DNA of 64,000 nt. Source: an uncultured Thermoanaerobaculia bacterium. Its GTDB lineage: Bacteria > Acidobacteriota > Thermoanaerobaculia > Multivoradales > Multivoraceae. Below are positions 1-64,000 of the stretch, piece by piece; positions within the stretch are counted from its first letter, which is position 1; each line of letters opens with the position of its first letter. The notes beneath the pieces are model-generated. The model did no database searches. It was not told where the DNA came from and saw only the letters and a list, made by a program, of their open reading frames with translations. The position numbers and the translations under genes were made by a program. The stretch covers positions 1,138,527-1,202,526 of the forward strand of contig OX638294.1 in the NCBI GenBank assembly GCA_951812325.1, read 5' to 3'.

Positions 1-27
1 GACTATCCGGTCCCGGCGTCCTTCCTG

Positions 28-807
28 TTGCCGGACGCCACACCGGACAACCTGGCGCCGGACCTGGACTGGCTCGAACCGCACTTCGTCACGCCTGGCG
101 GCGAGCGGCTCAAGATGATCATCCAGGCCTTCCTGGTCGAGTCGCGCGGCCTCAAGATCGTGGTCGACACCTGCGTCGGCAACGACAAGTTGCGCGGCCT
201 GCCGGCCTGGAACGAACTCGACGGTCCGTTCCTCGAGGAGATCCGGGACGCCGGTTTCCCCCGCGAACAGGTCGACCTCGTGGTCTGCACCCACCTGCAC
301 GTAGACCACGTGGGCTGGAACACGATGAAGGTCGACGGCGAGTGGACGCCCACGTTCCCCAACGCACGCTACGTGATGGCGCGCCCCGAGTTCGAGTACT
401 GGCGGGACGAGGGGGAGGCCAGCTGGGGCGACGTCTTCGGCGACTCGGTGGCGCCCGTGTTCGAGGCCGGCCTGGTCGACCTGGTCGACTGCAACCACCA
501 GATCAACCCCGAGCTCCAATTCTTCCCCACTCCGGGGCACACGCCGGGCCACTGCAGCATCGCCGTCTCCTCCCGCAGCGAGGAGGGCGTGATCTCGGGC
601 GACGTGATGCACCACCCCTGTCAGTGCGCTCACCCGGAGTGGTGCTCGATCGCCGACATCGACCGCGAGGCGGCGACCGCCGCGCGCCGCAGCTTCTGCG
701 AGAAGTTCAGCGACAGCGGCATCACGGTCGTGGGCACCCACTGGGCGTCGCCGACCGCGGTGCAGATCACAGCCCACGGCGACGTCTGGAGGACCCGGAT
801 TGAGTGA
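28..807 (+). CDS. Metallo-beta-lactamase-fold hydrolase (lactonase-like). The 5' end may lie just before the window
   Basis: The translation carries the HxHxDH zinc motif (THLHVDHVG) and downstream His/Asp residues typical of the MBL fold. It is a 259-aa ORF on the ORF track. Confidence 0.75.
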   Translation: MPDATPDNLAPDLDWLEPHFVTPGGERLKMIIQAFLVESRGLKIVVDTCVGNDKLRGLPAWNELDGPFLEEIRDAGFPREQVDLVVCTHLHVDHVGWNTMKVDGEWTPTFPNARYVMARPEFEYWRDEGEASWGDVFGDSVAPVFEAGLVDLVDCNHQINPELQFFPTPGHTPGHCSIAVSSRSEEGVISGDVMHHPCQCAHPEWCSIADIDREAATAARRSFCEKFSDSGITVVGTHWASPTAVQITAHGDVWRTRIE

Positions 808-930
808 GCCGCCTGCCGGCGGCCCACCGCCCCCCATCGGCTGGAGTTCACGGCCCCGTTCACGAGCACTTCCCGGTGGACCACTTCCTCGTGCGGCTCT
901 CGCGAGGGGACTCCGCTACACTCCCCTGCC

Positions 931-1413
931 GTGTTGAGCCGCGCCCGCAGATTCCCGGTTCCGGCCGCCGTCGTCGCGGCGGTCGCGCTTGGATCGTGCA
1001 CCGCCGAGGAGACCGGCCCCCCCTTTCGGGAGGTCGCTGGTACACGGCTGTTGATGGCGTCGGTCATGGAACCGGCCGCCGACCACCTCTGGGCTTCGGT
1101 CGGCTGGATCCTCACCGCCGAGGGCGAGGAGCATATTCGGCCGCGGACCGACGAGGAGTGGACGCTCGTGCGCAACTCCGCGGTCACGATCGCCGAGTCG
1201 GGCAATCTCCTGATGATGGACCGGCGAAAGATGGACGACGAGGACTGGGTCGCCTGGAGCCGGGACCTGATCGATGCCGGCGACGCCGCGATGCAGGCGG
1301 CCGACGCGCGCGATGTCCAGGGCGTGTTCGACACCGGCGAACAGGTCTACTTCGCCTGCGCCGGCTGCCACGCGCAGTATTGGGCCAACGATCCGAATCA
1401 GTTCCGGCAATAG
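931..1413 (+). CDS. Lipoprotein with a C-terminal CxxCH haem motif; resembles class II cytochrome c (cytochrome c'/c556-like)
   Basis: Signal peptide with a lipobox (AVALGSC). The mature part is about 135 aa with a single CAGCH motif close to the C-terminus (FACAGCHAQYW), the arrangement seen in four-helix-bundle class II cytochromes c. GTG start. Confidence 0.5.
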   Translation: MLSRARRFPVPAAVVAAVALGSCTAEETGPPFREVAGTRLLMASVMEPAADHLWASVGWILTAEGEEHIRPRTDEEWTLVRNSAVTIAESGNLLMMDRRKMDDEDWVAWSRDLIDAGDAAMQAADARDVQGVFDTGEQVYFACAGCHAQYWANDPNQFRQ

Positions 1414-1459
1414 GCGCCTCGCTGAAGGCCGCGCGGACAGGGCTCGGAGGAGGACCGGG

Positions 1460-3025
1460 TTGCAACGCGGGCTGATCCTCCTCCACCGCTGGCTGGGTAT
1501 CGCCGGCAACCTGCTGTTCGTCGTCTGGTTCGCGTCGGCGCTGGTCATGATCTATGCGCGGATGCCGGCGCTCGATTTCGGCGACCGGCTGAACCGGCTG
1601 TCGCCTCTCGACCTGGACGCGGTTCAGGTGGCGCCGGCGCAGGCCGCGTCCGCAGCCGGTCTGGATGCCGAGAGCCGGGAGGCGGTTCAGATCCGCCTCG
1701 GCATGGCCGGCGACCGGCCGATCTACCGGCTGCGCACGGCGACCGGCTGGACCGCGGTGTACGCGGACACGGGCAGCCCGATGCTGCAGCTCGCCGAGGG
1801 GCAGGCGACGGCCATCGCCGCGCAGTTCGTCGAGCAGCCAGCCGGCGGCGCGACGCCGACGCCGACCGTCTACGACCGACTCCTCTCCCGCCCCGACCAG
1901 TGGACGCTGCAGCTTCGGCCTCTGCTTCCCGCCCATCGGATCCGATCGGGCAGCGACGTGCTCTACGTCTCCGACCGCACCGCCGAGGTCGTGCTGGAGA
2001 CGAGTGCGACGTCCCGGTTCTGGGGCGCCGCCGGCGCCGTCTTCCACTGGCTCTACTTCACGCCGTTGCGATCGCACACCACGCTCTGGTACCAGCTCAT
2101 CGTCTGGGCCTCCGCCGCCGGCTGCGCACTGACCCTGTCGGGCCTCGCCGTCGGCCTGATGCGCCTGATCCGGCGGAATCGCTCGCCCTACTCCGGCATC
2201 ATGCGCTGGCATCACTACAGCGGCCTCGCCTTCGGCGCCGCGGCGTTCACCTGGCTGCTGAGCGGCGCCCTTTCGATGGATCCCTTCGGCTGGCACGCCG
2301 GGAGAACGACGAGCCAGGCCCAGCATGCCGCGGTCGCCGGTGGAGGCCTGCGGCTCGCCGACTTCGATCTTGCTTCGATCCGGCCCCGCCTGGAGTCGCT
2401 CTCCGAGTCGTTCCCGACGCGCGAGGTCGAGTTTCTCTCGTTCGACGGCGAGCCCCTGCTGCTCGCGTACCGCCCGCCGGAATCAGGCAGGAGCGGCGGC
2501 TACCGCGCCGGCTGCTGCGGCGGCGGTCCTGCTGCGTTTCTTGAAACCGTACAGCCGTTCAAGCACCGGCTCGTTACGCTCGGCGGCGGAAAAACGCGGC
2601 GCTTCGACCGCGACGAGCTGATCGCCGCGGCCACCGCGGCGATGCCCGGGGCGCAGGTCGTCGACGCGGACGAACTGTCCGAGTACGACGCCTACTACGG
2701 CGACCGCAGGCACGGCCGCGATCCGCTGCCGGTCCTCCGCATCCGCTTCGACGATCCGGAGCGCACATGGCTCTATCTCGACCCGGCGCTGGGCCGCATC
2801 GTCCACCGCGAACAGCGCCGGAGCCGACTCGACCGCTGGCTCTATCGGGGCCTGCACCGGCTCGACTTCCCGGGCTTCTACGACCGACGCCCGCTATGGG
2901 ATGTCGTCGTGATCGTTCTGCTGCTGGGCGGCCTGTTCTCCGCGGCCTCGTCCTTCGTCCCGGCGGCAAGACGCCTCAGGCGGCACGGAGCACGCCTGAG
3001 GCGCAAGCAGCTGCAGAAGAACTGA
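1460..3025 (+). CDS. PepSY-associated TM helix protein (PiuB-like)
   Basis: N-terminus LQRGLILLHRWLGIAGNLLFVVWFASALVMIY is the characteristic PepSY_TM signature. There are several hydrophobic helices and a large periplasmic region. The start is taken as the in-frame TTG about 1460, because the upstream part of the 583-aa ORF overlaps the preceding gene. Confidence 0.7.
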   Translation: MQRGLILLHRWLGIAGNLLFVVWFASALVMIYARMPALDFGDRLNRLSPLDLDAVQVAPAQAASAAGLDAESREAVQIRLGMAGDRPIYRLRTATGWTAVYADTGSPMLQLAEGQATAIAAQFVEQPAGGATPTPTVYDRLLSRPDQWTLQLRPLLPAHRIRSGSDVLYVSDRTAEVVLETSATSRFWGAAGAVFHWLYFTPLRSHTTLWYQLIVWASAAGCALTLSGLAVGLMRLIRRNRSPYSGIMRWHHYSGLAFGAAAFTWLLSGALSMDPFGWHAGRTTSQAQHAAVAGGGLRLADFDLASIRPRLESLSESFPTREVEFLSFDGEPLLLAYRPPESGRSGGYRAGCCGGGPAAFLETVQPFKHRLVTLGGGKTRRFDRDELIAAATAAMPGAQVVDADELSEYDAYYGDRRHGRDPLPVLRIRFDDPERTWLYLDPALGRIVHREQRRSRLDRWLYRGLHRLDFPGFYDRRPLWDVVVIVLLLGGLFSAASSFVPAARRLRRHGARLRRKQLQKN

Positions 3026-3223
3026 ATCCCTGAACGACGCGGTGTATCCGGGGTCGGAGAACTGGCCGCCTGAGGCGCAAGCAGCTACAAGGGAACTGAA
3101 TCCGGCTGCGTCACGGCGCGGACCGTGCGGCACCGGCCCCGGGAACGTGAGGATCGCACTCGCATTCCCGGAAGCCGCCGCTGCGCGCCGAGTGCCGGCC
3201 GGACGGCCGGCGCGCCCGGTGGT

Positions 3224-3664
3224 CTACCGGGGCGGTTCAGTCGGGTCGCGACCGTCGCGCGGGGCGCCGGTACCCGAGGAACCCATGAAGATCTTGCTGC
3301 CGTCCTCGAAGGTCACGTCACGGCCGTTCGCGCGGCGTGAGCGGTCCTTGCTCTGGTAGCCGTCCACGATGATCACCGTGCCGGCCTGGAGGTCGTCCCG
3401 GGAGAGGCCGCGGCGCAGGAGGGTGTTGGGCGTGCCGCCCTCGACCATCCAGACGTGCTCGGTGCCGTCTTCCTCGGTGTGCTTGATGTGAATCCAGGTG
3501 TGCGGATTGACCCACTCGACCTTGACGACCGGGCCCTTCAGCAGCAGCGGACGGTTGGGATCAAACTCGGCGCCGAACGCGTGGTGAGCTACCAGGGGCG
3601 CCGCCACCGCGATTGCCGCGACGACAAGGCCGACCCCCGTGATGATCATGGCTCGCTTACTCAT
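3224..3664 (-). CDS. Small secreted protein, DUF6152-like
   Basis: N-terminal signal peptide. Motifs HHAFGAEFDPNRP...KGPVVKVEWVNPH resemble the DUF6152 family. 146 aa. Confidence 0.55.
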   Translation of the reverse strand: MSKRAMIITGVGLVVAAIAVAAPLVAHHAFGAEFDPNRPLLLKGPVVKVEWVNPHTWIHIKHTEEDGTEHVWMVEGGTPNTLLRRGLSRDDLQAGTVIIVDGYQSKDRSRRANGRDVTFEDGSKIFMGSSGTGAPRDGRDPTEPPR

Positions 3665-3739
3665 GGACGTCTCTCACTCCTCTGTTTGTGTCAGTGGTTC
3701 GGTTCGGTCAACAGACTCTAGCAGGATCCGGGCGCGGCT

Positions 3740-4825
3740 CTACTCTCCGGAATCGCCCGTACTGGCGGCCTTGGCCAGGGCGTCCTCCTCCAGAAGGCGG
3801 GCGCCGCGCATGATGTTGCCGAGGGCGTAGTTGCCCTCGTGACAGGCGTACTCGTAAACGAGGGCGTCGCTGCGAGGCCAGGCGTACTCACCGCTCCAAG
3901 GCGCCGTCCACACGTTCGGATCCTCGACGGTGAACTCGTATCGCAGGTGATCCGGACCCATCGGAGTGAACCGCTCGACCACATGCAGGTCGCGGGTCGC
4001 CGAACGCAGAGCCGGCCGGTCGGCGAAGTTCGTCGTGTCGATGACGAGAGTGTCGCCTTCCCACCAGCCGATCGAATCGCCCATCCACCGGCGCTCCGGC
4101 GCCGGGGCATGCTCGCCGCCGATGCGGACGACGCGCGCGTCGTGGACCATCTCGACCAGGATCATCACGTGGTCCTCCGTCTGCACGATCCGCTTCAGGT
4201 TGTTGTAGAGGGCCGGCAGCATCGGCGGCCCGCCGGTCGAGCTGAAGCCCAGCAGGCAGCGCTCCGCCAGCGGTCGCAGTTCCGGATCGTCGTAGGGGCC
4301 CGGCCCCTCCCGCTCGAGCCACCAGGCCTCGCCCGTGTTGGCGCGGAAGAAGCCCCTCCGGGCGGCGAAACGTTCCCGGACAGCCTCGGTCACCGGCGGA
4401 TGACGGCCATTCTTCGGGTCGACGATGATCGAGGTGCGGAACCTGCCGTCAACCTCGAAGACATCCGTCCCCCGCTCGATCCAGAAAGCGTTGTAGCCAC
4501 CGACGTTGCCGGCGGCGCCCGGCGAACCGTCGCCGCCCTCGGGGGGCGCTTCGCGGTCGGGATCGCTGACCTGACCCGCCTCCTGCAGGCGCAGACGCTC
4601 CTGCTCGGCGATCTTGTCGGCTTCCTCCCGCGACAGGTACAGATTGTCGCCAAACGCCTGCGGACGCGCCAGCGGCGTCAGGGTGCCCACGTTGTAGTAG
4701 CCGGAGATGTCGGGCCGGCCGGACGGGGTCCGGGCAAGCTCCTCGTCGCCGGCGGCCACGGCAGGCGCGGCGAGTCCGACGACGGCAAGAAGAACAACAG
4801 CAACCTTGAGTCCGGATTCGCGCAT
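3740..4825 (-). CDS. Secreted protein of unknown function (paralogue family A, member 1)
   Basis: Signal peptide MRESGLKVAVVLLAVVGLAAPAVAAG. Motifs GWWEGDTLVIDTTNF, LRYEFTVEDP and YEYACHEGNY are shared with the ORFs at 4902-5828 and 31754-32752. ATG at 4825 is preferred over the upstream TTG at 4870. Confidence 0.6.
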   Translation of the reverse strand: MRESGLKVAVVLLAVVGLAAPAVAAGDEELARTPSGRPDISGYYNVGTLTPLARPQAFGDNLYLSREEADKIAEQERLRLQEAGQVSDPDREAPPEGGDGSPGAAGNVGGYNAFWIERGTDVFEVDGRFRTSIIVDPKNGRHPPVTEAVRERFAARRGFFRANTGEAWWLEREGPGPYDDPELRPLAERCLLGFSSTGGPPMLPALYNNLKRIVQTEDHVMILVEMVHDARVVRIGGEHAPAPERRWMGDSIGWWEGDTLVIDTTNFADRPALRSATRDLHVVERFTPMGPDHLRYEFTVEDPNVWTAPWSGEYAWPRSDALVYEYACHEGNYALGNIMRGARLLEEDALAKAASTGDSGE

Positions 4826-4901
4826 GCTTGACCTCGCTTTGGCCCGTTGGCGGAAGCGGCGCGACACCAAGGGGCGCGACTCCCGACAGGCGGCGCCGTT
4901 T

Positions 4902-5828
4902 CTAGTCGACCAGCTTCATCCGCGGCAGTGGATTGCGGCGGTACTCGCCGTACATCAGCTCCTCGACGAACTCGACGCACCGGAAGTCCATCAGGCGGGC
5001 GTTCGGCTCCATCCGCCGGTAGAGCGGCATCTCGATCGTCCACGGCTCGGTGTACGTCATCGGATCGGTGAGCGTCGCCTCGTAGTGGAGGTGGTTCGGG
5101 CCGGCAACCGTGAAGCGCTCCTCGACCTGCAACTGGTTGCTGTAGTGGTTGCCCGAGCGGTCGAGCCAGCCGCCGCAGCCGGGCATGTCTTCCGCGCGCT
5201 CGGCGCAGTCCTTGGCCAGCAGGCCGCTGACGTCCACGACCAGCGTGTCGCCATCCCAACGGCCGTAGGACGTGCCCATCCAGCTGTCGACCTGGGACGG
5301 CTTCGGATCTTCCATGTAGATGTCGCGGACCGCGCCGGCGTACTGGTAGGCGATGAAGACCGCGTTCTCGCTGTGGAAGATCTGGAACGGCTGCGGCATG
5401 TACGTCGCACGCGGCACGCCGGGCAGGTAGCAGAAGACTTCCTGGTCGCGGGTTGACCAGTTCGCCATGTTCTCCATCTTCTTCGCGGCTGCCGCGTCCG
5501 TGTACGGGATCTTCCCGCCGCCCTTGATCACGCCCATGCCCGGGGGCACCGAGCCAACCGCGCCGAAGTTGAGAACCTCGGCCGCGGGCAAGGGACCGTG
5601 CGGACCCTCGCGCAACTGCATCGCGGCGCGGGCCATGTGCAACTCGAGGTCGTAGTTCGCCTCGTTCAGGGCCTGCCAGATGCCGTTCAGATCGGGCTTG
5701 CCGTCCGAGAGCCGGTTCGGCTCGAAGTCTTGGGCCGCAAGCGGCGCCACCGCCACGGCGAGAACCGCGACCGCAGCCACGGCAGTTCGAGAAAACGCGC
5801 TAGTTCCCAGTTTCATGACGTTGGCCAT
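4902..5828 (-). CDS. Secreted protein of unknown function (paralogue family A, member 2)
   Basis: Signal peptide. GRWDGDTLVVDVSG and HLHYEATLTDP motifs are shared with the 3740 and 31754 proteins. 308 aa. Confidence 0.6.
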   Translation of the reverse strand: MANVMKLGTSAFSRTAVAAVAVLAVAVAPLAAQDFEPNRLSDGKPDLNGIWQALNEANYDLELHMARAAMQLREGPHGPLPAAEVLNFGAVGSVPPGMGVIKGGGKIPYTDAAAAKKMENMANWSTRDQEVFCYLPGVPRATYMPQPFQIFHSENAVFIAYQYAGAVRDIYMEDPKPSQVDSWMGTSYGRWDGDTLVVDVSGLLAKDCAERAEDMPGCGGWLDRSGNHYSNQLQVEERFTVAGPNHLHYEATLTDPMTYTEPWTIEMPLYRRMEPNARLMDFRCVEFVEELMYGEYRRNPLPRMKLVD

Positions 5829-5969
5829 ACTCCTCTTTCGGCGAAACGCCGAGTTGTCTGAACGGAAGGAAGGTGAACCCTGTCACCTTAGGCGCACGGG
5901 GTCAACCCCAAGCGGTCCGCCCTGCCACGGGCTGCCAGGGTGCGACGAGCGTAACGCACCCTGTCGGCC

Positions 5970-7736
5970 TCAGGGCAGCGCGAAGACGAACAGCGTGTTG
6001 TTCGAGCTCGGACGCAGTTCCGCCGTCAGCCGGCGGAACGTCGACGTCGAGCCGCCCTCGGCGCCGGTGCCGACGGCCACGTACTGCCTCCCGTCCACCG
6101 CGTAGCTGATCGGGAAGCCGGTCACCGAGGAGCCGATGTTGATCTCCCACAGCACCTCGCCCGTCTCCTGGTCCAGCGCCCAGAAGCGGCCGCCGACGTC
6201 GCCGCCGAAGACCAGGCCGCCGCCGGTCGCGGCGAGCGACATCGTCGCGGGCAACCGCTCGTGGAGCCAGAGCGTCTCACCGGTCTCGGCGGAGATCGCG
6301 TAGACCGTGCCGAGCAGTTCCTTCCCCGGCGCGAACTGCGTGTCGTTTACCAGGGCGTAGTGCATCGCGCCGCGGCCGACGCGCGTCGTCATCCGGGAGC
6401 AGAGGTTGCGGAGCGGGTAGTACATCGCGTTGGTCAGCGGACTGTAGGCGCCGGCCTCCCAGTCCTTGCCGCCGAGGAGCGAGGGGCAGATCAGGCGTTC
6501 CTGTTCCAGCTCGGTGAACACGACTTCCGGGTTCAGGGCGACGGCGCCGGTCTCGCCGTCGATCCGTTCGATCACGTTCTGCGGCACCGTCGGCCGCGCC
6601 CACAGGAACTCGCCGGTCTCGCGGTCGAGCGTGTAGACCAGGCCGGTCTTGCCCGGCACACCGGTCACGACCTTGCGCATCTCGCCCGCTTCGATCCGCG
6701 GATTCCGCCAGGCGACGGCCTCGGCGTCCGGCGCGACCGCCGTGTCGACGAGCAACCGCTCGAAGGGATGATCCAGATCCCAGTGGTCGTTCAGGTGCTG
6801 GTAGTACCAGCGCACGCTGCCGGACTCGATCTCCAGCGCCAGCGTCGAGTTGTGGTACAGGTGGGTCTTCTCGTTGCCGCCGATCAGGAACTTCGGCGCC
6901 GGCGAAGTGACCGACGTGCCGACGATGAGGAGTTGAAGATCCGGGTCGTAGCTCGGCGCCATCCAGGAACCGACGTGGTGGCGGTTCTCGAACGGCACGT
7001 CGCCCCAAGTCTCGTTTCCGGGCTCACCCGGTCCCGGAATCAGCGGACGGCGCCAGAGCTCCTCGCCCGTCGCCGCGTCGTGGGCGGCGATGAAACAGGC
7101 CTCGGGGCCCCGGTGCGGCCGGCAGCTGCGCCCCGAGATCACGCGGCCGGCGGCAATGATCGGCCCCGTCGAGTGCCTCGCCGGGTCCTCCTCGTAGTCG
7201 ACGATCCGGGTCTCCCAGACCAGTTCGCCGGTCACCGCGTCGAGCGCGTAGGCGTAGCCGTCGTTCGCCGTGTCGATGATCAGTCCCCCGTAGATCGCGA
7301 GACTGCGGTTGACCGTCTCCAGACCGCCCACCCAGGTCGCGATGTCGTCGGGGATCGGCCGCTTGTACTCCCACAGGAGATCGCCCGCAGCAGCGTCGAT
7401 CGCCTGGGTCACGCTGCTCGGATTCGGGTAGTACATGACGCCGTCGTAGACGAGCGGCGTCCCCTGCTGGCTCCCCTCCTCGAGACCGCGCGACCAAGCC
7501 AGGGTGAGGTCCGCCACGTTCTCCCGGTCGATCTGGTCGAGCGGGCTGTAGGCCCAGCCGTTCTGGGTACGACGCCAGTGGAGCCAGTCCGCGGGATCGG
7601 GCTCCTCCAGCATCGCGTCGGTGACGGGAACGAAGGAGTCGTCGGACTGGGCGCCGGCAGGCAGGCCGATGGCCAGCAGAAGCGCGGGGACCACGACGAT
7701 CCGCAGCGTCAACCGAAGGACGGGCTCTCGACTCAT
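5970..7736 (-). CDS. PQQ-dependent dehydrogenase (quinoprotein alcohol/sugar dehydrogenase family), periplasmic
   Basis: 588 aa with a signal peptide and beta-propeller repeat pattern (PLVYDGVMYY, W-repeat motifs). The family is recognisable from the translation. Confidence 0.8.
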   Translation of the reverse strand: MSREPVLRLTLRIVVVPALLLAIGLPAGAQSDDSFVPVTDAMLEEPDPADWLHWRRTQNGWAYSPLDQIDRENVADLTLAWSRGLEEGSQQGTPLVYDGVMYYPNPSSVTQAIDAAAGDLLWEYKRPIPDDIATWVGGLETVNRSLAIYGGLIIDTANDGYAYALDAVTGELVWETRIVDYEEDPARHSTGPIIAAGRVISGRSCRPHRGPEACFIAAHDAATGEELWRRPLIPGPGEPGNETWGDVPFENRHHVGSWMAPSYDPDLQLLIVGTSVTSPAPKFLIGGNEKTHLYHNSTLALEIESGSVRWYYQHLNDHWDLDHPFERLLVDTAVAPDAEAVAWRNPRIEAGEMRKVVTGVPGKTGLVYTLDRETGEFLWARPTVPQNVIERIDGETGAVALNPEVVFTELEQERLICPSLLGGKDWEAGAYSPLTNAMYYPLRNLCSRMTTRVGRGAMHYALVNDTQFAPGKELLGTVYAISAETGETLWLHERLPATMSLAATGGGLVFGGDVGGRFWALDQETGEVLWEINIGSSVTGFPISYAVDGRQYVAVGTGAEGGSTSTFRRLTAELRPSSNNTLFVFALP

Positions 7737-7873
7737 ACTCGGACTCCCAATTCCGTGCTCGACGCCCCGCCGCCCGATGGCGGCCGGGAGGTCGGCCCAC
7801 CCGATGCGCCAATTCAGGCTTCCTGCGCAGAGAGCGGCGAGCGTAGCGCAGGCAGCGGCGCTATCCTCGCGCG

Positions 7874-9124
7874 ATGCCTGCGACCGACAACGGCCGGATC
7901 GTGATCACCGGGCTCGGCGCCGTAACGCCGGTTGGCAATGACGTGACAACCTTCTGGCGGCGGATGAAGGCCGGGGACTCGGGCGCCGGCCCGATCACCG
8001 CGTTCGACACGGAGGCGTTCAACGTCAAGATCGCCTGCGAGGTACGCGACTTCGACCCAACCGAGTGGCTGGCCGGCAAGGCGGCGCGCAGGATCGCGCG
8101 CTCGACCCACTTCGCGGTGGCCTCGGCCAAGCAGGCGGTTGCCCACGCGGGGCTGGCAATCGACCCGGCCGTGGCGCATCGGCACGGCGTCGCTTTCAAC
8201 ACCGGGGGCGGGGGCGCGTCGAGCATGGAGAGCGGCACGCGCCGGCTCGTCGCGCGTGGTCCGCGGAAGGCGAACCCGTTTCTCGTCACCGACGTGATGC
8301 CGAACGCCGTCTCCTGCCTGATCTCGATCGAACTCGGCGTGACCGGGCCGACGACGACCTCCACCATGGCCTGCGCAAGCGGCAACTATGCCCTGCTCGA
8401 GGCCTACCGGCTGCTGCGCTCGGGCGAAGTCGACGCAGTGATCGCCGGCGGCACGGAGGCGGCCATCACGCCGCTGATCGTCGCGACCTTTTCGCGGCTC
8501 CAGGCTCTCTCCACCCGCAACGACGACCCGCCGGCAGCCAGCCGGCCGTTCGACGCCGACCGCGACGGCTTCGTCTTCGGCGAAGGCGCCGCCGCGTTCG
8601 TCGTCGAGACCGAGCGCCACGCGGAGAAGCGGGGCGCCCACGTCTACGCCGAGGTGCGCGGGGGCGCCGTGACCGCCGACGCGCATCACCTGACCGCTCC
8701 CCGCCCCGACGGCGCCGGCGCGGCGGCCGCGATGACGCGAGCCCTCGAATCGAGCAACACGGACCCCGGCGAGGTCGACGCGGTGTTCGCGCACGGTACG
8801 GCCACACCGCTCGGCGACGTCGCCGAAACCCTGGCGATCAAGGCGGCGATCGGCGACCGGGCCAAAGATGTCGCCGTGGCCGCCACGAAGTCCCAGGTCG
8901 GCCACATGCTGGGCGCCGCCGGCGCGGTATCGGCACTCGCCGCGGTCAAGACGATCGAGGAGGGCACGATCTGCCCGACGATCAACCTCGAGCAGCCCGA
9001 TCCGCAGTGCGACCTGGACTACGTGCCGAACCGGGCCCGTGCCCACCCCACCGGCGTCGCGCTCGTCAACGCCTTCGGCTTCGGCGGCCAGAACGTGGTC
9101 GTCGTCCTCGCCGACGCCAACTAA
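7874..9124 (+). CDS. fabF: Beta-ketoacyl-ACP synthase II
   Basis: 416 aa. Starts with the typical RIVITGLGAVTPVGN, has the active-site Cys in MACASGNYA, the HGTAT motif with catalytic His, and a GFGGQN C-terminus. Confidence 0.9.
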   Translation: MPATDNGRIVITGLGAVTPVGNDVTTFWRRMKAGDSGAGPITAFDTEAFNVKIACEVRDFDPTEWLAGKAARRIARSTHFAVASAKQAVAHAGLAIDPAVAHRHGVAFNTGGGGASSMESGTRRLVARGPRKANPFLVTDVMPNAVSCLISIELGVTGPTTTSTMACASGNYALLEAYRLLRSGEVDAVIAGGTEAAITPLIVATFSRLQALSTRNDDPPAASRPFDADRDGFVFGEGAAAFVVETERHAEKRGAHVYAEVRGGAVTADAHHLTAPRPDGAGAAAAMTRALESSNTDPGEVDAVFAHGTATPLGDVAETLAIKAAIGDRAKDVAVAATKSQVGHMLGAAGAVSALAAVKTIEEGTICPTINLEQPDPQCDLDYVPNRARAHPTGVALVNAFGFGGQNVVVVLADAN

Positions 9125-9128
9125 GCCC

Positions 9129-9305
9129 GCCTCGTGCCCAAACCGGGACTCCCCGGCGTCCTCGCCAGCGCGAAACCAGCCTCGTGCCCGGGCGCGCCGT
9201 CGTCCGCGCCAGCGCGAAACCAGCCTCGTGCCCGGGCGCGCCGCCTCCCTCGCCGGCGCCAACTAGCCAGCCTCGTGCCCAAACCGGGCGCCCCGGCGTG
9301 CCATC
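9129..9305. repeat. Four imperfect tandem repeats (about 44-50 bp) beginning GCCTCGTGCCC, in the fabF/SRPBCC convergent intergenic region
   Basis: Units start near 9129, 9179, 9223 and 9270, each GCCTCGTGCCC(A/G)..GCGCGAAACCA-like. Seen directly in the sequence. Confidence 0.7.
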
Positions 9306-9306
9306 C

Positions 9307-9390
9307 GTGCGCCCGCTGACGGGCGCACGGACTGGTTCGCGTGTGGCGCGGAACGCGCCACACGGGTTCTCGCCGGCATCCGGATGCCGC
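9307..9390. terminator. Cluster of three GC-rich hairpins between convergent genes (likely bidirectional terminators)
   Basis: GTGCGCCCG-CTGA-CGGGCGCAC; CGTGTGGCGCG-GAA-CGCGCCACACG (11-bp perfect stem); palindrome GGCATCCGGATGCC. Confidence 0.5.
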
Positions 9391-9409
9391 CCGACGCCAG
9401 AGCCCGAAC

Positions 9410-10081
9410 TCACTCGCGCGACAGCACTCGCTCCCGTACCGACGCCAGCACGCTCCGCAGCGCGCGGGGCGCCGCGTAGTCCACGATCCAGGCCGGGAGT
9501 CGGCCGCCAGGGTCGGTCAGCAGCCGGTAGACGACGACCGTCCGTTCGGGATTCAGCGGAATCAGCGTCCACGAGCCCTTGCTTTCCTGCACGTTCCCCG
9601 AACCCTCGACGTACGTCCAACGGGCCTGCCAGCCGGCGCCGGCGCCGGTCTCGACGGCCCCGGTATCCACGCGAACCGTGTAGCGCCGGTCGTCGACGGG
9701 AAACGGCATGTCCAGGATCTGCCGGTTCAGGTAGACGCCCGGCGAGACCGGCTCGACGTCGGACTCGAGAACCCGGGGCATGAACTCGTCGAAGTCCGCC
9801 GCCGCGTCGACCACGTCGCGGACCGCCGCCAGCGGCGCCTCGATCACGCCGATGCCGCAGCCCTCGGAAACGCGGCGACCCGCATCGCGTCTCGAAACGC
9901 GCCACTTCCCGACTGCCGGCAAGTCCCACGTCGAAGGACTGCCGCCGAGACGTTTCCGGGGCGCTGATTCGAAATCGAACTCGCACGGATCCATCCCCTG
10001 CGCTTGTGGGACCACCAGCACGAGACAGACCACGAGCGCGCCGGCCGCTCTCTCCATGACGTCGGACTCTACTGCTGCCAT
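9410..10081 (-). CDS. SRPBCC (START/polyketide-cyclase-like) lipid-binding domain protein
   Basis: 223 aa. It has a hydrophobic N-terminus and the helix-grip fold signature of the SRPBCC superfamily. Confidence 0.5.
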   Translation of the reverse strand: MAAVESDVMERAAGALVVCLVLVVPQAQGMDPCEFDFESAPRKRLGGSPSTWDLPAVGKWRVSRRDAGRRVSEGCGIGVIEAPLAAVRDVVDAAADFDEFMPRVLESDVEPVSPGVYLNRQILDMPFPVDDRRYTVRVDTGAVETGAGAGWQARWTYVEGSGNVQESKGSWTLIPLNPERTVVVYRLLTDPGGRLPAWIVDYAAPRALRSVLASVRERVLSRE

Positions 10082-10172
10082 CCCGGATTTGCGTCCCGTT
10101 CGTCAGCTCCTCCTGAACCCGCTGCACGCCGTCATACGAAGATCCGATCGATCGCGGTACCGTTGTACGGCC

Positions 10173-10379
10173 ATGACACAAGTGACTCTTTCGCCCAAGT
10201 ATCAGGTCGTCATTCCACTTGAGATCCGCACCGCTCTGCGACTCAAGCCAGGCCAGAAGATCCAGGCCATTCGTGTCGGCCGCTGCATCCAGCTGATCCC
10301 GGTCAAGCCGATGCGGGAGTACCAAGGCTTTCTACCCGGTATCGACACCGAAGTCGAGCGCGAACCGGACCGCCTGTGA
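10173..10379 (+). CDS. AbrB/MazE/SpoVT-type antitoxin-like DNA-binding protein (VapB-like)
   Basis: MTQVTLSPKYQVVIPLEIRTALRLKPGQKIQ is a classic swapped-hairpin AbrB-type N-terminus. 68 aa. Its stop overlaps a downstream GTG (GTGA). Confidence 0.6.
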   Translation: MTQVTLSPKYQVVIPLEIRTALRLKPGQKIQAIRVGRCIQLIPVKPMREYQGFLPGIDTEVEREPDRL

Positions 10380-10405
10380 ACGTCGTCGACTCGTCGGCCA
10401 GGTAG
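10376..10405 (+). pseudogene. Nine-codon remnant of a PIN-domain (VapC-like) toxin gene
   Basis: GTG overlaps the antitoxin stop and encodes VNVVDSSAR before a stop. The V-x-V-V-D-S-S-A start matches the conserved VapC N-terminus (MxxLDTSxxI). The rest of the gene is absent, and the convergent transporter gene ends at 10419. Confidence 0.35.
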
Positions 10406-10418
10406 CCCGCGACCGGTT

Positions 10419-11774
10419 TCACTCCGCCCTTCGCTCCGCCCGCAACCGCCCGAAGTACTCGAATGCGGCCGCCTTGACCTTCGGCGCCAGCAGCAGCGTC
10501 GCGATCAGGTTCGGCACCGCCATCAGGGCCAGGGCGGTGTCGATCAGGTTGATCACCATGCCGGCGCTCCACCAGGCGCCGACGAAGATGCCGACGAGGT
10601 AGAACCAGATGTAGAGCCCGGCGTGCCTGGCGCCGAAGAGGTAGGCGAAGCAGCGCTTGCCGTAGTACGAGTAGCTCACCATCGTCGAGATGGCGAAGAG
10701 CATCACGATCAGGACCAGCAGCGCGCGGCCCGGCGCGCCGAGCGCGCTCTGCACGGAGTCTGCGGTCAGCGACACGCCGCTGATCTCGCCGACGGTCTCC
10801 AGGCCGCTCGAGAGGATGACGAAGGCGGTGAGAGAGCAGACGACGATCGTGTCGATGAAGGGACCCAGCATCGCCACCAGGCCCTCGCGCACGGGTTCGT
10901 TCGTCTTCGCCGCGCCATGCGCGATCGGCGCGGTGCCCAACCCGGCCTCGTTCGAGAACGCCGCGCGGCGGACGCCGATCATCAACGCCTGCTGGAATCC
11001 GATCCCCATCGCGCCTCCGGCCGCGGCGGTGCCGGTGAACGCTTCGCGGAAGATGCGGCTGAACACCTCGACGGCCACGTCCGAGCGCACGAACAGGACG
11101 CAGAGCGCCATGCCCAGGTACAGCAGGCACATCGCCGGCACGAAACGCGCCGTCACCGCGCCGATCCGTTCCACGCCGCCGAACGCGACCAGCGCCACGA
11201 GGGCCACGCAGCCCACGCCGGCCAGAATCGGCTCGAGTCCGAACTGGGCCTCAAGCAGTTCCGCGACCTGGTTGCTCTGGAACATCGGCAGGCAGCCGAA
11301 CAGGCCGAAGGTACAGAACATGATCGCCAGCGGCCGGAACCTCTTTCCGAGGCCGAGCTCGATCGTGTACATCGGACCGCCCTGGAGGGCGCCCCGCTCG
11401 TCGCGGCCGCGGTAGATCTGGGACAGCGTGCAGGAACAGAACTTGGTCGCCATGCCGACCAGCGCGGCGACCCACATCCAGAACACGGCCCCGGCGCCGC
11501 CCTGGGTCACCGCGATCGCCACGCCGCCGATGTTGCCGACGCCGATGGTCGCCGCCAGCGCCGTCGACAGCGCCTGGAAATGGCTGATGTGACCCGGATC
11601 GTCCGGCGAGTCGTACTTCCCCAGCGTGACCGCGGCGGCGTGCCCCATGTGGAGCAGGGGCCGCAATCGCAGATAGACGCAGAAGAAGGCGCCCGAGCCG
11701 ATCAGCAGGATGACCAGGGGCATGCCCCAGGCGTACCCGACCGCCGCTTCCAGGAAGCTGTCTAGAGCCTGCAA
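10419..11774 (-). CDS. Alanine/glycine:cation symporter (AGCS family)
   Basis: 451 aa with multiple TM helices and AGCS family signatures (GVGNIGGVAIA..GGAGAVFWMW, SNEAGLGTAPIAHGAAKT). Confidence 0.85.
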   Translation of the reverse strand: MQALDSFLEAAVGYAWGMPLVILLIGSGAFFCVYLRLRPLLHMGHAAAVTLGKYDSPDDPGHISHFQALSTALAATIGVGNIGGVAIAVTQGGAGAVFWMWVAALVGMATKFCSCTLSQIYRGRDERGALQGGPMYTIELGLGKRFRPLAIMFCTFGLFGCLPMFQSNQVAELLEAQFGLEPILAGVGCVALVALVAFGGVERIGAVTARFVPAMCLLYLGMALCVLFVRSDVAVEVFSRIFREAFTGTAAAGGAMGIGFQQALMIGVRRAAFSNEAGLGTAPIAHGAAKTNEPVREGLVAMLGPFIDTIVVCSLTAFVILSSGLETVGEISGVSLTADSVQSALGAPGRALLVLIVMLFAISTMVSYSYYGKRCFAYLFGARHAGLYIWFYLVGIFVGAWWSAGMVINLIDTALALMAVPNLIATLLLAPKVKAAAFEYFGRLRAERRAE

Positions 11775-11819
11775 ACGATCACGTTCCGTTCACCGCCGGC
11801 CGCCCGGGTGGCGGCGGTC

Positions 11820-13358
11820 TCACTGCTCCACGACTTCCAGACTCACCGGATCGCGCACCGGCAGCATGGTAACCCTGCCTCCGAGCTTCGCCGCAACGTC
11901 CGCCATCGTCGCGCGACCGTCGCTGTCACCCGGCTCGATCGCATCCCAATCGCCGACGACCAGCATGACGAGCCGGTCGGGCGAGAGGTAGCGCTCCGCC
12001 ACCCGCTGCACGTCGGCCGGCGTCACCGCCTCGACGCTCTCCCGATACGTCCCCCAGTAGCTGTGCGGCCGGCCCAGAAACTCGTCCTGCGCGAATATCT
12101 CGGCCACGGCCAGGGCCGAGTCGAACTCGTTCGGGAAGGTCTCGATCGCGGCCGCCTTGACCGTCCGGAGCTCGTCGTCCGAAACCGGCTCGGCCCGGAT
12201 GCGGTCGATCTCCTCGAGCGCGATCTTCGCCGCCAGAGCCACCGTTTCGCTCTTCGACTGGAAGGTGACGCTGAGATTGTCCGGCCAGTAGTTGCCGATA
12301 CCGAAGCGGGAGTAAGCGCCGTAGGCCAAACCCTCGTCCGAGCGGATCCTCTTCATCAACCGGGTCGTGAAGCCGCCGTTGCCGAGGACACCGTCCATCA
12401 TCGCCAGAGCGAAGTGATCCGGGTCACTCCAGCCCTGGCGCTGCAACGTCCGGTGGCCGATCTGCACCCGGCCCTGCGGGACGTCCTGCCGGGCAACGTA
12501 GACCCCCGCAGCGGGCTCATGCCCCGCGGCCTGCGGCGGCCACGGCGCCTGTCGCCGCCCTTCGCCGCCGAAACGGTCGAGCAGCGCCGACAGCCGGGCG
12601 GCGAGTTGGTCGGCGTCGAAGTCGCCGGCCGCCGCGATGACCATGTGCGCCGGATGGACATGGCTGTTGTGGAACTCAGCGAGGTCCGGCTGCCCGATCG
12701 CCGAGAGCGAGGCCGCCGTGACGAACCGGGACTCGACGTGATCCCGCCCGTAGAGCAGCCACTGACCCTCCCTGCCCGCGACATCGATCGGATCGTCATT
12801 GCGCTGCTTCAGTTCCTCCAGCTCGTTCTGCTTCGCCAGGTCGAGTCGGTCGGCATCGAAGCGAGGTTCGCTGAGCATCGAGAAGAACAGGTCGAGACAC
12901 TCGTCGAGCACCGTGGTCAGGCAGTTCATCGACATCCGGGCGCTCGTGCTCCCGATGGAGGACGAGAAGTCCCCGGCTATCGCTTCCACCGCCTCGTCGA
13001 AGGCCTTCGCTTCGAGTTCGCCGGCGCCGCCGGTCCGCATCAGGGCGCCCGTGAGGCCGGCCAGCCCCGCCTGCTCCACCGGCTCCAGGTAGGCGCCGAT
13101 CCGCAGACGCACCGTGACGTCGACCAGGGGCAGCGAGCGGTCCTCCACCAGGTAGGCCGGAACGCCCCCCGCGAGCTCGCGCCGGTAGGAGTCGGCGCCG
13201 GGCAGCTCGAAGTCGAGCGGACCGTAGGTCAATCCGGTCGGGTGATCAACGATCCCGGCGCCGTTCTGGGCACTGCCGGGGGCGGTCAGCCCGATGAGGA
13301 GGGCCAGGACGAGGAGAGCAGGAAGGGAGAGAGTACCCGGTTGCCGGCGGCCGATCAT
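11820..13358 (-). CDS. M16 family peptidase, non-catalytic-type subunit (lacks HxxEH)
   Basis: 512 aa with a signal peptide and the M16 fold pattern (ICT_IPR insulinase-like) but no inverzincin motif. Its start overlaps the upstream M16 gene by 4 nt (ATGA). Confidence 0.75.
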   Translation of the reverse strand: MIGRRQPGTLSLPALLVLALLIGLTAPGSAQNGAGIVDHPTGLTYGPLDFELPGADSYRRELAGGVPAYLVEDRSLPLVDVTVRLRIGAYLEPVEQAGLAGLTGALMRTGGAGELEAKAFDEAVEAIAGDFSSSIGSTSARMSMNCLTTVLDECLDLFFSMLSEPRFDADRLDLAKQNELEELKQRNDDPIDVAGREGQWLLYGRDHVESRFVTAASLSAIGQPDLAEFHNSHVHPAHMVIAAAGDFDADQLAARLSALLDRFGGEGRRQAPWPPQAAGHEPAAGVYVARQDVPQGRVQIGHRTLQRQGWSDPDHFALAMMDGVLGNGGFTTRLMKRIRSDEGLAYGAYSRFGIGNYWPDNLSVTFQSKSETVALAAKIALEEIDRIRAEPVSDDELRTVKAAAIETFPNEFDSALAVAEIFAQDEFLGRPHSYWGTYRESVEAVTPADVQRVAERYLSPDRLVMLVVGDWDAIEPGDSDGRATMADVAAKLGGRVTMLPVRDPVSLEVVEQ

Positions 13359-15181
13359 TGCGCTTCTCCTTCGTCTTCCTGCAGTTCAGCGAGCCGTGCC
13401 TCTACCACACCCCGCATCCAGTCGAGCGCAGGCCGCATGTCTTCGGGCACCTGAGCCGCCTGGGCATCGATCTGCTGCAGAACCGCCTCCAGCTGGACCG
13501 GGTCCCCGAGCTCCCGGATCGCCGCCGCATCGGACATGAGAGCCGTCCGCATCTCCGGCGGCAGGGCCTGCAGCTCGGCGGGAATGTCCCGGGCCTCGGT
13601 GCCCGCCTTGCGGTAGTACAGGCTGACCAGCCGCTTCGACGGCTCGAAGTACTTCGCCGCCACCCGCTGCACGTCCTCGGCAGTGACCTGATTCGTACGC
13701 TCCGCGACCGTGTTCAGGTAGCGCCAGTCGCCCATCGAGTCCATGATCGCCAACTGGATCATCAGGAAGAACGGCTCCCGAAGTTGACGGTAGGTGTCGG
13801 CCGACACGCGGTTCCTGACCTTGGCCAACTCGTCTTCCGGAACCGGCTCGGCGATCAGGTTCGCGACGATCCCGTCCCAGGCGGCCAGCAGCTGCTCGGG
13901 TGTGGCGGCGCCCTTCGTCTCGGCGCGCAGATTGAAGACGCCCGCGTACTTCCTGGGTTCGTGGAACGCGCTGGCGCTGGACGCGATCTCGGCGCCCTCG
14001 ACCATCTCCTCGTACAGACGGCCGGTGCGGCCGTTGAGCACACCCGCGATCACGTCGAACGCATACCCGTCGGCGTGGCCGAACGGCGCCGCGTGGTAGC
14101 GAATCTGAAGTTGCGGCTGGCAGTCGCACTCCGCGGTGAGCCGCTTCTCGGCCAGCTGCTCGGCCTCAAGCGTCACGACATCCGGAACCTCCCGGGCACT
14201 CCGCTCCAATCGACCGAAGTAGCGTTCCGCGAGTTCCCTGACCTCGGCCGGATCGAAGTTGCCGACCAGAATCCCGGTCAGGTTGTTCGGCGCGTAGTAG
14301 GCGGCGAAGAACTCGTCCGCCTGCGCCTTGCTGATCACCTCCAGGTCGGACGCCCAGCCGCCGACCGGCCAATGGTACGGGTGTGACTGCCAGAACATGG
14401 CGTCCGCCTGCTCGTCGTAGCGGCCCGTGGGCGTCGACTCGATGCGCAGGCGCCTCTCCTCATGGACCACGTCCCGCTCGGCGTAGAACTCCCGGAACAC
14501 CGGATTCAGCAGCCGGTCCGACTCGAGCCAGAACCAGAGTTCCAGCCGGTTCGCCGGCAGCTGGTTGATGTAGACCGTGAAGTCGTTGCTGGTGAAGGCG
14601 TTGATGCTCGTGCCGCCGCCATCCGCGTAGACCTTGTCCAGTTCATCCTTGACCATGAGTTCCCGCTGCTCCTCCACGAGCTCCTGGAACTCCGCGCGCA
14701 GGGCGTTCAGGGTGTCGGTGCGGTGGGCCGGGTCGTAGGGGTCGTCGATTTCGCCGAGCCTGAAGCGGCGGCGCTGCTCCCGCAATTCGGCGCGGATCTT
14801 CTCCTGAACCGCCTCCTGCTCCGCAATGATCTCGAGATCCCGCTCGATGTCCTTCGTGCCGATCGTGTGCGTCCCCTTGAACATCATGTGCTCGAAGAAG
14901 TGGGCGAGGCCGGTGATTCCCGGCCGCTCGTTCGCCGAGCCCACGCGGGCCGCCCATGCCGCCGCGACCGTGGTCAGCTCCGGGCGCCTCACGAGCAGGA
15001 AGCGCATCCCGTTGTCGAGCTCGAACTCCTCGACCGGCACCGCCGCCGCCGTCGCGTCCTGCGCCGCGGCGGCGCTGTGCGGGACGAGCGGCAGGACGAG
15101 CGCGAGCGCCGCCGCCGCCGCGACGCGGGCAAACCCGGATCCGGCTCCGCTGTTGGACAAGCTGTTGGACAATCTGCTCAA
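13355..15181 (-). CDS. M16 family zinc peptidase (pitrilysin-like), catalytic subunit
   Basis: 608 aa. Signal peptide. HFFEHMMFKGT carries the inverted zinc-binding HxxEH motif. Confidence 0.85.
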   Translation of the reverse strand: MSRLSNSLSNSGAGSGFARVAAAAALALVLPLVPHSAAAAQDATAAAVPVEEFELDNGMRFLLVRRPELTTVAAAWAARVGSANERPGITGLAHFFEHMMFKGTHTIGTKDIERDLEIIAEQEAVQEKIRAELREQRRRFRLGEIDDPYDPAHRTDTLNALRAEFQELVEEQRELMVKDELDKVYADGGGTSINAFTSNDFTVYINQLPANRLELWFWLESDRLLNPVFREFYAERDVVHEERRLRIESTPTGRYDEQADAMFWQSHPYHWPVGGWASDLEVISKAQADEFFAAYYAPNNLTGILVGNFDPAEVRELAERYFGRLERSAREVPDVVTLEAEQLAEKRLTAECDCQPQLQIRYHAAPFGHADGYAFDVIAGVLNGRTGRLYEEMVEGAEIASSASAFHEPRKYAGVFNLRAETKGAATPEQLLAAWDGIVANLIAEPVPEDELAKVRNRVSADTYRQLREPFFLMIQLAIMDSMGDWRYLNTVAERTNQVTAEDVQRVAAKYFEPSKRLVSLYYRKAGTEARDIPAELQALPPEMRTALMSDAAAIRELGDPVQLEAVLQQIDAQAAQVPEDMRPALDWMRGVVEARLAELQEDEGEAQ

Positions 15182-15554
15182 GAACGATCCCTCCTGACTG
15201 TGGTTCCCAGGCGCCGCCGCGCCAGGGCGTCGGCGCGGCGCCGGGACACTCTACCGTTTCGACCCGCACAAGAGCAACGCCCAAGACCGTTCCGAAGTCG
15301 GACTTCGACGACCGAATTCAGGCCACCGCTCCGGAATCCACTCCAGAATCGGCGACTCCGTGCCGGTACCGTTCTCAAGGTCCGGGAATAACGACCTCCT
15401 GCCCGCTCCTGCCCGCCCTCGGCGCAATGCACTGGACGCAGGAACCGCCCTGACGGCAACGGCACGGAGGATCGACATCCGCCCCGCGCCCGCCGCAGCC
15501 GCGCAGGCCGACGCGCTTCTTCAGACGGCAGCGACACGGCAGCGTCACGGAAGG

Positions 15555-15582
15555 TTGACATCCGCCCGGCGTCCGTCTATTG
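15555..15582 (+). promoter_or_regulatory. Sigma70-like promoter of groESL (TTGACA-N16-TATTGT)
   Basis: TTGACA at about 15555-15560 and TATTGT at about 15577-15582, spaced 16 nt apart, immediately upstream of the CIRCE element. Confidence 0.55.
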
Positions 15583-15609
15583 TCAGCACTCGCGCGGGAG
15601 GAGTGCTAA
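15583..15609 (+). promoter_or_regulatory. CIRCE inverted repeat (HrcA operator)
   Basis: TCAGCACTC-N9-GAGTGCTAA versus the consensus TTAGCACTC-N9-GAGTGCTAA (one mismatch). It lies about 105 nt upstream of groES. Confidence 0.85.
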
Positions 15610-15715
15610 CAGCGACCGCCTGAGCGCCGGCGATGCCGGCATCCGCAGTTTCGCACAGCACCTCAACGCCCGCCGCGAAGAACACAGCCCACCGACAACC
15701 AACACAAGGAGGAGT

Positions 15716-16009
15716 TTGCTGGTGAGTGTACGTCCGCTTCATGACCGGGTTCTCGTCAAGAGGCTCGAAGAGGAGGAGCAGGTCCGGGGAGGCATCATCA
15801 TCCCTGACGCTGCGAAGGAGAAGCCGCAGGAGGCCGAGGTAGTCGCCGTCGGTCCCGGCAAGGTACAGGACAACGGCGAGCGTTCCGCGCTCGACGTCAG
15901 CATCGGTGACCGCGTACTGATCGGAAAGTACTCGGGCAGCGACATCAAGGTCGACGACGAAGACATGGTCATCCTGCGCGAGGACGAGATCCTCGCGGTC
16001 GTGGAATAG
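15716..16009 (+). CDS. groES: Co-chaperonin GroES
   Basis: 97 aa: [17 protein letters not shown]...[30 protein letters not shown] ribosome-binding site upstream. TTG/GTG start. Confidence 0.95.
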
Positions 16010-17677
<1,668 letters not shown>

Positions 17678-17740
17678 GCCCTTCAGCATGGGCGACCGGC
17701 CTTCCCGGTCGAGCGCCCATCCGGGTCCTGCCGGAACGAA

Positions 17741-17771
17741 TCAGGGCGGCCCTTCGGGGCCGCCCTTTTTC
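17741..17771 (+). terminator. Rho-independent terminator of groESL
   Basis: GGGCGGCCC-TTCG-GGGCCGCCC followed by TTTTT. Confidence 0.7.
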
Positions 17772-17951
17772 CTATGCCGGGAGCGTTTGCCATCCAGGAG
17801 CCTGCTCCGCACGGGTCGCCAGCGCGCAGCCGGCAAGCGCCGGGGCCGACCACGGCAGCCGGGCCGCTCTGCCCCCGCTCCGGTGTTCTGACGCTGGTAT
17901 CGTCCCCTCGATCCACTCGACCGTCCGTCGAGAAGAGAGGCAATCCGCCCC

Positions 17952-19025
17952 ATGTCATCGGCTCCACACGATCAACCCGTCTGGCTCTGGTGGAGCGGCG
18001 GCAAGGACTCGGCGTGGGCCCTGCACACGCTGCGGAACGATCCGGAGTGGGAAGTGCGCGGGCTCGTGACACATGTCAACCGGCACAACGGTCGGGTGGC
18101 CATGCATGGAGTGCATCGACACATGATCGAGCGACAGGCGGCCGCGGTCGGCCTGCCGCTCCATGTGATCGAGTTCGACTGGGCGGCGTCCCGGAACGAT
18201 CACGACGCCGCCATCGAGGAGGGCCTCCTGCGCTGGTGCCGGGGCGGCCGGAAGTTCGTCGCCTTCAGCGAGCTCCTTCCCGGCCGTGCCATGCGACGCC
18301 GTTCGGCGCTTGTCGGCCGCATCGGACTCCACGCCGTGTTCCCGCTGCTCGGCCGCGACCCGGCCGACCACGCCGCGGAGATCCTGGAGGCAGGTTTGAA
18401 GGCCAGGGTGTGTTCCGTCGAATCGGACCGCCTGCCTGCCTGCCACGCGGGTTGCCGCTTCGACGAGGACTTCGTGGGGTCGCTGCCGCGAGGCGTCGAC
18501 CCCTGCGGCGAGGACGGCGAGTTCCACACGTTCGTCGAATGGGCGCCCGGGTGGTCGTCGCGGATTCCGACCGACGCTGGCGCCAGAATCGAGTGCTACG
18601 GCTTCGGATTCGCGGAGATCGTGGAGTCCTCTCGGGCGCCGCGGAAGGAAGAAGACCGCCGCCCCGGGACCGGCAACGACCCCTTCGGCTACTACGCCCG
18701 GCTGAGGAGGGTCCGCGAGCACGTCGATCAACATCTCGACGAGCCTCTCGACCTGCACGCTCTCGCGCCCGTCGCGGCGATGAGTGCCGGGGGGTTCGGC
18801 AGGTTCTTCCGCAAGGCCACCGGCCAGTCGTTCCACGATTGGCTCAACGAGCGCCGCCTCGAGCGGGCCGCCGTCCTCATCGGCGACCACAACGAACCGA
18901 TCGGGCGAGTGGCGGAGACCGTCGGTTTCGGTTCTGAACGAACGTTCCGGAGGTTGTTCCAGGGGAGATTCGGCTGTACTCCCTCGCGGTTCCGATCTCA
19001 GGCACGGGATACAGAAGCGGGATAG
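17952..19025 (+). CDS. Fusion protein: N-terminal PP-loop ATP pyrophosphatase (Dph6/MJ0570/DUF71-like, SGGKDS) and C-terminal AraC-family HTH domain
   Basis: N-terminal part: WLWWSGGKDSAWAL (the SGGxDS PP-loop) and a GEFHTFV motif, as in diphthine-ammonia ligase-like N-type ATP pyrophosphatases. C-terminal part, about 100 aa: LHALAPVAAMSAGGFGRFFRKATGQSFHDWLNERRLERAAVLI..ETVGFGSERTFRRLFQGRFGCTPSRFR, a canonical AraC HTH. It is a single uninterrupted 357-aa ORF. Confidence 0.65.
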   Translation: MSSAPHDQPVWLWWSGGKDSAWALHTLRNDPEWEVRGLVTHVNRHNGRVAMHGVHRHMIERQAAAVGLPLHVIEFDWAASRNDHDAAIEEGLLRWCRGGRKFVAFSELLPGRAMRRRSALVGRIGLHAVFPLLGRDPADHAAEILEAGLKARVCSVESDRLPACHAGCRFDEDFVGSLPRGVDPCGEDGEFHTFVEWAPGWSSRIPTDAGARIECYGFGFAEIVESSRAPRKEEDRRPGTGNDPFGYYARLRRVREHVDQHLDEPLDLHALAPVAAMSAGGFGRFFRKATGQSFHDWLNERRLERAAVLIGDHNEPIGRVAETVGFGSERTFRRLFQGRFGCTPSRFRSQARDTEAG

Positions 19026-19110
19026 ACGCGCCAGGCAGCCGCTCCAGACGGGTGGCAGTCCGGGACCGCTCTCGCCTCGATTCGCGGGCTCTTGCCACGG
19101 GCTGCCTAAG

Positions 19111-21077
19111 CCGAAGTTCTTGAGCTTCTGCGGCCCCGTGATGGTCGATAGTCGTTGCCAGGCTTGGGTTTGCGGGTTGTTGGCCGGTCGTTCGGGGGCG
19201 CATATCGTAGCCATGTAAAAATGAGAGAAGAGGTAGACAGTCACGACGATCTAGAGTACAATGCGAAGCCATGTACATCGAGAGCATACGCAACCGGAAC
19301 TCGCCGCCTGCCGTCCTGCTTCGAGAGTCCTACCGCGAGCACGGCAAGGTCAAGAAGCGCACACTCGCCAACCTCTCCAAGTGGCCGGACCATCTCGTCG
19401 AGGGGCTGAGGACCCTCCTCAGGGGCGGCGTCGCACTGCCGTCTCTCGATGCCGCCTTCGACATCGTCCGCGCCAGACCGCATGGACACGTTGCCGCCAC
19501 GCTCGGCGCCGCCAGACGGGTCGGTATCGAGCCCTTGCTCGACCGGAGGCGGTCGAGACAACGCAGCCTCGCGACCGCGATGATCGCCGCGCGCATCCTC
19601 GATCCCCGGTCCAAACTCGCGACCGCGCGAGGACTCGCGTCCGAAACGATCACTTCGACCCTCGGTGAAGAACTCGGTGTCGAGGAGGCGTCGGCCAGCG
19701 AGCTCTACGAGGCGATGGACTGGCTGCTCAAGCGGCAACCGCGAATCGAGCGGCGCCTGGCCAAGCGCCACCTCGAGGAAGGAGCCCTGGTCCTCTGCGA
19801 CCTGACCTCGGTCTACTTCGAGGGCTCGTCCTGCGAGCTTGCCGTGCACGGGTACTCCAGAGACCGCAAACGGGGCAAGGTGCAGATCACCTTCGGCCTG
19901 CTCTGCAACCAGGACGGCTGCCCCGTGGGGGTCGAAGTCTTCTCGGGCAATACCGCGGACCCCTCGACAGTGGCCGCGCAGGTGCACAAGCTCAAGGAAC
20001 GCTTCTCGCTGGACCGGGTGGTCATGGTCGGCGACCGCGGCATGATCACCGATGCGCGCATCAGGGAGGACCTCGACCCCTCCGGACTCACGTGGATCAG
20101 CGCCTTGCGGGCGCCGGCGATCCGCTCCCTGGCCGAACAGGGCCACCTGCAGCTGTCTCTCTTCGACGAGAGAGGCCTCGCCGAGATCAGCGCTCCGGAG
20201 CTCTTCCCCTCAGAGCGGCTGATCGCGTGCAGGAACCCCCTGCTGGCCGACGAACGCGCCCGCAAGCGCCAGGAACTGCTCTCCTCCACCGAGGTCCAGC
20301 TCGAAGCCATCGTCAAGGCCACACGGCGCCAGAAGAACCCCTTGCGCGGCAAGGTCAAGATCGCCGCACGCGCCACGCGCGCCCTCGACCGCTTCAAGGT
20401 CGCAAAGCACTTCGAAACCGAGATCGAGGACGACAGCTTCAGCTATCGCCGCAATCAGGCACGCATCGACGAGGAAGCCGCACTCGACGGCTTCTACATC
20501 ATCCGCACCAACGTCCCCGAGGACCAACTGACCGCGGCCGATGCCGTGCGCTCCTACAAGAGCCTCAGCCGCGTCGAACGCGCCTTCAGGAGCCTGAAGA
20601 GCGTCGACCTCAAGGTGCGGCCCATCTACCATCGACTCGACGACCGGGTACGCGCCCATGTCTTCCTGTGCATGCTCGCCTACTACGTCGAGTGGCACAT
20701 GAGGCGCGCACTCGCACCCCTGCTCTTCGACGACGAAGACCACGACCACAACACCCGATCACCCGTCCTGCCCGCCCGCAGATCGGCCACCGCCATGGCC
20801 AAGGTCAACTCAAGGCGAACCACCCACGGATTCCCCGTACACAGCTTCCAGACACTCCTCGCCGACCTCGCCACGCTCACACGCAACCGGGTCCGAATCC
20901 AGCAAGCCGGCGACTCCACTGCCGATCTGCTGGCCACGCCAACACCTCTTCAGAACCAGGCCCTCAAACTCCTGGGCGTGAAACCCTGAGGACACGTACC
21001 CAGTAGGCTGCAACCCCAAATCGACGAAAAACCCCACCACTACAGGGGATTCCTCGATTCCGCGCCGAGAACTTCGG
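19111..21077 (+). mobile_element. IS1634-family (IS4 superfamily) insertion sequence, about 1.96 kb, with imperfect terminal inverted repeats and a target-site duplication
   Basis: Left end CCGAAGTTCTTGAGC and right end GCCGAGAACTTCGG (reverse complement CCGAAGTTCTCGGC) are flanked by a duplicated CCTAAG / GCCTAAGCC (6-9 bp; the exact boundary is ambiguous). The uninterrupted target GGCGGCCTAAGCCGGAATCAGGTCT is present in the paralogous locus at about 26310-26336. Confidence 0.8.
19271..20989 (+). CDS. IS1634-family DDE transposase
   Basis: 572 aa. MYIESIRNRNSPPAVLLRESYREHGKVKKRTLANLSKWPDHLVEGLR is the hallmark N-terminus of IS1634/IS1549-type transposases. The DDE region is downstream. Confidence 0.9.
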   Translation: MYIESIRNRNSPPAVLLRESYREHGKVKKRTLANLSKWPDHLVEGLRTLLRGGVALPSLDAAFDIVRARPHGHVAATLGAARRVGIEPLLDRRRSRQRSLATAMIAARILDPRSKLATARGLASETITSTLGEELGVEEASASELYEAMDWLLKRQPRIERRLAKRHLEEGALVLCDLTSVYFEGSSCELAVHGYSRDRKRGKVQITFGLLCNQDGCPVGVEVFSGNTADPSTVAAQVHKLKERFSLDRVVMVGDRGMITDARIREDLDPSGLTWISALRAPAIRSLAEQGHLQLSLFDERGLAEISAPELFPSERLIACRNPLLADERARKRQELLSSTEVQLEAIVKATRRQKNPLRGKVKIAARATRALDRFKVAKHFETEIEDDSFSYRRNQARIDEEAALDGFYIIRTNVPEDQLTAADAVRSYKSLSRVERAFRSLKSVDLKVRPIYHRLDDRVRAHVFLCMLAYYVEWHMRRALAPLLFDDEDHDHNTRSPVLPARRSATAMAKVNSRRTTHGFPVHSFQTLLADLATLTRNRVRIQQAGDSTADLLATPTPLQNQALKLLGVKP

Positions 21078-21089
21078 CCTAAGCCGGAA

Positions 21090-21914
21090 TCAGGTCTGGA
21101 CCATCGTCTCCAGGTAGACGCCCTCGAGATCCGCCTGATCCAGGGCCTCCCGATCCAGGATGCGCTCCATCCTGCCCTTGCGCATGATGCCGACCCGGTC
21201 GCAGAGACTCTGCGCCCGGAGCAGGTCGTGGGTGCAGATCAGGATCGCGGCGCCGTCGCAACGCATCCCGTCCAGCAGGGTCAAAAGGTCCGCTGCCGCC
21301 TTCGGATCGAGACCTGACGTGGGTTCGTCCAGGAGAATCGCGGGCGCGCTGCGAATCACCGCCACCGCCAGACCGACACGCTGACGCATGCCCTTCGAGA
21401 ACCGGTCGACGCGCCGATCAAGGACATCCTCGGCCAGCCCCACACGAAGAAGCGCCTCGCGAACGCGGTCCCTGGTCGGCGACACTCGCTGGCCCACCGC
21501 GCTGAAGAACTCCGCGTTCTGCACCGCGGTCAACGCCGGGTAGAGGGCCACGTTCTCGGGAATGAGGTCGAGGCGGCGCTTTGCTCTGCGAGGCTCGCGG
21601 GCGACCTCGATCCCGTCGATCAGGGCGCGGCCACCCGTGGGTCGGATGAAGTCGAGGAACATGTTGATCGTCGTCGTCTTGCCGGCGCCGTTCGGCCCCA
21701 TCATGCCGAGAATCTCTCCCGGCGCCACTTCGAAATCCACGCCGTCGACGGCAAGCGTGTCGAACAGCATCATCGGTACACGCTGCTCGTATGGAACGGA
21801 AACGATCGTCGGCTCCAGCAGCACGCCTTCCTGATGGCCGCGAACGGTCTTGAGGCTGACGATCGTGCCGACGGCAGCTCCGCCCGTCTCGCGGCGCGTC
21901 CTCCCGCTCACCAA
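21090..21914 (-). CDS. Chimeric ABC transporter ATP-binding protein (copy A). The ATPase lacks its native N-terminus and is fused to a fragment of the periplasmic-protein gene; possibly a pseudogene
   Basis: From AVDGVDFEVAPGEILGMMGPNGAGKTT to the C-terminus it is identical to the ATPase at 26337-27071. Residues about 17-50 (IVSLKTVRGHQEGVLLEPTIVSVPYEQRVPMMLFD) match an internal segment of the 27068-28606 protein. Walker A/B and the signature motifs are intact. Confidence 0.6.
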   Translation of the reverse strand: MVSGRTRRETGGAAVGTIVSLKTVRGHQEGVLLEPTIVSVPYEQRVPMMLFDTLAVDGVDFEVAPGEILGMMGPNGAGKTTTINMFLDFIRPTGGRALIDGIEVAREPRRAKRRLDLIPENVALYPALTAVQNAEFFSAVGQRVSPTRDRVREALLRVGLAEDVLDRRVDRFSKGMRQRVGLAVAVIRSAPAILLDEPTSGLDPKAAADLLTLLDGMRCDGAAILICTHDLLRAQSLCDRVGIMRKGRMERILDREALDQADLEGVYLETMVQT

Positions 21915-21935
21915 TCGCGAACCGGCCGCGGACGG

Positions 21936-23393
21936 TCATCGGCAGTCATAGCGCTGAAAGCGCAGGAAGGTGAACGCACCCGCCACGCCGACGAAGAGGA
22001 GCATCCACAGCTGGTCCTGAAGCGTCTGGGCCGCCAACTCCGCCGTGCTCGGCGGTCGCCAGACAAACCGGGGCATCTCGTCCGCGGGCGCCGGCACCTC
22101 CGAGTAGTCCAGCGTGCTCAGTGCTTGCAGCACGTACTCCTCGCCATCGTCGTCGGTCACAATGGCCTTGGCGCCGCTCCGGAACGCCGCCTCCCGGTGC
22201 AACTGGCGTTGGTTCAGCACGAAAGACGTGAACACCGGCTTGAACCCGGACAACTGGCGACGGAACTCCCTCCGCCCGGATGAGCCGGTAACCGCCAAGC
22301 GGTTCATCGCGCCGCGCACGAGAGTGTGGGGCGACAAAACGCCCCAACGATCGATCCACTCCTCCTGGGCGGCGAATTGCAGCAGATGCTGGCTGCGCAG
22401 CTCGGCATAACCCTCCTCCCTTTCCCGCAGGGCTGCTTCCTGGTCGACCCACATCTTCGACTCGAGATCCCGGATCCGGCGACGTTTCTCGGCGGAGGAA
22501 ATCTCTGGCGTGCGAACGATTTCCTGAAGCGGCATGGAGGAAACAGCCAGCCGCATTCGGTAGGCCTGCTGGTGAACGGAGATGTTCCGCTGGAACGTCA
22601 TCTCCGATTCGACCGGATGAAACACAGAGGCCAGAACAACGATGAGCCCCGGCACGGCCAAGGCCAGGAGCGACCATGCGCCGACCGCCCGCTGCAGAGC
22701 GGACTCGGGCATCGACGTACTCACCGAGGCCGCCATCCCGAGCAACACGTTGAAAAGCAGGAACACGACAAACTGCACCACGGCCAGGACCAGAACCAGC
22801 CCCTGCGAGGCAGTCGGAAGCAGACCACCGCCGATCACGGCAACCGCGAGTCCCGCGAGGACGCCGAGCACCAGGGATGCGGACACGACAAGGAAGCAAG
22901 CCAGCATCTTGCTCAGGATGAGTGGTACGCGCCCCGTTGGCCGACTCGCCAGGACCCGCAAGGTTCCGGCAGCCTTCTCCCCCGCCACCGCATCGAAACT
23001 CAGGGCTACCGCCATCAAGCTGTAGAAGAAGATGACGACCGCCGTCCAGTCAAGCGGTTCGGCGGCAAAGAGAAACGAGCGATCGGAAACCTCCGTCTCG
23101 AACACGTCGACGAGATGCGGACGAACGACTGCGGCTTCGCCCCACTGCTCCCTGGACCCGCCGCGCAGGAAACCCAGGGAAGGAGCCGGTCTGGGGACGA
23201 CGACCCGTTCCAGATTCGCGGTGCTCTCTGCCTTGTGCGCCAGCCGCGACCAACTGGAGCGCAGCTCCCGAACCTCGTCAAGGTGAATCAGCGTCGCGGC
23301 CACGATCAGCAGAGGACCGGCAACGAACAGCACCAAAAGCCGATAGCTGCGGAGGTACCTCGCGAGCTCCCAGCGAATCAGATGACCGAGCAC
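21936..23393 (-). CDS. ABC-2-type transporter permease with a large extramembrane domain (copy A, large permease; DUF3526-like)
   Basis: 485 aa, hydrophobic helices at both ends, paralogue of 28606-30060 (about 50% identity by eye). Tightly linked to the ATPase. Confidence 0.65.
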   Translation of the reverse strand: MLGHLIRWELARYLRSYRLLVLFVAGPLLIVAATLIHLDEVRELRSSWSRLAHKAESTANLERVVVPRPAPSLGFLRGGSREQWGEAAVVRPHLVDVFETEVSDRSFLFAAEPLDWTAVVIFFYSLMAVALSFDAVAGEKAAGTLRVLASRPTGRVPLILSKMLACFLVVSASLVLGVLAGLAVAVIGGGLLPTASQGLVLVLAVVQFVVFLLFNVLLGMAASVSTSMPESALQRAVGAWSLLALAVPGLIVVLASVFHPVESEMTFQRNISVHQQAYRMRLAVSSMPLQEIVRTPEISSAEKRRRIRDLESKMWVDQEAALREREEGYAELRSQHLLQFAAQEEWIDRWGVLSPHTLVRGAMNRLAVTGSSGRREFRRQLSGFKPVFTSFVLNQRQLHREAAFRSGAKAIVTDDDGEEYVLQALSTLDYSEVPAPADEMPRFVWRPPSTAELAAQTLQDQLWMLLFVGVAGAFTFLRFQRYDCR

Positions 23394-23419
23394 GCCCGCC
23401 TACCCGCCACCGCTTCGGC

Positions 23420-24676
23420 TCAGCAAACGTCCAGACGTTCAAGACCGACGCCAGCCGCGAGCAGCAGCGCGACGGTCCCGAAAGCGAGCGCTCCTGCCGG
23501 AAGGCTCGCCTGACGTAGGGAACTGCCGATGGAGACCGACTCGTGAACCGGCTCCGGCAAGCCCCCGATGTCGAGCGGCTCACCGTAAACCGACCGTTTC
23601 TCTCGCTCCGGGTAAAGAGCGAGTTTGCCGGCTTGCCAGGCAATGAAGGACCTCTCGGCCGAGTCGACCTGGCGCCGAAAGTGCTCGTGATCGGCGGGCG
23701 AGGTACCTGCCAGCACCTGACCGCCATCGAGAAAGGCGGTAAACGGCAGCAGCACCGCCAAGCGCCGGTAGTACCGATACGCCATAACCTGAATGTTCCG
23801 CCCCGCCATCGAGCGGTTCCGGTCCTCCTCAAGGTTCTCAACCCCGGCAACGACAGACGCCGACGCCACCGGAACGGTCGGCGCCAGCCGGGATGCCGCC
23901 CACCCGGCAAGCTGTGGGTAGAGCGCCGCAGAAAACGCCCACACCAGGACCCCCACCACGAGCGAGGTTTCCACCTGCCTGCAGACGACGGACAGCAGCA
24001 GAGAAAACGCCAGCCAGAAACAGCCGTAGAGCGCGACCAAGCCAAAGAAGAACCCTGCCCGCCACCACTCTTCCCCTTCCAGAGGCGGGCCGGCTCCGGT
24101 CGCCGCCCACACCAGAAAACCAAGCAACAACATCGAACACGGCAGGACCACGGTCAGCACGCCCCCGACGAACTCGCCCGTCAGCAGGGTCGACCGCGGC
24201 AGCCCTCTGGCCAGCTGCTGCTTGAGCGTGCCCTTCTCACGCTCGCCGTTGACCACCGCATGGCCGGCGACCAGGCATGAAAAGCCGAACACCAGCGCCA
24301 GCACCCACGCCAGATCCACGTTCAGGCGCCGCGCATCCTCCACCACCGGCCGATCCCGCCGCGTGATCCGAGGCTCACCAAACCGACCCGGAATCGCAGC
24401 CCTTGATCCCAACTGCTCTCCCACGCCTCGACTCAGGAGGCTGAGCACCGCCGGAGGCCGCTCCAGGCCAAGCTCGAGTTGCATGTAGACCTGAGCCCTC
24501 TCGAAAGACATCTGGCCGGCCAGACGGCTGGCCTCGAATAATCGAACCCGTTCCTGATAGTCGATCCAGGAAACCTGGACGGTTGCGCCAACCATCACGG
24601 CGCCAACGGCCCAAGTCCCCAAGAACCAACCGTTCTGCAGGCTCAGCCTGAGTCGCTTGAGCGCAACAATCCACAT
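23420..24676 (-). CDS. ABC-2-type transporter permease (copy A, second permease)
   Basis: 418 aa membrane protein, paralogue of 30067-31329 (MWIVALKRLRLSLQNGW.. versus MLRIALKRCRLSARSGW..). Confidence 0.65.
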   Translation of the reverse strand: MWIVALKRLRLSLQNGWFLGTWAVGAVMVGATVQVSWIDYQERVRLFEASRLAGQMSFERAQVYMQLELGLERPPAVLSLLSRGVGEQLGSRAAIPGRFGEPRITRRDRPVVEDARRLNVDLAWVLALVFGFSCLVAGHAVVNGEREKGTLKQQLARGLPRSTLLTGEFVGGVLTVVLPCSMLLLGFLVWAATGAGPPLEGEEWWRAGFFFGLVALYGCFWLAFSLLLSVVCRQVETSLVVGVLVWAFSAALYPQLAGWAASRLAPTVPVASASVVAGVENLEEDRNRSMAGRNIQVMAYRYYRRLAVLLPFTAFLDGGQVLAGTSPADHEHFRRQVDSAERSFIAWQAGKLALYPEREKRSVYGEPLDIGGLPEPVHESVSIGSSLRQASLPAGALAFGTVALLLAAGVGLERLDVC

Positions 24677-24767
24677 GGCCCTCAGTCCGCAGACGCCCCT
24701 CCCAAACCCCGGATCCCCAGCAACGGACCAAACTCGCAGGCTCTCTGGGGTTGACCCACTGAGTGGA

Positions 24768-25865
24768 CTACCGAATCCAGTCCGTCACCGGCGGAAGTTC
24801 TGCCCGCCAAAGCGACGAAAAACCAGTAAACCAAGCGACGCCATCCGCAACCGAGACGGATCCGAAACTGGCCTGGGCGCCGCGCTGCCTGAGAATCCCG
24901 AGCTGGCCTCCGGTCGGAGACAGAACGTACAACTCGCGGCCCCCTACAAGGCAGAAAACGAGGCCCGTCCGCGAGTCAACAGCCACACCCGTCAGCATGG
25001 GAAGCGCGTTGATTCCGTCGGTCGCCAGGTTCTCGGTGATCCAAGGCGTCCAGGCTTCCCGCTCTTGCATCGCCACGCCCATCAGGTCGCCAATAAGCCG
25101 ACCCCGAAGACGTGTCTGAAACTCAAGTTCCCCGTCAACCGAGTACCGAGAAACGACAGGAGCCGCCGTGAACGCTGCCACCAGGGCATCGGACGGCGCG
25201 ACCGCCATGACGACGCGGTTCAGTCGCACGGCGAAGCGCCGGTCTCGGCAGCGGCTGTGTTGATCGCAATCAGGATACACATCGCCCGGCCTCAGGAGTT
25301 CCCCGATCAGAAGTTGCCTGTCGCCGAGTGGCGAGTAGCGCACGATTACCGAACCTTGGCGAGGTTGATTCAGAAACATCCGGCCCTTTGAGTCAAGCGC
25401 AATCGAATAGCTGTGCCAAGCTTCGGCGTCGTCCGGCGTCGTTCCCTGCAAGACGGTGTCCAGAGAGCCACCGGTCCGAAGGGAATAGCCGTGGATGGAC
25501 ATCAGACCGGCGGTCGAAACCAATCGTACCGTATCCGCGCTTCCGACAGCGAAATCCATCGGAAAGCGCATCTCTCCCGGCCCCTGTCCGACGCGGCCGA
25601 GCTGCCGCTTGATCGCGCCAGATGCATCAAGATCAAGCAGGCGATGGTTCAATCGCTCCAGCAGGAGAAAACCATCATCATGAGGCGTCAGACGATAGGC
25701 GCCATTCACCGTCAGATCTTCAAAGACGCGAACCGGCTCAAAGGTTCCTTCCGGAACCTCTTCTGTTTCTTCTGACGCCGACGCAACCCTCGCCACAACA
25801 AACAGACAAAGTGACGCAAACGCCAAAAGAATGATGCGGCGCGCGCTACTGCCTGTGAGCATTTG
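24768..25865 (-). CDS. Secreted hypothetical protein (beta-propeller-like)
   Basis: Signal peptide MLTGSSARRIILLAFASLCLFVVARVASA chosen as the start, because the longer ORF start overlaps the upstream gene. No diagnostic motif. Confidence 0.45.
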   Translation of the reverse strand, partial: QMLTGSSARRIILLAFASLCLFVVARVASASEETEEVPEGTFEPVRVFEDLTVNGAYRLTPHDDGFLLLERLNHRLLDLDASGAIKRQLGRVGQGPGEMRFPMDFAVGSADTVRLVSTAGLMSIHGYSLRTGGSLDTVLQGTTPDDAEAWHSYSIALDSKGRMFLNQPRQGSVIVRYSPLGDRQLLIGELLRPGDVYPDCDQHSRCRDRRFAVRLNRVVMAVAPSDALVAAFTAAPVVSRYSVDGELEFQTRLRGRLIGDLMGVAMQEREAWTPWITENLATDGINALPMLTGVAVDSRTGLVFCLVGGRELYVLSPTGGQLGILRQRGAQASFGSVSVADGVAWFTGFSSLWRAELPPVTDWIR

Positions 25866-26163
25866 GCACCTCCAGTTCGTCTTCAATCGTCGACACCGCC
25901 TGCACCCGGCGGTGATACAGCAGAATCCCGAGACCTCCGCCGAACCCATGTTCAGCAGCCACATTCTGCCGGCCTTCGGAACTTTCAACTCTCCAGTCCG
26001 GCATCCGCTCGCCGTAAACCGCTACGGTCCCCGAAGGGCGCAGCATGTAGAACAACCAAGCGACGCTGACTAACGCACTCCCTACGACAAGCCCGCCGAC
26101 CAAGGACTCGCGCCAAGGGAACTTGTGACGGGGTCTGGCGTGGGGCATACGGTACTCAGCCAC
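25846..26163 (-). CDS. Small single-pass membrane protein, hypothetical
   Basis: 105 aa with one TM helix (LVGGLVVGSALVSVAWLFYML). Its stop overlaps the downstream start, suggesting translational coupling. Confidence 0.35.
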   Translation of the reverse strand: MAEYRMPHARPRHKFPWRESLVGGLVVGSALVSVAWLFYMLRPSGTVAVYGERMPDWRVESSEGRQNVAAEHGFGGGLGILLYHRRVQAVSTIEDELEVPNAHRQ

Positions 26164-26336
26164 TTGACTACAACGGTCGAGGAAGCCACGAGAAGGTCTG
26201 AGAAGAGAGTCTAGGGTCGGAGGCCTTCACCTGTCAAGTGCCAGAGCTGTCCAGCGTTCGGCGTTGCCCGGCTGCTGTTCGCTTCGTGACGAGGCCTCGA
26301 TTCGCGGACTCTTGCCGCGGGCGGCCTAAGCCGGAA

Positions 26337-27071
26337 TCAGGTCTCGACCATCGTCTCCAGGTAGACGCGCTCCAGATCCGCCTGATCCAGGGCCTCCCGA
26401 TCCAGGATGCGCTCCATCCTGCCCTTGCGCATGATGCCGACCCGGTCGCAGAGACTCTGCGCCCGGAGCAGGTCGTGGGTGCAGATCAGGATCGCGGCGC
26501 CGTCGCAACGCATCCCGTCCAGCAGGGTCAAAAGGTCCGCTGCCGCCTTCGGATCGAGACCTGACGTGGGTTCGTCCAGGAGAATCGCGGGCGCGCTGCG
26601 AATCACCGCGACCGCCAGACCGACACGCTGACGCATGCCCTTCGAGAACCGGTCGACGCGCCGATCAAGGACATCCTCGGCCAGCCCCACACGAAGAAGC
26701 GCCTCGCGAACGCGGTCCCTGGTCGGCGACACTCGCTGGCCCACCGCGCTGAAGAACTCCGCGTTCTGCACCGCGGTCAACGCCGGGTAGAGGGCCACGT
26801 TCTCGGGAATGAGGTCGAGGCGGCGCTTTGCTCTGCGAGGCTCGCGGGCGACCTCGATCCCGTCGATCAGGGCGCGGCCACCCGTGGGTCGGATGAAGTC
26901 GAGGAACATGTTGATCGTCGTCGTCTTGCCGGCGCCGTTCGGCCCCATCATGCCGAGAATCTCTCCCGGCGCCACTTCGAAATCCACGCCGTCGACGGCA
27001 AGCGTGCCGTCCTCGAACCTCTTCGTGAGTCCGATTGCCTTGATCACTGTCGACTCTCCAATGTGGGTCAG
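26337..27071 (-). CDS. ABC transporter ATP-binding protein (copy B, intact)
   Basis: IKAIGLTKRFEDGTLAVDGVDFEVAPGEILGMMGPNGAGKTT (Walker A), LSKGMRQRV signature, and ILLDEPTSGLD Walker B. The start is taken as the TTG/GTG just after the upstream gene's stop; the ORF track's longer start at 27152 overlaps that gene. Confidence 0.85.
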   Translation of the reverse strand: MTHIGESTVIKAIGLTKRFEDGTLAVDGVDFEVAPGEILGMMGPNGAGKTTTINMFLDFIRPTGGRALIDGIEVAREPRRAKRRLDLIPENVALYPALTAVQNAEFFSAVGQRVSPTRDRVREALLRVGLAEDVLDRRVDRFSKGMRQRVGLAVAVIRSAPAILLDEPTSGLDPKAAADLLTLLDGMRCDGAAILICTHDLLRAQSLCDRVGIMRKGRMERILDREALDQADLERVYLETMVET

Positions 27072-28606
27072 CGTCGGCTGAGGAGGATGCCGCCCCGGAT
27101 CAGCGCCGCGAGCAGCGCCACCACGGCAGCCAAAAGAAGCAACGCCAGCCACGGATTGCGGGCTGCCGTCACGTGAATGCGAACTGTCTTGGGATCGCTC
27201 TCCACCAGACGATCACCAGCCAGCGTGCCGACGACGATCGTCCCTTCGTAGTCCCCCAGGATCACGTCGGCGGGCGGCGCAAGCGTCACGTTGACCGCTT
27301 CGCCGGTGCCGGGGGCGAGCGCATCGAACAGCCGCGGTTCCGCTCCCACCCGCCAACCGAACGGCGCCTCGACAACGACTTCCACCTGCTCGAGATCCAG
27401 ACTGCCCGCATTGACGATCCTGACTTCGAACGAGCCGGTATCGCCGCGCAGAATCTCCTGGTAGAGGTTCGCCGCCTCGACCTCGAGCGCGGCGACACCG
27501 CGCGGAATGAGCTCCAGATCCAGCCTGCCCCCGCCTCCGGCCGCGTCACGGTCGGGCTCGAACAACACGGAGAACGGAATCGACGTGCCCGGCTGCACCG
27601 CAGCCGTCGGTCGACTCGGCAACGTCAGCGCCAGACGCAGACTGCGGCTGGTCACCCCCTCCGACAGGAACATCTGACTGAACGTCGCCTCGGTCTCGGG
27701 ATCAAAGAGCCGCGCCGCAACTTCGGGCGGAAGACCCTCAAGCCGCACTCCGTACGTCGCGTCATCGACGTCGAAGCGCTCCACCTCAAGGACGAACTCG
27801 GCCTCTTCACCCAGTTCAGCGTCCAGGGCAAGCTGAGCGGAACGCACGACCAAGGGTTCCTCGGCGCCGGATCGCTTGCCCAACAGGACCTGTCGATCGT
27901 GGGTCTGATGATTGTAGCGAAGCTCGACGAGCAACTCCTCGACATCGGCCAGAAGAAGTCCGAAGTCGACGGTGGTCGGTTCGTCGAACAGCATCATCGG
28001 TACACGCTGCTCGTATGGAACGGAAACGATCGTCGGCTCCAGCAGCACGCCTTCCCGATGACCGCGAACGGTCTTGAGGCTGACGATCACGTTCGATACG
28101 CCGGTCGGAAGCGGCAGGTCCAGCAAACCGCCCGACTGCTGCTCGACCACTTCCGCCTCGACGCCGGAGGACCAGCGCGCCACCAGCTCCAGTTCGACAC
28201 GGGCCTCGCCGTCGGGCCGCCTGTACTTCCGGGCCGCGCGCAGGACGACCTCGGGATCCGCCGCGATCATCTCCAGATAGGCTTGTGCCAGATCGAGATC
28301 CGCGAGCCTGAGCTGCGCTTTCTCCGTATCCAGCTCCGCCTCGGAGAGCAGCTCGTTCTCGAACAGCTCCTCGGCGCGACCGAGCTGCTTCTCGGCTTCC
28401 TCGTACCTGATCCGGGCAGCCGCGTACTCGAGGCCAAGCCGACCCGAAGCCTCCGTCTGACCAGGCGCCGGCCCCGCCGCCGCGACGATCAGGAGGGCGG
28501 TAGCGGCCAGGCCCGCGAAACCGTCCCGGCGCCGCCTGAACCTGGCGGGCCAGGCCGCCTGGGGCCTGGCGGTAGCGGCGGCCGTTCGATCAAGAGCGGC
28601 GGGCAT
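27068..28606 (-). CDS. Periplasmic protein with N-terminal coiled coil, beta-sandwich-like repeats and a C-terminal TM anchor (component of the transporter locus)
   Basis: About 512 aa from the MMPAALDR start. There is an N-terminal signal/TM segment, a coiled-coil stretch (EEAEKQLGRAEELFENELLSEAELDTEKAQLRLADLDLAQ), and a C-terminal hydrophobic helix (WLALLLLAAVVALLAALI). It is absent from copy A apart from the fused fragment. Confidence 0.55.
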   Translation of the reverse strand: MPAALDRTAAATARPQAAWPARFRRRRDGFAGLAATALLIVAAAGPAPGQTEASGRLGLEYAAARIRYEEAEKQLGRAEELFENELLSEAELDTEKAQLRLADLDLAQAYLEMIAADPEVVLRAARKYRRPDGEARVELELVARWSSGVEAEVVEQQSGGLLDLPLPTGVSNVIVSLKTVRGHREGVLLEPTIVSVPYEQRVPMMLFDEPTTVDFGLLLADVEELLVELRYNHQTHDRQVLLGKRSGAEEPLVVRSAQLALDAELGEEAEFVLEVERFDVDDATYGVRLEGLPPEVAARLFDPETEATFSQMFLSEGVTSRSLRLALTLPSRPTAAVQPGTSIPFSVLFEPDRDAAGGGGRLDLELIPRGVAALEVEAANLYQEILRGDTGSFEVRIVNAGSLDLEQVEVVVEAPFGWRVGAEPRLFDALAPGTGEAVNVTLAPPADVILGDYEGTIVVGTLAGDRLVESDPKTVRIHVTAARNPWLALLLLAAVVALLAALIRGGILLSRR

Positions 28607-30060
28607 CATCGGCAATCGTAGCTTGCGAAGCGCCGGGCGACCCATCCGGTTGCACCCGCCACGAAGAGCACCATCCATAGAACGTCTCCCACCGTCTGGT
28701 TCACCAGTTCTCCCGGCGATGGCCGGCGCCAGGCGAACCGCGGCCCCTCGCCGGGCCGTATCGGGAGCGCCGCGTAGGACAGGCCCGTGATCCCGCGCAG
28801 TCGGTATTCCTCGCCCTCCGCGTCCTGGATCAAGGCCATCGCCACGCCTTCGCCCGCTTCATCGCGTCGCTGTCGTCTCTGGTCGATCACGAACTCGGTG
28901 AAGGTCGGCTCGAACCGGTCGACCTGCCGCAGGAACTCCCTCTCGCCGCTCCACCCGGCAAAAGAAAGCCGATCCAGCGAGCGGCGCAGCAGACTGAACG
29001 GCGAGAGAGCGCTGAACTTCTCCGTCCATGTCCGTTGCGCCGCCGACTGGCGCAGATAGTCGCGACGCACTTCCGCCAGGGCTCGCTCCTGCTCCGCCAG
29101 GGCGGCTTCCTGATCCGCCATCATGTCGGCTTCGAGTGACGCGATCCGGGCACGCTTCTGAGCCGGCGAGAGGTCCTCCCTGTTCACGATCCCGGCGAGC
29201 GCCTCAGACGAGACCGAGAGCCGTTCCCGGAACTCCATGGACACGAGCCCGAAGTTCCGCTGCAGTTCGGCCTCCGATTCCAGCGGATGGAGCATCGAGC
29301 CCGCCACCGTGACGCCGGCCGGCACGACCAGCGCCAGAACCGTCCAGGCGCCCAAAGCCCTCTGCAGCGCGGCCGCCGGTCGAGCGACGCTGACCGATGC
29401 GGCCACTCCGAGCAGCACGTTGAACAGGAGAAACACGAGCACCAGCATGACCGCCAGGACAAGGTTCGGAGCTGTCTCGGCGGAAAGGGAGCCGCCCCCG
29501 TCAACCGCGACCACGGCAAGCGAGGCCACCGCACCGAGGACGAAGGAGAGGGCGACGACCAGGAAGCTGCCGGCGATCTTGCTCAGGATGAGCGACATGC
29601 GCCCGATCGGTCTGGCTGTCAACACCCGGAGGGTTCCCTGGGCCTTCTCGCCCGCCACCGCATCGTAGGTCAGAGCCACGGCCATCAGGCTGTATAGAAG
29701 GACGACGACAGCGGCCCAGTCGAGAGGCTGGGCGACGAAGACCCACGACCGCTCGGAAACACCCGGAATGACAGGCGCCGCCAGGTGGGGCCGCAAGACG
29801 GTTGCCTCCGTTCGATCGGCGCCGTCGGCCGAAACGAAACCCAGAGTCGGGTACGGCCGCGGCAGGAGGACCCAGTCCAGATTCGCGTCGCTCTCCGCAG
29901 ACCGGGCGAGACGCGAGTAGGCGGACACCTGCTCCCGCAGGTCGATCTGGTGGATCGTCGCGGCGACGACCATGCACAGGGGGCCCGCCACGACCGCCAG
30001 CAGCAGCCTGTAGCTCTTGAGATGGCGAGTCAGTTCGCCAAGAACCAGGACACGGAACAT
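28606..30060 (-). CDS. ABC-2-type transporter permease with a large extramembrane domain (copy B)
   Basis: 484 aa, paralogue of 21936-23393. Confidence 0.65.
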   Translation of the reverse strand: MFRVLVLGELTRHLKSYRLLLAVVAGPLCMVVAATIHQIDLREQVSAYSRLARSAESDANLDWVLLPRPYPTLGFVSADGADRTEATVLRPHLAAPVIPGVSERSWVFVAQPLDWAAVVVLLYSLMAVALTYDAVAGEKAQGTLRVLTARPIGRMSLILSKIAGSFLVVALSFVLGAVASLAVVAVDGGGSLSAETAPNLVLAVMLVLVFLLFNVLLGVAASVSVARPAAALQRALGAWTVLALVVPAGVTVAGSMLHPLESEAELQRNFGLVSMEFRERLSVSSEALAGIVNREDLSPAQKRARIASLEADMMADQEAALAEQERALAEVRRDYLRQSAAQRTWTEKFSALSPFSLLRRSLDRLSFAGWSGEREFLRQVDRFEPTFTEFVIDQRRQRRDEAGEGVAMALIQDAEGEEYRLRGITGLSYAALPIRPGEGPRFAWRRPSPGELVNQTVGDVLWMVLFVAGATGWVARRFASYDCR

Positions 30061-30066
30061 CGTTCT

Positions 30067-31329
30067 TCAGACCCCCGCCTCGGTCAGGTCCAGCTTCTCG
30101 AAGCCGATCACGCCGCCAACCAGCAGAAGGGTCGTGAAGAGCGAAAGCGCGCCAACCGGGAGTGCCGCGCCACGGAGCGAAGCTTCGACCGGGAGCGGAC
30201 GATACTCCGGCGCCGGCAGACCTCCGATGTCGAGAGCCTCCTGGCCGCTGTGCATCGTGTTCTCGCGCTCAGGGTAGCGCTCCAGTTTCTCCGCCTGCCA
30301 CGCGATGAATCTTCTCTCCACGTCGTCCACATCGGCGAGAAACGCGATGTGGTCATCAACGGATGTCGTGGCCACCAGCCGCGCAGCCTCCTGGAATGCG
30401 GTGACCGGGCCAAGCGAGGCCAACGTCCGGTACCGCATGTACTGCTCGGCCCGCACGTTGCGCCGGGTGCGAATCGCCGCACGCCGAGCGGCCACGTCCC
30501 GGTCGGCCGACGCTGCCGCGGCTTCCAGCGCAGGCGGCGCTGCGCGCGTAGCCGCCCAACCCGCCAGAGGCTGGTAGAGCGCGGCCGAGGACACCCAGAT
30601 CAGGATGCCGACCAGAAGCGACGTCTCCCGCTGCCTGAGGAAGACCGAGAGACACAGGGAAAGAGCCACCCAGAACGCGCCGTAGAGAGTCGCAAGGCCG
30701 AAGAACAGGAGAACCCGAAGCCACTCGCGACCGTCCAGCGAAGGACCAGCCGTGGCCGCCCAGGCCAGAAAGCCGAGGCAGAACAGCAGCAGCGGAATCG
30801 CCACGACGATCAGGCCGCCGAGGAACTCGCCAAGCAGCAGGTGCGGCCTCGGCAGACCGCTTCGGAGCTGGAGCTTGAGCGTACCGGCCCGTCGCTCGCC
30901 GTTGATCACGCCGTGACCGGCGAAGACGCCGGTGAAGCCGAGCACCAGCGCGAAGGTCCAAGCCAGATCCGCGTTCAGTCGCCGCGCCGCACCCGTTCGC
31001 GGCCGGTCGCGCCGCGCAAGCTCGGGCTCGCGATAGCGGCCCCTGATCCTCGCGCTCACGCCGAGATCCTCACCGACCCCTCGGCTGATCAGGCTCAGCG
31101 GCGTCGGCGGCCGCTCGAAACCGATCTCCACGCCGACGTACACCGTGGCGTCCTCCGCCTTCACCCGCTGAGCGATCCGGTTGCCTTCGAACAGATCAAC
31201 GCGCTCCCCGTAGCCGATCCACCCGACCCAGACCGTAGCCGCCGCCAGCGCAGCGCCCACGGCCCAGGCGCCAAGCAGCCAGCCGCTCCGGGCACTGAGA
31301 CGGCAGCGCTTCAGCGCGATTCTCAGCAT
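30067..31329 (-). CDS. ABC-2-type transporter permease (copy B, second permease)
   Basis: 420 aa, paralogue of 23420-24676. Confidence 0.65.
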   Translation of the reverse strand: MLRIALKRCRLSARSGWLLGAWAVGAALAAATVWVGWIGYGERVDLFEGNRIAQRVKAEDATVYVGVEIGFERPPTPLSLISRGVGEDLGVSARIRGRYREPELARRDRPRTGAARRLNADLAWTFALVLGFTGVFAGHGVINGERRAGTLKLQLRSGLPRPHLLLGEFLGGLIVVAIPLLLFCLGFLAWAATAGPSLDGREWLRVLLFFGLATLYGAFWVALSLCLSVFLRQRETSLLVGILIWVSSAALYQPLAGWAATRAAPPALEAAAASADRDVAARRAAIRTRRNVRAEQYMRYRTLASLGPVTAFQEAARLVATTSVDDHIAFLADVDDVERRFIAWQAEKLERYPERENTMHSGQEALDIGGLPAPEYRPLPVEASLRGAALPVGALSLFTTLLLVGGVIGFEKLDLTEAGV

Positions 31330-31753
31330 TCGCGTTCTTCCAGCAAGTCAGGGCGAAAGGCGCGATGGCCCTTTGGCGTCTCCTCCCTGGAGGTTGTCGT
31401 CAATGGAGGTGGATACAACCGCACACGGTTGGCTTTGCCTGGCGCCGCCGCCTTGCGAGCTGGCGAGTCCGCTGAATCGATCAGCGAGTCCGTCAGCGCG
31501 TTCCGCGTGTTGGGCATCGGTCACAAGAAACAGGCTAGCCGAGCGCCGCAGTCGGCAATAGGGCCCTCAGACGACCAAAACCGGACACCAGAGAACCAGA
31601 AACGGCCAATCCGGTACCCGGCGCCGGTTTGCTGGCCGAACCACCCGGACCGTTTCCGCCGCCGCGGCGCCGACCGTGACGCCCATCGCTCCGGGATGGA
31701 GCAAACCGAGAGTGGCGATGGTCAAGGGATCGCCTGTCGCCGTTCGGCCGGCG

Positions 31754-32752
31754 TCAGCCGCCCGACGTCCCCGCCGCCCTGGCGGCCGCCTCGGCTTCCG
31801 CGTCCTCCGCCCGGGCGCCGCGAAGCAGGTTCAACATGCCGTAGTTCCCCTCGTGGCAGGCGTACTCGAACATCGGCAACGGGTTCCTCGTCATCGGCAC
31901 GACGGCCGTCCACCGTCCGGTGAAGGACTCCGGATCGTCGATCGTGTACTCGTAGACGAGCCGGTCCTGCTCCACGCGGGTGAACCTCTCGGTCAGGCGC
32001 ATGTTCGGGCCCGAACCCCGGAAGCTCGTCTGGTCGGTGAAGTTCGTCGTCACGACGACCAGGGTGTCCCCTTCCCAGTGGCCTCGCGAGTCGCCCCGCC
32101 ACTGGCGGACGTCCTCGGGCAGCGGGGAGCGTCCGTCGAGCGGCACGATGCGCGAGTCGTGCACCATCTCGACCAGCAGCGCGACCGTCTCCTCGGTCTG
32201 GAAGATCTGGACGTTGTTGTTGTACGCACTCGGACTCATCGGCGGCCCGGCGTTGAAGCCCAGGATGCACCGTTCGGCGACGCCGCGGTCCTCGGGCCCG
32301 TGGGCGGGTCGGCGGCGCGCCGCGGTGCGCTCGGCAACCCGTTGCTTCGCCGCCTGGGTCAGCTCGGGAATCCGGCCGTCCGGCGGATCGACGACGAGCG
32401 ATGTGCGCCGATCCTCGGTCAGCTTGTCCCCGTAGTCCCACCAGAACTGGTTGTAGGCGTTCGCCACGTCCGCCTGAGCCGAGAGACCGTCCTCGGTGCG
32501 CCGGTCCTTGTTTCGCCGCGCCAGCGTCCGCTGCTCGAACTCCGCCGCCTCTTCGCCGCTGAACCGCTCCTGCTCGCCCAGCTCCTCCGGACGCTCGAGC
32601 GGCGTGATCGTCCGGAAGTCCCAGACCCCGCGCAGGTCGGGCGCGCCCCAGGGAGTGCGATCAAGCTCCGGCGCGCCTTGTTGCGCGGCGAGGGGAGTTC
32701 CAGCCAACACGACGATGGCGAACACTGCGATCGGCGTCTTGCGTTTGCCCAT
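31754..32752 (-). CDS. Secreted protein of unknown function (paralogue family A, member 3)
   Basis: Signal peptide. GHWEGDTLVVVTTNF, LVYEYTIDDP and FEYACHEGNY motifs are shared with 3740-4825. Confidence 0.6.
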   Translation of the reverse strand: MGKRKTPIAVFAIVVLAGTPLAAQQGAPELDRTPWGAPDLRGVWDFRTITPLERPEELGEQERFSGEEAAEFEQRTLARRNKDRRTEDGLSAQADVANAYNQFWWDYGDKLTEDRRTSLVVDPPDGRIPELTQAAKQRVAERTAARRRPAHGPEDRGVAERCILGFNAGPPMSPSAYNNNVQIFQTEETVALLVEMVHDSRIVPLDGRSPLPEDVRQWRGDSRGHWEGDTLVVVTTNFTDQTSFRGSGPNMRLTERFTRVEQDRLVYEYTIDDPESFTGRWTAVVPMTRNPLPMFEYACHEGNYGMLNLLRGARAEDAEAEAAARAAGTSGG

Positions 32753-32783
32753 GCGAGTCCCTCCCTCTTGGCCTGGCCCGAGT

Positions 32784-34160
32784 CTACCCGGCGGACGGCG
32801 GCTCGCCCGTCAGCAGGGACCGGTCCGGCGGCCGGCAGAACCAGATCGACGCCGCGCCCAGGACCGCCAGGGCAGCGAGGGTCCAGAGCGTGCCGGCATA
32901 GGAACCCGTTCGATCCGCCGCGGCGCCGGCCAGGGCCGGCCCGAGAGCGCCGATCACGCCGATCAGGGCGAGCCGGACGCCGGTCGTGCCGACGAACGCC
33001 GCCCGCCCGAAGAACCAGCCGAACACGACGACTTCACTCGTGTAGGCCGCGCCGTAGGCAGCGCCGATCACGACCACGCAGGAATACGCGACGACCGCGG
33101 AGGTCGCCGACACGAAGACCAACAGACCGACAGCGTTGACCAGCAGGGCCAGCGCGAGGACCCGCGTCGGCGCGATGAAGTCGCCCAGCGAGCCGCTCAG
33201 CCGGCCGAACAGACTGGCGCCCACCCGGAAGCCCAGGATGCTCGACACGGCCAACGTGGTGAAGCCGAGGTCTTCCAGATGGAGGCCGCCGTGAGCGGTT
33301 ACGACTCGCCACGGCACGGTGTTCGCCGCCGTCGCGAAGGTGGCGATCCAGAACTGGGGAGTGCGCAGAGCGCGCAGGACGGCGCCCTTCGGCGCCGACT
33401 TGTCGGCCGCTTCGCCGCGGCTCCCCACCGGCCGCGCCCCTGCCCGCCGACCCGGACCGCCAAAGTCGCCGGGTGCGCCGGCCATCTGGCCGGCTTCCGC
33501 GAAGGAATGCGCCGCATCCGGACCGCCGGCCTCGACCGGCGCCAGTCCGTCGCGACGCTGGCCGATGTCGCCAGGCTGGTTGCGGATGAAGAGCACGGCG
33601 ATCACCGCGACGAACAGCGAGATCCCGGCGACGATCTGCCAGCCGACCCGCCAGTCCCACGATTCAAGGACGAGCCCGGCCGCCGGCGACCACAGAAAGC
33701 CGACGATCGCGGCGCCGGTCAGGATGATCGCCGTCGCCCGCGCCCGATACCTGCGAAACCAGAACACCGGTATCGCCTGGGCGGGCAGCAGCGTCGAGAA
33801 ACCGATCCCGATGCCGCCGACGAGCGAGTAGCCGACGTAGAGCTCGGCCGCGCTCTCCGCCTGGCTCACCAGCCAGAAGCCGCTGGCGGCGCACAGCGCG
33901 CCCGCGGTCACCGTGGCCCGGATGCCCCAGCGGCGGATGACCGCCGCCGCAACCGGACTGACCAGGCCGTAGGCGAAGGTGAACGCCCCGAACATCTGGC
34001 CGATCTGCTGGCGGGTCAGCTCCAGATCGGCGATCAGCGAGGAGGCGAAGATGCCCAGGCCGTAGTAAGCCGGGGCGATTCCCAGGCCGTAGGTCACAAA
34101 ACCCACGGCGACCATCGGCCAGCCGTAGAACCTCCGCCCTGATCCGGGCGAAACGGTCAA
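32784..34160 (-). CDS. MFS transporter
   Basis: 458 aa with a 12-TM pattern and a cytoplasmic loop in the middle. Typical MFS organisation. Confidence 0.75.
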
Positions 34161-35197
34161 ACCGCCAGGTCCCCGGCCTGGCCGGCGCCGGCGGCGGGCG
34201 GCGAAGAATCAGGGTACAGGTGGCAGGCGACGCGGGCCGGGCCGACCGCCTCGAGCAGAGGCTCCACGCGATTGCAGTGGTCGAGCGCCTTCGAACAGCG
34301 CGGGTGGAAGCGGCAGCCGGACGGCGGGTTGCGGACGCTCGGCACTTCACCGGCGATCAGGTGGTGCGCCCTCGCCGCCTCGACCACCGGATCCGGCGTC
34401 GGTACGGAGGCCAGGAGCGCCTCGGTGTACGGATGCCTCGGCCGCTCGAACAGCTCGTCCCGCGTCGCGATCTCGACGATCCGACCGAGGTACATCACCC
34501 CGACCCGGTCGCTGATGTGGCGCACGACGGACAGGTCGTGGGCGATGAACAGGTAGGTGAGACCCAGCTTCGCCTGCAGGTCCATCAGCAGGTTGAGCAC
34601 CTGCGCCTGAATCGAGACGTCGAGCGCCGACACCGCCTCGTCGCAGATCAGCAGATCCGGCTCGAGCGCCAGAGCCCGGGCGATGCCGATCCGCTGGCGC
34701 TGGCCGCCCGAGAACTGGTGCGGGTAGCGGTTGGCCATCGACGGCAGCAGGCCGACCAGGTCGAGCAGTTCCGCGACCCGCTCCCGGAAGCGGCGGCGAC
34801 TCCCCGCCACGCGGTGGACCTTGAGCGGTTCGCCGACGATCTCCCGCACCCGCATCCGCGGATTGAGCGACCCGAACGGATCCTGGAAGACCATCTGCAT
34901 CCGCCGGCGAAGCGGCCGCAGCCGGCGCTGGCTGGCCTCCGAGATGTCCTCGCCGTCGAAGACGATGCGGCCGGCCGTCGGTTCCAGCATGCGCAGGATC
35001 GCCAGCGCCGTCGTCGACTTGCCGCAACCGCTCTCCCCCACCAGGCCGAAGGTCTCGCCGCGCCTGAGATCGAACGACACCCCGTCGACCGCCTTGACGG
35101 ATCCCGTCCGCCGCCGCATCAGCACCCCTTCGGTGACCGGGAAGTGGACCTTGAGATCCTCGACGCGAAGCAGCACCCGGTTGGCGGCTGAACTCAC
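34157..35197 (-). CDS. oppF: Oligopeptide/dipeptide ABC transporter ATP-binding protein OppF/DppF-like
   Basis: [14 protein letters not shown].., Walker [18 protein letters not shown], and a C-terminal oligopeptide-ABC domain (CRFHPRC). The start is the GTG that overlaps a TGA inside repeat copy 1. The ORF track's longer N-terminus (to 35689) is frame-incompatible junk. Confidence 0.8.
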
Positions 35198-35534
35198 GGC
35201 GCGGATTCCGCCTCGTAGCCGTAACAGGCCCAGGCCCGCGAGCCGGCGGCGGCTTCGAGCGACGGCGGCGCCGCCAGGCAGCGATCGTGCGTGTACGGAC
35301 AGCGCGGCGCGAAGGCGCATCCCGCGGGCAGCGCGGCGAGGTCCGGCGGTTGACCCTCGGCGGCTGAACTCACGGCGCGGATTCCCCCTCGTAGCCGTAA
35401 CAGGCCCAGGCCCGCGAGCCGGCGGCGGCTTCGAGCGACGGCGGCGCCGCCAGGCAGCGATCGTGCGTGTAGGGACAGCGCGGCGCGAAGGCGCACCCCG
35501 CGGGCAGCGCGGCGAGGTCGGGCGGTTGACCCTC
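35183..35534. repeat. Tandem direct duplication, 2 x 176 bp (about 97% identical), spanning the oppD 3' end and the oppF start junction
   Basis: GGCGGCTGAACTCACGGCGCGGATTCC... occurs at about 35183 and again at about 35359. The copies differ at only about 5 positions. Copy 2 holds the true oppD C-terminus. Copy 1 holds a duplicate 57-aa C-terminal fragment plus the oppF GTG start. Confidence 0.85.
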
Positions 35535-36362
35535 GATCGAGTCGAGGCGGCCGCCGCATTCACCCTCCAGGCGCGGCACGGAGCGAAGCAGCCCCTGGGT
35601 GTAGGGGTGGCGCGGGTCGGCATAGAGGGCCGCCGCGGGCCCGCTCTCCACGATCCGGCCGCCGTACATGACCGCCACCCGGTCGGCATAGCGGGCGACC
35701 ACGCCGAGGTCGTGGGTGATCAGGATGAGCGCCGAATCCGCCTCCCGGGTGCGCTCCTTGAGCAGTTCCAGGATCTGCGCCTGCACCGTCACGTCGAGCG
35801 CCGTCGTCGGCTCGTCGGCGATCAGCAGGCGCGGATGGCAGGCGAGCGCCATCGCGATCATCACCCGCTGGCGCATGCCGCCCGAGAACTGGTGGGGATA
35901 GTCGCCAAGCCGCTTCGCGGCATCGGGAATGGCCACCGACTCAAGGTGTTCCACCGCCTGTTCGAGCGCCTCCCTCCGGCTGAGCCCGCGGTGCAGTCTC
36001 AGCGGCTCGGCGACCTGCCGGCCGATCGTCAGCACCGGATTGAGCGAGGACATCGGCTCCTGGAAGATCATCGCGATGCGGTTGCCCCGCACCGACCGGA
36101 TGCCGGCATCGTCGAGCGCGAGAAGGTCCTGACCCTCGAACAGGATCCTGCCGTTCTCGATTTGTCCCGGGTCGGGAATCAGCCGCAGGATGGAGAGCGC
36201 CGACACGCTCTTGCCCGAGCCGCTTTCGCCGACGATCGCCAGCGTCTCGCCCGGCGCGACCTCGAGCGACAGCGACGTCACCGCCCTGACCTTCGGCCGG
36301 TTGCCGAACCCGCCGCGGAAGGTGACGTCCAGATTCTCGATCCGGAGCAGAGGTTCCGTCAC
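35370..36362 (-). CDS. oppD: Oligopeptide/dipeptide ABC transporter ATP-binding protein OppD/DppD-like
   Basis: [38 protein letters not shown]..; C-terminal CAFAPRCPY motif. Confidence 0.85.
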
Positions 36363-36398
36363 GACGGGTCAGCCGCCCTCACCGGAAGCAGGCCGCCA

Positions 36399-36479
36399 GG
36401 CAGCCCGTGGCAGAAGTCGCGCTGCATTCGAGCGGCCAAGCATCCCGCCCGGCATCGTTGCTCCTCGGTCGAACATGGC
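36399..36479. repeat. About 80-bp conserved element (copy 1), in the oppA-oppD intergenic spacer
   Basis: GGCAGCCCGTGGCAGAAGTCGCGCTGCATTCGAGCGGCCAAGCATCCCGCCCGGCATCGTTGCTCCTCGGTCGAACATGGC is nearly identical to 40444-40524. Confidence 0.8.
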
Positions 36480-36496
36480 CGGGCGCCCCGCCGCCA

Positions 36497-38356
36497 TCAG
36501 AAGCCCATCTCCCGCTTCAACTCCTGATCGATCCAGAGCCGCGCGTAAATCGGACCGGGACGCACCGCCCCGGCCCGCAGCTCGCCGCCGTAGTTCTTCA
36601 CCCACGGCCACCAGGCGGTGTAGAGGTAGGGCACGGGCAGCCACAGGTACGGGGCCTCGTCGAGCATCTCCTTCGTGATCTGCTTGACGATCCGCTGCCG
36701 TTCGACTTCGTCCCGAGTCAGGAACATCTCGTGGATCCGGCGGTCGAGTTCCGGGTCCGACCACATCGACGGATTCCAGGTCTGTCCGGTGACGAAGTTC
36801 TTGCGCAGCGTGGTCGTCGGATTCACGTGGCCGCTGCCCATCAGGTAGCCGGGCCCGTGGGTGCGGGTGGTCATCATGGACAGGTAGGCCGCGTACTCCA
36901 TCACCTCGATCTCGATCGTCACCCCGATCCGGTCCAGGTAGCTGGCCAGCAGCGGCGCCAGCTCCATCCGCATCGAGTTGTTGGCCGACACCTGCATCCT
37001 GAAGGTGAAGCCGTCGGGGTAGCCCGCCTCGGCGAGCAGGCGGCGCGCCTTCTCGGGCTTGTACTCGAACAGTTCCTGCACGGAAGGCGGCATCGCCTCG
37101 AGCGGCTCGAAGTAGCCCTCGAACGAGGGGTGCTGCGGATAGGCGAACAGCTCGGCGTTGCCGCCGAAGAACAGGTCGACGATCTCCCGCTGGTTCACCG
37201 CCAGGTTCATCGCCCGCCGCACTCTGACGTCGTCGAACGGCGCCTGGTCGACCCGCATGACCATGAAGGTGCCGCCGGTCGAGAGCCACCGTGACCAGCG
37301 CAGTTCAGGCGTCGTCTTCTTCAGATGATCGACGGCGATCCAGCGGATGTACTCGAGGATGTCCAGCTTCCCCGTGCGAATGGCCGTCAGGTAGGTCGCC
37401 TCGTCCTTGATCGTGCGGTACGTGAGTTCGTCGATGAAGGGGATCTCGTAACTCTCCCCGCCGATCGTCGTCCGATCCCAGTAGTCCGGCCGGCGGAGGT
37501 AGGTCTGCGAGTTGCCGGCAATGAACCGCTCCAGCGTGAAGGGACCGGAACCCGTCAGGTTGCGCCAGTCCTTCGGGTCCACGTCGCCAAGTTCGCGCGG
37601 CACGATGCCGGAGAAATAGCCGTAGCCGAACCGGTAGTCCCACTCGGCGTTGAACTCGCCGAACTCGAAGACGACCGTGTGGTCGTCGCGAGCCGCCACG
37701 CGGTCGATGTGGTCGAAGTAGGTCGGGATCGCCTTCGGACTGTCCCGCTGACGCTCGAAGCTGAAGACGACGTCGTGGGCGTCGAACTCGCGCGACTTCA
37801 TCACGCCTGGCTTGTCCGGGAACATGACGCCCCGCCGAAGCCGGATCGCCAGCGTCAACGGATCTTCCCATTCCCAGCTCTCGGCCAGCTCGCCGCGAAT
37901 CGTCTCGGCGGAAAGGTACGCCTCGGAAACGAAGCGCTGGTCACCGCCCCGGACCGCCGCCTGTTTAAGGTCGCCCACGAAGAGCTGCTCGTAGAGCATC
38001 CCCGTGTCGTGGTTCTGCTTCCAGTTCCAGTCCGTCGTGTCCCACGACAGCGCCGACAGCGTGACGTAGACCGTGCCGACGTTCAGTTCGCCGCCGTAGC
38101 GGGGCGGCTCCACCGGCGCCCGGCCCGACTCGAACGCCAGGTCGGCTCCCATGTCCGTGCCGCCGGGCGGCAACGCGGAACGGGCGGGGAGCGCTTCGCC
38201 GCACCCGCCGAGCAGGAGAGCCAGGGCTGCCGCGCAGAGCAGGGGAAGGGCGGCCCCGACCTCCCCGGCCAGCCCGACAACGCCCGAGGAGCGGGCGCGC
38301 CGGCAGCGCCGGTGGTGGGTTCCGATAGCCGCCGCGGCGGCGGAAAATCCCTGCAT
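36497..38356 (-). CDS. oppA: ABC transporter substrate-binding protein, family 5 (peptide/nickel/opine type)
   Basis: 619 aa. Lipoprotein-type signal (LLLGGCGE). SBP_bac_5 architecture. Confidence 0.8.
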   Translation of the reverse strand: MQGFSAAAAAIGTHHRRCRRARSSGVVGLAGEVGAALPLLCAAALALLLGGCGEALPARSALPPGGTDMGADLAFESGRAPVEPPRYGGELNVGTVYVTLSALSWDTTDWNWKQNHDTGMLYEQLFVGDLKQAAVRGGDQRFVSEAYLSAETIRGELAESWEWEDPLTLAIRLRRGVMFPDKPGVMKSREFDAHDVVFSFERQRDSPKAIPTYFDHIDRVAARDDHTVVFEFGEFNAEWDYRFGYGYFSGIVPRELGDVDPKDWRNLTGSGPFTLERFIAGNSQTYLRRPDYWDRTTIGGESYEIPFIDELTYRTIKDEATYLTAIRTGKLDILEYIRWIAVDHLKKTTPELRWSRWLSTGGTFMVMRVDQAPFDDVRVRRAMNLAVNQREIVDLFFGGNAELFAYPQHPSFEGYFEPLEAMPPSVQELFEYKPEKARRLLAEAGYPDGFTFRMQVSANNSMRMELAPLLASYLDRIGVTIEIEVMEYAAYLSMMTTRTHGPGYLMGSGHVNPTTTLRKNFVTGQTWNPSMWSDPELDRRIHEMFLTRDEVERQRIVKQITKEMLDEAPYLWLPVPYLYTAWWPWVKNYGGELRAGAVRPGPIYARLWIDQELKREMGF

Positions 38357-38360
38357 GACG

Positions 38361-39257
38361 TCAGGTTCCTCTCATTCGGGGGTCCAGCAGGTCGCGCAAC
38401 GCATCCCCGAAGACGTTTGCCGAGTAGACCACGACGGTAAGGCAGACGCCCGGCGCCAGCGCCAGCCACGGCCCCAGGTAAAGGTAGGTGCGGCCGTCGC
38501 CGCTCAGCATGCCGCCCCAGGTCGGCGCCGGCGGCGGCACGCCGAGACCCAGAAACGAAAGCGCCGCCTCCGACAGGATGACGGCGCCGACCCGGGTCGT
38601 GAACAGGACGATGACGACCGGCATCACGTTGGGCAGGATGTGACGACGCAGGATGTGGAAGGTTCCCGCGCCAATCGACTGGGCGGCGTGGGTGTAGACG
38701 TGCTCGCGCACCGAGGTCACCGCGCCGCGCACGATCCGCGATCCGGCGATGCCGTAGAGCAGCCCCAGGATGATGACGATCTGGATGATTCCCGGACCGA
38801 CCACGGACACGACGACAATCAGGAGCACGAGGTCCGGAAAGGTCATCCAGGCGTCCACCAAGCGCTGCGTCAGCATGTCGAACCAGCCGCCGAGGTAGCC
38901 CGACAGCACGCCGATCACGATCGACACGACGGTGGCCAGGGCGGCGGCGCAGAAGCCGACGATCATCGATAGCCGCGCGCCCATCAGGACCCGCGAGAAG
39001 AGGTCGCGGCCGAGGTGGTCCGTGCCGAGCAGGAACTGCGTGGACGGCGGCTCGAGCCGATGCGCCAGATCGGTCTCGTTGATGCCGTATGGCGCGAGCA
39101 CGCCGGCAAAGATCCCGCTCAGCAGGAAGATGACGAAGACGACGGCGCCGGCGGCGCCCAGCGGCTTGGTCCGGAACAGGCGGACGACAAAACGCCGCCA
39201 CCGCGACTCGCCCCGCCCCGGCAAAGGGTCGGTTCCGGCTGCGGCAACGGTGGTCAT
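38361..39257 (-). CDS. oppC: Oligopeptide ABC transporter permease OppC/DppC-like
   Basis: 298 aa with a BPD_transp_1 pattern and an N-terminal OppC-type extension. Confidence 0.85.
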   Translation of the reverse strand: MTTVAAAGTDPLPGRGESRWRRFVVRLFRTKPLGAAGAVVFVIFLLSGIFAGVLAPYGINETDLAHRLEPPSTQFLLGTDHLGRDLFSRVLMGARLSMIVGFCAAALATVVSIVIGVLSGYLGGWFDMLTQRLVDAWMTFPDLVLLIVVVSVVGPGIIQIVIILGLLYGIAGSRIVRGAVTSVREHVYTHAAQSIGAGTFHILRRHILPNVMPVVIVLFTTRVGAVILSEAALSFLGLGVPPPAPTWGGMLSGDGRTYLYLGPWLALAPGVCLTVVVYSANVFGDALRDLLDPRMRGT

Positions 39258-39264
39258 GCCGCGC

Positions 39265-40215
39265 TCATCCGTAGCGCACCTTCGGATCGAGCCAGCCGTA
39301 GCTCAGGTCGACCAGCAGGTTGATCAGGAGCACCGCGACGCCCACGACCAGGAAGACGCCCGAGATCACCGGGTAGTCCCGCTCGTAGACGCCCTCGAGC
39401 AACAGCAGCCCCATGCCGGGGATGACGAAGATCTGCTCCATCACGACGGCGCCGCCGATCAGCAGCGGCGCCTGCAGCCCGATCAACGTGACCACCGGAA
39501 TCAGCCCGTTCTTCAGCGCATGCCGGACGACGACCGCCCGCTCCCTCAGACCCTTGGCCCGCGCGGTGCGCACGTAGTCCTGACGCATCACCTCGAGCAT
39601 CATCGTCCGCGTCATCCGCATCGTGATCGCCGACATCGACAGTCCGAGCAGGATCGCCGGCACGATCAGGTGGGTCAGGTTGGCGACCGGGTCGACGAGA
39701 AACGGCGTGTACTCGAGTTCCGGCGCCCACCGCCACCAGACGGACGGAAAGACCATGACCAGGGTGCCTAGCCAGAACCCGGGGATGGCCAGCATGACGA
39801 GCGAGAACGACCGCGCCGCGTAGTCGAGAGTGGAGTCCTGCCGGGTGGCCGAGAAGATGCCGACCGGCACGGCGACGGACAACGCGACGACGAGTGCCAG
39901 GAACCCGAGTTCGAACGTCACCGGCAGCCGTTCCAGGATCTGCTCCGTCACCGGCGTGCTGCGCCAGAGCGACTGGCCGAGATCGCCCTGCAGCGCGCTG
40001 CCCGCCCAGCGAACGTACTGCGAGGCCATCGGCTGATCGAGCCCCATCGCCGCCTCGAGGGCCTCCCGATCGAGGGAGGTCGAGACGTCGTTCTGCGCCA
40101 GCATCAGATCGATCACGTCGCCGGGGATGACCCGCATCGAGACGAAGACGATCAGGCTGGCGAAGAACAGCGTCGGCGCCATTGCCAGCAGACGTCGCAG
40201 GATGTATGTCTTCAT
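39265..40215 (-). CDS. oppB: Oligopeptide ABC transporter permease OppB/DppB-like
   Basis: 316 aa: MKTYILRRLLAMAPTLFFASLIVFVSMRVIPGD is the typical OppB N-terminus. Confidence 0.85.
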   Translation of the reverse strand: MKTYILRRLLAMAPTLFFASLIVFVSMRVIPGDVIDLMLAQNDVSTSLDREALEAAMGLDQPMASQYVRWAGSALQGDLGQSLWRSTPVTEQILERLPVTFELGFLALVVALSVAVPVGIFSATRQDSTLDYAARSFSLVMLAIPGFWLGTLVMVFPSVWWRWAPELEYTPFLVDPVANLTHLIVPAILLGLSMSAITMRMTRTMMLEVMRQDYVRTARAKGLRERAVVVRHALKNGLIPVVTLIGLQAPLLIGGAVVMEQIFVIPGMGLLLLEGVYERDYPVISGVFLVVGVAVLLINLLVDLSYGWLDPKVRYG

Positions 40216-40443
40216 GTAAGGCGTCAGAGAATACAGGTGCGCGGAACCTGTCGGGGACGCCGGCGTCCCCGAAGGGCGACAGATGCCCGGTCAACCTCCG
40301 CCAACAGCGTGCTCGCCCATGCCCCAACTCCGCTTCGTCTCCGGCGCGCAGCCTCGCTGGGGGCCTTCTCCCGCGGGCGATGCGCCTGTCAACTCAAGGA
40401 CTCGGCCCCGACTTCGGAATGGCTCTGATCCTCAATGGCCCTG

Positions 40444-40524
40444 GCAGCCCGTGGCAGAAGTCGCGCTGCATTCGAGCGGCCATGCATCCCGCCCGGCATC
40501 GTTGCTCCTCGGTCGAACATGGCA
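40444..40524. repeat. About 80-bp conserved element (copy 2), in the divergent region between oppB and the Uma2 gene
   Basis: Same sequence as 36399-36479 with 1-2 mismatches. It is immediately followed by TATAAT and the ATG of the Uma2 gene. Confidence 0.8.
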
Positions 40525-40539
40525 GCGGCAGAACGTATA

Positions 40540-41583
40540 ATGACTCCGATGGTTGACCCCGCCCATTCCCCGGTTTCGTCGTCGCCGCATGAAGCGCGCA
40601 CCGACCCGGAGGCGACGCCCCTGGACCCGGCCGACTTTCCCGGCTGCAGGGCGATTCACATTCCGCGTAGCGAGATCGAGGACTACGAGGGACGCCTGGA
40701 GTACTGGGAGGCGCGCACGGAGACCGCGATGGTCGTGTGCGAGCCCACGACGCGCTTTCACGAGCAGCCTTCCCATCAGTTGGCTGGACTGACACGGCTG
40801 ATCGCCGCGTCCCGCGGATCGCTGATCCCGGCCTACGGAACGACCGATCTGGGCAAGTTCGACGACCAGGGCAGGTTCAGGGTGTTGATGCAGGCGGACC
40901 AGATTCTCTATCTCCACCCCTCACCCCCCGAGGAGTTGACGCCGCGGGTCGACGTGGACCGCGACGACCTCCCCGACGTGATCCTCGAAGTCGACTACTC
41001 CACCGACGTCCGCGTCCGCAAGCTGCCGCTCTACGAAGCCTGGGGCTTCCCCGAGGTCTGGGTCGACGTGCCCGACGCGCGCTATCCCCGTCGCCCCAGG
41101 TCCCGCCTGTCCGGCCTGACGATTCACCTGCTCGAAGACGGCCGCTTTCGGGAAGCCCGGAGCAGCCGCGCCTTCCCCGGCTGGACCGCTGAGGAGATCC
41201 ACCGGGCGCTCAACGAACATTCCACGTCACCGTCGACGGCCGCCGCGCTGCACCGCGTCGGCGCCGCCCTGGGCGCAGCCGAAGGCACCGGACCGGACGA
41301 CGATTCCTGGTTGCGGCGCCACCGCGAGGAAGGACACAACGAAGGCCTGAACCGGGGCCTGGAGCAGGGCCGTGCGCAGGGCCTGGAGCAGGGCCGAGCC
41401 GAAGCCCGGGCCAACACGGTCGCCGCTCTGCTGGAGGAACGGGGCATCCTGACCTCCACTGCCTTTCCGGAGCGGCTGGGGGAACTCGGACCGATCCCGG
41501 AACCCGACCTGATCCGCGCCGCTCTGAGGTGCGCCAGCGAAACGGAGTTCCTGGAGCTCTGCGCACGACGCAGGCCGAACTGA
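40540..41583 (+). CDS. Uma2-family (DUF820, PD-(D/E)xK-like) putative endonuclease with a repetitive C-terminal extension
   Basis: The core PDVILEVDYSTDVRVRKLPLYEAWGFPEVWVDVPD matches the Uma2 signature (PDLVIEVLSPS...Y...G..EYWIVD). The C-terminus has GLNRGLEQGRAQGLEQGRAEARA repeats. The ATG at about 40540 is preferred, because the longer ORF start lies inside the 80-bp repeat. Confidence 0.65.
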   Translation: MTPMVDPAHSPVSSSPHEARTDPEATPLDPADFPGCRAIHIPRSEIEDYEGRLEYWEARTETAMVVCEPTTRFHEQPSHQLAGLTRLIAASRGSLIPAYGTTDLGKFDDQGRFRVLMQADQILYLHPSPPEELTPRVDVDRDDLPDVILEVDYSTDVRVRKLPLYEAWGFPEVWVDVPDARYPRRPRSRLSGLTIHLLEDGRFREARSSRAFPGWTAEEIHRALNEHSTSPSTAAALHRVGAALGAAEGTGPDDDSWLRRHREEGHNEGLNRGLEQGRAQGLEQGRAEARANTVAALLEERGILTSTAFPERLGELGPIPEPDLIRAALRCASETEFLELCARRRPN

Positions 41584-41979
41584 CGCTCGCGGGTCGCCGC
41601 CCGCCCGGTGCGCCCGCGGCGCCGGCGAGCCGGGCAACGAGACTCAGGGGCGACGTGCCATTCGAGAAGCGGGCCCGCGTCGGCTCGTGGATGCCGCCGA
41701 GCCATGGCCCGGCTCCTTGGGCGCGGTCGGAAAGCACGAAGTCCACCGCCACGTTGCCCGACAGGAAACGGCGAACCTCCTCAAGTGTCTGATGCCCGTG
41801 GGTCTGGAGAGTCAAGGTCATTTTCCGATGATCCCCGATCCCACCCGGCTCACGCTTGTGTGTTCCACTTCAGGCCGAGGGAGGTTGATGTCAGGACGCT
41901 CACTTCTCGCTGGACAGCTCTGCCGACGCTACGGGGGCTGTTGGCTTGTATCCTGCATTCACTCCTTTCACCCTTTGCG

Positions 41980-44328
41980 ATGATGGCCAGAAACACCGAC
42001 AACCGGCGCCGACGGCGACGCCCGCAATGCGTTCGATCGGCAGCGCTGATTGCCAGCGTGCTCGGCTGCACCCTCTTCCTGCCCGCCGGAAAACCGGCAG
42101 GCGCCCAGGAACCCGTCGACCGGGAACAGCCCTCGACCGCGGCCACGGTCGATCCGATCGACGCGATCCCCGGCATCTGGATTCGCGACGAACGGCTGAG
42201 CGAGGACCCGATCGAGAAGCTGGAGGAGGCCTACGGCCAGACCTTCGGCGGCGGGCCGGGCCGGTCGCCGGGCGCGAACCCGGGCAGCGGACGCACCGGC
42301 AGCTTCGGCCGCGGCGGCCAGGGCGGTTTCGGCGGCGGCCGCGGCCGCGGCGGATTCGGCCGTGGCTCGGGCAGACAGCCGGGCGGCACGCAGGACGGCC
42401 CGTCGGGGATGCGCGAGATGGCGCGGGACCTCGCGGAGCGCCTGGACGTGCTGCTGATCCGCATCGACGACCCCCAGGTCCTCATCCGCAACGCGAAGCG
42501 CGAGGACCGCATTCTCTTCCTCGACGGCCGCGAAATCGCCGACGGTTTCGGCGGTCGCAGCCGTGCCCGCCTGCTCGGCGACTCGCTCGAAGTGGAGACG
42601 TCCTCCCAGGGGCGGCAGCGGATCGAGACCTTCTACCTGGAGGCGGACCGGCTCGTCCTCGTGACCGACCTGCAGGGAGGACGCTTCGCCGATCTCTCCT
42701 TTCGTACCGTCTACGAGCGTTCAGGCGACGCGCCGCCCCCACCGACGCCGGCGCCCACGACCGCGGCCCGGGCAAACGACGCCGCTCCAGGACCCGACGC
42801 AGACGTTTTCGCCGCCGAAGGGAGCGAGGTCGGCGTCCCTGCCGACTTCAACAGGGCGGACCACCTGCCGCCGGTCCGAGGCGCCGCAGAGCGAGGGACG
42901 GAACGCGCCGACACCTCTCGCAGCGCCCGGCCGGCGACGATCCGCATTCTGCCGCCCGAGAAGGGCCACCGGGAACTCCTGAGCGGCCGCGTCCTCATCC
43001 AGACCCTCACGATCGACCCGCAGATCGCCGTCGTCGAGTTTCTGATCGACGGCGAGCCGGCGGCCCGGGTCACGACGCCGCCGTTCGAGGCGCGGGTCCG
43101 CCTCGCCGATCCGCCCCGCGAGCAGACCATCGAGGCCAGGGCAACGAGTGCCCGCGGCGCCCGCGCGGGAGCCGACCGGATCGTTGTGAACCGCCTCGAT
43201 CCCCCGTTCGCGGTGCGCATCACCGGCATCACTCCTGATGAGACCGGCGGCCGGGCAACCGTCCGCGTGGAGGCCGGCATCTCGGTGCCGCGCTCCGAAA
43301 CGCTGGAACGCGTCGAGTTCTACCGCACGGAACGGCTGGCCGCTTCGTTCGACGATTTCGAGGGCGAGGCCGGGCCCAGCGGCGTGCGCTCGCTGGCGGC
43401 CGACGTGCCGACCGCCGGCGTGTCGTCCGAGGACTTCGTCCGCGTCGTGGCGCGCCTCGGCGACGGCCGCGAGCTCGAAGACGTCGAACTGCTCCAGGGC
43501 GCCGAGTTCAGCAGCGAGATCGACGTCCAGCTCGTCCAGCTCCAGGTTCTGGTCGTCGACCGCGGCGGCAACCCCGTTGCCGGCCTCGGGCCCGAGGACT
43601 TCGAAGTCCGGGAGGACGGTGAGCCGCGCCAGGTGGAGAACCTCTACGTCTCGGACGACGTGCCCCTTTCGCTCGGTCTTGCGATCGACTCCTCCGGCAG
43701 CATGGAGCCCATCTGGCGGCAGACGAACGCGATCGCAGCGGCGTTCTTCGACGGCGCGCTGACCTGGCGCGACCAGGCGTTCCTGGTCGATTTCGACTCC
43801 ACCCTGCGCCTCGTGCAGCCACTCACCGGGAGCAAGCCGCTGCTGGCCCGCGGCCTGGAACGGCTCTTCCCGCAGGGCAAGACCGCCCTTCACGACGCAA
43901 TCCTGTTCTCGCTGCTCCAGTACGGCGACGCGCCGGGCCGGCGCGCCCTGGTCGTCGTCACGGACGGCTACGACTCGAACAGCCGCTCCGACCCCACCCG
44001 GGCGATCGACTTCGGCAAGCGCCTCGGCGTCCCCGTCTACGTCGTCGCCATGCGCTCCGTCGGATTCGGCCCAACGACGATGGAGGACGCGAACCTCCGC
44101 AACACCATGCGGCTGATCACGGGGCCGACCGGCGGCCGCCTGTTCCAGATCGAGTCGATCGACCAGATGGCGCGCGTGTTCGACCACATCGAGAAGGAAC
44201 TCCGGCGGCAGTACGTGCTGACCTACTACAGCGAGCGCCCGTTCGGCGCCGCCGTGGAACCCGACGTGCGCGTGCAACGGAAGGGGCTCAAGGTACGGAG
44301 CGCCCTGCCGCTTGGGGCGATCGAGTAG
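41980..44328 (+). CDS. Secreted multidomain protein with a C-terminal von Willebrand factor A domain (paralogue 1)
   Basis: Signal peptide after MMARNTDNRRRRRRP. Gly/Arg-rich low-complexity segment. Central beta-sandwich-like repeats. C-terminal VWA with a DxSxS MIDAS motif (LAIDSSGSM) and VVVTDG. Confidence 0.7.
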   Translation: MMARNTDNRRRRRRPQCVRSAALIASVLGCTLFLPAGKPAGAQEPVDREQPSTAATVDPIDAIPGIWIRDERLSEDPIEKLEEAYGQTFGGGPGRSPGANPGSGRTGSFGRGGQGGFGGGRGRGGFGRGSGRQPGGTQDGPSGMREMARDLAERLDVLLIRIDDPQVLIRNAKREDRILFLDGREIADGFGGRSRARLLGDSLEVETSSQGRQRIETFYLEADRLVLVTDLQGGRFADLSFRTVYERSGDAPPPPTPAPTTAARANDAAPGPDADVFAAEGSEVGVPADFNRADHLPPVRGAAERGTERADTSRSARPATIRILPPEKGHRELLSGRVLIQTLTIDPQIAVVEFLIDGEPAARVTTPPFEARVRLADPPREQTIEARATSARGARAGADRIVVNRLDPPFAVRITGITPDETGGRATVRVEAGISVPRSETLERVEFYRTERLAASFDDFEGEAGPSGVRSLAADVPTAGVSSEDFVRVVARLGDGRELEDVELLQGAEFSSEIDVQLVQLQVLVVDRGGNPVAGLGPEDFEVREDGEPRQVENLYVSDDVPLSLGLAIDSSGSMEPIWRQTNAIAAAFFDGALTWRDQAFLVDFDSTLRLVQPLTGSKPLLARGLERLFPQGKTALHDAILFSLLQYGDAPGRRALVVVTDGYDSNSRSDPTRAIDFGKRLGVPVYVVAMRSVGFGPTTMEDANLRNTMRLITGPTGGRLFQIESIDQMARVFDHIEKELRRQYVLTYYSERPFGAAVEPDVRVQRKGLKVRSALPLGAIE

Positions 44329-44348
44329 CCGGCGGGGAGCGAACGCCC

Positions 44349-46559
44349 GTGACGGCCACAGCACGACTTCGACACGTTCACGACCATCATGGATGGCGGC
44401 GGCGGTTCGCGTCGCTCCCGGTGAGGGCCACAACACCACCTCGACACGTTCTCGCCGGACGGATCCGATTTGCCGCGCTTGTCCTCGCCCTGTGCTTCCC
44501 GACCCTGGATCCGGTCGGCGCCCAGGATCCTTCGATACCGGACAGGCTTGACATGCAACTACTCGAACGGCTTCTGGATCTCGAAAACGCCCGCGACCCC
44601 TCCGGTGTCGGACAGGCTCGATCGCAGCTGCTCGACCGGCTTGCCGATCTGGCCGGTCCCTGGATCAGGAACGAGCAGGCGAGTGAGGATCCGCGCCTCG
44701 AGGTCGAGCGAATGGGGCTCGCACCGGAGGACGCTTCGCCGACGGTCCACGAACTGGCGGAGGCCCTCGCCGACCGCTACGGCACGGTCATGATCCGGCT
44801 TTTCGAAGACGCCGTGGCGCTTCTCGACAGTCGCGGAGGCACGCGGGTCCTGTCCCTCGACGGCCGCCGGCATCCCCTCGGCCGCGGCGTCGGCGGGCGC
44901 GTTCTCGAGACCGAGGACAGACTGGCGATCAAGATGGTCGGCGCGGGTTGGCAACGTCTCGATGCCTTCTTCAAGCAGCAGGGCCGGCTCGTACGGACAA
45001 CCGAGCTCGTGGTCCGTTCGCAACCCTCGGTGAAGTTCCGCACGATCTACGACCGTCCGCAGGGCGATGCCGCCTCGGATCCGCGCCATGCCCGGTCTCG
45101 CGGCTCGGCCCCGTCGACCGCCCTCCGGATCGTGCCGCCGGACCGGAGGTTAGGCGAACGGCTGCGCGGCAGAGTCGAAATCCAGACCCTGATCATCGAT
45201 CCGCTGGTCGCTGAGGTGGAGTTCTTCCTCGACGGCAAACGGATCAGGCGAGCCAGGAGGCCGCCGTTCACGACCCGCATCGTCCTCGCCGACCCGCCTC
45301 GGGAACAGAGGCTCGAAGCTCTGGCCCGGGACCGGGAAGGCTCGTACCGCGGCAGCGACGAGATCGTCCTGAACCAGATCGACAGGCTGTTTGCCGTCCG
45401 CCTTGCGCAAATCCGGAGCGTGCAGGCGAACGGGGTTCCCGCGATCCGGGTTGCCGCCTCCGTTTCCCTGCCGGGCTCGGCGACGCTCCAGCGGGTCGAG
45501 TTCTACCGCAGCGAGCATCTCGTGGCGACACGGCACAGCTTCGACGGAGAAGGAACGCCCGGCACGGCCCGGACCGTTGCCGTCGAGGCGTTGATCGAGG
45601 AAGGACGGCCGGACGACTTCATCCGCGTCGTGGCCAGGCTCGCCGACGGCCGCGAGCGGGAAGACGCGAAACTCCTGCAGGGAAGCGAGATCGACATCCG
45701 GCTGGTTCAGTTTCAGGTGCTGGTGACCGACCACGACGGGAATCCCGCCGGCCGGCTCTCGCCGGAGCACTTCGCCATCCGGGAGCAGGGGATGGAGCCC
45801 CGGGCCGTCGACGTCCACACCGCCAGGGACGTTGGTCTCGTTCTGGGTCTGGCGATCGATTCGTCCGACAGCATGCTGCCTACGTGGGGCCGCCTGAAAC
45901 AGATCGCCCGCGGCTTCCTCCGCTCCACACTGACACCGGGCGACCGGGCCTTCCTCGTCGACTTCGACGACACCGTGAGCCTCGCGCAACCACTGACCGG
46001 AGACCGGCAGCTGCTGTCCGCGCGGCTCGACCGCCTGATTCCGTTCGGCGGCACGGCTCTGAACGACGGCCTGCTGTTCGCCCTGCTCCAGTACCGCCGG
46101 GAGCCCGGCCGCCGCGCTCTCATCGTCGTCACGGACGGCTTCGATGAGCACAGCCGCTCCCGGCCCCATCAGTCCACCGACCTGGCAAGGCGCCTGGGGC
46201 TACCGATCTACTTCATCGAACTCGATGCCGCGGCCGAATCCGCAGCGACGTCGATCGACGGTTTCGTTGCCGCCAACCCCACGTCAGGACGGCAACGGCG
46301 CCAGGCGCGGAAACGGCTCATCGAGATCAGCGAACAGACCGGCGGTCGCCTCTTCCACATCGCAGTCGACGCCGGCACGACCGGATGGACCGACCGCATC
46401 AGAGAGGTCTTCGATCTGATCGAAGCGGATCTGCGGCGCCAACACGTGCTGACGTACTACAGAACCGAGCCGCTCGGCACGCCGATCGAGCCGGAGATCC
46501 GGATGACCCGTCAAGATCTCAAGCTGCGGAGCGTCGTGCCTCTCGAAGCGATCCAGTAG
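44349..46559 (+). CDS. Secreted multidomain protein with a C-terminal von Willebrand factor A domain (paralogue 2)
   Basis: Same architecture. LAIDSSDSM and IVVTDG. The central region aligns with paralogue 1 (RVEIQTLIIDPLVAEVEFFLDGK.. versus RVLIQTLTIDPQIAVVEFLIDGE..). Confidence 0.7.
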   Translation: MTATARLRHVHDHHGWRRRFASLPVRATTPPRHVLAGRIRFAALVLALCFPTLDPVGAQDPSIPDRLDMQLLERLLDLENARDPSGVGQARSQLLDRLADLAGPWIRNEQASEDPRLEVERMGLAPEDASPTVHELAEALADRYGTVMIRLFEDAVALLDSRGGTRVLSLDGRRHPLGRGVGGRVLETEDRLAIKMVGAGWQRLDAFFKQQGRLVRTTELVVRSQPSVKFRTIYDRPQGDAASDPRHARSRGSAPSTALRIVPPDRRLGERLRGRVEIQTLIIDPLVAEVEFFLDGKRIRRARRPPFTTRIVLADPPREQRLEALARDREGSYRGSDEIVLNQIDRLFAVRLAQIRSVQANGVPAIRVAASVSLPGSATLQRVEFYRSEHLVATRHSFDGEGTPGTARTVAVEALIEEGRPDDFIRVVARLADGREREDAKLLQGSEIDIRLVQFQVLVTDHDGNPAGRLSPEHFAIREQGMEPRAVDVHTARDVGLVLGLAIDSSDSMLPTWGRLKQIARGFLRSTLTPGDRAFLVDFDDTVSLAQPLTGDRQLLSARLDRLIPFGGTALNDGLLFALLQYRREPGRRALIVVTDGFDEHSRSRPHQSTDLARRLGLPIYFIELDAAAESAATSIDGFVAANPTSGRQRRQARKRLIEISEQTGGRLFHIAVDAGTTGWTDRIREVFDLIEADLRRQHVLTYYRTEPLGTPIEPEIRMTRQDLKLRSVVPLEAIQ

Positions 46560-46764
46560 CAGATGCTCGCGTTCTTCACCTTCTGGTTGCTCATGTCGAT
46601 CGCGTTCCTGGTCCTGATCATGGTCGACCAGGTGCGCGACCTCCGGCCGCCAAAGGACCGGAAGACACGGTGGTCCTGGCCGAGCCGAATCAGGAAACCG
46701 CAGAAGATGCGGCGTGGCGGAAGCGCCATCGACAGACAAGCGTCAGCAACAGGAAACAGATCGA

Positions 46765-48897
46765 ATGGCCCGGAGTGATGGGAAGAACACCGCGATGCGC
46801 TTGAGCCGGTCCGTAGCCGTCGAACGTCACGAGGAGCCGGGACTTGGAGTCGTCGGCGCGATCTGGATCGACAATCCGCCGGTCAACGCTCTGAGCCAGC
46901 ACGTGCGCGAGGGCCTCGCGGCGGCGGTGCCGGCAGTAGCCGACGATCCCGAGATGCAGGCCGCCGTGATCGTCTGCCGCGGCCGGACCTTCATCGCCGG
47001 CGCCGACATCCGCGAGTTCGGCAAGCCGCGGTTGCCCCCGGACACGAACGAAGTCCGTCGGATGATCGAGAAGTCACCCAAGCCGTTCGTCGCCGCAATC
47101 CACGGAACCGCGCTGGGCGGCGGACTGGAGATGGCGATGGCCTGCCACTTCCGGGTCGCCGACGCCAACGCACGGCTCGGCCTGCCCGAGGTCAAGCTCG
47201 GCATCCTGCCGGGCGGCGGCGGCACCCAGCGCCTGCCCCGCCTGGTCGGCGTACCGCGAGCGCTCGAGATGGTCACGAGCGGAGAACACATCACCGCAGC
47301 CGAAGCGCTGGACCTGGGCCTGATCGACGGCGTCGTCGATCGCCTCGCAAACACGAGTCCGGCTGTCGGCGCGTTCCGTTTCGCGCTCCGCGCCGTGGCC
47401 GAGGGCCGCGGCCTTCCCCGGGTCCGCGACATCGAGAGCCACCGCGCCGCCGTGCGGGAGAACCCGGGGATCTTCAGCGACTTCCGCCGCCGGATCGCCC
47501 GCAGGATCCGCGGGTTCAACGCTCCCGAGGTTTGCATCCAGTGCATCGAGGCGGCGGCCGAACTGCCGTTCGACGAGGGCCTCCTGCGGGAAGCGGAGCT
47601 GTCGCGGCAACTCCACGCGGACCCGCAGTCGCGGGCCCAGCGCTACTACTTCTTCGCCGAGCGAGCGGCGCGCAAGATCCCCGACGTTCCTGCGGACACG
47701 CCGGTTCGGGAGGTTGCCAGGGTCGGCGTCCTCGGCGCCGGCACGATGGGCGGCGGCATCTCGATGGCCTTCGCCAACGCCGGCCTGCAGGTTCAGATCG
47801 TCGAGCAGAGCCGCGAGGCGCTCGACCGGGGTCTCGCCACCGTGCGGCGCAACTACGACCGCAGCGCCTCCCGCGGACGCTTCACCCAGGAACAGGTCGA
47901 GGAGCGGATGGGCCTTCTTGCGGGCGGCACGGACCGGGACGCGCTCGCCGAATGCGACCTGGTGATCGAGGCCGTGTTCGAGGACATGGAGCTGAAGAAG
48001 AAGGTGTTCGCGGGACTCGACCGGATCGTCAGACCGGGCGCGTTGCTGGCAACGAACACGTCGTACCTCGACGTGAACGAGATCGCCGGCGAGACAAAAC
48101 GGCCCGAGGACGTCGTGGGCATGCACTTCTTCAGCCCCGCCAACGTGATGAAGCTGGTCGAAGTCGTTCGCGGCGAGAAGTCCGCGCCGGACGCGATCGC
48201 GACCGCCATGTCGATCTCCCGAACGATCGGCAAGGTTCCGGTTCCGGTCGGCGTCTGCCACGGCTTCGTCGGCAACAGGATGCTCTTCCAGCGCCGACTG
48301 CAGGCGGACCGCCTCGTGCTCGAGGGAGCGCTGCCCTGGGACATCGACCGCGTGCTCTACGACTTCGGCATGCCGATGGGGCCGTTCCGGATGAGCGATC
48401 TGGCAGGACTCGACGTGGGCTGGAACGCGGCGACATCGTCGTCCAGCACGTTGCGCGAGATGCTCTGCGAGCGCGACCGGCGGGGCCGGAAGACGGGCCG
48501 CGGCTACTACGTCCACGACTCGGCGACACGAGCCGCGGCGCCCGACCCGGAGGTGCTGGACCTCGCCCGGGAACTGGCCGAGCGGCTCGGCATCGAACAG
48601 CGCGAGATCGACGACGAGGAGATCCTGAACCGCTGCCTGCTCTCCTCCGTCAACGAAGGAGCGAAGATCCTCGAAGAGGGCATCGCGCTGCGCGCCAGCG
48701 ACATCGACGTCATCTGGATCAACGGCTACGGCTGGCCCGTCTACCGAGGCGGCCCCATGTTCTGGGCCGACGAGTTCGGCCTCGACAAGATCACGGGCAT
48801 CCTCGACGACTACGCCGCCCGCTTCGACCCCGACCAGTGGCGGGCTGCGCCGTTGCTCCGGGAAACCGCCGCTGACGGCGGCCGGCTCAGCGGCTAG
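46765..48897 (+). CDS. fadJ: Fatty-acid oxidation complex alpha subunit: enoyl-CoA hydratase plus 3-hydroxyacyl-CoA dehydrogenase (FadJ/FadB-like)
   Basis: N-terminal crotonase fold (GGGLEMAMACHFRVA) and a central NAD-binding motif GVLGAGTMGGGISMAFANAG. The start is uncertain among GTG 46714, ATG 46765 and ATG 46795. Confidence 0.85.
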   Translation: MARSDGKNTAMRLSRSVAVERHEEPGLGVVGAIWIDNPPVNALSQHVREGLAAAVPAVADDPEMQAAVIVCRGRTFIAGADIREFGKPRLPPDTNEVRRMIEKSPKPFVAAIHGTALGGGLEMAMACHFRVADANARLGLPEVKLGILPGGGGTQRLPRLVGVPRALEMVTSGEHITAAEALDLGLIDGVVDRLANTSPAVGAFRFALRAVAEGRGLPRVRDIESHRAAVRENPGIFSDFRRRIARRIRGFNAPEVCIQCIEAAAELPFDEGLLREAELSRQLHADPQSRAQRYYFFAERAARKIPDVPADTPVREVARVGVLGAGTMGGGISMAFANAGLQVQIVEQSREALDRGLATVRRNYDRSASRGRFTQEQVEERMGLLAGGTDRDALAECDLVIEAVFEDMELKKKVFAGLDRIVRPGALLATNTSYLDVNEIAGETKRPEDVVGMHFFSPANVMKLVEVVRGEKSAPDAIATAMSISRTIGKVPVPVGVCHGFVGNRMLFQRRLQADRLVLEGALPWDIDRVLYDFGMPMGPFRMSDLAGLDVGWNAATSSSSTLREMLCERDRRGRKTGRGYYVHDSATRAAAPDPEVLDLARELAERLGIEQREIDDEEILNRCLLSSVNEGAKILEEGIALRASDIDVIWINGYGWPVYRGGPMFWADEFGLDKITGILDDYAARFDPDQWRAAPLLRETAADGGRLSG

Positions 48898-49304
48898 CCG
48901 GGAGGGGCCGACGTGTCCCTGCGGCGGTTCGCGGTCGCCGTCCGCGGTTGTTGCGCTCCAGGAAGAGGGCGAAGCGGCCGTTGCCGGAGCCGAGATCGAC
49001 GACGCGCAGCAGGCAGGCCGTGAGCCCTGCCGCGGCGCCATCCCGGCCATCCACCCGGGCGCCGGGTACGGTCAAAGTGACCGGCATGGCGGCGGTAGAA
49101 GTCCAGCTTGATCTGGCAGAGGGCGGCCTGGGTTGACGTGTCCATCCGGAAGAGATCGGGGCCGGCAAGCCATGGCTTGCCTGGCATCTGGCGGCGCCGG
49201 TGGCGCCGGGGTGTGGGACGCACCCGGACGGCGACGGTCCGTTGCCGGACCGCCGCCGCATGCGGCTGGCTCGTCCTCAGGAGTTCCGGGGACGAGCCGG
49301 ATCG

Positions 49305-52067
49305 CTATTCCTCGGCCTGCCGGCGCAGGTGGGGCACGATGCCGATGAGCCGTGCGACGTGGTGCTCGAACAGCGTGCCGTCGTCCGCCTCGTCCGCGTC
49401 CACGCCGACCGGGACCGCCGCCGCGGGGCCGTCCAGCAGGTCTCTGCAGACCAGCGGCGCGACGGCCGCGTTCCGCGGGCCGTCGACCCAGTACCAGCCG
49501 CCCGGCCTGGCGCCCTGGACGGACACCTCGCTGGCGATCGGATTGCCGGCGGCGTCGGTGCAGGAGTTGCTGTCCTCGCGCAGCAGCTGGACGACCAGGC
49601 CGTCATCGTTCGCCTGCAGCGTCTGCGTCGTGGTCTCGCCGCTGCAGGTGGTCCGCCACTCGACGGACTCGCCGTCGGTCGGCTTGACGACGATGCCGCC
49701 GGCGCCCCGCCAGTACGGTTTGACGTACTCGCTGCAGACCCCGTCATCGGGCTTCGGCAGGTGCGGCACGATGCCGATCAGCCGTGCGACCTCGTGTTCG
49801 AAGAACGTGCCGTTGTCCGTCACCTCCGTCTCCACGCCGGCGGGAATCGTCGCCACGGCGCCGCCCAGGTCGACTTCGGAGACCAGCGGCGCGACGGCGG
49901 CGTTCCGCGGGCCGTCGATCCAGTACCAGCCGCCGGGCTCGATGTCCGTGACCGACACCTCGCTGCGGACGGCATTCCCGTCATCGTCCGTGCACGCGCC
50001 CCGGCGCACCAGCTGGACGATCAGGCCGTCGTCGTTGGCATACAGCGTCTCCGTCGTGCGGGCGCCGCGGCAGGACATCCGGAACTTCACGGAAAGGCCG
50101 TTGGCCGGCTTGACGACGATGCCGCCGGTGCCCCGGAAGTACGGCGCCACGAACCGGTTGGGATCAAGCGGCTCCGGTTCCGGTTCGGGATCGGGGTCCG
50201 AGTCGGGATCGGAGTCGGGATCGGAGTCGGGATCGGGGTCGGGTTCCGGGGGAGGGGGACAATCGGGCGCCGGAGCCACGTCGTTGATCGTGGCCTCGGC
50301 GATCCACTTGTAGCTCCAGAGTACGTCGACCGGGCTCTTTACTTCGCTGCCGTCGGGGGTGACGTCGACCGAGTATGACTCCGTGGCCTCGACGCTGAAC
50401 GTCTCCGACCCTTCGTTGGCGCAGTCGGTGCGGGCGGCCAGCTCAATCGTCCCCGTTGTCGAGGTGAGGGAACTGCCAATCGACCCAAGCCTCACGGTGG
50501 CCGAGGTCGTGGCGGCGTAGTCTTCACTCGTGGCCGTGCCTTCCTCGGTGGCGTAGACCACCTCCAGAGGAGGCGCCCCGCTGATCTGGGGGAAAACCGA
50601 GTAGCTCACGTCGAAGCTCAGATCCGTCCCTTCGTCCCCCTGCGCGTCGTCGACGCCAAGACACGAGTAGACGCTCAGGTCGCCGTTGTTCCGCCGCGTC
50701 GTCGTGGCGGACGGCAGGTTCCCCGTGAGACTCGTCTCGCACAGGGACAGATGCTGCAGGTTGGTCAGGGTGCCGAGGCTGGAGGGAATGGCGCCGGTAA
50801 AGCCGTTCGACCCGAGGAGGAGGTGCGTGATGCCCGTGGCGGCGGTCGCGTTGTTGATGTTCCCGGTCATCTTGTTGCCGCGGAGGTTGAGCACCCTCAT
50901 GCCGGTGCTGGTGATGCTGGGGATGCCCCCGGTCAAGCTGTTGAAATGGGCCGAGATCTCTTGCAGGTTGTTGCCGGTTGGCAGGGCCGGGATGGCCCCT
51001 GTCAACTTGTTGTCGTTGACGACGAGCTGCTTCAGTTTCACTAGGGTGGACAGGGCGGGGATTTCCCCGGTCAGGTTGTTGCCGACGCCTCTCCCGTCGA
51101 ATCGGAAGTTGTTGCCCACATTGAGACGCTCCAGTCTCACGAGGGCGGACAGATCGGGGATTCCCCCGGTCAGGTTGTTGTCGTTGAGATCGACCTCCCT
51201 CAGGAAGATGATGCCGTTCAACGGCGGGATGCTCCCGGTGAACTTGTTCCTGCCGAGAGCGAGCCACGTCAGGCTGCTGACGTTGGTAATCGCTCCGATC
51301 TCCCCGGTCAGCGCGTTTCTGCTGAGATCGAGTGTCGCCAGGTCGTGGAGGCCGCTGGGATTGGGGAACTCCCCGGTCAGCTCGTTGTCGTTGAGAAGCA
51401 CATGGATCAGGGCGGTGAGGCCGCTCAACGACGGGATGGACCCGGTCAGCTCGTTGTTGTCGAGAAAGATACGCTCCAGGCTGGTCAGGGCGCTCAGATT
51501 CGGGATTTCCCCGGTCAGGGCGTTCCCACTGAGCCTGAGGTACGTCAGATTGGTCAGGTTGCTGAACGATGCGGGGATTCCCCCGGTGAACTTGTTTCTC
51601 CGGAGGTCGAGGTGCGTCAGGTTGGTCAGCGCGCCCACCCACGCCGGGATCGGCCCGGGGGTGAGGTTGTTGTAGGTGAGCCGGAGATACGTGAGTGCGT
51701 CGAGGGCGCTCAGATCGGGGAGCGTCCCCGTAATGTTGTAGCCAGGGCCGAGCGTGAGCCGGGTGACGCGGCTCCTTTCGCCGTTCATGCCGATCGATTG
51801 CCACCGATGCATGCCCCTGTTGCGCGCCCAGTTCAGGCTCGTGTTGTCGCCCGAGCCGAGAGTCAGCGCGGCCTTGAAGGCCAGCAGGGCGGTGCAGTCG
51901 GCAGCCAGCATGTCCCGCTTGGCGTTGCTCAGAGTCCTGCTCCCCACGGCCCCAATGACGGCTACGTCGCCCCTCACGCAGGTTGGCGACGTCTGGGCGT
52001 GGGACGCGCCGCCGAACAGGCCGAGCGCCAGCGCCAGGACGAGGACCTTGAGCACCAGACCCGGCAC
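49305..52067 (-). CDS. Secreted leucine-rich-repeat protein (plant-specific-type LRRs) with two tandem C-terminal repeat domains and an Asp/Pro-rich linker
   Basis: 920 aa. Signal peptide. About 17 repeats of 24 residues, LxxLxxLxLxxNxLTGxIPxxL (for example LTNLTYLRLSGNALTGEIPNLSAL). Linker PEPDPDPDSDPDSDPDSDPDPEPEPEP. Two roughly 140-aa C-terminal repeats (YFRGTGGIVVKP... and YWRGAGGIVVKP...). Confidence 0.8.
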   Translation of the reverse strand: MPGLVLKVLVLALALGLFGGASHAQTSPTCVRGDVAVIGAVGSRTLSNAKRDMLAADCTALLAFKAALTLGSGDNTSLNWARNRGMHRWQSIGMNGERSRVTRLTLGPGYNITGTLPDLSALDALTYLRLTYNNLTPGPIPAWVGALTNLTHLDLRRNKFTGGIPASFSNLTNLTYLRLSGNALTGEIPNLSALTSLERIFLDNNELTGSIPSLSGLTALIHVLLNDNELTGEFPNPSGLHDLATLDLSRNALTGEIGAITNVSSLTWLALGRNKFTGSIPPLNGIIFLREVDLNDNNLTGGIPDLSALVRLERLNVGNNFRFDGRGVGNNLTGEIPALSTLVKLKQLVVNDNKLTGAIPALPTGNNLQEISAHFNSLTGGIPSITSTGMRVLNLRGNKMTGNINNATAATGITHLLLGSNGFTGAIPSSLGTLTNLQHLSLCETSLTGNLPSATTTRRNNGDLSVYSCLGVDDAQGDEGTDLSFDVSYSVFPQISGAPPLEVVYATEEGTATSEDYAATTSATVRLGSIGSSLTSTTGTIELAARTDCANEGSETFSVEATESYSVDVTPDGSEVKSPVDVLWSYKWIAEATINDVAPAPDCPPPPEPDPDPDSDPDSDPDSDPDPEPEPEPLDPNRFVAPYFRGTGGIVVKPANGLSVKFRMSCRGARTTETLYANDDGLIVQLVRRGACTDDDGNAVRSEVSVTDIEPGGWYWIDGPRNAAVAPLVSEVDLGGAVATIPAGVETEVTDNGTFFEHEVARLIGIVPHLPKPDDGVCSEYVKPYWRGAGGIVVKPTDGESVEWRTTCSGETTTQTLQANDDGLVVQLLREDSNSCTDAAGNPIASEVSVQGARPGGWYWVDGPRNAAVAPLVCRDLLDGPAAAVPVGVDADEADDGTLFEHHVARLIGIVPHLRRQAEE
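49335..50170. repeat. Intragenic tandem duplication, 2 x about 420 bp (about 75% identical), encoding the two C-terminal repeat domains of the LRR protein
   Basis: GCAGGTGGGGCACGATGCCGATGAGCCGTGCGAC... at about 49335 and GGCAGGTGCGGCACGATGCCGATCAGCCGTGCGAC... at about 49755. Confidence 0.7.
50170..50265. repeat. 12-bp microsatellite-like repeat (GGGATCGGAGTC)n encoding the (DPDS)n linker
   Basis: GGGATCGGGGTCCGAGTCGGGATCGGAGTCGGGATCGGAGTCGGGATCGGGGTCGGGTTCCGG. Confidence 0.7.
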
Positions 52068-52155
52068 GTGGGCCGACTGCCGGAACCGACGCTCAAGGAG
52101 CGTGAGAAGCGTTCGGCGACGATCAACTCCGGCAGCCTGTGGTGAAAGTCGTCCT

Positions 52156-52172
52156 TGGGGGGGGGGGGGGGG
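52156..52172. repeat. Homopolymeric G17 tract (C17 on the minus strand) about 90 bp upstream of the LRR-protein gene start
   Basis: TCCTTGGGGGGGGGGGGGGGGGCGGGGGAGG: 17 consecutive G, then C, then 5 G. This is extreme even for a 70% GC genome. Confidence 0.7.
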
Positions 52173-52536
52173 CGGGGGAGGACGACGAGGCCGGGATTCG
52201 ATCTGGAGCTTGATCCATCACGCTCTCCTTGAAGGCAGGTACTCGAAGGCAGGTAGTCGTGGCGCCAGGATGGCCGGTGATCCGCAGGGTCACCTTCTCG
52301 CCGCCGCGGTTGGGGAGCTGGCTGGCTGGCTGCGAGCAGAGGAACGAGCGACGCCGCTCTTCAGGCAGGGGGAGTTTAGCTTGTCTTCGTCCAAACGCAG
52401 AAGTGCTTGATTTTGCTGGGCTAACGCCAGGCGGCGGCGCGCGACGCTCGCTCCGAGGCCGCCGGGACCCCACTCCCCTCAGGTGGCCCTGCGCGGGCGA
52501 CGAACCCGGTCCGGACCTCGCTGCTACTGTTCGTCG

Positions 52537-54534
52537 ATGCTCAGCCAGAGGTGTTGTCGGGTGAGGTGGCTGCCGGTCGGGCTTGCGCTGGCGGTCGGCG
52601 GCGCGGCTTTGGCCCAGGAGCCTCTGGACACGGACTGGCCGGTGACCACGGGCAACAACGCGAGTCAGCGGTACGCGCCGCTTGAGCAGATCGATCGGGA
52701 CAACTTCGGGGAGCTCGAGGTCGCCTGGCGATGGTCGTCGCCGGACAACGAGTTGATGACCGGGGATGGCGCAACGGGCGGGCGGCGCATGACGCCGCGA
52801 AACCACGAGGCGATTCCGATCAAGGTGGGCGACCGGCTCTACGTGACGACCGGCTACGGGCAGATCGCGGCGATCGATATCGAGCGGGGGAAGAGCTCCT
52901 GGACCTACGATCCGAAGGCCTACGTTCACGGCCGGCCGACGAACCTCGGCTTCACCCACCGGGGCGCCTCGTACTGGAAGGACCCGGACCTGCCCGGCGA
53001 AGGCGGCCGGCTGGTGTGGGCTGGAGGCGACTCCTTCCTGCGGGCGGTCGACACGCTGAGCGGCGAACCGATCGCGTCGTTCGGAGACGGCGGCGCCGTG
53101 GACCTCACCCTCGGTCTGCACCGGGAGGTGTCGCGCCGGGTCTACAGCGTGAGTTCGCCGGTCACGCTGTGCCGCGACGTGGCGATCGTCGGTTCTTCGA
53201 TCTCGGACGGTCCGCGCGCGCCGGAGGCGCCGCCTGGGGACGTGCGCGGATTCGACGTCCGCACCGGGGAGCAGCTCTGGACCTTCCACTCCGTCCCGCA
53301 GGAGGGGGAACCCGGGCGCGATACGTGGGAGAACGGTTCGTGGAAGGTCAGCGGCAACACGAACGTATGGACCCTGATGAGTGCGGACCCGGGGCTCGGC
53401 CTCGCCTACCTGCCGTTCGGAACGCCGACCAACGACTGGTACGGCGGGCATCGCCTCGGCGACAACCTCTACGCCGAGTCGCTCGTCGCGGTCGACTGCG
53501 AGACCGGTGAGCGGCGCTGGCACTTCCAGACGGTCCACCACGGCCTGTGGGACTACGACCTGCCGACGCCGGCGATCATCGGCGACATCGAGGTCGAGGG
53601 CCGGTCGATCCGCGCGGCGATGCAGCTCTCCAAGCAGGGCTTCCTCTACGTCTTCGACGCCCGCACCGGCGAAGACGTCTGGCCGATCCTGGAGCGCGAA
53701 GTGCCGCAGACCGGCATTGTCGGCGAGCGGACATCGCCGACGCAGCCCTTCCCCACCAGGCCGCCGGCCTTCGAACGCCAGGGCATCGGCCCGGACGATC
53801 TGATCGACTTCACGCCGGAACTCCGCGCCGAGGCGATGGCGATTCTCTCCCGGTACCAGTACGGCCCGATGTTCACGCCGCCCACGGAACGCGGCACGTT
53901 CCTGATGCCCGGCTACGGCGGCGGCGCGAGCTGGCCCGGCGGCGCGTTCGACCCGGAGGCCGGCATGCTCTACGTGCCGTCCTTCACCTGGCCCGTGGTC
54001 AACACGCTGCGCAAGCCGGACCCGAGCCGGTCGTCCTTCGACTACGTCGGCCGCATCAACAGCGATGTCCGCGGGCCCCGCGACCTGCCCCTGGTCAAGC
54101 CGCCCTACTCCCGGATCACCGCCTACGAGATGAACCGCGGCGAGATCGCCTGGACCGTGCCCCTGGGCTACGGCCCGCGGCGCCATCCGGACCTGGCCGC
54201 GCTCGACCTGCCGCCGCTCGGTTCGGGCGCCCGCGGCCACGTCGTGGCGACGAAGACGCTCCTGTTCGTGACCGCCGGCCGGTCGCTCGCCTTCCGCGGG
54301 ATCGACCGGGAGGCCACGGCCGAGGGCGCGGTACGCGACGACTGGCGGGTCGAGACGCCGGCGCTGCGGGCGTTCGACAAGGCGACGGGGGAACTCGTTG
54401 GCGAAATCGAGCTGCCGGCGCACACCGACGGCAGTCCGATCACCTTCCTGCATCGCGGCCGGCAATACCTGGTGTTCGCGCTCGGCGGACGCGGCGCGCC
54501 GTTCGAGCTGATCGCCTACCGGCTTCCGGCCTGA
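52537..54534 (+). CDS. PQQ-dependent dehydrogenase (quinoprotein, glucose/alcohol dehydrogenase-like), periplasmic
   Basis: Signal peptide MLSQRCCRVRWLPVGLALAVGGAALAQEP. Repeated W-containing propeller motifs (WAGGDSFLRAVD, WTFHSV.., WHFQTVHHGLWDYD). Confidence 0.8.
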   Translation: MLSQRCCRVRWLPVGLALAVGGAALAQEPLDTDWPVTTGNNASQRYAPLEQIDRDNFGELEVAWRWSSPDNELMTGDGATGGRRMTPRNHEAIPIKVGDRLYVTTGYGQIAAIDIERGKSSWTYDPKAYVHGRPTNLGFTHRGASYWKDPDLPGEGGRLVWAGGDSFLRAVDTLSGEPIASFGDGGAVDLTLGLHREVSRRVYSVSSPVTLCRDVAIVGSSISDGPRAPEAPPGDVRGFDVRTGEQLWTFHSVPQEGEPGRDTWENGSWKVSGNTNVWTLMSADPGLGLAYLPFGTPTNDWYGGHRLGDNLYAESLVAVDCETGERRWHFQTVHHGLWDYDLPTPAIIGDIEVEGRSIRAAMQLSKQGFLYVFDARTGEDVWPILEREVPQTGIVGERTSPTQPFPTRPPAFERQGIGPDDLIDFTPELRAEAMAILSRYQYGPMFTPPTERGTFLMPGYGGGASWPGGAFDPEAGMLYVPSFTWPVVNTLRKPDPSRSSFDYVGRINSDVRGPRDLPLVKPPYSRITAYEMNRGEIAWTVPLGYGPRRHPDLAALDLPPLGSGARGHVVATKTLLFVTAGRSLAFRGIDREATAEGAVRDDWRVETPALRAFDKATGELVGEIELPAHTDGSPITFLHRGRQYLVFALGGRGAPFELIAYRLPA

Positions 54535-54767
54535 CCCGTTCAGGCGTCCTGGCCACCGCTCCGGGCACACCGCATCCCGGCCAGCGAGACCGAAGAGAAG
54601 CACGAGGAGAAACAGGATGAGAACGACGGCGCCTGCACGCGGGACGCGACCTGCTCCGTCCACGTGCCGATGCCGGACGGCGTCGGCATATCGCCGTCGA
54701 CAGATCCGCTTGCATGGCGCCCGCAGGACCTCGTCGGCACCGAGGCCGCGGCGTTCCGCGACTGGGT

Positions 54768-55550
54768 CTACGAGACTCCGTCCGACCCGTTCATCACCAG
54801 CGTCCACAATCGACAGGCAGCAGCGCCGTTTGTACCGCCAGCATCGCAGGCGCCAGCATCGCAGGTGATCGCGTAGCAGCCGACCAGGGTTGCCGCTACG
54901 CCAGCATCGCGGTCGATCGTCGCACGCAGCCGCAGGTCTCCGCTGCGCTTTGTGCCCTTCGCGCCGTCCCGCCGCTTGAGTTCGACATCCGAAAACCCGA
55001 GCACACGGCGGTGGACTGGAAACAGCGCCTTGTACGCGCTCTCCTTGGCCGAGAACGCGAGCGTGAACATCTCCTCCCTGGTCAGGCCGCCGTTCTCGCC
55101 GCAACGGAGTTCCAGTTCCCGATCGGTCAACACCCGCGGTCCGAGACGCGAAGCCTGATCCGCCGAAACGACTCGTTCCACGTCGACGCCGAGGCCCCGG
55201 CAGCGGTGCGCGGCCACGACCGCCGCGAAGCCGAAGCCGGCGCCGTGGGAAATCGAGCCGACCACGCCTTCCGGCCACAGCGGGACATCGTCGTCGTCCG
55301 CGGCGACATCGCCCTCGGCAACGGCGGTCCCCAACAGGTCCGACAGCGCGCGCGCCGCGCTGATGCGACCCGCCAGATACTCGCGGCGACGCTTCTCGAT
55401 GGCGCCTTCCAGGGAAGCAGGCAGAGCGATCCCCAGGCGCTCCGCCTCGGCGCCGAGGTCCTCGAGCCGGCCGATCCGCTGCGCCGCCGTGCTGATGTGG
55501 CGAGGAAGGTGGCGCGCCAGGCCGGGAGGAACTCCGTTGGCGGCTTTCAC
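54768..55550 (-). CDS. Sfp/EntD-type 4'-phosphopantetheinyl transferase
   Basis: PLWPEGVVGSISHGAGF and FSAKESAYKAL motifs. The GTG start at about 55550 overlaps the upstream stop; the ORF track's longer N-terminus overlaps the DCC gene. Confidence 0.65.
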   Translation of the reverse strand: MKAANGVPPGLARHLPRHISTAAQRIGRLEDLGAEAERLGIALPASLEGAIEKRRREYLAGRISAARALSDLLGTAVAEGDVAADDDDVPLWPEGVVGSISHGAGFGFAAVVAAHRCRGLGVDVERVVSADQASRLGPRVLTDRELELRCGENGGLTREEMFTLAFSAKESAYKALFPVHRRVLGFSDVELKRRDGAKGTKRSGDLRLRATIDRDAGVAATLVGCYAITCDAGACDAGGTNGAAACRLWTLVMNGSDGVS

Positions 55551-56023
55551 GCCAGGAAGTAGCGCCGCTGCTCCGGCGTCGGCGCCGGGCACTCGGCAAG
55601 CCGCCGTCCGACGCGCCGGCGATTCTTCGCCACCTGCCTGTAGCCCCAGTCCAGGATCGCCCGGGGCGCCATCCACGGCAGCAACGCCAGCCATCGCTCG
55701 GGCCCGCGCAGCCGGGACGCGAGCCAGATCACCGCCTCGCTGCGCACACGGATTCTGCCTGCCGGATCGGCCGGCAAACCGCCCCGGTCCGGATCGTCAG
55801 CGGGCGGACTCTGGATCACCATGCTGTCGACTCCGGCCAGATCGGGGCGCAGATCGACCAGGCGTCTGAACAGCTCGCTGCTCTGCGGCGCGAAGCGGAC
55901 TCCCGATGGCACACCCTGCGCCAGGCACCGCGCCACCGACCAGTTGCAGAGCGCGCAGTCGCCGTCGTAGTAGACGATGGCCCTGGCGGGCCAAGGCTCG
56001 TGACCCCTGTCCATCAGCCTCAT
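55547..56023 (-). CDS. DCC1-like thiol-disulfide oxidoreductase family protein (DUF393)
   Basis: IVYYDGDCALCNWSV is the DUF393 signature. Confidence 0.7.
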   Translation of the reverse strand: MRLMDRGHEPWPARAIVYYDGDCALCNWSVARCLAQGVPSGVRFAPQSSELFRRLVDLRPDLAGVDSMVIQSPPADDPDRGGLPADPAGRIRVRSEAVIWLASRLRGPERWLALLPWMAPRAILDWGYRQVAKNRRRVGRRLAECPAPTPEQRRYFLA

Positions 56024-56120
56024 TCTACGGTCGCCGCGCCACTCGACCCGCTGACGACATGGCGGCAGTCCGGGCGCGTCGAACGGCGCCAGGCGGAAGG
56101 CCAGCGTTCCCGGGCGGCCG

Positions 56121-56657
56121 CTACCTGTTGGCCGCCTCGTCGAGGACCCGCAGAAACGCCGCGCCGTTCATCAGTTGCGGTGAGCCGTCCACCATCTCCA
56201 TGCGCTCGACGTACGACGCCGTCCGGCCATCGGCGCTGTACATCACCAGGGTCGGATAGCCGCGCACTCCCAGTCGCTGGCCCAGCTGGCTCTCGCGGCC
56301 GCCCGACTCCGGGTTGAGGCGCACCGCGAGCACCGCATCAAGGTAGCTGTCGACCTCCGCGTCCGTGAGCAGCTCACGCTCGAACTGCCGGCAGTACGGG
56401 CACCAGTCCGTGTAGATGTAGAGGAACAGCGGCAGGTTGTCGCGCTGTTGCACGTCCAGCGCCTCTTCCAGACCGGCAGCCCCCTCGTACCAACCCTCGA
56501 AGTCCGGGCGGTTGGGCGAGTCGGCCCCGGCCGGGAGCGTGTACGCCAGAAGCGCCGCGAAACCGGACATGAGGAGAACCGCCGTTCCCGCCAGACCAGC
56601 TCGCGGACCCCACCGCCGCATGCCGGGACAACATCTCATGGTGTCCGAGAGTATCAC
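56121..56657 (-). CDS. Thioredoxin-fold protein (TlpA/thioredoxin-like), membrane-anchored or secreted
   Basis: N-terminal hydrophobic segment. WCPYC active-site motif in LFLYIYTDWCPYCRQFE. Confidence 0.7.
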   Translation of the reverse strand: MILSDTMRCCPGMRRWGPRAGLAGTAVLLMSGFAALLAYTLPAGADSPNRPDFEGWYEGAAGLEEALDVQQRDNLPLFLYIYTDWCPYCRQFERELLTDAEVDSYLDAVLAVRLNPESGGRESQLGQRLGVRGYPTLVMYSADGRTASYVERMEMVDGSPQLMNGAAFLRVLDEAANR

Positions 56658-56790
56658 CCGGCCTCACGCTCAACGCTCGCCGAACCTCGGGCGGCAGCCG
56701 CTGCCTGGCGCGCCTGCGGCCGCTGCGGCGGAACCACCCCGGCGCCGATCGGGAGCGACTCGCGGGACCGCAACTCCGTTCACGATCATC

Positions 56791-58476
56791 TCAGGATCGG
56801 ATGACACGGGCCGCGCCAGGGTTCGTGGACGGCCCCGGCAGCAGCGGCGCCGCCCTGCCCATCGCCTTCTCGGCGGCCTCCACGAGCCGGTCCAGACCCG
56901 CCCGCGTGTGCGCGCTGACGGCGACCGCATCGAGTCGCTCCGCCAGCAGGCGGGCACGTTCCGCGGTCACGAGATCGCACTTGTTCAAGACGACCAGCAG
57001 CGGCTTGGAGCCGAGCGACAGCTCCTCGAGCAGCCCGTCCACCGCTTCCGCCTTGGTGCGCCACGCCGGATCGGAACCATCGACGACGTGGAGCAGCAGG
57101 TCCGCGTCGTCGAGTTCCTCCAGGGTGGCCCGGAACGCCCGCACCAGGTCCGGCGGCAGCTCGGCAAGGAAGCCGACCGTGTCGGTGATCACCACCTCGC
57201 CCTCCCTCGGAAAACGAATCCGCCGACTGGTCGGGTCCAGGGTCACGAAGAGCTGCGAGGCGGTCTTCACCGAACTCCGGGTCAGCGCGTTGAGGAGCGT
57301 GCTCTTGCCCGCGTTCGTGTAGCCGACCAGCGACAGCACCGGCACCCGCCGGTCGCGCCGCCGGCTGCGCGCCACGTCCCGCTGTCGCGAAAGACGCTCG
57401 ACCTGCTTCTCGAGCTTGCGGATCCGGTCGCGAATGCGACGGCGGCCCACCTCGAGCACCGTTTCCCCCGGCCCCCGGCCGCCGATGCCTCCGGTCAGCC
57501 GGGACAGTCCCTGGTCCTTCTCGGTCAGCCGCGGCAGGGAGTAGCGCAGTTGGGCCAGCTCGACCTGCAGCTTGCCGTCCCGCGAGCGCGCACGCTGCGC
57601 GAACACGTCCAGAATCAGTTGGGTGCGGTCGATCGCCTTGAGGCCGGTCGCGTCCTCGAACGCCCGAGCCTGCGCGGGCTTCAGGTCGATGTCGAAGATC
57701 GCGACCTCGGCGCCCGCGCGCATGCTCTGAAGCACGATCTCGGTCAGCTTGCCCCGACCCACCACGGTCCGCGGATGAATGCGGGAACGGCGCTGACGCA
57801 TCACGCCCGCAACCTCGACGCCGGCCGAGCGCACGAGATCGACCGTCTCGCGGAAGTGGCCGTCGTCCGGTCTGACGCCGATCACGAGGGCGCATTCGCT
57901 CTCCGCTTCCCGTCCGCCGCGCTGGCGGCCCATCTCCCGCTCGACCGCCCGGATGGTCGCCGCGAAGTCAAGTTCCAGCTCGTGGACCCGCGGCGCGTCG
58001 ACACGAAGAAAGTGCGTGGTCCCGGCGCTGCCGTCCATCGGCGGCTCGGGCGCCAGCCAGGCCACTTCGATACCGCCCGCGGCGCCGTCCTCGAGAGCCT
58101 GAACCACCGCGACCATGTCCAGGCGAAGCAACGCGAGGTCGTTGAGGTCGTCGGCGCTCAGACTCTCGCCGCGCAGATGGGTATGGACGAGACGCAGGCG
58201 CCGAAAGCGGCCTGGGCCTCCCCGCAGGCGTCCGATATCCGGAATCTCCAGTTGCCCGGCATCGCCGACAATCACCTTGCTCACCGCGCCGTCGCGGCTC
58301 AGCAGCACGCCGACCTGACGTCCGATGTCACGCGACAGGGAGCAGAGATGACGGGCCAGCTCGGTCGAGACCACCTGGTCCGGGCGGACCTTCCGCCGGT
58401 AGGTGCGCTCGAGAGCGCCGCGCTGCGCGGCCTTGAGTCCGCGAATGTCGCCGTGAAGCGGTCTCATTCGGGCCAA
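56791..58476 (-). CDS. hflX: GTPase HflX with an N-terminal extension
   Basis: [15 protein letters not shown] (G1), DTVGF (G3), NKCD (G4), and HflX N-domain motifs. 561 aa. Confidence 0.85.
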
Positions 58477-58557
58477 CCGTCGGTTCCAGTGTTTTCCAAT
58501 AGAGAAATGAGCGTGGAGCGGCGACGGTAGAGAGGCTTCAATCCGGTTCGGTTCAGG

Positions 58558-59796
58558 TTGGTTTCCGGAAGCGGCAGACGGCTCCGTACCGTCTGCCGCC
58601 TAAGGGTAGCGCGCTGGGCACTGGGGCGGGGTCCTCGTAGCGCGGCACCGCAGTCGTGGAGCTGGCGGCTGTGGCGATGGATGGCATCGGAGCTGGCGCG
58701 TCAGCTGCGACTCCGACTTCCCGGTCATCTTCATCAGGTATGCCCGGATCGAGCCCTTGTCGCGCCGCGGAAGCGCGCGGTAACGGAACTTGACCAGCGT
58801 CTCGACGATGAACGAGTAAAGCCGAAACGCGGCCAGGGTTCCGGGGAGCCGCCCGACGTTCTCCACGCCCACCCCGACCGCGATTCGGATGAGCCGTACT
58901 GGGTCGCGGCTTCGTACGCCTTCAGGCCGGATGGTACGGTGCGTAGCTCAGAACGCATAGGCAAGGCGCGAGCCAGCGCCCTGGCCGAGTGGCTCACGCG
59001 GCCGGCGCCGGAGAGATTTCAGTCAGTGTCCGAGGACACGCCTTGGACGGAACTGGGCTGTGAGATCAGCGTCGAAGAAGCGGCATCGATCCGCGAACTA
59101 ATGCGCCTCCGGCAGCGAACAGTGTTTCCTCCCGGAGACTTTCGAGGTTGGACGGCGGCTTCGGATGCCGTCGTGCTGGGGGCAATGACGGGCTTCGTTC
59201 CGGGATTCGACCAGGAAGGCAGGCCGAACACGCTGGTTTTCCTGAGAGACGCCGAGCATCTATACCCGTCGCGAAAGTACTCGTACTCCGTGAAGTACGT
59301 CATCCTTCCCTACGCCCGTTTCTTTGCTGCAGGCCGGGTGTTCTGCGCACCGGCCGCCACTCATCAGGAATACTACCCGAAGGTCGGGGACCGTCTGTTG
59401 ATAGCTGCGGATGCGCCGGCCGACCGCGCCGGCGAAGCGTTGACCGTCATGAGCATGAGTCGGGTGGTCCAGGTGGAAGACGATGGCGTCCTGAAGACCT
59501 ACGGGCGGTCGGATTTCTATCCTGTGGCCTTCGCGCCGGATTTTCCAGAGACGTTGGACGCGGCGAGAGCGCGTGCCTGGGATGTCTGGCGGGATGGTTT
59601 CGTGGACTTGGCGGACACGTTGGGTCATGAAGAGTTCACCAAGCTATGGAGGGGCGTGAAGGGCAGTGCCGCCGAAGCTGTCCGCTCCGGTTGCTTCGTG
59701 ATCGGAGTTCTTCCTGATGCGAGCGGTTGGACACTGTCCACCTCCTGTCCGCCACCGGCGCCGCCACCGGCAGAAGAGAGCGAGGCTTCATCGTGA
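58558..59796 (+). CDS. Hypothetical protein, true start uncertain
   Basis: 412-aa ORF with no recognisable motif. Its first 100 codons overlap an opposite-strand 90-aa ORF (58600-58872) of similar plausibility. It ends PPPAPPPAEESEASS. Confidence 0.3.
   Translation: MVSGSGRRLRTVCRLRVARWALGRGPRSAAPQSWSWRLWRWMASELARQLRLRLPGHLHQVCPDRALVAPRKRAVTELDQRLDDERVKPKRGQGSGEPPDVLHAHPDRDSDEPYWVAASYAFRPDGTVRSSERIGKARASALAEWLTRPAPERFQSVSEDTPWTELGCEISVEEAASIRELMRLRQRTVFPPGDFRGWTAASDAVVLGAMTGFVPGFDQEGRPNTLVFLRDAEHLYPSRKYSYSVKYVILPYARFFAAGRVFCAPAATHQEYYPKVGDRLLIAADAPADRAGEALTVMSMSRVVQVEDDGVLKTYGRSDFYPVAFAPDFPETLDAARARAWDVWRDGFVDLADTLGHEEFTKLWRGVKGSAAEAVRSGCFVIGVLPDASGWTLSTSCPPPAPPPAEESEASS
58571..58599. other. 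Perfect 11-bp stem hairpin (GCGGCAGACGG-N7-CCGTCTGCCGC)
   Basis: Seen directly in the sequence. It lies between hflX and the hypothetical region, with no U-tract. Confidence 0.5.
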
Positions 59797-60193
59797 AGCG
59801 GATCGCAGCTGTCACCCTGGTTGCCTCGTTTGCCGTGGCAAGCGGTGCATACGGACAGGCAAATTGCACCCGCACGCTTAGTGCTGGAGTGGCCGGACAC
59901 GCGCCCCTCAATTCCGGCGGCTTCGGCCCGACGCTGCATCACCCGGCGCGCCGTGCTGGCGTCTATCGCCGTCCGCGCCGAAGCGGCGGACGCTGACCTG
60001 CGAGAAGTCCAACTACAGAAGCCCACCGAAGCCGGAAAGGCTGGCCCGCGAGAGCGACGCCAGGCGGTATGCACTGGCGCGAGGTCCCGGCGCCGCTGAA
60101 ATCCGGCCCGTTCCCTGTCGCATGAATGCCAGGACCCGCAACGCTCGCGCCCTCAAGCTGGCGCGCTACGCTCGTTCAAGGGGTCTCCAGGTC

Positions 60194-60898
60194 TCAGGGC
60201 GCCGGCACCGGGAAGCGGCGGATCGTCACGTCGAGCTGAGCGCTGCTGCGGAACGACGGCTCGAAGCGCCCCCCTCCGGAGCCGCCGAAGGTCCCGGACG
60301 CCGGCCCCGGGCCCGAGCCGCTCGCAGGCTGCCTGCCTCCCGGACCAACCGGCGTTCCCGCCTGGACCGCGCCACGCCTCCCTGAAGTCGGGCTCGACGA
60401 TGGCTGCGGCGACCCCGCGGGAACCCCGACCACCCCGCCGGAGCCGAGCGTGCGACGACGAAGGTCGTCGCGCGTGAACACCTGGGGCTCTCCCCCGGTA
60501 CGGCGGTCGGACGCGGGTTCCGCCCGTTCGTCCCGCGCACTGGCGGTGACCGGAGCTTCGGCTGTGGCCGGACGGACCGTCGGCTCCTGGAACGCGTTGC
60601 CGTCGGGAACTGCCGGGACCGTCGACCGGTTCACCCGCCGGGAGCTGTGCCGGTCCACCGTGACGGGCCTCGCGGCCTCGCCCGGTTCGACCTTGCCGGC
60701 ATCGTCTTCAGGGACTTTCTCCGCCGCCGCGGCCTCTTCGCGGCGCGGCGCCGTCTCCGGGACGCGCGCCGGCAGCAGCAGGCCGCTGATGCGGCGCGGC
60801 TCCGAATAGGTCCTCGGCGGCAGGGCCTCGACGCGCGTCCGGTCGGCCCGCAGCAGAATCTCGGTGGCGTACCGGTTCACGAGGAAGTGAGGGTTCAC
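60194..60898 (-). CDS. Hypothetical Pro/Gly/Ala-rich protein; possibly a truncated or frameshifted gene
   Basis: The ORF begins at an internal GTG. The frame continues upstream (AVEHYTRAVGLDSRLAFGD...) to a stop, while a +1 frame (60708-61112) carries the only upstream ATG. The C-terminal half is low-complexity. Confidence 0.25.
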   Translation of the reverse strand: MNPHFLVNRYATEILLRADRTRVEALPPRTYSEPRRISGLLLPARVPETAPRREEAAAAEKVPEDDAGKVEPGEAARPVTVDRHSSRRVNRSTVPAVPDGNAFQEPTVRPATAEAPVTASARDERAEPASDRRTGGEPQVFTRDDLRRRTLGSGGVVGVPAGSPQPSSSPTSGRRGAVQAGTPVGPGGRQPASGSGPGPASGTFGGSGGGRFEPSFRSSAQLDVTIRRFPVPAP

Positions 60899-61112
60899 GT
60901 CGCCGAAGGCCAGACGTGAATCCAGACCGACGGCGCGCGTGTAGTGCTCGACCGCCGTCCCGGCGTCGCCGCGGTACCGGCGACCTGGGCTCCGAGGCCG
61001 GCGCCGCCGAAGGGCGCCGCCGCCGCCCCGGGCAGAAGCAGGCAGAGGGCGAGAGCAGCCGCTCTCGAGAGTGTCTTGCAGGCGTCAGGGCTGTTCTCGG
61101 TCGCAAAGTCAA

Positions 61113-61477
61113 GAAACTGCTATGGTTGCCGCCACGGCGGCGACGCTGGCCCCGGTTGGCGCGCGCCGCGCACTCGACAGTACGAGTCAGCGCTTGGCTT
61201 CAGCCTTTGTCCTCTGAACAGTCCGTCCATCGCGAGACGATTCACGTCGTCCCGGAGCCGTCCAGGCTGCCCGCGATGCACTCAGGCCATGCCAGCCCGC
61301 CGCCTGCAATGACGATCCGGTTCTTCAAGCTTCTCGCGCAGGTGGAACTGCAGCGAACGCGGGGCAGCCGCCCGGCGGATTCCGTTCACGGAATCCCGCC
61401 GTGGCCCGGCGCCCGCGCAACCGGAAGCGTCCCACCCGATTCAACCGGCGGCGCACTCGCCGCCACCCGGAGATTTT
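61113..61477 (+). promoter_or_regulatory. Long (about 360 nt) structured 5' leader of rne
   Basis: It includes the hairpin GGCGGATTCCG-TTCAC-GGAATCCCGCC at about 61376-61403. Proteobacterial rne leaders have comparable length and autoregulatory hairpins. Confidence 0.45.
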
Positions 61478-63712
61478 GTGACCCGAAGAATGCTCATCAA
61501 CGCGCAGAGCTCGACCGAGCTCCGCATCGCCATCGCCAACGACTCGGTACTTGAAGACCTCAAGGTCGACATCGCCGAACGCGGCCTGACCCGCGGCAAC
61601 ATCTACTACGGCAGGATCACGAACATCGAGCCGAGCCTGAACGCCGCCTTCATCGACTACGGCGCTCCCAAGCACGGTTTCCTCGCCATTCAGGACGTGG
61701 TGCCGGACGCCTACTACCAGGCGGTCGCGAAGTCGAAGCGGCCGAGGATCGAGGACGTGCTCGTCCGCGGCCGCCCGATCGTGGTTCAGGTCACCCGGGA
61801 GCCCGAGGGCAACAAGGGCGCCGCCCTGACCACGAACCTGAGTCTCGCCGGCCGCTACCTGGTTCTCACACCCTTCGACAAGACCTGCGGCGTCTCCCGC
61901 AAGGTCGACACGGAGGAGGTCCGGCTCAAACTGAAGGCGATGGCGGAGTCGCTGCCGGTCCCGGACGGCGGCGGCGTGATCGTGCGCACCAATGCCCACG
62001 GCCAGACCAAGACGGCCCTGAGCCGGGACATGAACGCGCTGCTGCGCCTGTGGAAGCGCATTTCCCGCGATGCCCGCGATTCGAAGGGCACGAAGCTGCT
62101 CTACAGCGACCAGGACATCGTGCTCCAGGGACTGCGGGACTACCTGGACAAGTCGATCCAGGAGGTCTGGGTCGACGAGGACACCGCCCATGGGCGAGCC
62201 GAACAGTACATGCGCGCCTTCATGCCGCGCAGCAAGACCTCCCTCAACCGCTACACGGGCCGCCGGCCGCTCTTCTCGGTCTACGACCTCGAACCGCAGA
62301 TCGAGAACATCTTCGAACGCCGGGCCGACCTGCCCTCGGGCGGCTCGATCGTGATCGATCCGACCGAAGCCCTCACCGCCATCGACGTCAACTCGGGACG
62401 CTCGATGAAGGGATCGAACCAGGAGGAGACCGCGGCGAACACGAACGTCGAGGCCGCGGCGGAGGTCGGCCGGCAACTCCGGCTGCGCGACATCGGCGGC
62501 CTGATCGTCGTCGATTTCATCGACATGCGAAGCCCTCGCAACCGGCGCAAGGTCGAGAAGGCGATGAAGGACGCGATGAAGGCGGACAAGGCGCGCTTCA
62601 GCGTCAGCCGCATCAGCGCCAACGGACTGCTCGAGATCAACCGCCAGCGAATCCACCAGGCGCTGCAGTTGCGCACCCACGGCGACTGTCCCAAATGCGC
62701 CGGTACCGGGCGCGTCGCCAGCCCTGACCTCGTCGCCCTGCGCCTGCTGCGCAACATCGAGTCCCATGGCGCCGCCGGCTACATGCGGGGCGTGCAGATT
62801 GCCGTGCAACCCGAGCTGGCCGACTTCGTCCAGAACCGCCATCGTCAGGCGCTCGTCAACCTGGCCGGCGAGTTCGATCTCGAGATCGAGATTTCGGGGC
62901 GTCCGCACATGGAGGGCGGTGAGCCGGACATCAGCTGGATTGCGCGTGACCTGGCCGACGTGAAGAAGAGGGAGAAGGAAGAGGCCAAGGAGAAGAAGCT
63001 CGAGCAGGAAATGCTGGCCACGCCCTCGATCGGGGATACCGACGACGAAACCGCCGAGGCCGAGGTTGAGGCCGAGGCCGAGGCTGAGGTCGAGGTCGAC
63101 GCCGAGGCCGGTGACGGCCCGGCGGAGAGCGCACCGAAGCGACGACGCCGGCGCGGCGGACGACGGCGACGCCCCGCAGCGGCCCGCAAGACGAAGGCGA
63201 CGGAGGAAGCCCAGGGCGAGGACGGCGCCGCCGGACAGGACGTCAAGGCCAGGCCGGCAAAGCAGAGCGGCAGGGCCGCAGCCAAGGGAGGAGCGGCGAA
63301 AAGGAGCGCCGCCCCCGCCAAGGCGAAGCCGGCAAGGAAGAGTGCTCAGGCCCCTGCCAGGGCGAAGCCGGCAAAGAAGGGTGCCCAGACCCCCGCCAGG
63401 GCGAAGCCGGCGAAGAAGGGTGCCCAGACCCCCGCCAGGGCGAAGCCGGCGAAGAAGAGCGCCAGGGCCCCTGCCAAGGCCGCCAAGGCGAAGAAGACCG
63501 CCGGCACGGAAGCCATCAGGGTGCCAGGCATCGACACTCCTCCGGCGGACGCCGCGGCAGGCGGCAACGGCAAGGGCCACGATGCAGCCGCGGCAGGCGG
63601 CAACGGCGCACCGCGTCCGACCAAGCGGCGGCGGCGCAGGCGCAGACGGCCCCGCCGGTCGCAGGGCGCGGCGGCAAGCGGCGAGTCCCCGCCGGCTGTG
63701 ACAACCCCCTGA
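61478..63712 (+). CDS. rne: Ribonuclease E (RNase E/G family) with a Lys/Ala/Pro-rich repetitive C-terminal scaffold region
   Basis: VTRRMLINAQSSTELRIAIANDSVLEDLKVDIAERGLTRGNIYYGRITNIEPSLNAAFIDYG (S1 domain), the catalytic DNase-I-like region, and the Zn-link CPKCAGTGRV. The tail has AKPAKKGAQTPAR x3 repeats and Arg-rich segments. Confidence 0.9.
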   Translation: MTRRMLINAQSSTELRIAIANDSVLEDLKVDIAERGLTRGNIYYGRITNIEPSLNAAFIDYGAPKHGFLAIQDVVPDAYYQAVAKSKRPRIEDVLVRGRPIVVQVTREPEGNKGAALTTNLSLAGRYLVLTPFDKTCGVSRKVDTEEVRLKLKAMAESLPVPDGGGVIVRTNAHGQTKTALSRDMNALLRLWKRISRDARDSKGTKLLYSDQDIVLQGLRDYLDKSIQEVWVDEDTAHGRAEQYMRAFMPRSKTSLNRYTGRRPLFSVYDLEPQIENIFERRADLPSGGSIVIDPTEALTAIDVNSGRSMKGSNQEETAANTNVEAAAEVGRQLRLRDIGGLIVVDFIDMRSPRNRRKVEKAMKDAMKADKARFSVSRISANGLLEINRQRIHQALQLRTHGDCPKCAGTGRVASPDLVALRLLRNIESHGAAGYMRGVQIAVQPELADFVQNRHRQALVNLAGEFDLEIEISGRPHMEGGEPDISWIARDLADVKKREKEEAKEKKLEQEMLATPSIGDTDDETAEAEVEAEAEAEVEVDAEAGDGPAESAPKRRRRRGGRRRRPAAARKTKATEEAQGEDGAAGQDVKARPAKQSGRAAAKGGAAKRSAAPAKAKPARKSAQAPARAKPAKKGAQTPARAKPAKKGAQTPARAKPAKKSARAPAKAAKAKKTAGTEAIRVPGIDTPPADAAAGGNGKGHDAAAAGGNGAPRPTKRRRRRRRRPRRSQGAAASGESPPAVTTP

Positions 63713-64000
63713 CCGGCCCGCAGCTGTTTCGCAGCAGTCGAGGCTCGGTGTGTGTCCGGTCGCGTCGCGAGGCGCTGGCGGCGGCCCCGGCCTCCCTGCC
63801 TTCCGGGCGGCGCCACTCGATCGACGGCACCCTCGACAACTGACTTCGGAAGCCTCCGCTGCCAGGTCCGGGTCGAGACCTCGCTGGACGAGGACGGTCC
63901 GGTACCGAATCAGCGGGTGACGTCTTCCCTTCCGAGTCCGCGGTTCCGTACAATCGCGCTCCATCATCCCGGCCAGGGGCTCACCCCGCACCGGTGGAGC

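Follow-up and report, generated by a model that had tools for sequence, protein, structure and literature searches.

A probably degenerating ABC-2 exporter operon with a chimeric ATPase reading frame beside its intact paralogue in an uncultured Thermoanaerobaculia bacterium

The window analysed here is a stretch of 64,000 nt from a metagenome-assembled chromosome (OX638294.1, assembly GCA_951812325.1, positions 1,138,527 to 1,202,526, forward strand) of an uncultured Thermoanaerobaculia bacterium (Acidobacteriota; Multivoradales; Multivoraceae). It carries a four-gene ABC-2 exporter operon twice, as two long-diverged copies arranged in tandem on the minus strand and designated locus A and locus B. 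Locus B is the intact copy, and locus A is best read as a degenerating operon. Locus B consists of the following genes.

30067-31329, minus strand: permease 1 (perm1B), 420 aa, Pfam ABC2_membrane_2, 53% identical to perm1A
28606-30060, minus strand: permease 2 (perm2B), 484 aa, Pfam ABC2_membrane_2 and DUF3526, 51% identical to perm2A
27068-28609, minus strand: NEW3/NPCBM_assoc-domain protein (NEW3_B), 513 aa as called
26337-27047, minus strand: ATPase (ATPase_B), 236 aa, with a GTG start and GGAGAG 8 nt upstream

The order perm1-perm2-NEW3-ATPase is canonical, being found in six Thermoanaerobaculia relatives (L002, L004, L005, L009, L010, and L012), and a NEW3 partner was present in every related operon examined. 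The start of NEW3_B and the stop of perm2B overlap by 4 bp. The NEW3_B product, which had earlier been taken for a periplasmic protein, is a NEW3-domain protein anchored in the membrane, with a hydrophobic segment at its N terminus, a transmembrane helix at its C terminus, and a coiled-coil stretch. The 332-amino-acid open reading frame (ORF) upstream of locus B is not paralogous to the 364-amino-acid gene upstream of locus A. In distant sequence matches only, the operon resembles NosFY-type/ABC-2 (type V fold) exporters, with a NosF-like ATPase_B (E=3.5e-37 against NosF, and E~1e-50 against the nucleotide-binding domains [NBDs] of ABCA) and a NosY-like permease 2, the family profile of which matched NosY weakly (E=7.6e-9). 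Unlike NosFY-type exporters, it combines two large heterologous permeases of 418 and 485 aa, one of them carrying DUF3526, and unlike NosDFY-type systems its partner is the membrane-anchored NEW3/NPCBM_assoc protein and not NosD, with no NosL. A search for nos cluster context (NosL, NosZ) found no Nos domains among the neighbouring genes, and no papers on DUF3526 came up in a literature search.

Locus A shares its permease genes with this layout, and beyond them it is a composite of native sequence and of segments matching locus B, the latter referred to here as the patch. The features of locus A, the matching segments of locus B, and two overlapping reading frames at locus A are listed below.

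24768-25862, minus strand: conserved upstream gene of the A-type operon, 364 aa, without a paralogue at locus B
23420-24676, minus strand: permease 1 (perm1A), 418 aa, intact
21936-23393, minus strand: permease 2 (perm2A), 485 aa, intact
21865-21939, minus strand: remnant of native NEW3_A, 71 to 75 bp, about 25 codons, its ATG overlapping the perm2A stop
21759-21864, minus strand: patch segment 1, equivalent to NEW3_B 27983-28088 with 2 mismatches
21085-21759, minus strand: patch segment 2, part a, equivalent to ATPase_B from codon 15
19074-19111, minus strand: patch segment 2, part b, a tail past the ATPase stop, separated from part a by an insertion sequence (IS)
27983-28088, minus strand: donor segment 1, NEW3_B codons ~175 to 209, probably copied into locus A
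26294-27006, minus strand: donor segment 2, ATPase_B codon 15 to stop plus 43 bp downstream, probably copied into locus A
27007-27982, minus strand: locus B stretch without a locus A counterpart, 976 bp, comprising the 3' 60% of NEW3_B, the intergenic ribosome-binding site, and ATPase codons 1 to 14
21090-21914, minus strand: chimeric ORF, 274 codons from TTG, called as 273 aa from GTG 21911, probable pseudogene
21418-21939, minus strand: ORF from the ancestral coupled NEW3_A start, 173 codons, crossing the ATPase sequence in the wrong frame

L002, L004, and L005 have homologues of the 364-amino-acid gene upstream of their operons, and L002 is syntenic with locus A, its ATPase gene being followed by GroEL/GroES/M16. 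Both A permeases are intact throughout the strains sampled. Comparison of the window with itself (blastn and a repeat search) aligned 21075-21759 with 26322-27006 free of gaps at 99.4% identity (4 mismatches in 685 bp) and 21759-21864 with 27983-28088 at 98.1% (2 mismatches in 106 bp). In blastn, the first of these tracts resumed on the far side of the IS, where 19074-19113 matched 26294-26333 with 3 mismatches in 40 bp, the match past the IS amounting to 38 to 40 bp (19074-19111). Identity over such lengths is not a matter of chance, and the ATPase copies form direct repeats of 685 bp, 99% identical and 5.2 kb apart. The permease genes of the two loci are only about 70 to 72% identical at the DNA level where they can be aligned. 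The patch totals 818 bp in two non-contiguous donor pieces, the donor lying 5.2 kb upstream, and copy A is equivalent to copy B minus 27007-27982. These values agree with the preliminary description, which had reported an old duplication with permeases about 50 to 55% identical, ATPase segments differing by a few SNPs and so far more alike than the permeases, about 105 bp of the third gene within copy A, and the loss of about 950 bp relative to copy B. Its coordinates differ from the measured ones by at most about 25 bp.

Three junctions delimit the patch. On the A side, J1 (21864/21865) falls at the 5' end of NEW3_A, and on the B side at codon ~174 of NEW3; the first ~150 internal NEW3 codons are also missing from locus A. 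The remnant is similar to the 5' part of NEW3 in the closest A-type relative (L007, 79%, on a 2.9-kb sequence that ends 145 bp into NEW3) and is out of frame with the patch that follows. J2, at 21759, has 1 nt of microhomology, and J3, at 19073/19074, is where homology to locus B ends. No similarity past J1 (21865 onward against 28089 onward) or past J3 (below 19074 against below 26294) was detected by blastn with a word size of 7.

The window comes from a metagenome assembly and holds repeats of ~700 bp at 99% identity, circumstances that would favor a mis-join between repeats, and an artefact at 21.7 to 21.9 kb had been named beforehand as a danger to the present reading. J1, J2, and J3 are, however, common to three HiFi contigs that were assembled separately within one metagenome (the window, L001, and L006), which differ in the presence or absence of the IS and in contig-specific SNPs and indels inside copy A. 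L001 (atg000640l) is 99.2% identical to the window across 21 kb, and L006 (ptg000223l) carries, inside copy A, private variants that no B copy shows; a fourth haplotig, L016, stops short of the junction. Because the same junctions occur in three contigs, each with private variants, they are not an assembly artefact. The junctions are also non-homologous, unlike the product of repeat collapse, and a mis-join is extremely improbable.

The tail of the patch is interrupted by the following element.

19112-21076, plus strand: IS1634-family insertion sequence, 1965 bp, with a transposase at 19271-20989 (572 aa) and terminal inverted repeat CGAAGTTCT
19104-19111, no strand: left target-site duplication GCCTAAGC, 8 bp
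21077-21084, no strand: right target-site duplication GCCTAAGC, 8 bp

The element lies 14 bp downstream of the stop codon of the chimeric ORF, a closeness that would suit a rearrangement brought about by IS-mediated deletion or transposition. Yet it sits within the copied tail, with homology to locus B resuming beyond it, and its ends match none of the patch junctions. Because an 8-bp target duplication flanks the IS itself, and because L006 carries the chimera with an empty IS site, the insertion is later than the rearrangement and not its cause, and it is very unlikely that the IS generated the patch. The preliminary description had proposed a recent gene conversion or non-allelic recombination that was probably IS-associated; the recent non-reciprocal copying of the ATPase region stands, and the association with the IS does not.

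We assessed the direction of copying with a relative-divergence ratio with bootstrap confidence intervals, used in place of neighbor-joining (NJ) trees. NJ bootstrap trees of perm1, perm2, NEW3, and ATPase, considered as the sole evidence of direction, were too poorly resolved. Against a reference set, the A permeases gave ratios of 0.90 to 0.92 and the B permeases 1.15 to 1.25, and both the shared ATPase (1.20 to 1.22; confidence interval, 1.01 to 1.47) and NEW3_B (1.21) were B-like. A related sequence, L015, has remnants of B-type permeases (86% identical to perm1B versus 59% to perm1A), followed collinearly by a NEW3 gene that is uniformly ~87% identical to NEW3_B, with no break at codon 174, and then by an ATPase gene at 86 to 92% DNA identity; L015 is a 5x assembly with many frameshifts, its ATPase sits at the place expected of locus A, and it may be recombinant. 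Together, relative divergence and the B-type operon of L015 point to B as the probable donor and A as the recipient, and copying from B to A has good support. The reverse would have the native NEW3-ATPase of A copied into B, followed by two deletions in A. It would fit the grouping of NEW3_B with the A-syntenic L002 at 95% NJ bootstrap, which hints at this direction or at two long branches, as well as the ATPase being closest to L002 (78%) and two C-terminal ATPase sites at which the A copies share the state of some relatives. This course is unlikely, given that the ATPase and NEW3_B diverge in the B-like and not the A-like manner, that L015 runs uniformly across the would-be breakpoint into a similarly close ATPase, that the 5' end of NEW3_B is dissimilar to the A remnant, and that three events are needed versus one or two. 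An exact-pattern scan of metagenome contigs and a protein-pattern scan from the perm2A alignment yielded no closer A-type relatives or intermediate alleles. The 43-bp downstream tail is not conserved in L002, other orthologues, or L015, so it assigns the tract to neither lineage. A and B share alleles at 21098, 21122, and 21126, for which ongoing exchange had been entertained; a simple tree of mutations accounts for them with no homoplasy.

The account that we consider likely as a whole is that the NEW3 and ATPase genes of locus A were lost, that a B-derived patch took their place, that the resulting ATPase chimera is decaying, and that the IS arrived later. Locus A would have lost nearly all of NEW3 and the entire native ATPase gene, the gap being filled by the 818-bp patch, presumably copied non-reciprocally from B to A before the three sampled strains diverged and before the IS entered its tail. 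The five fixed differences between A and B, all at the patch edges, are not predicted by a simple model and count against this explanation. Interlocus (ectopic) gene conversion occurs between bacterial paralogues such as tufA/tufB, the rRNA operons, and pilS to pilE. The patch is like these cases in being a short, near-identical tract (99.4% and 98.1%) inside diverged paralogues, with an intact donor, and in being a non-reciprocal transfer between a donor and a recipient that are directly oriented neighbours on the same chromosome. It differs in that the tract ends lack homologous flanks on either side, that two non-contiguous donor pieces are involved, and that the recipient is left broken; for these reasons it is not a classical, function-keeping RecA-type conversion. 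Because J1 to J3 have essentially no flanking homology, two routes to the patch may be envisaged. In one, an ectopic copy or conversion from B would have been followed by illegitimate deletions, and in the other a single templated repair event would have included template switches. Both routes fit the data equally well. The second recalls MMBIR/FoSTeS, a microhomology-mediated, template-switching repair, in its patchwork of non-contiguous donor pieces, its 0 to 1 nt of junction microhomology, and its substitutions near the junctions, and differs from it in that the end product alone is seen here, which sequential conversion and deletions would fit just as well. That the patch is the footprint of one templated break repair in a wild population, with two template switches at 0 to 1 nt of microhomology, is a tentative and rather doubtful proposition. 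In such an event synthesis would have stopped at the midpoint of a small palindrome, with substitutions only beside the junctions.

The fate of the chimeric ORF can be judged from its sequence and from its variation between strains. It consists of ~50 foreign residues followed by the ATPase from T15 (...VPMMLFD|TLAVDG...), which corresponds to the in-frame chimera of 274 amino acids with a foreign N terminus anticipated in the preliminary description; the in-frame junction would be an accident that yielded a 274-codon ORF. An exact sequence look-up of the 273-amino-acid chimera returned no record. The proposal that it functions holds that the NEW3-derived peptide (…VPMMLFD) replaces beta-strand 1 and supplies the A-loop aromatic, making locus A a working three-gene transporter. 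Indeed, the ORF is open in two of the three strains (the window and L001), PF00005 matches residues 57 to 200 (E=1.8e-29), and the Walker A, Q-loop, signature, Walker B, D-loop, and H-loop motifs are all present, with GPNGAGKTT, FSKGMRQR, ILLDEPTSGLD, and CTHD identical to ATPase_B. An AF2 model places the NBD core (residues 54 to 274) with pLDDT >90, and the A permeases remain intact, all of which counts against reading the chimera as a pseudogene. However, native residues 1 to 14 (MIKAIGLTKRFEDG), including beta-strand 1 and the A-loop residue F11 (Y in the family consensus), are missing, and the chimera lacks the combination of beta-strand 1 and an aromatic residue ~25 residues before Walker A. 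The substitute Phe, which had been thought to hold the A-loop position, is displaced two residues nearer to T15 (F-D-T versus native F-E-D-G-T), and the AF2 model leaves the foreign peptide unplaced (residues 28 to 51, pLDDT <50). ATPase_B starts at GGAGAG-N8-GTG; nothing comparable is seen at ATG 21773 or GTG 21911 of the chimera, whose frame also differs from that of the ancestral coupled ATGA start at 21939. The NEW3 partner found in every related operon is gone as well.

Variation between strains also argues for decay. In L006, the ATPase part of the chimera is frameshifted by a 1-bp deletion at 21286, an additional G is present upstream, and two non-synonymous changes are private to this strain; the deletion falls within a run of four Ts, where a consensus error of the HiFi contig is possible in principle. 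Over 10.4 kb of window and L006 sequence, both indels fall inside the 0.8-kb chimera, and locus A has 12 substitutions (7 non-synonymous) versus 3 in locus B. Polymorphisms among B copies within the ATPase are synonymous except at two C-terminal sites. With the Shine-Dalgarno sequence and start lost, the coupled start out of frame, and one strain frameshifted, the earlier suggestion that the chimera may still be functional is rather unlikely to hold. On these sequence features, the chimera is most likely a pseudogene, and its loss of function has moderate support. As a weaker alternative, an N-terminally rewired ATPase could be expressed and serve the orphaned A permeases.

We take the outcome to be ordinary gene decay; it involves no new kind of protein, protein family, or mechanism. 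Its chief value is for annotation and method. The gene caller gives an intact 273-amino-acid "ABC transporter ATP-binding protein," which is better treated as a pseudogene. The order of events is clean and datable, running from old duplication to patch, strain divergence, and IS insertion, and the case can be used with strain-resolved HiFi metagenomes for the study of ectopic repair in uncultured Acidobacteriota. For the organism itself, the 685-bp direct repeats offer a substrate on which the A locus could be deleted.

The transporter genes form two old, neighboring paralogous ABC-exporter operons on the minus strand, locus A and locus B, and an insertion sequence (IS) lies next to the ATPase sequence of locus A.

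Genes of the two loci and the adjacent insertion sequence
31329-30067, minus: locus B permease 1 (perm1B), 420 aa
30060-28606, minus: locus B permease 2 (perm2B), with DUF3526, 484 aa
28609-27068, minus: locus B NEW3/NPCBM_assoc-domain protein (NEW3_B), 513 aa
27047-26337, minus: locus B ABC ATPase (ATPase_B), 236 aa
25862-24768, minus: locus A conserved gene, 364 aa
24676-23420, minus: locus A permease 1 (perm1A), 418 aa
23393-21936, minus: locus A permease 2 (perm2A), 485 aa
21914-21090, minus: locus A chimeric ORF, 274 codons
19112-21076: IS, 1965 bp
19271-20989: IS1634-family transposase (NCBIfam E=5e-98)

The paralogous permeases are 53% (permease 1) and 51% (permease 2) identical, in agreement with the old duplication, with permeases at about 50 to 55%, proposed in the preliminary description. 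The NEW3_B protein has a hydrophobic N-terminal segment, a coiled-coil stretch resembling periplasmic adaptor proteins (a weak match), and a C-terminal transmembrane helix, and the GTG start of the ATPase_B gene is preceded at 8 nt by GGAGAG. Just upstream of locus B, 925 bp (31528-32452) in or beside a 332-aa ORF (32752-31754) have no counterpart in L006, another contig of the same metagenome, where only a 101-aa ORF is called.

Comparison of the window with itself bore out both the near-identical ATPase repeats and the internal NEW3_B match in copy A. A gap-free 685-bp block (21075-21759 = 26322-27006) has 4 mismatches, and a 106-bp block (21759-21864 = 27983-28088) has 2; these are contiguous in copy A and separated by 976 bp (27007-27982) in copy B. 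A third block (19074-19113 = 26294-26333, 3 mismatches) extends the 685-bp block past the IS. The remaining similarity between the regions is that of the permease genes only, at about 70 to 72% DNA identity, against which the 685-bp block supports the recent non-allelic copy suggested earlier. This patch, 818 bp of sequence probably derived from locus B, has three junctions.

Junctions of the patch
J1, 21864/21865: NEW3_A codon ~25 joined to NEW3_B codon ~175
J2, 21759: NEW3_B codon 209 joined to ATPase_B codon 15, with 1 shared nucleotide and the frame kept
J3, 19073/19074: 43 bp past the ATPase stop

The locus B counterpart of J3 is the center of a 10-bp palindrome, CGAGG/CCTCG (about 26289-26298). 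Outward of J1 and J3, the self-comparison found no alignable A/B similarity, so the patch does not have the homologous borders of a classical conversion tract. Its origin is either an ectopic copy that then underwent illegitimate deletions or a single act of templated repair involving template switches. The window has further repeats: a 177-bp tandem duplication (35183-35535, 2 copies, 97.7%; single copy in L006) straddling the junction of oligopeptide-type ABC ATPase ORFs 36362-35370 and 35689-34157 (minus strand), an 84-bp pair (36396-36479 and 40440-40523, 97.6%) flanking opp-like permease and binding-protein genes, a ~390-bp tandem pair (49325-50144, 78.6%), a 600-bp paralogous pair (43429-44024 and 45612-46195, 71%), and arrays of 39 bp x4.4 (63311-63480) and 44 bp x2.8 (9153-9280).

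The window derives from a HiFi metagenome (ENA ERZ18545498) with hifiasm-style contig names, and its lineage is Thermoanaerobaculia (Acidobacteriota). Both loci are also present on two further contigs of that sample. L001 (atg000640l) matches 21 kb of the window at 99.2% identity, the differences being very patchy, and L006 (ptg000223l, 611 kb) is 99.8% identical across both loci. All three junctions are exactly identical in both contigs, and L006 is without the IS and carries copy-A changes of its own that occur in no B copy. Mis-assembly between repeats would yield neither non-homologous junctions nor copy-specific variants in separately assembled contigs, so an assembly chimera, raised as a concern in the preliminary description, is excluded and the copy-A junction is genuine. 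From 13420 to 34661, differences between the window and L001 cluster strongly, at 0 to 1 in each 500 bp within 17.0-28.5 kb and as many as 25 in each 500 bp outside it, a pattern suggestive of recombinational mosaicism among coexisting strains.

The terminal inverted repeats of the IS are CGAAGTTCT, its target duplication is 8 bp long (GCCTAAGC), and its insertion site is within the patch tail. In L006 that site is uninterrupted and the chimera is nonetheless present; the IS is therefore later than the patch and did not cause it, contrary to the initial idea of an IS-associated rearrangement. Between the IS and GroEL is a gene (17952-19025) for a 357-aa AraC-type HTH protein with Diphthami_syn_2 domains; L006 lacks this gene, its A locus lying directly against GroEL. 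In a comparison of seven copies for dating (three A, four B), fixed A/B differences were limited to five sites (21837, 21832, 19103, 19097, and 19088), each no more than about 30 bp from J1 or J3, and the 745 bp between had none; the remaining variation is strain-specific and compatible with a homoplasy-free tree. The patch is thus older than the strain split and far younger than the A/B duplication.

Homologs of permease 2 turned up in only 17 protein clusters, and every long contig (L002, L004, L005, L009, L010, and L012, all from relatives) has the order ~360-aa gene, small ORF, permease 1, permease 2, NEW3 protein, ATPase. The relatives' NEW3 protein is ~505 aa, its start overlapping the permease 2 stop, and their ATPase is 236 to 248 aa. 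L002 is syntenic with locus A, the ATPase being followed in both by GroEL/GroES and an M16 peptidase; this synteny and the invariant order indicate that locus A formerly included NEW3 and ATPase genes of its own. The 71 bp separating the perm2A stop from the patch (21865-21935; the ATGA overlap occupies 21936-21939) resemble the NEW3 5' end of L007, the closest A-type relative, and 21865-21939 is a native NEW3_A remnant of about 25 codons. This remnant and the 106-bp NEW3_B-like piece are in different frames, and the ancestral coupled ATG now starts a 173-codon ORF (21939-21418) that runs through the ATPase sequence in the wrong frame.

Distance trees were poorly resolved. Distance to a fixed set of relatives (L004, L005, L009, L010, and L012), normalized by within-set divergence, gave ratios of 0.90 to 0.92 for the A permeases, 1.15 to 1.25 for the B permeases, 1.20 to 1.22 for the shared ATPase (95% CI, 1.01 to 1.47), and 1.21 for NEW3_B (95% CI, 1.09 to 1.33), the last being less clean in that the L002 NEW3 is also anomalously fast (1.19). 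By these values, the ATPase and NEW3_B are B-like. L015, from a related species (GroEL region 92.7% DNA-identical), has a B-type permease remnant (perm1 residues 1 to 151, 86% to perm1B versus 59% to perm1A), collinear with NEW3 residues 45 to 291 at a uniform ~87%, with no dip across codon 174, and then an ATPase at 86 to 92% DNA identity; frameshifts are numerous in this 5x assembly, and L015 could be a recombinant, its ATPase adjoining GroEL. The ratios and L015 together argue for a B-operon origin of the NEW3-ATPase sequence, giving good support to B as the probable donor and to copying from B to A. At 10001-12250, L015 has, directly next to GroEL, a B-type operon with big internal deletions, perm1B residues 1 to 151 being fused to the perm2B C terminus and the same NEW3 residues kept; the A locus is absent, and the AraC-type HTH gene of window 17952-19025 is present at a different position, upstream of the B-type remnant. 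This arrangement, in a 5x error-prone assembly, could be the outcome of recombination between the two ATPase repeats.

The preliminary description considered the chimeric ATPase possibly functional, which we now regard as improbable. Its junction is in frame, two of the three strains keep the ORF open, and the motifs from Walker A through the H-loop are all identical to those of ATPase_B. An AF2 model of the chimera upholds the NBD core (pLDDT above 90, residues 54 to 274) but not the new N-terminal region, where residues 28 to 51 fall below 50. Native residues 1 to 14 (MIKAIGLTKRFEDG), comprising beta-strand 1 and A-loop F11 (family consensus Y), are missing, and the replacement Phe is off register by two residues (F-D-T versus F-E-D-G-T). 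The Shine-Dalgarno sequence and start codon were lost with the missing 976 bp, nothing comparable lies ahead of ATG 21773 or GTG 21911, and the ancestral coupled start is not in the chimera frame. The NEW3 partner, present in every related operon, is also missing.

Strain variation likewise argues against function. In L006, a 1-bp deletion at 21286 breaks the gene, which is called as two pieces of 180 and 64 aa; this copy also has one additional G near 21882 and two non-synonymous changes private to it, whereas polymorphisms of the B ATPase are synonymous save at two C-terminal sites. In the 10.4-kb alignment of the window with L006, the two indels both lie within the 0.8-kb chimera, and substitutions number 12 in locus A (7 non-synonymous) and 3 in locus B; these are small counts. 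Taken together, they indicate that the chimera is most likely a pseudogene in a locus under relaxed constraint.

By sequence comparison, this is an uncharacterized transporter of the ABC-2 (type V fold) kind. Its ATPase shows matches to NosF and to ABCA nucleotide-binding domains, and NosY weakly matches the permease 2 family profile, but its NEW3 partner, its pair of large permeases, and its lack of Nos genes show that it is not a Nos system. A literature search for DUF3526 found no mentions. The event resembles interlocus gene conversion but lacks the homologous flanks, and its product looks more like the outcome of illegitimate or template-switching repair. On either account, the event is of a known type, and locus A is a case of ordinary operon decay with an ectopic patch.

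Follow-up and report, generated by a model that had tools for sequence, protein, structure and literature searches.

What does an ABC-2-type permease module with a large periplasmic partner do in an uncultured Thermoanaerobaculia bacterium? The question is raised by a 64,000-nt stretch of its DNA (the window), in which a first-pass annotation had described two related sets of exporter genes, copies A and B, at 23420-31329. This range was too short, leaving out A2 and A3, and the module in fact extends over 21090-31329 (Table 1). Our tentative answer, held at somewhat less than even confidence, is that the module forms an ATP-driven, tripartite-type ABC-2 exporter (type V, NosY-like) with a non-canonical periplasmic adaptor architecture. 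Against this reading stands the fact that NosY, the closest solved relative of the permeases, is a mechanotransducer and not a pump.

Table 1. Positions of the module's genes, protein segments and adjoining IS element in the window
Feature	Position	Strand	Description and evidence
IS element, just downstream of A3	19114..21074	+	transposase 19271-20989, 572 aa; Pfam DDE_Tnp_1 7e-14
A3, recombinant remnant (chimeric ATPase)	21090..21914	-	middle part of B3 fused to ATPase
A2, ABC-2 permease 2 of pair A	21936..23393	-	485 aa, intact; ABC2_membrane_2 2.7e-18; DUF3526 4.6e-10
A1, ABC-2 permease 1 of pair A	23420..24676	-	418 aa, intact; Pfam ABC2_membrane_2 2.2e-21
M1, secreted NHL-repeat six-bladed beta-propeller	24768..25862	-	364 aa; ORF 24768-25988
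M2, possible small single-TM protein	25846..26163	-	105 aa; one TM segment; membership uncertain
B4, ABC ATPase	26337..27047	-	236 aa from GTG 27047; Pfam ABC_tran 1.5e-29
B3, adaptor-like protein	27068..28606/28609	-	512/513 aa; predicted signal peptide, alpha-hairpin, beta-sandwiches, C-terminal TM
B3 C-terminal TM anchor	27074..27154	-	ends in conserved ...L(S/T)RR; hydropathy; AF2 helix 485-511
B3 NEW3/NPCBM_assoc beta-sandwich	27233..27448	-	Pfam PF10633, 43.9 bits, E 2.8e-11
B3 alpha-hairpin, residues 51-115	28262..28456	-	homologous to hairpins of periplasmic adaptor proteins
RLS-type motif at hairpin tip	28343..28378	-	R77-x3-L81-x6-S88, RAEELFENELLS
B2, ABC-2 permease 2 of pair B	28606..30060	-	484 aa; periplasmic DUF3526 insertion between TM5 and TM6
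B2 periplasmic helical insertion, residues ~254-456	28693..29301	-	DUF3526
B1, ABC-2 permease 1 of pair B	30067..31329	-	420 aa; Pfam ABC2_membrane_2 1.6e-22

Every described gene of the module displayed the GC3 bias typical of real genes. Copy B is complete (permease, permease, adaptor and ATPase), and the four minus-strand genes ascribed to it are all present; their reported overlapping stops and starts, however, were limited to B2/B3 (ATGA/TGATG), with a 6-nt gap separating B1 from B2 and a 20-nt gap containing a GGAGAG ribosome-binding site separating B3 from B4. This site is located 8 nt 5' of GTG 27047, which is most likely the start of B4, rather than 27152; homologues of B4 are 236–248 aa long. 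The two permeases and the chimeric ATPase assigned to copy A were likewise all recovered on the minus strand, both permeases being intact.

The HMM searches proposed by the first-pass annotation were run, and Pfam assigned ABC2_membrane_2, DUF3526, NEW3 and ABC_tran. All four permeases contained ABC2_membrane_2 (PF12679, gathering threshold 27.2 bits), with scores of 80.6 (B1), 74.4 (B2), 76.8 (A1) and 66.6 bits (A2; E 1e-18 to 1e-22 overall). Their description as DUF3526-like (PF12040, gathering threshold 25 bits) held for B2 (35.9 bits) and A2 (40.8 bits), but B1 (17.2) and A1 (16.9) were sub-threshold. In the AF2 model of B2, the TM5-TM6 loop forms a long helical insertion with a 54-residue helix. 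Hydropathy at the threshold used gave five TM segments in B1, where analogy with B2 would suggest six, and a ~135-aa extramembrane segment precedes the last of them. B1 shares 50–54% identity with its homologues in the related loci L001, L004 and L005. A1 is 62–65% identical to its L001 and L005 orthologues versus 53% to B1, and A2 62–63% versus 51% to B2. ABC_tran was found in both A3 and B4, the best NCBIfam model for the latter being the DrrA subfamily (1.8e-56, under its cut-off).

B3 begins with a hydrophobic stretch, probably a Sec signal peptide, continues with an alpha-hairpin and some four beta-sandwiches, one of them NEW3, and ends in a TM helix. The NPCBM_assoc/NEW3 match (gathering threshold 24.4 bits) covers residues 411–482 of the 536-aa B3 ORF, and L509, R511 and R512 near the C-terminus are invariant among 18 homologues. 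Structure prediction with AF2 returned a pTM of 0.45, with an uncertain inter-domain arrangement. The family comprises at least 237 sequence clusters from diderm phyla, to which every named host belongs; its members are called 'hypothetical' or 'NEW3 domain-containing protein' in databases, and some IMG entries carry the automated name 'AcrA (membrane-fusion protein)'.

It had been proposed that this partner is unlike a canonical membrane-fusion protein. B3 does lack the lipoyl (biotinyl-like), beta-barrel and membrane-proximal domains, which let canonical adaptors form hexameric funnels, and it fails to score as a whole protein against the adaptor models. The resemblance holds, however, for one decisive part, the alpha-hairpin, which is homologous to those of adaptors and carries an RxxxLxxxxxxS motif. 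B3 matched NCBIfam RND_mfp (TIGR01730) at 9.4e-6, and its whole-protein profile matched TriAB (6vej) in the PDB at 0.0024. When the hairpin alone was used as a profile against the PDB, 23 of 25 matches were adaptors, led by TriAB (1.3e-5), MexJ (1.6e-4) and MacA (2.4e-4) and followed by BACEGG_01895, AcrA, EmrA, MexA and ZneB (1e-5 to 5e-2 from TriAB to MexA), and generic coiled coils were not among these matches. Across 136 family members the motif residues were conserved at 62% (R), 91% (L) and 68% (S, with a further 11% T, giving 79% S/T), and in a HMMER alignment they fell on R131, L135 and S142 of MacA. RxxxLxxxxxxS has been defined as a TolC-binding interface (PMC3391258).

The system is conserved, as had been suggested, in that the gene neighbourhoods of relatives keep permeases, adaptor and ATPase. 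The arrangement is better seen not as two paralogous loci but as two permease pairs with a shared adaptor and ATPase. Relatives normally show this pattern, with a single adaptor and a single ATPase for two to seven permeases in L002, L007, L008, L010, L020, L027, L030 and L032. The permease gene overlaps the B3 gene in relatives as it does here, and in P0139 the two are fused, which points to physical coupling of permease and adaptor. In L032/L033 an OEP (TolC-family) gene is found inside the operon, directly 3' of the B3 gene, no RND or MFP gene being closer than 10 kb, and an OEP gene likewise adjoins the B3 gene in L044, so that direct adjacency occurs in two distant lineages in all. An OEP gene was located no more than 8 kb away in 10 of the 27 loci having enough flank, yet in only three of 10 lineages (delimited at 60% identity), and the adjacency may be synteny only, because in the largest of these three the OEP gene sits in an adjoining TetR-OEP-MFP-RND operon. 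The motif R is missing from the OEP-linked L032 protein. The 64-kb window contained no OEP gene, nor was there one within 8–10 kb at any locus of the window's own clade.

The secreted beta-propeller-like protein noted between the copies does have that fold, with NHL repeats, but instead of being a spacer it heads the copy-A operon, a place in which it is conserved. Its start is most likely ATG 25862, giving a product with a predicted signal peptide. Profile comparison of M1 with the PDB returned the Thin NHL domain (1.1e-12) and TRIM71 (4e-11), and Pfam gave a weak match to DUF5128. Immediately upstream of permease 1, L001 and L004 encode homologues with 52% identity, and M1-like genes occupy the equivalent position in L005 (51% identical), L006 and L043. 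M2 had no Pfam or NCBIfam match; the sole homologue found is encoded upstream of the M1-like gene in L001 (42% identity over 67 aa, E 1.5e-8). The operon of close relatives also encodes a Sec-signal peptide with six cysteines, and L001, L004/L006, L005 and L043 all keep the gene order M1, peptide, P1, P2, B3, ATPase; the peptide gene has been lost from the window. Only one small clade has the peptide and M1, in contrast to the widespread permease-B3-ATPase core. MacAB-TolC exports enterotoxin STII, a Sec-delivered and disulphide-bonded peptide, out of the periplasm, and the six-cysteine peptide of the relatives may be comparable.

In the exporter that we tentatively propose, the two permeases would pair as a heterodimer beneath an ATPase dimer. 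The N-terminus of B3 would be a Sec signal peptide cleaved at an AxA↓Q-like site; were it uncleaved, the 45–50 Å hairpin would lie beside the inner membrane, out of TolC's reach. Mature B3 would form a stalk, with its C-terminus anchored in the inner membrane and the hairpin at the far end, which would make it a linear counterpart of a membrane-fusion protein. The hairpin may dock on a TolC-family channel whose gene lies in another part of the genome. As in MacAB-TolC, the pump would pick up substrate from the periplasm or the outer leaflet and drive it out through the outer membrane. Alternative permease pairs would share a single adaptor and a single ATPase, with pair A (A1/A2) borrowing B3 and B4. 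The hairpin homology, the OEP genes next to B3 genes and the overlap or fusion of permease and B3 genes support this exporter; the OEP-free surroundings in the window's clade, the missing canonical adaptor domains of B3 and the incomplete conservation of the motif R speak against it. Judging from the relatives, the ancestral operon of the clade probably also encoded M1 and the six-cysteine peptide, and the latter, its gene now lost here, would be the likeliest cargo, or else the agent against which the pump protects.

A wider and more doubtful proposal is that B3 represents an adaptor class not recognised before, in which the N-terminus is Sec-cleaved, the RLS hairpin lies distally, a variable Ig-like/NEW3 region forms the stalk and the C-terminus is the anchor. 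In Acidobacteriota, Bacteroidota, Latescibacterota and related diderm phyla such a class might couple TolC-family channels to arrays of NosY-like ABC-2 permease pairs bearing periplasmic DUF3526 helices; in Thermoanaerobaculia it might be dedicated to the Sec-delivered six-cysteine peptide and its NHL-propeller partner. An adaptor-like hairpin tip on an ABC-2 partner suggests a new way to build an envelope-spanning pump.

The system has no characterised member, in agreement with its earlier description as functionally undescribed, and literature searches found no papers for DUF3526, PF12040, or NEW3 combined with ABC. The exporter proposed here resembles MacAB-TolC in being an ABC transporter with sizeable periplasmic parts and in having an adaptor hairpin tip (RxxxLxxxxxxS) for docking on a TolC-family channel; a MacAB-type (type VII) FtsX-fold permease with a MacB periplasmic domain was not found here. 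Escherichia coli YbhGFSR (and YhiI-RbbA-YhhJ) is the sole described class pairing an ABC-2 permease heterodimer with a membrane-fusion-type protein (PMC7190983). The ATPase scored against the RbbA model at domain level. However, YbhG and YhiI are canonical HlyD-family adaptors, and B3 does not belong to that family; YbhS and YbhR are ABC2_membrane_3 proteins whose periplasmic domain separates TM1 from TM2, whereas here ABC2_membrane_3 was a weak secondary match and the large loop is that between TM5 and TM6; and YbhF is a double ATPase, unlike the single nucleotide-binding domain of 236 aa found here.

The locus could instead act as a NosDFY-like mechanotransducer, in which permease movements would pass via the DUF3526 helices to B3 and nothing would cross the outer membrane, the beta-sandwiches of B3 working in the periplasm or at the cell surface, for example in loading, maturing or presenting M1 or the Cys-rich peptide. 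The NosY-type permease fold is present, and NosY is by far the best match of the permease in both structure and sequence; NosFY reportedly drives its periplasmic partner NosD instead of transporting a solute. A dedicated periplasmic partner whose gene overlaps that of a permease, NEW3/CARDB-type sandwiches, which are typical binding or scaffold modules, and the OEP-free surroundings in the window's clade also favour such a role. We nevertheless regard it as unlikely. It leaves unexplained both the adaptor-specific hairpin with its retained TolC-binding motif and the OEP genes directly 3' of the B3 genes in L032/L033 and L044, and the wider family shows no conserved enzyme that might be the client. 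B3 has no similarity to the NosD beta-helix, NosDFY (PDB 7o0y) has no adaptor-type hairpin, and NosY is a 276-aa homodimer-forming permease without the DUF3526 insertion, as opposed to two unlike permeases of 420 and 484 aa here. No nosZ, nosL or nosR was seen among the genes scanned (Pfam, larger neighbouring ORFs), which included GroEL, AraC, MFS, Opp, M16 peptidases, VWA and PQQ dehydrogenases. GldAFG likewise joins an ATPase to an ABC-2 permease and has a large accessory membrane protein that includes a periplasmic domain, but GldF scored 14–24 bits (cut-off 288.5) and GldA 139 bits (cut-off 402.6), and B3 had no GldG/ABC_transp_aux match. NosDFY and GldAFG, the two known systems that the first-pass annotation had held up against its own reading, were thus both rejected, with NosD, nos context and Gld scores all failing.

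It is similarly improbable that the locus is an immunity system of the LanFEG/PmtCD type, ridding the inner membrane or periplasm of an antimicrobial peptide, either amphipathic or rich in Cys, with no outer-membrane channel; the peptide would be self-made in relatives and foreign here, and B3 would be a LanH/LanI-like accessory or a peptide-binding shield. 'Orphan immunity' genes in the window would explain persistence and duplication after loss of the peptide gene. LanFEG, PmtCD and SagGHI are, however, monoderm systems without an adaptor-like partner, and NCBIfam scores for these families were far under their cut-offs (TIGR03740, LanFEG, 130 bits versus 309.75). No lantibiotic, bacteriocin biosynthesis or modification genes were present nearby, the small clade with peptide and M1 contrasts with the widespread core, and neither the adaptor-like hairpin nor the OEP adjacency is accounted for.

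Returning to the two-pair exporter, the permease pairs A and B are old paralogues (51–53% identity in amino acids, ~71% in nucleotides), but the two ATPase copies share 99% identity. All that is left of the adaptor and ATPase of copy A is a recombinant remnant, 99% identical to B and shortened by an internal deletion of 976 nt, close to whose junction there is a GTCGACGG microhomology. Positions 21075-21759 match 26322-27006 of copy B at 99.4% identity and positions 21759-21864 match 27983-28088 at 98%, which makes A3 an in-frame fusion of 35 codons of mid-B3 with the ATPase from codon 15 on and confirms the reported chimera as real. A3 has only weak TTG/GTG start codons, and the ATGA at the A2 stop, a conserved start, leads into another frame here. 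That part or all of the locus is decaying and non-functional, with copy A a leftover of recombination and IS activity and no working two-pair pump, is very unlikely. Signs of decay are that A3 lacks the first 14 ATPase codons (presumably including the A-loop aromatic) and starts weakly, that the A adaptor gene has lost the greater part of its length, that an IS adjoins copy A, that the peptide gene is lost and that the closest relative, L003, has a ~2.4-kb B1-B3 deletion joining the 5' end of B1 to mid-B3. Against decay, B1-B4 are intact genes whose codon bias is normal and which retain translational coupling and the conserved motifs, A1 and A2 have their full length and 62–65% identity to orthologues, and loss of the A copies need not disable pair A, since relatives run several permease pairs on one ATPase and adaptor.

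An assembly artefact is an unlikely source of the A/B repeats, because they differ at six positions and only the A copy is broken by an IS, complete with its target-site duplication; the source contig is 610 kb long and is named ptg000223l, which we take to follow the hifiasm convention for long reads. The IS ends in terminal inverted repeats (AAGTTCT...) and has duplicated its target GCCTAAGCCG, and its flanks (19074-19113 and 21075 onward) are collinear with copy B from 26294 onward.

The window had a G+C content of 65–72%, and its minus-strand gene run between 21090 and 31329 displayed the third-position G+C bias expected of genuine genes. All four permeases (B1 and B2 of copy B, A1 and A2 of copy A) matched ABC2_membrane_2 in Pfam with E values of 1e-18 to 1e-22, and when the four were scanned DUF3526 scored above threshold in B2 and A2 only. 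A NEW3/NPCBM_assoc domain was present in the adaptor-like protein B3 (Pfam), and B4 was an ABC ATPase of standard type, with DrrA as its nearest subfamily. Copy B was tightly packed: a gap of 6 nt separated B1 from B2, the B2 stop overlapped the B3 start (ATGATG), and 20 nt lay between B3 and B4, where a GGAGAG ribosome-binding site precedes the GTG at 27047, which argues for a B4 of the same length as its homologues rather than the 271-aa ORF. The DUF3526 region was placed between TM5 and TM6; its model consists of a 54-residue helix, return helices and a beta-hairpin, for which no solved structural counterpart was found; by the positive-inside rule and ABC-2 topology it would be periplasmic. 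Scanning for sigma-70-like promoters and terminators returned a single sigma-70-like site (26208–26237), upstream of M2 and M1, the two genes between the copies, and was otherwise uninformative, with no excess of terminator-like sites over shuffle expectation.

Features of the two ABC-2 loci in the window, and peptide genes at related loci elsewhere
Feature	Position	Strand	Description
B1	30067–31329	-	Permease, 420 aa
B2	28606–30060	-	Permease, 484 aa
B3	27068–28606/28609	-	Adaptor-like protein, 512/513 aa
B4	GTG start at 27047	-	ATPase, 236 aa
A1	23420–24676	-	Intact permease
A2	21936–23393	-	Intact permease
A3	21090–21914	-	Recombinant ATPase remnant
IS element	19114–21074		Just downstream of A3, in its 3' flank; 572-aa DDE_Tnp_1 transposase, 19271–20989
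M2	25846–26163	-	Possible one-TM protein; homologue in L001 only
Six-cysteine peptide gene	L001:6885-7085, L004:886-1068, L006:856-1038, L043:8001-8150, L005:~5050-5230		Between M1-like gene and permease 1

Structure prediction of B3 with AF2 (27068–28606; pLDDT 80.6, pTM 0.45) gave a model consisting of a hydrophobic N-terminal helix, a hairpin of two ~30-residue helices (residues 51–83 and 89–115), about four beta-sandwiches and a C-terminal TM helix terminating in an invariant RR. The hairpin was matched by NCBIfam RND_mfp (9.4e-6), and in the PDB the whole-protein profile of the B3 family matched the TriAB adaptor. A hairpin-only profile built from 41 diverse members retrieved 25 PDB sequences at E<1, all except two of which (23/25) were periplasmic adaptor proteins; as a single-sequence phmmer query against the PDB the window's own hairpin gave no match, the family profile alone being sensitive enough. 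In HMMER alignments the conserved R, L and S of the family coincided with MacA R131, L135 and S142, and conservation across 136 members was 62% for R, 91% for L and 79% for S/T, with an intervening G in 61%. The pattern RxxxLxxxxxxS is the 'RLS motif' of the TolC-binding tip of MacA, AcrA and MexA, and is present in HlyD as RLT (PMC3391258).

Across the family, the hydrophobic stretch at the N-terminus mostly terminates in an AxA-Q-like site, which makes a cleaved signal peptide probable. Cleavage would leave a C-terminally anchored mature protein with its hairpin held distally on a sandwich stalk, equal in functional layout to a membrane-fusion protein but built linearly from different domains. 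The longer members of the family (718–797 aa) would fit a stalk of adjustable length; in the one long member examined, from locus L032, the extra length was a duplicated sandwich domain.

A full HMMER profile search returned 1876 cluster representatives (237 at E<=1e-30, most of them full-length at 480–520 aa), and the 20 relatives obtained by word-indexed protein search strongly understated the size of the family. Named hosts were Thermoanaerobaculia, Bacteroidota, Latescibacterota and Handelsmanbacteria, and entries were labelled 'hypothetical', 'NEW3 domain-containing protein' or, by the IMG pipeline, 'AcrA (membrane-fusion protein)'. Each related locus carried one B3 gene and, where the transporter genes were covered, a single ATPase gene, accompanied by two ABC2_membrane_2/DUF3526 permease genes in L001, L004, L005, L012 and L045 and by five to seven in L002, L007, L008, L010, L020, L027 and L030. 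This recurrence of B3 with an ATPase and two to seven permeases in the neighbourhood comparison supported the earlier view of a conserved system, and the window matched the family pattern: its permeases number four, and of adaptor and ATPase it has one intact copy each. In the distant members L007, L002, L008 and L010 the five to seven permease genes were in tandem, beside one ATPase gene and one adaptor gene. The odd gene counts of five and seven suggest that the permeases are not all in fixed heterodimer pairs. Fusions of a permease with a B3-like C-terminal half also occurred (P0139, 892 aa).

A gene for a TolC-family channel (OEP) lay within 8 kb in 10 of the 27 loci whose flanks were long enough. 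One large clade owed its nearby OEP to a neighbouring TetR-OEP-MFP-RND operon, which is weak evidence of a channel link. In L032/L033 the gene order was ATPase, B3, OEP, LuxR and four permeases, with RND and MFP genes absent within 10 kb. In locus L044 a 779-aa B3-like gene had an OEP gene directly after it (the two at L044:10001-14087), with no ABC permease or ATPase genes within 10 kb; the partners of the adaptor-like protein may sometimes be encoded elsewhere. When loci were grouped at 60% identity, the OEP link was seen in 3 of 10 lineages, none of them in the window's own clade, and the OEP HMM matched none of the window's ORFs of at least 80 aa.

The best-supported model, which we hold tentatively and at somewhat less than even confidence, is an ABC-2 pump with B3 as an adaptor docking on an outer-membrane factor (OMF). 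Our caution arises because the channel link draws on motif-level homology and two distant lineages, because cleavage and any oligomer are putative, and because the nearest solved relative of the permeases is a mechanotransducer. Such a pump would be a tripartite-type exporter analogous to MacAB-TolC and YbhGFSR, but would differ from both in its permeases, a NosY-like pair, and in the new architecture of its adaptor. M1, the NHL-repeat propeller, and a six-cysteine Sec peptide would be additions specific to the clade, the peptide being the probable cargo or the agent resisted. A NosDFY-like periplasmic machine appears unlikely; membership of NosDFY itself, or of GldAFG, was rejected on membership tests. 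We give an equally low probability to a LanFEG/PmtCD-like peptide immunity pump operating without a channel, a reading that does not account for the adaptor-like hairpin. Should the channel link fail, the family would still add to the known NosFY-like engines one that has its own dedicated periplasmic partner.

The permease pairs of copies A and B shared ~71% DNA identity and 51–53% protein identity and are, judged by this divergence, old paralogues. The segment 26322–27006 of copy B, which takes in the 3' flank and the greater part of the ATPase gene, was 99.4% identical to 21075–21759 of copy A, and 27983–28088 (mid-B3) was 98% identical to 21759–21864. These matches identify A3 as a recent B3–B4 copy with a 976-nt internal deletion, and so bear out the chimeric ATPase reported for copy A. 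The deletion left 35 codons of B3 fused in frame to the ATPase, which continues from its codon 15, with GTCGACGG microhomology near the junction. From the ABC ATPase fold, A3 would lack beta-strand 1 as well as the aromatic residue of the A-loop; only TTG or GTG is available as its start codon, and the ATGA at the A2 stop, the ancestral start, now leads into a different frame. The adjacent IS element is apparently intact, with AAGTTCT terminal inverted repeats and a ~10-bp duplicated target GCCTAAGCCG; beyond it, 19074–19113 resumes collinearity with copy B.

An assembly artefact as the source of the chimeric ATPase was rejected, given six mismatches between the repeats, a clean deletion junction with microhomology, and an IS element and target duplication in the A copy only. 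The exact B2 protein was found on a 610,741-bp contig (ptg000223l), presumably from a long-read assembly to go by its name style; this and the six mismatches make an artefact behind the repeats unlikely.

A1 and A2 were nearer to their single-copy counterparts in other genomes (62–65%) than to B1 and B2 and retained the conserved upstream gene, and on these grounds copy A is taken as the orthologous copy and copy B as a diverged paralogue or acquisition. In the closest relative found (L003, a low-coverage assembly with 82–93% DNA identity), a ~2.4-kb deletion in the B-type locus (L003:10001-11452, P0013) joined the B1 5' end to mid-B3, and the AraC and GroEL neighbours were arranged differently. 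By these comparisons the ABC locus region is clearly unstable in the L003/window lineage, either recombining or decaying. That the locus is simply partly decayed, as the A3 remnant might suggest, is decidedly improbable beside the intact set of copy B genes.

M1 most likely starts at 25862, giving a protein of 364 aa with a signal peptide. Profile searches with M1 and its homologues identified NHL-repeat six-bladed propellers (Thin 1.1e-12, TRIM71 4e-11). Homologues ~51–54% identical to M1 immediately precede permease 1 in L001, L004/L006, L005 and L043, which places M1 in the copy-A operon; the propeller-like nature proposed in the first-pass annotation thus stood, with the gene read as part of an operon and not as a spacer between the copies. 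No M1-like gene was found upstream of copy B, where a 332-aa ORF (31754–32752) is unrelated to M1 and accompanies an MFS gene in relatives.

At these same related loci, a small gene between the M1-like gene and permease 1 encoded a Sec-type signal peptide and ~31 residues with six cysteines (e.g. ...SSCTSTNGAAVCGGPGLCCTAGPNWCAEWECDY). The mature pattern was C-x7/8-CGG-x-G-x-CC-x-AG-x3-C-x3/4-C, with an altered C-terminus in the L005 copy. Among 5.8 billion proteins the peptide family made up only four clusters, and the same M1–peptide–permease 1 context recurred at each peptide locus examined. Searches of the 64-kb window by tblastn and regular-expression scan for the peptide gene produced noise only; with just 91 nt between M1 and A1, and nothing resembling its reading frame in the whole 64 kb, the gene has been lost from the window.

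An envelope-spanning role is seldom considered for ABC-2 transporters, and to our knowledge the adaptors of all described tripartite pumps are composed of hairpin, lipoyl, beta-barrel and membrane-proximal domains. In line with the earlier claim of a functionally undescribed system, in a literature search nothing relevant treated DUF3526, PF12040 or NEW3 proteins as partners of ABC transporters, and the terms NEW3, ABC-2, YbhG, immunoglobulin, C-terminal transmembrane and non-canonical are absent from an adaptor review of 2026. The ABC-2 transporter class and docking of an adaptor hairpin on an OMF are already known; the combination of ABC-2 with the B3 adaptor, and the adaptor architecture, have no known precedent, and the key mechanistic step is one that we infer. 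If B3 docks an outer-membrane channel, it would represent a second, independently built adaptor type, provide a first function for DUF3526 and the ABC-2-linked NEW3 proteins of many uncultured diderm phyla, and imply modularity, with several alternative permease pairs sharing one adaptor and one ATPase. The six-cysteine peptide that close relatives encode in the operon is a concrete candidate substrate open to testing.

Other features of the window included a perfect-register tandem duplication of 177 nt, or 59 codons (35183–35359 and 35359–35535, 97.7% identity), in the overlapping minus-strand ORFs of an Opp-type ABC ATPase region (34157–35689 and 35370–36362). An 84-nt direct repeat (36396–36479 and 40440–40523, 97.6% identity) flanked an oligopeptide-binding protein gene and two more minus-strand ORFs (36497–40215), presumed to be Opp permeases, the Pfam scan having covered the binding-protein ORF only. 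Two adjacent large paralogues with C-terminal VWA_2 domains (41608–44328 and 44349–46559; DNA identity 71% over ~600 nt) followed a 382-aa ORF that matched nothing in Pfam. A 920-aa leucine-rich-repeat protein (49305–52067), unusual for a bacterial genome, contained internal DNA repeats of ~390 nt with 79% identity. Finally, a Diphthami_syn_2 (diphthamide-synthase-like, PP-loop ATPase) domain was fused to an AraC-type HTH at 17952–19025, and the position of this fusion gene next to the ABC locus is conserved in L003, L004 and L006.

Follow-up and report, generated by a model that had tools for sequence, protein, structure and literature searches.

Does a short tandem duplication that falls exactly on the stop/start junction of two neighbouring transporter genes separate the two in translation, or does it leave a link between them in place? 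And is such a repeat a property of the organism, or of the assembly in which it is found? Both questions are raised by a locus in the window, as we call the whole 64-kb stretch of DNA that was analysed, in which the first-pass annotation had noticed a 176-bp repeat at the place where an oppD-like gene ends and an oppF-like gene begins.

The two genes belong to an operon for an ABC importer of the peptide/nickel type, the part of which upstream of oppD spans 36497-40215 on the minus strand (Table 1). Profile searches recovered both domains of the family in each of the two products (in OppD with PF00005 at 2.7e-29 and PF08352 at 1.3e-21), and the best match of OppD in the PDB is the OppD of M. 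tuberculosis (4e-133). The best NCBIfam matches of the two ATPases are the OppD and OppF models, with scores that fall short of the curated cut-offs (374 vs 575 bits for the OppD model and 418 vs 540 bits for the OppF model), for which reason 'oppD' and 'oppF' are used here as family-level labels. The OppD product is identical to a protein (P0121) recorded on a 4.63-Mb contig of NCBI/ENA; an exact-sequence look-up of the OppF product, with either V or M as the first residue, returned no record. As regards the start of oppF, an independent gene caller applied to a second bearer of the duplication (L087) and to L088-L091, which have a single copy, settles on the same GTG, which shares 4 nt with the stop before it, and the gene callers in the relatives and in L087 set the oppF start at an NTGA overlap. 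A scan of positions 34000-36700 for promoters and terminators gave no promoter-like or terminator-like site, and no Rfam families were found within the 64-kb window.

Table 1. Features at and around the oppD/oppF junction, in the order in which they are met on the minus (coding) strand; positions are those of the window
Feature	Position	Strand	Remarks
oppB-like permease	39265-40215	-	
oppC-like permease	38361-39257	-	
family-5 solute-binding protein	within 36497-38356	-	
oppD-like ATPase	35370-36362	-	330 aa; ABC_tran and oligo_HPY; intact
upstream unit ('copy 2')	35359-35534	-	genuine oppD 3' end (54 codons + TGA) and duplicated first 15 nt of oppF
SD-like GAGGGGG	35384-35390	-	10 nt 5' of the first GTG; weak motif
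first GTGA	35370-35373	-	oppD stop overlaps start of relay ORF
relay ORF	35194-35373	-	59 codons; VSSAA (GTG + 4 oppF codons) continuing in frame into the duplicated OppD tail of 54 codons
duplication junction	35358-35359	no strand	...GTTCAGCCGCC joined to GAGGGTCAACC... on the minus strand; 1 nt of microhomology
downstream unit ('copy 1')	35183-35358	-	duplicated OppD tail (54 codons + TGA) and genuine first 15 nt of oppF
SD-like GAGGCGG	35208-35214	-	10 nt 5' of the oppF GTG; weak motif; GAGGGGG altered by a window-specific G>C at 35210
second GTGA	35194-35197	-	stop of relay ORF overlaps oppF start
oppF-like ATPase	34157-35197	-	346 aa; ABC_tran and oligo_HPY; intact
MFS transporter	32784-34160	-	last gene listed in the operon, after oppF

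A repeat search of the window returned two direct copies of 176 nt that adjoin head to tail without a spacer, and Tandem Repeats Finder, a second and independent tool, delimited the array at 35183-35535 (period 176, 2.0 copies, 97% matches, 0 indels, score 678). Compared base by base, the copies differ at four positions (plus-strand pairs 35210/35386, 35296/35472, 35320/35496 and 35344/35520) and are thus 97.7% identical, with no indels and a spacing that equals the unit length; outside the unit, the identity continues for only 1 nt. This is far beyond chance, and any other tandem repeat in the 64-kb window has a period of at most 69 nt. Both tools and the direct comparison therefore bear out what the first-pass annotation had seen, namely a tandem duplication over the oppD stop and the oppF start with copies about 97% identical. 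On the coding strand, either unit comprises the final 54 oppD codons (the earlier count had been about 57), which encode EGQPP...ESAP, together with the TGA and the initial 15 nt of oppF, i.e. the five codons GTG AGT TCA GCC GCC; that it includes the GTGA overlap had been recognised correctly. The coordinates of the two genes also fit the earlier assignment of genes to copies, in which, with the copies numbered in plus-strand order, oppD stops in copy 2 and oppF begins at the GTG in copy 1.

The microhomology at the duplication junction is so short that it speaks for an origin of the array by illegitimate recombination or by template switching, and not by unequal crossing-over of repeated sequences. 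A pair of imperfect 9-mers close to the start and the end of the unit (TCAaCCGCC and TCAgCCGCC) was considered as a substrate for recombination and rejected, as the two are spaced 162 nt apart and not 176.

The single unit is the ancestral condition. It is present in 12 of 12 close relatives (91-96% nt identity), which comprise a Thermoanaerobaculia (Acidobacteriota) MAG with TTGA in place of GTGA (L001, 91%), three loci at 95-96% identity (L081, L083 and L085) and a further set at ~95-96% from several ENA samples (L088-L095), all of the latter two groups with GTGA; no long-period tandem repeat was found in 79 distant oppD loci. The comparison with orthologous opp loci, which the first-pass annotation had recommended, thereby identifies the duplication as derived. 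Two further contigs, both of the ENA assembly ERZ18545498, carry it as well. One of them (L086, contig atg000640l, 45.9 kb), reached via its oppC product, has the identical 176-nt duplication and aligns to the window over 12.9 kb at 99.3% identity, with 61 mismatches and 19 gaps. The other (L087, contig atg000847l, 37.7 kb) was found by a protein search through P0011, an OppD variant that runs across both units; it matches the window at 98.7% identity (128 mismatches), and its sequence upstream of oppB differs from that of the window, which constitutes a structural difference. The window and both contigs have the same junction and three of the four differences between copies, all three of them synonymous, while the G>C at 35210 occurs in the window only. 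As the two contigs come from one assembly, and perhaps from the same sample or environment as the window, these are independent contigs or haplotypes and not independent samples; the junction and the copy-specific SNPs common to all three indicate that the duplication is genuine and not an artefact of assembly.

The substitutions also permit the event to be placed in time. When polarised with the outgroups, seven substitutions derived with respect to the single-copy relatives are shared by both copies, whereas the changes after the duplication number two in the upstream copy, both synonymous, and one in the downstream copy, likewise synonymous, to which a Gly>Ala replacement is added in the window only. 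The divergence between copies amounts to 1.7-2.3% across the three haplotypes. Since the relatives have a single copy and the three haplotypes have the duplication in common, the event is lineage-specific; it falls after the separation from the 96% relatives and before the three haplotypes that bear it parted. The duplication had been called recent, a term that fits in a relative sense only: it predates the divergence of these haplotypes, and its copies differ by the percentages just given. We propose that one of the two processes named above created the array in an ancestor of a few Thermoanaerobaculia-like (Acidobacteriota) strains, by which it was then inherited.

What the duplication does to the reading frames depends on the GTGA overlap and on the length of the unit. 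Relative to oppD, the frame of oppF is shifted one base ahead, and the unit length can be written as 176 = 3x58+2. Because the offset of the GTGA is combined with a unit length of 2 mod 3, the duplicated GTG comes to lie in frame with the duplicated oppD tail, and for the same reason oppD and oppF are left unchanged and a relay ORF, as we will refer to it, is inserted. The gene order after the duplication is oppD, the 59-codon ORF and oppF, connected by two identical GTGA overlaps, at each of which co-directional ORFs share 4 nt of stop and start in the manner of a coupled pair. The stop/start architecture is doubled rather than destroyed. The first-pass annotation had concluded that oppD and oppF are probably uncoupled, on the ground that 176 is not a multiple of three, but it is precisely the remainder of two that gives an in-frame ORF with a GTGA at both ends. 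Had the length of the unit been divisible by three, an N-terminally extended OppF would have been produced instead, and the third possible length class would have set the duplicated GTG in the remaining frame. The prior probability that the relay ORF would be in frame was one in three, and its being so proves nothing alone.

Between the two genes, a 121-aa 'ghost' ORF (35194-35559) had also been described. It does exist, and so does the duplicated Cys-rich OppD tail within it, but as drawn it is implausible as a gene: codons 1-62 lie over the 3' end of oppD and read it out of frame, at a locus where ~70% G+C leaves all three frames open. Its meaningful part is the 59 codons from the GTG at 35373 to the TGA at 35194. 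The relay ORF is absent from the gene calls on L086, which is weak evidence, and an exact-sequence look-up of its peptide (V or M first) returned no record.

Stop/start overlaps of 4 nt mediate coupling by termination and reinitiation, the efficiency of which depends on an upstream SD motif (PMC6728339). The duplicated GTG lies in an initiation context identical to that of ancestral oppF from about -161 to +15, i.e. for at least 160 nt upstream, and this context includes the SD-like GAGGGGG. The upstream context of the genuine oppF GTG is retained too, apart from the G>C private to the window, which is at the same time the Gly>Ala change in the relay ORF. If ancestral oppF was started in this context, the relay ORF should be initiated, the context being identical, and about as ancestral oppF was. 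We therefore envisage, on the strength of these signals, that ribosomes ending oppD would reinitiate on the relay ORF, or start on it de novo at the duplicated SD-like site, and that ribosomes having translated it would terminate at the second GTGA and reinitiate on oppF. That the relay ORF is translated, and that ribosomes reinitiate at each GTGA, we infer from sequence context; such a succession would mean that the coupling of OppD to OppF can be relayed rather than broken: it would pass through one extra step, probably with some loss, and would not be abolished. The OppF:OppD ratio would then be equal to that of the ancestor, or somewhat below it. As a by-product, a 59-aa peptide would be made in which the four-Cys [4Fe-4S] motif from the C-terminal end of OppD is complete.

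Indeed, all four ligand positions are kept in the relay ORF, where Cys19, Cys25, Cys32 and Cys50 form the pattern C-x5-C-x6-C-x17-C, which the OppD of the window carries too. They align without gaps to Cys284, Cys290, Cys297 and Cys315 of E. coli DppD (aligned region DppD 273-316), and M. tuberculosis OppD shows the same register of cysteines. In E. coli DppD these four residues are the ligands of the [4Fe-4S] cluster; mutating them disassembles DppBCDF, and the Fe-S domain is essential for the assembly of this complex (PMC12136057). The relay ORF covers positions 38-65 of the 65 positions of the oligo_HPY profile, i.e. the second half only, which makes autonomous folding of the segment doubtful.

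Most elements of the locus have well-known counterparts. Like the spontaneous tandem duplications with short junctions that are known from bacteria, the array has head-to-tail copies without a spacer, a single-copy ancestor and 1 nt of junction homology. It is unlike them in being very small (176 bp) and in lying exactly on a stop/start overlap, so that no gene is disrupted, and whereas such duplications are usually regarded as transient, this one was retained to ~2% divergence and inherited by several strains. With termination-reinitiation at ATGA/GTGA pairs (PMC6728339, PMC10666635) it has in common the NTGA overlap, found in all relatives and at both junctions here, an SD-like motif, weak here, inside the upstream ORF, and genes whose products belong to one complex, as is typical of such coupling; the difference consists in two identical overlaps in series around a 59-codon ORF, at which coupling is predicted from sequence. 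The cysteine pattern is that of the Fe-S domain of OppD and DppD (PF08352; 8z1v, E. coli DppBCDF; 8j5q, M. tuberculosis OppD; 4fwi, T. tengcongensis DppD), yet the relay ORF lacks both the nucleotide-binding domain and the first half of oligo_HPY, and cluster binding by it is putative. Finally, in short intercistronic or upstream ORFs that hand ribosomes on, the stop of the short ORF likewise overlaps the start of the next gene. In contrast to these, the relay ORF is a by-product of duplication and not a conserved regulatory leader, and no features of sensing or attenuation were seen at it, neither an Rfam match nor a terminator. The small tandem duplication, the coupled junction on which it lies, the transporter family and its Fe-S tail are all of known types, and nothing indicates a new kind of system. 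Particular to this locus are its geometry, by which parts of both neighbouring genes are combined into a relay ORF, and the inheritance of the array. It represents a small natural experiment, in which a duplication on a GTGA with a length of 2 mod 3 automatically creates a relay ORF and a detached copy of the Fe-S-binding tail.

As a whole, the locus is probably best explained by an inherited, lineage-specific 176-bp duplication with both genes intact and a relay-coupled 59-codon ORF between them, most likely a tolerated passenger with a working relay. Its effect on fitness is most likely small, and its persistence leaves room for weak selection. This long persistence sits uneasily with the term 'passenger'. 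In E. coli, the loss of tandem repeats of 100-800 bp is frequent enough to be measured readily, and repeats of this size are deleted by template switching independent of RecA. In qualitative terms, and if E. coli behaviour applies here, a strictly neutral array would, owing to this instability, be expected to collapse before three to four substitutions had accumulated. Possible reasons for the persistence are slow deletion in this organism, weak selection, or copies that were different from the start. Assays for the deletion of tandem repeats in E. coli have been described (PMC7145654).

Selection would be at work if the relay ORF were useful, be it by lowering or buffering the OppF:OppD translation ratio, or by yielding a free 59-aa [4Fe-4S]-binding mini-protein and thus a nascent gene. 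The array has been kept across three haplotypes while its copies diverged, although it should readily collapse to a single copy that works, and of the three possible frames its unit length yields the one in which the stop/start relay is preserved. The retained cluster ligands point in the same direction, as does the duplicated tail of L086 and L087, which is identical to OppD in amino acids and differs by synonymous changes only, and the domain concerned is needed for the assembly of DppBCDF in E. coli (PMC12136057). On the other hand, three to four substitutions are too few for a test of selection, and the downstream copy has one synonymous change and, in the window, one that is non-synonymous (Gly>Ala). 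It is doubtful that a segment with half of the oligo_HPY profile would fold by itself, the ORF was left uncalled on L086 and its peptide is without a record, and the array is confined to one narrow lineage, with nothing similar at 91 other loci. On balance the case for selection is slight and we consider a selected novelty unlikely, persistence being the single argument that makes us hesitate.

On a stricter version of it, the relay ORF would be a new gene that arose in a single step, is translated and is kept by selection, acting either as a free [4Fe-4S]-binding micro-protein or as a built-in attenuator that holds OppF below OppD. If true, it would explain how an intrinsically unstable 176-bp repeat survived to ~2% divergence across strains; we regard it as distinctly improbable. 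If the relay works or the peptide accumulates, the locus would show how a small ORF can arise in one step from the genes on either side of it, and it would offer a handle on the weight that the efficiency of reinitiation has in the stoichiometry of the ATPases of ABC transporters.

Functional uncoupling can also be argued on grounds other than the length of the unit, the reasoning from divisibility by three being incorrect. The relay ORF could be untranslated or poorly translated, so that ribosomes leaving oppD miss the oppF start 176 nt downstream, and oppF is initiated de novo with altered expression. No reinitiation step reaches full efficiency, and each depends on the SD motif (PMC6728339); the motifs at hand are weak, with GAGGGGG at a spacing of 10 nt and, in the window, GAGGCGG ahead of oppF. 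The exact ancestral oppF context around the duplicated GTG speaks against a failure of initiation at that very site, and we attach a low probability to uncoupling, the relay through the 59-codon ORF being our preferred reading.

The age of the array would have to be read otherwise if the duplication were young and had been born with diverged copies, two alleles having been joined in one step, e.g. by homology-facilitated illegitimate recombination with DNA of a sister strain. The three shared differences would then be no measure of age, and the tension between the instability of repeats and the divergence observed would be removed; moreover, all three are third-position differences, of the kind that segregates between strains. 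Such an origin is nonetheless hard to reconcile with the seven lineage-specific derived substitutions, every one of which is common to both copies, or with the private changes of each copy, which are absent from every sampled relative, so that no donor allele is visible. The event would still precede the split of the three haplotypes. We therefore see only a slight chance of it and retain divergence after the duplication as the preferred reading.

An assembly artefact, which the first-pass annotation had raised as a collapse or expansion and which might also consist of overlapping contig ends with strain SNPs that were joined unmerged, is conceivable in that the window stems from a metagenome-derived genome and SNPs between copies could in principle be strain variants, but it is so improbable as to be negligible, given that the identical junction and three copy-specific SNPs recur on contigs of 4.63 Mb, 45.9 kb and 37.7 kb which differ elsewhere by 61-128 substitutions, and in the case of L087 also structurally, that neither copy matches any single-copy relative, that the repeat lies deep inside all three contigs, and that an array of 352 bp is trivially bridged by long reads. 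For annotation this means that the repeat should be treated as real and both ATPases as intact, that the 121-aa ghost should not be annotated, and that the locus should be left as it is and not 'corrected' as though it were misassembled.

The contigs L086 and L087 are themselves error-prone, with fragmented genes, homopolymer indels and an additional G (+1) in a G-run of L087. The frameshifted OppD of L087 (P0011), which reads into the downstream copy, was considered as a use of the spare tail and rejected, since it probably results from this +1 G homopolymer error. The contig L087 is rich in broken genes.

In L087, a contig of ENA assembly ERZ18545498 that shares the 176-bp tandem duplication at the oppD/oppF junction, the locus at L087 6672-7025 (protein P0011) has one additional G within a GGGG stretch, in the upstream unit, and this G shifts OppD into the oppF frame. 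The shifted protein crosses the junction into the downstream unit, retains the Cys motif intact and ends on the second of the two GTGA stop/start overlaps. The extra G is probably a sequencing error, since many genes on the L087 contig are broken; P0011 nonetheless shows that the downstream 176-bp copy could serve as a spare OppD C-terminus. A frame shift of OppD was also observed in P0122 (NCBI MCE2558132.1), a partial protein of 503 aa from a single-copy relative, where it occurs shortly ahead of the Cys motif and leads straight into OppF. P0122 is an OppD-OppF fusion without the Fe-S ligands of OppD, whether through a real indel or through an assembly error.

The peptide-transporter operon is further associated with an 84-nt sequence, two copies of which, 98% identical, are present in the window.

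Location of the two copies of the 84-nt sequence at the peptide-transporter operon
Feature	Position in window	Context
84-nt copy 1	36396-36479	between binding-protein stop and oppD start
84-nt copy 2	40440-40523	upstream of oppB

Copy 1 is found in the window, in L087 and in L086 (the other duplication-bearing contig of the same assembly), and is missing from the single-copy relatives L081, L083, L085 and L001; it is a lineage-specific insertion. Copy 2 sits in a stretch exclusive to the window and L086. Read on the operon strand, the 84-nt sequence contains the motif GAGGAG-N6-ATG, and its end (TGCCACGGGCTGCC) has partial matches at window positions 5922-5939 and 19093-19107. A search of Rfam returned no match for the 84-nt sequence, which may represent a small insertion, either mobile or templated.

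A short ORF links the binding-protein gene to oppD in the window (36369-36500, minus strand) and likewise in L081, L083 and L001. Its start ATG overlaps the binding-protein TGA (TGATG), and it terminates 6 nt ahead of the GTG of oppD, except in L083, where the stop and start overlap as GTGA. The ORF comprises 43 codons in the window versus 15 in L081, because the 84-nt insertion (28 codons) lies in frame. Given the approximately 70% G+C content of this DNA, such a bridging ORF may be due to chance.

Directly upstream of oppB, L087 (1-1830) and the window (from 40375) show a strain-level structural difference: this place is taken in L087 by a VWA-domain gene, and no alignment between L087 and the window extends past 40375. 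In L092, another single-copy relative, similarity to the window covers only reference positions 1-1516, stopping within oppF, and beyond about 4016 of L092 a different gene follows, which suggests a rearranged or chimeric contig. The alignment of L095 also covers reference positions 1-1516, in this case because the retrieved L095 locus ends at 4016.

A second recent duplication in the window (21075-21864 versus 26322-27006 plus 27983-28088) comprises a 685-nt segment that is 99.4% identical between two loci and, next to it, a 106-nt segment that is 98.1% identical; the loci are 5.2 kb apart, and 976 nt are exclusive to the second. It involves two ABC ATPase genes (21090-21914 and 26337-27152), which are 99% identical across 222 aa and adjoin ABC-2 permease genes. 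Other parts of the window (50850-51750, 63311-63480 and 9153-9280) also contain repeats of coding type; they include about eight units of 69 nt (23 codons) within a large minus-strand ORF, with a leucine-rich-repeat-like periodicity, and further arrays of 39 nt x 4.4 and 44 nt x 2.8.

Follow-up and report, generated by a model that had tools for sequence, protein, structure and literature searches.

Two near-identical 84-nt repeats in an opp operon of a Thermoanaerobaculia bacterium are probably single-arm copies of a dispersed, MITE-like palindromic family

Two 84-nt sequences in an opp operon of an uncultured Thermoanaerobaculia bacterium are, with a probability of roughly 0.85, solo-arm copies of a non-coding, palindromic and MITE-like family of dispersed repeats that occurs in Thermoanaerobaculia related to 'Candidatus Multivorans'. 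A preliminary description of this DNA had proposed for them either a cis-regulatory RNA of the operon or a REP-like mobile repeat. The second proposal was right in kind, as to a mobile repeat; the family itself is better called MITE-like, being a 166-nt palindrome with terminal inverted repeats, and is not a REP in the strict sense.

The repeat pair and its setting in the opp operon

The window referred to throughout is the whole stretch of DNA that was analysed (64,000 nt, or 64 kb), and all positions are counted from its first letter unless a locus name (L001 and so on) precedes them. Pfam assignments define in it an operon of the order oppB-C-A-D-F on the minus strand, flanked by an ORF of opposite direction:

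39265-40215, minus strand: oppB, permease gene and first gene of the operon (Pfam; orthologous gene calls)
38361-39257, minus strand: oppC (Pfam)
36497-38356, minus strand: oppA, gene of the SBP_bac_5 solute-binding protein, with its stop codon 14-17 nt before copy 1 of the repeat
35370-36362, minus strand: oppD (ABC_tran and oligo_HPY), with its start codon 33 nt after copy 1
34157-35197, minus strand: oppF, with a GTG start at 35197
40549-41583, plus strand: Uma2-like ORF (Pfam Uma2 sub-threshold, E = 0.003)

A repeat search across the window returned a pair of 84-nt sequences, at 36396-36479 and at 40440-40523, that agree at 82 of 84 positions (98%, two mismatches). The near-identical pair of about 80 bp reported beforehand is therefore real, and the coordinates given for it were off by only 3-4 nt. 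Pairwise alignment shows the edges of the repeat to be sharp, the DNA surrounding the two copies being dissimilar, and a 40-mer from the repeat has exactly two matches in the 64-kb window versus none in 100 shuffles. The copies are direct repeats, spaced 4044 nt apart, that exactly bracket oppB-oppC-oppA: copy 1 is located between the oppA stop (36497) and the oppD start (36362), and copy 2 between the oppB start (40215) and the Uma2-like ORF on the plus strand. Two further statements of the preliminary description hold as well, namely that both copies share the strand of the opp transcript (minus, as oppB-C-A-D-F) and that they are non-coding, since they lie outside real genes and their internal small ORF has no conserved coding. 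For two copies a shared orientation has a chance probability of 0.5 and therefore carries no weight. The features of the two copies are as follows:

about 36396-36482, minus strand: copy 1, half element (right arm only) in the oppA-oppD spacer, corresponding to positions 82-165 of the 166 in the long-form profile
36401-36425, minus strand: right terminal inverted repeat of copy 1, GCAGCGCGACTTCTGCCACGGGCTG on the minus strand, from the alignment with long forms
36397-36400, minus strand: flank tetranucleotide CCTG after the terminal repeat of copy 1
36447-36470, minus strand: core 24-mer of copy 1, GACCGAGGAGCAACGATGCCGGGC, used as search seed
40440-40523, minus strand: copy 2, half element (right arm only), 225 nt upstream of the oppB start, corresponding to profile positions 85-166
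40445-40469, minus strand: right terminal inverted repeat of copy 2, from the alignment with long forms
40441-40444, minus strand: flank tetranucleotide CCAG after the terminal repeat of copy 2
40491-40514, minus strand: core 24-mer of copy 2

An independent assembly speaks to the danger, also raised beforehand, that one of the copies was produced in assembling the contig. The long-read contig L001 (ENA ERZ18545498) is 99.2% identical to window 28376-49255 (20.9 kb) and contains both copies, including the same two copy-specific bases, and an assembly artefact is therefore excluded. Close to copy 2, a perfect TATAAT stands at 40536-40541, 13 nt beyond the end of the repeat and 7 nt before the ATG (40549) of the Uma2-like ORF; it could serve as a leaderless start for that ORF, with the -35 region inside the repeat. 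The consensus promoter scan made no call at this TATAAT.

A dispersed family of imperfect palindromes

The 24-mer GACCGAGGAGCAACGATGCCGGGC was searched against a collection of species-representative genomes, where it matched 31 other loci in seven MAGs, none of them the window's own opp locus; a search of this kind favours copies that keep the 24-mer, hence copy number and conservation as given here are seed-biased. The matches include 19 in CBDBDB01 and seven in CATOTG01. All host labels are Thermoanaerobaculia or 'Candidatus Multivorans', save for one Vicinamibacteraceae MAG, and the matches are split by strand into 18 plus and 13 minus. The closest match is 89% identical to window 1-596. 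With a profile built from full-length copies, 35 copies were found in the seed-matched loci and, in the 64-kb window, only the two already known. Searches of JGI metagenomes with two seeds, and of viral contigs for the repeat, returned no matches.

All family copies in the matched loci sit outside real coding regions, three apparent gene overlaps being products of crude ORF-based gene calling or of frameshift errors in a long-read contig. The genes beside them are mutually unrelated (AMP-binding, SufBD, S1, COX2, TonB receptor, S9 peptidase, H+-PPase, RuvB, PQQ and PolyA polymerase) and none belongs to peptide transport. About 13 copies have their terminal CTAG overlapping the TAG stop codon of a gene that runs into the element; either end can be involved (8 versus 5 by orientation), which is to be expected of a TA-containing target preference in a genome of 68-70% GC.

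Most copies are imperfect palindromes of 166 nt with terminal inverted repeats of about 25 nt that begin CAGCCCGTGG. In the alignment of 22 long forms the layout is CTAG-CAGCCCGTGGTGGAAGTGCGCG...CGGGCC...CGCGACTTTCGCCACGGGCTG-CTAG, the left end mirroring the right, and RNAalifold folds these 22 sequences into a single hairpin of 53 pairs with CGGGCC as the apex loop. Each arm of the long form measures about 80 nt, and the two are complementary over about 60 nt. Compensatory changes are present in the terminal repeats (GTGGTGG/CGCCAC versus GTGGCAG/CTGCCAC, GC to AU in three sequences) as well as in the apex stem (AGTT/AACT, ATAT/ATAT and ATAC/GTAT, in 7-8 sequences). Both the long form (166 nt) and the window copies (84 nt) fall within the size range of MITEs (50-800 bp) and are devoid of coding capacity.

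The 4-nt flanks of the copies were taken from the same long-form alignment. CTAG-like (YTAR) tetranucleotides usually border the element, in the form of CTAG or one-off variants of it, and five long copies have CTAG on both sides. CTAG being itself palindromic, these flanks are equally compatible with a target-site duplication and with a longer inverted repeat. Three copies have identical flanks that are not palindromic (CCAG/CCAG in L002 and L022, CTAC/CTAC in L024), and these suggest a 4-bp target-site duplication; the flanks of the L023 copy (TTGA/TCAA) are a better fit to an extension of the inverted repeat than to a duplication. Around the two window copies no target-site duplication is recognisable.

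Some individual copies merit separate mention. The one in L008 (JAAXHG010000164.1) is full-length and very similar to the Thermoanaerobaculia copies, while its MAG is labelled Vicinamibacteraceae, of a different class, which points to horizontal transfer or else to a binning or labelling problem. Those at L006:4387-4620 and L004:7351-7514, from two 'Ca. Multivorans' genomes, are orthologous to each other; in L006 the right arm is interrupted by a further sequence of about 80 nt, rich in hairpins, which may belong to a second small repeat family inserted into this one. Our search of the literature on MITEs in Acidobacteria and on Thermoanaerobaculia/Multivorans found no description of such a repeat family, and to our knowledge the palindromic family of Thermoanaerobaculia is new to the literature.

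Empty sites and lineage-specific DNA in orthologous opp loci

For comparison we used contigs of OppA orthologues (81-94% amino-acid identity), which amounted to eight loci, L033 to L040, of 80-95% nucleotide identity. The order oppB-C-A-D-F occurs in all eight and is therefore ancestral. The repeat profile found no copy in any of the eight loci, at either position. Around copy 1 the alignments of L038 (94-95% nucleotide identity) and L033 (92-93%) are collinear with the window and break only at 36398-36482, a stretch matched by only 9 nt in L038 and 4 nt in L033. The oppA-oppD spacer measures 134 nt in the window versus 3-89 nt in the relatives, an insertion polymorphism that is filled in the window and empty in all eight relatives. 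Copy 1 reads in these alignments as a clean insertion of 84-85 nt with both of its flanks intact.

Copy 2 stands in a different kind of surroundings. Upstream of oppB, homology extends through about 21 codons of a divergent VWA-like gene and is lost beyond window 40375; the features on either side of this breakpoint are:

40376-41982 (1.6 kb), no strand assigned: lineage-specific segment with copy 2 and the Uma2-like ORF, replacing the VWA (672 aa) and TauE genes of L038
40216-40375 (about 160 nt), minus strand: conserved oppB upstream region, which includes a palindrome and about 21 VWA-like codons and has copy 2 outside it
40253-40270: perfect palindrome GGGGACGCCGGCGTCCCC in the oppB upstream region

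L033 likewise has a 672-aa VWA gene at the site of window 40376-41982, and a remnant of the lost VWA gene, about 21 codons long, is visible at window 40309-40371. The placement of copy 2 before oppB, as first described, is correct in that it lies 225 nt upstream of the gene; it is not in the conserved leader, being situated beyond 40216-40375. The palindrome of that leader is kept as GGGGAC-N6-GTCCCC in most relatives (L033, L034, L036 and L038), and this region, a likely operator, is the better candidate for true opp regulation. Beside the palindrome, just before the oppB start codon, there is a conserved CCTGTAT(T/C)CTC motif.

Other changes in the operon came to light in the same comparison. 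In 'Ca. Multivorans' OZ244152 and relatives (L034/L035/L040:4006-5004) a Fic-domain gene is inserted between oppC and oppA, and in L033 unrelated sequence enlarges the gap between oppB and oppC to 110 nt (L033:3993-4101). The spacers between the genes of the opp operon are recurrent sites of insertion. A tandem duplication of 176 nt (window 35183-35534, two copies 98% identical) lies across the junction of the oppD stop and the oppF start. Both genes are intact despite it, oppD ending at 35370 and oppF beginning with its GTG at 35197, and their separation is about 170 nt in the window versus a 4-nt overlap in L033. L001 also has the duplication; it appears to be missing from L033, L034, L036 and L039, in which the stretch aligns as a single copy.

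RNA structure, coding capacity and promoters

The Rfam check of the copies that had been advised beforehand came back empty: there were no matches in the whole window at gathering thresholds, nor, with E allowed to reach 1, in three loci that contain full-length copies. Folding and covariation had been advised likewise. Both strands of both window copies fold less stably than the shuffled mean (MFE, z of +0.8 to +1.3), so that single copies do no better than shuffles. In the right arm a local hairpin has three covarying pairs (15 cells), a level reached by none of 500 shuffles; of these pairs one cannot form in 11 of 28 sequences, and in full copies the left arm gives the cleaner covariation with the apex bases of the right arm. 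Covariation in the right arm is the usual and expected behaviour of a palindromic repeat, and the signal, modest as it is, would still allow some structural constraint on the right arm alone.

The core 24-mer contains GAGGAG-N6-ATG, which resembles a ribosome-binding site and start codon and opens a small ORF of 28 codons in copy 1 and of 36 codons in copy 2. This ORF is rejected as a conserved coding sequence: the flanking DNA fixes where it stops, and substitutions at its variable codons alter the encoded residue (V/H/L; LS/LL/RS) in parallel with pairing in the stem. Simple scans for sigma-70 promoters and for intrinsic terminators, in and beside both copies, predicted nothing.

A resident insertion sequence with the same site preference

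Elsewhere in the window there is an insertion sequence whose target preference is that of the repeat family:

19104-21084, plus strand: insertion sequence with a DDE_Tnp_1 transposase ORF at 19271-20989 (572 aa), terminal repeats (G)CCGAAGTTC and CTAA on both sides

This element abuts a degenerate relic of a repeat end, at about 19063-19107, and is seated on the terminal CTAA of that relic. Related copies of the insertion sequence are found at L012:3228-5208, L012:1-~1040 and L018:~323-2303, with CTAG/CTAA flanks in L012 and L018, and in L012 the insertion sequence is placed precisely at the terminal CTAA of a repeat copy. A preference for CTAG/CTAA sites is thus common to the insertion sequence and the repeat family. 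A solo left-end fragment of the insertion sequence, 144 nt long, was also noted at L032:99-242.

As the parent of the repeat, the resident DDE insertion sequence is rejected for now: its ends are (G)CCGAAGTTC versus CAGCCCGTGG in the repeat, and internal similarity is absent. With these differences in ends and interior it is at most a putative partner, which shares a target preference with the family. Fuzzy matching over about 0.4 Mb (the matched loci and the window) found no autonomous partner with matching terminal repeats, the only trace being the relic at about 19063-19107.

The window holds further repeats of its own. The paralogous ABC ATPase genes at 21090-21914 and 26337-27152 contain repeats that are 98-99% identical (21075-21374/26322-26621 and 21759-21864/27983-28088); these indicate that an ABC transporter cluster was recently duplicated as a segment, and one of the resulting copies adjoins the insertion sequence. 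At 50850-51750 there are 69-nt periodic repeats of the leucine-rich-repeat type within a coding region, and at 63312-63506 four to five tandem repeats of 39 nt code for a tract rich in lysine, alanine and proline.

Origin of the half copies

Both window copies run from the apex loop to the right terminal repeat and thus consist of the right arm only. The same form recurs at unrelated sites: the half copies in L009, L014, L017 and L021 start at profile positions 80-83 and those named L013b and L015 at positions 74-76, while L016 and L028 hold partial copies. Half copies do not all begin at one base: their left ends scatter over a few nucleotides at the apex, in at least six independent loci within a 6-nt stretch, and in this they resemble the outcome of repeated breakage or deletion at a hairpin tip and not a defined transposon end. 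This recurrent half-palindrome form is the only mildly unusual feature of the family. Each window copy has one terminal repeat, in place of the two-ended inverted repeat of a MITE, which the long form of the family does possess; without the second inverted repeat the window copies are therefore fragments or derivatives of a MITE-like element and not complete MITEs. For copy 1, which keeps both flanks of the empty site, insertion of an arm, or a very precise loss of the left arm, is easier to accept than a random truncation.

The filled and empty sites show a family that is mobile or was so until recently. Both copies reached the lineage of the window recently, after its split from the relatives of 92-95% identity: copy 1 is an insertion of 84-85 nt in the oppA-oppD spacer, and copy 2 lies in the 1.6-kb replacement segment upstream of oppB. 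Beyond this we propose the following history. The family would be mobilised in trans, now or formerly, by a DDE transposase preferring CTAG/CTAA, a step to which the resident insertion sequence at 19104-21084 lends support. In a genome of 68-70% GC such tetranucleotides are scarce and cluster at TAG/TAA stop codons, and stop codons would for this reason become targets. Half copies would then be derived from breakage or deletion at the hairpin apex. The copies would be selfish passengers with no dedicated opp role: copy 1 would be co-transcribed in the opp mRNA and copy 2 lies beyond the conserved promoter region, so that any effect on opp expression is presumably incidental. As direct repeats of 84 nt that lie 4 kb apart, they could also support recombinational loss of oppBCA.

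Alternative explanations

One further reading holds that a single arm is itself the mobile or functional unit, whether by insertion through apex cleavage (an unusual route of transposition or repair) or as an RNA hairpin module retained downstream of genes. Its bases are the left ends that fall within 6 nt of the apex in at least six loci and the clean insertion of copy 1; we think it quite unlikely. Were the hairpin module real, copy 1 would make expression of the oppA binding protein independent of that of the oppDF ATPases. Another reading regards the family as a REP/REPIN-type repeat, moved by a RAYT (IS200/IS605-like) transposase through single-stranded hairpins, whose singlets have decayed or been exapted, copy 1 shielding the 3' end of the oppA mRNA and so raising OppA relative to OppDF. 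In the malE-malF intercistronic region a REP protects the upstream binding-protein message from 3' exonucleases, and copy 1 is likewise directly downstream of a binding-protein gene in an operon. The palindromic doublet architecture with frequent singlets, the compensatory changes in the stems, and the extragenic position of the copies, often just after stop codons, are all in keeping with such an origin. Several properties of the family go against it, however: the arms measure about 80 nt instead of 20-40 nt, the non-palindromic direct flanks of 4 nt in three copies suggest a cut-and-paste duplication, the hairpins of half copies are weak for their GC content (z about +1), and close relatives manage without the element. 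Its ends, moreover, read CTAG-CAG and do not carry the GTAG or CGTC heads by which REP superfamilies are defined (PMC3733652). In the loci inspected no RAYT gene came to notice. All in all we rate a REPIN/RAYT origin as quite unlikely.

The remaining two explanations concern the operon itself. That the copies arose in one local event, a segmental duplication or a Campbell-type recombination that placed oppBCA between them, would agree with direct repeats at a spacing of 4044 nt that exactly bracket oppB-oppC-oppA and with the other recent rearrangements nearby (the 176-nt tandem duplication and the 1.6-kb replacement segment). Yet all relatives have the ancestral order B-C-A-D-F and lack the repeat, and the DNA on each side of copy 1 agrees with that at the empty sites. 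The bases that distinguish the copies (GCTTGG versus GCATGG) are both found among family members elsewhere, which makes the 98% identity between the copies no closer than that among copies of the CATOTG01-type subfamily; a local event is very unlikely in consequence. Least credible of all to us is the opp-specific cis-regulatory RNA (attenuator, riboswitch-like or sRNA target) before oppB and oppD that the preliminary description had put forward. In its favour one may cite that both copies are non-coding and on the transcribed strand of the operon, and that a Shine-Dalgarno-like GAGGAG and an ATG lie inside a possible hairpin. Against this, eight orthologous loci, among them operons of 92-95% nucleotide identity, have the element at neither position, and copy 2 is outside the conserved oppB upstream region. 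The element occurs at no fewer than 31 loci, beside unrelated genes and in both orientations relative to them, the very outcome (at least 31 loci; 18 plus and 13 minus) that had been named in advance as speaking against a regulatory element. No Rfam family matches it and its fold does not rise above shuffles. A regulatory RNA would be expected to keep its position among orthologues, to accompany one gene class, and either to fold stably with covariation or to match a curated family. The repeat does none of these and the proposal is refuted; solo-arm copies of a mobile repeat family are the preferred reading.

Comparison with known repeat systems

For annotation this means that the repeat should be masked as a mobile-element family and not entered as an opp leader or riboregulator, whereby a wrong annotation is avoided. 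The family is of use as a marker of recent genome change in Thermoanaerobaculia, it illustrates how TA-containing targets (TAG stop codons) channel insertions in a high-GC genome, and it offers a small test case for the decay of a palindromic repeat into half copies.

MITEs are defined as non-coding, mostly intergenic elements of 50-800 bp with terminal inverted repeats of at least 10-15 bp and a target-site duplication of 2-10 bp that are mobilised in trans (PMC11602168). The long form of our family is similar in being a non-coding, multi-copy and intergenic element of 166 nt, with inverted repeats of about 25 nt, filled and empty sites, and CTAG-like flanks of 4 nt; the window copies differ from MITEs in being one-armed, with the second inverted repeat missing. 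Insertion sequences of the IS5 type make a 4-bp target duplication at YTAR/CTAG. The resident element at 19104-21084 behaves in this way and the flanks of the repeat family share the CTAG/CTAA preference, whereas the terminal repeats of that element differ from those of the family and there is no internal similarity between them.

Examples of REP, BIME and REPIN sequences are known between the cistrons of binding-protein transporter operons. With these our family has in common that it consists of extragenic palindromes, with doublets that form hairpins, common singlets and compensatory changes in the stems. Its unit is about four times longer, however (arms of about 80 nt and 166 nt in all, versus 20-40 nt), its ends read CTAG-CAGCCCG, with GTAG only in L019, and its direct flanks of 4 nt suggest insertion of the DDE type. 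The Correia elements (CREE) of Neisseria and the ERIC/IRU sequences of enterobacteria are imperfect palindromes of about 100-160 nt that form long hairpins, occupy TA-containing sites between genes or inside operons, are co-transcribed, and come in full and shortened variants. The family described here resembles them in folding as a long-hairpin imperfect palindrome and in having full and shortened forms. It is distinct from them in sequence, to which theirs bears no similarity, and in its host phylum, the Acidobacteriota; its shortened form, unlike theirs, is not an internal deletion, but half of the palindrome, ending at the apex.
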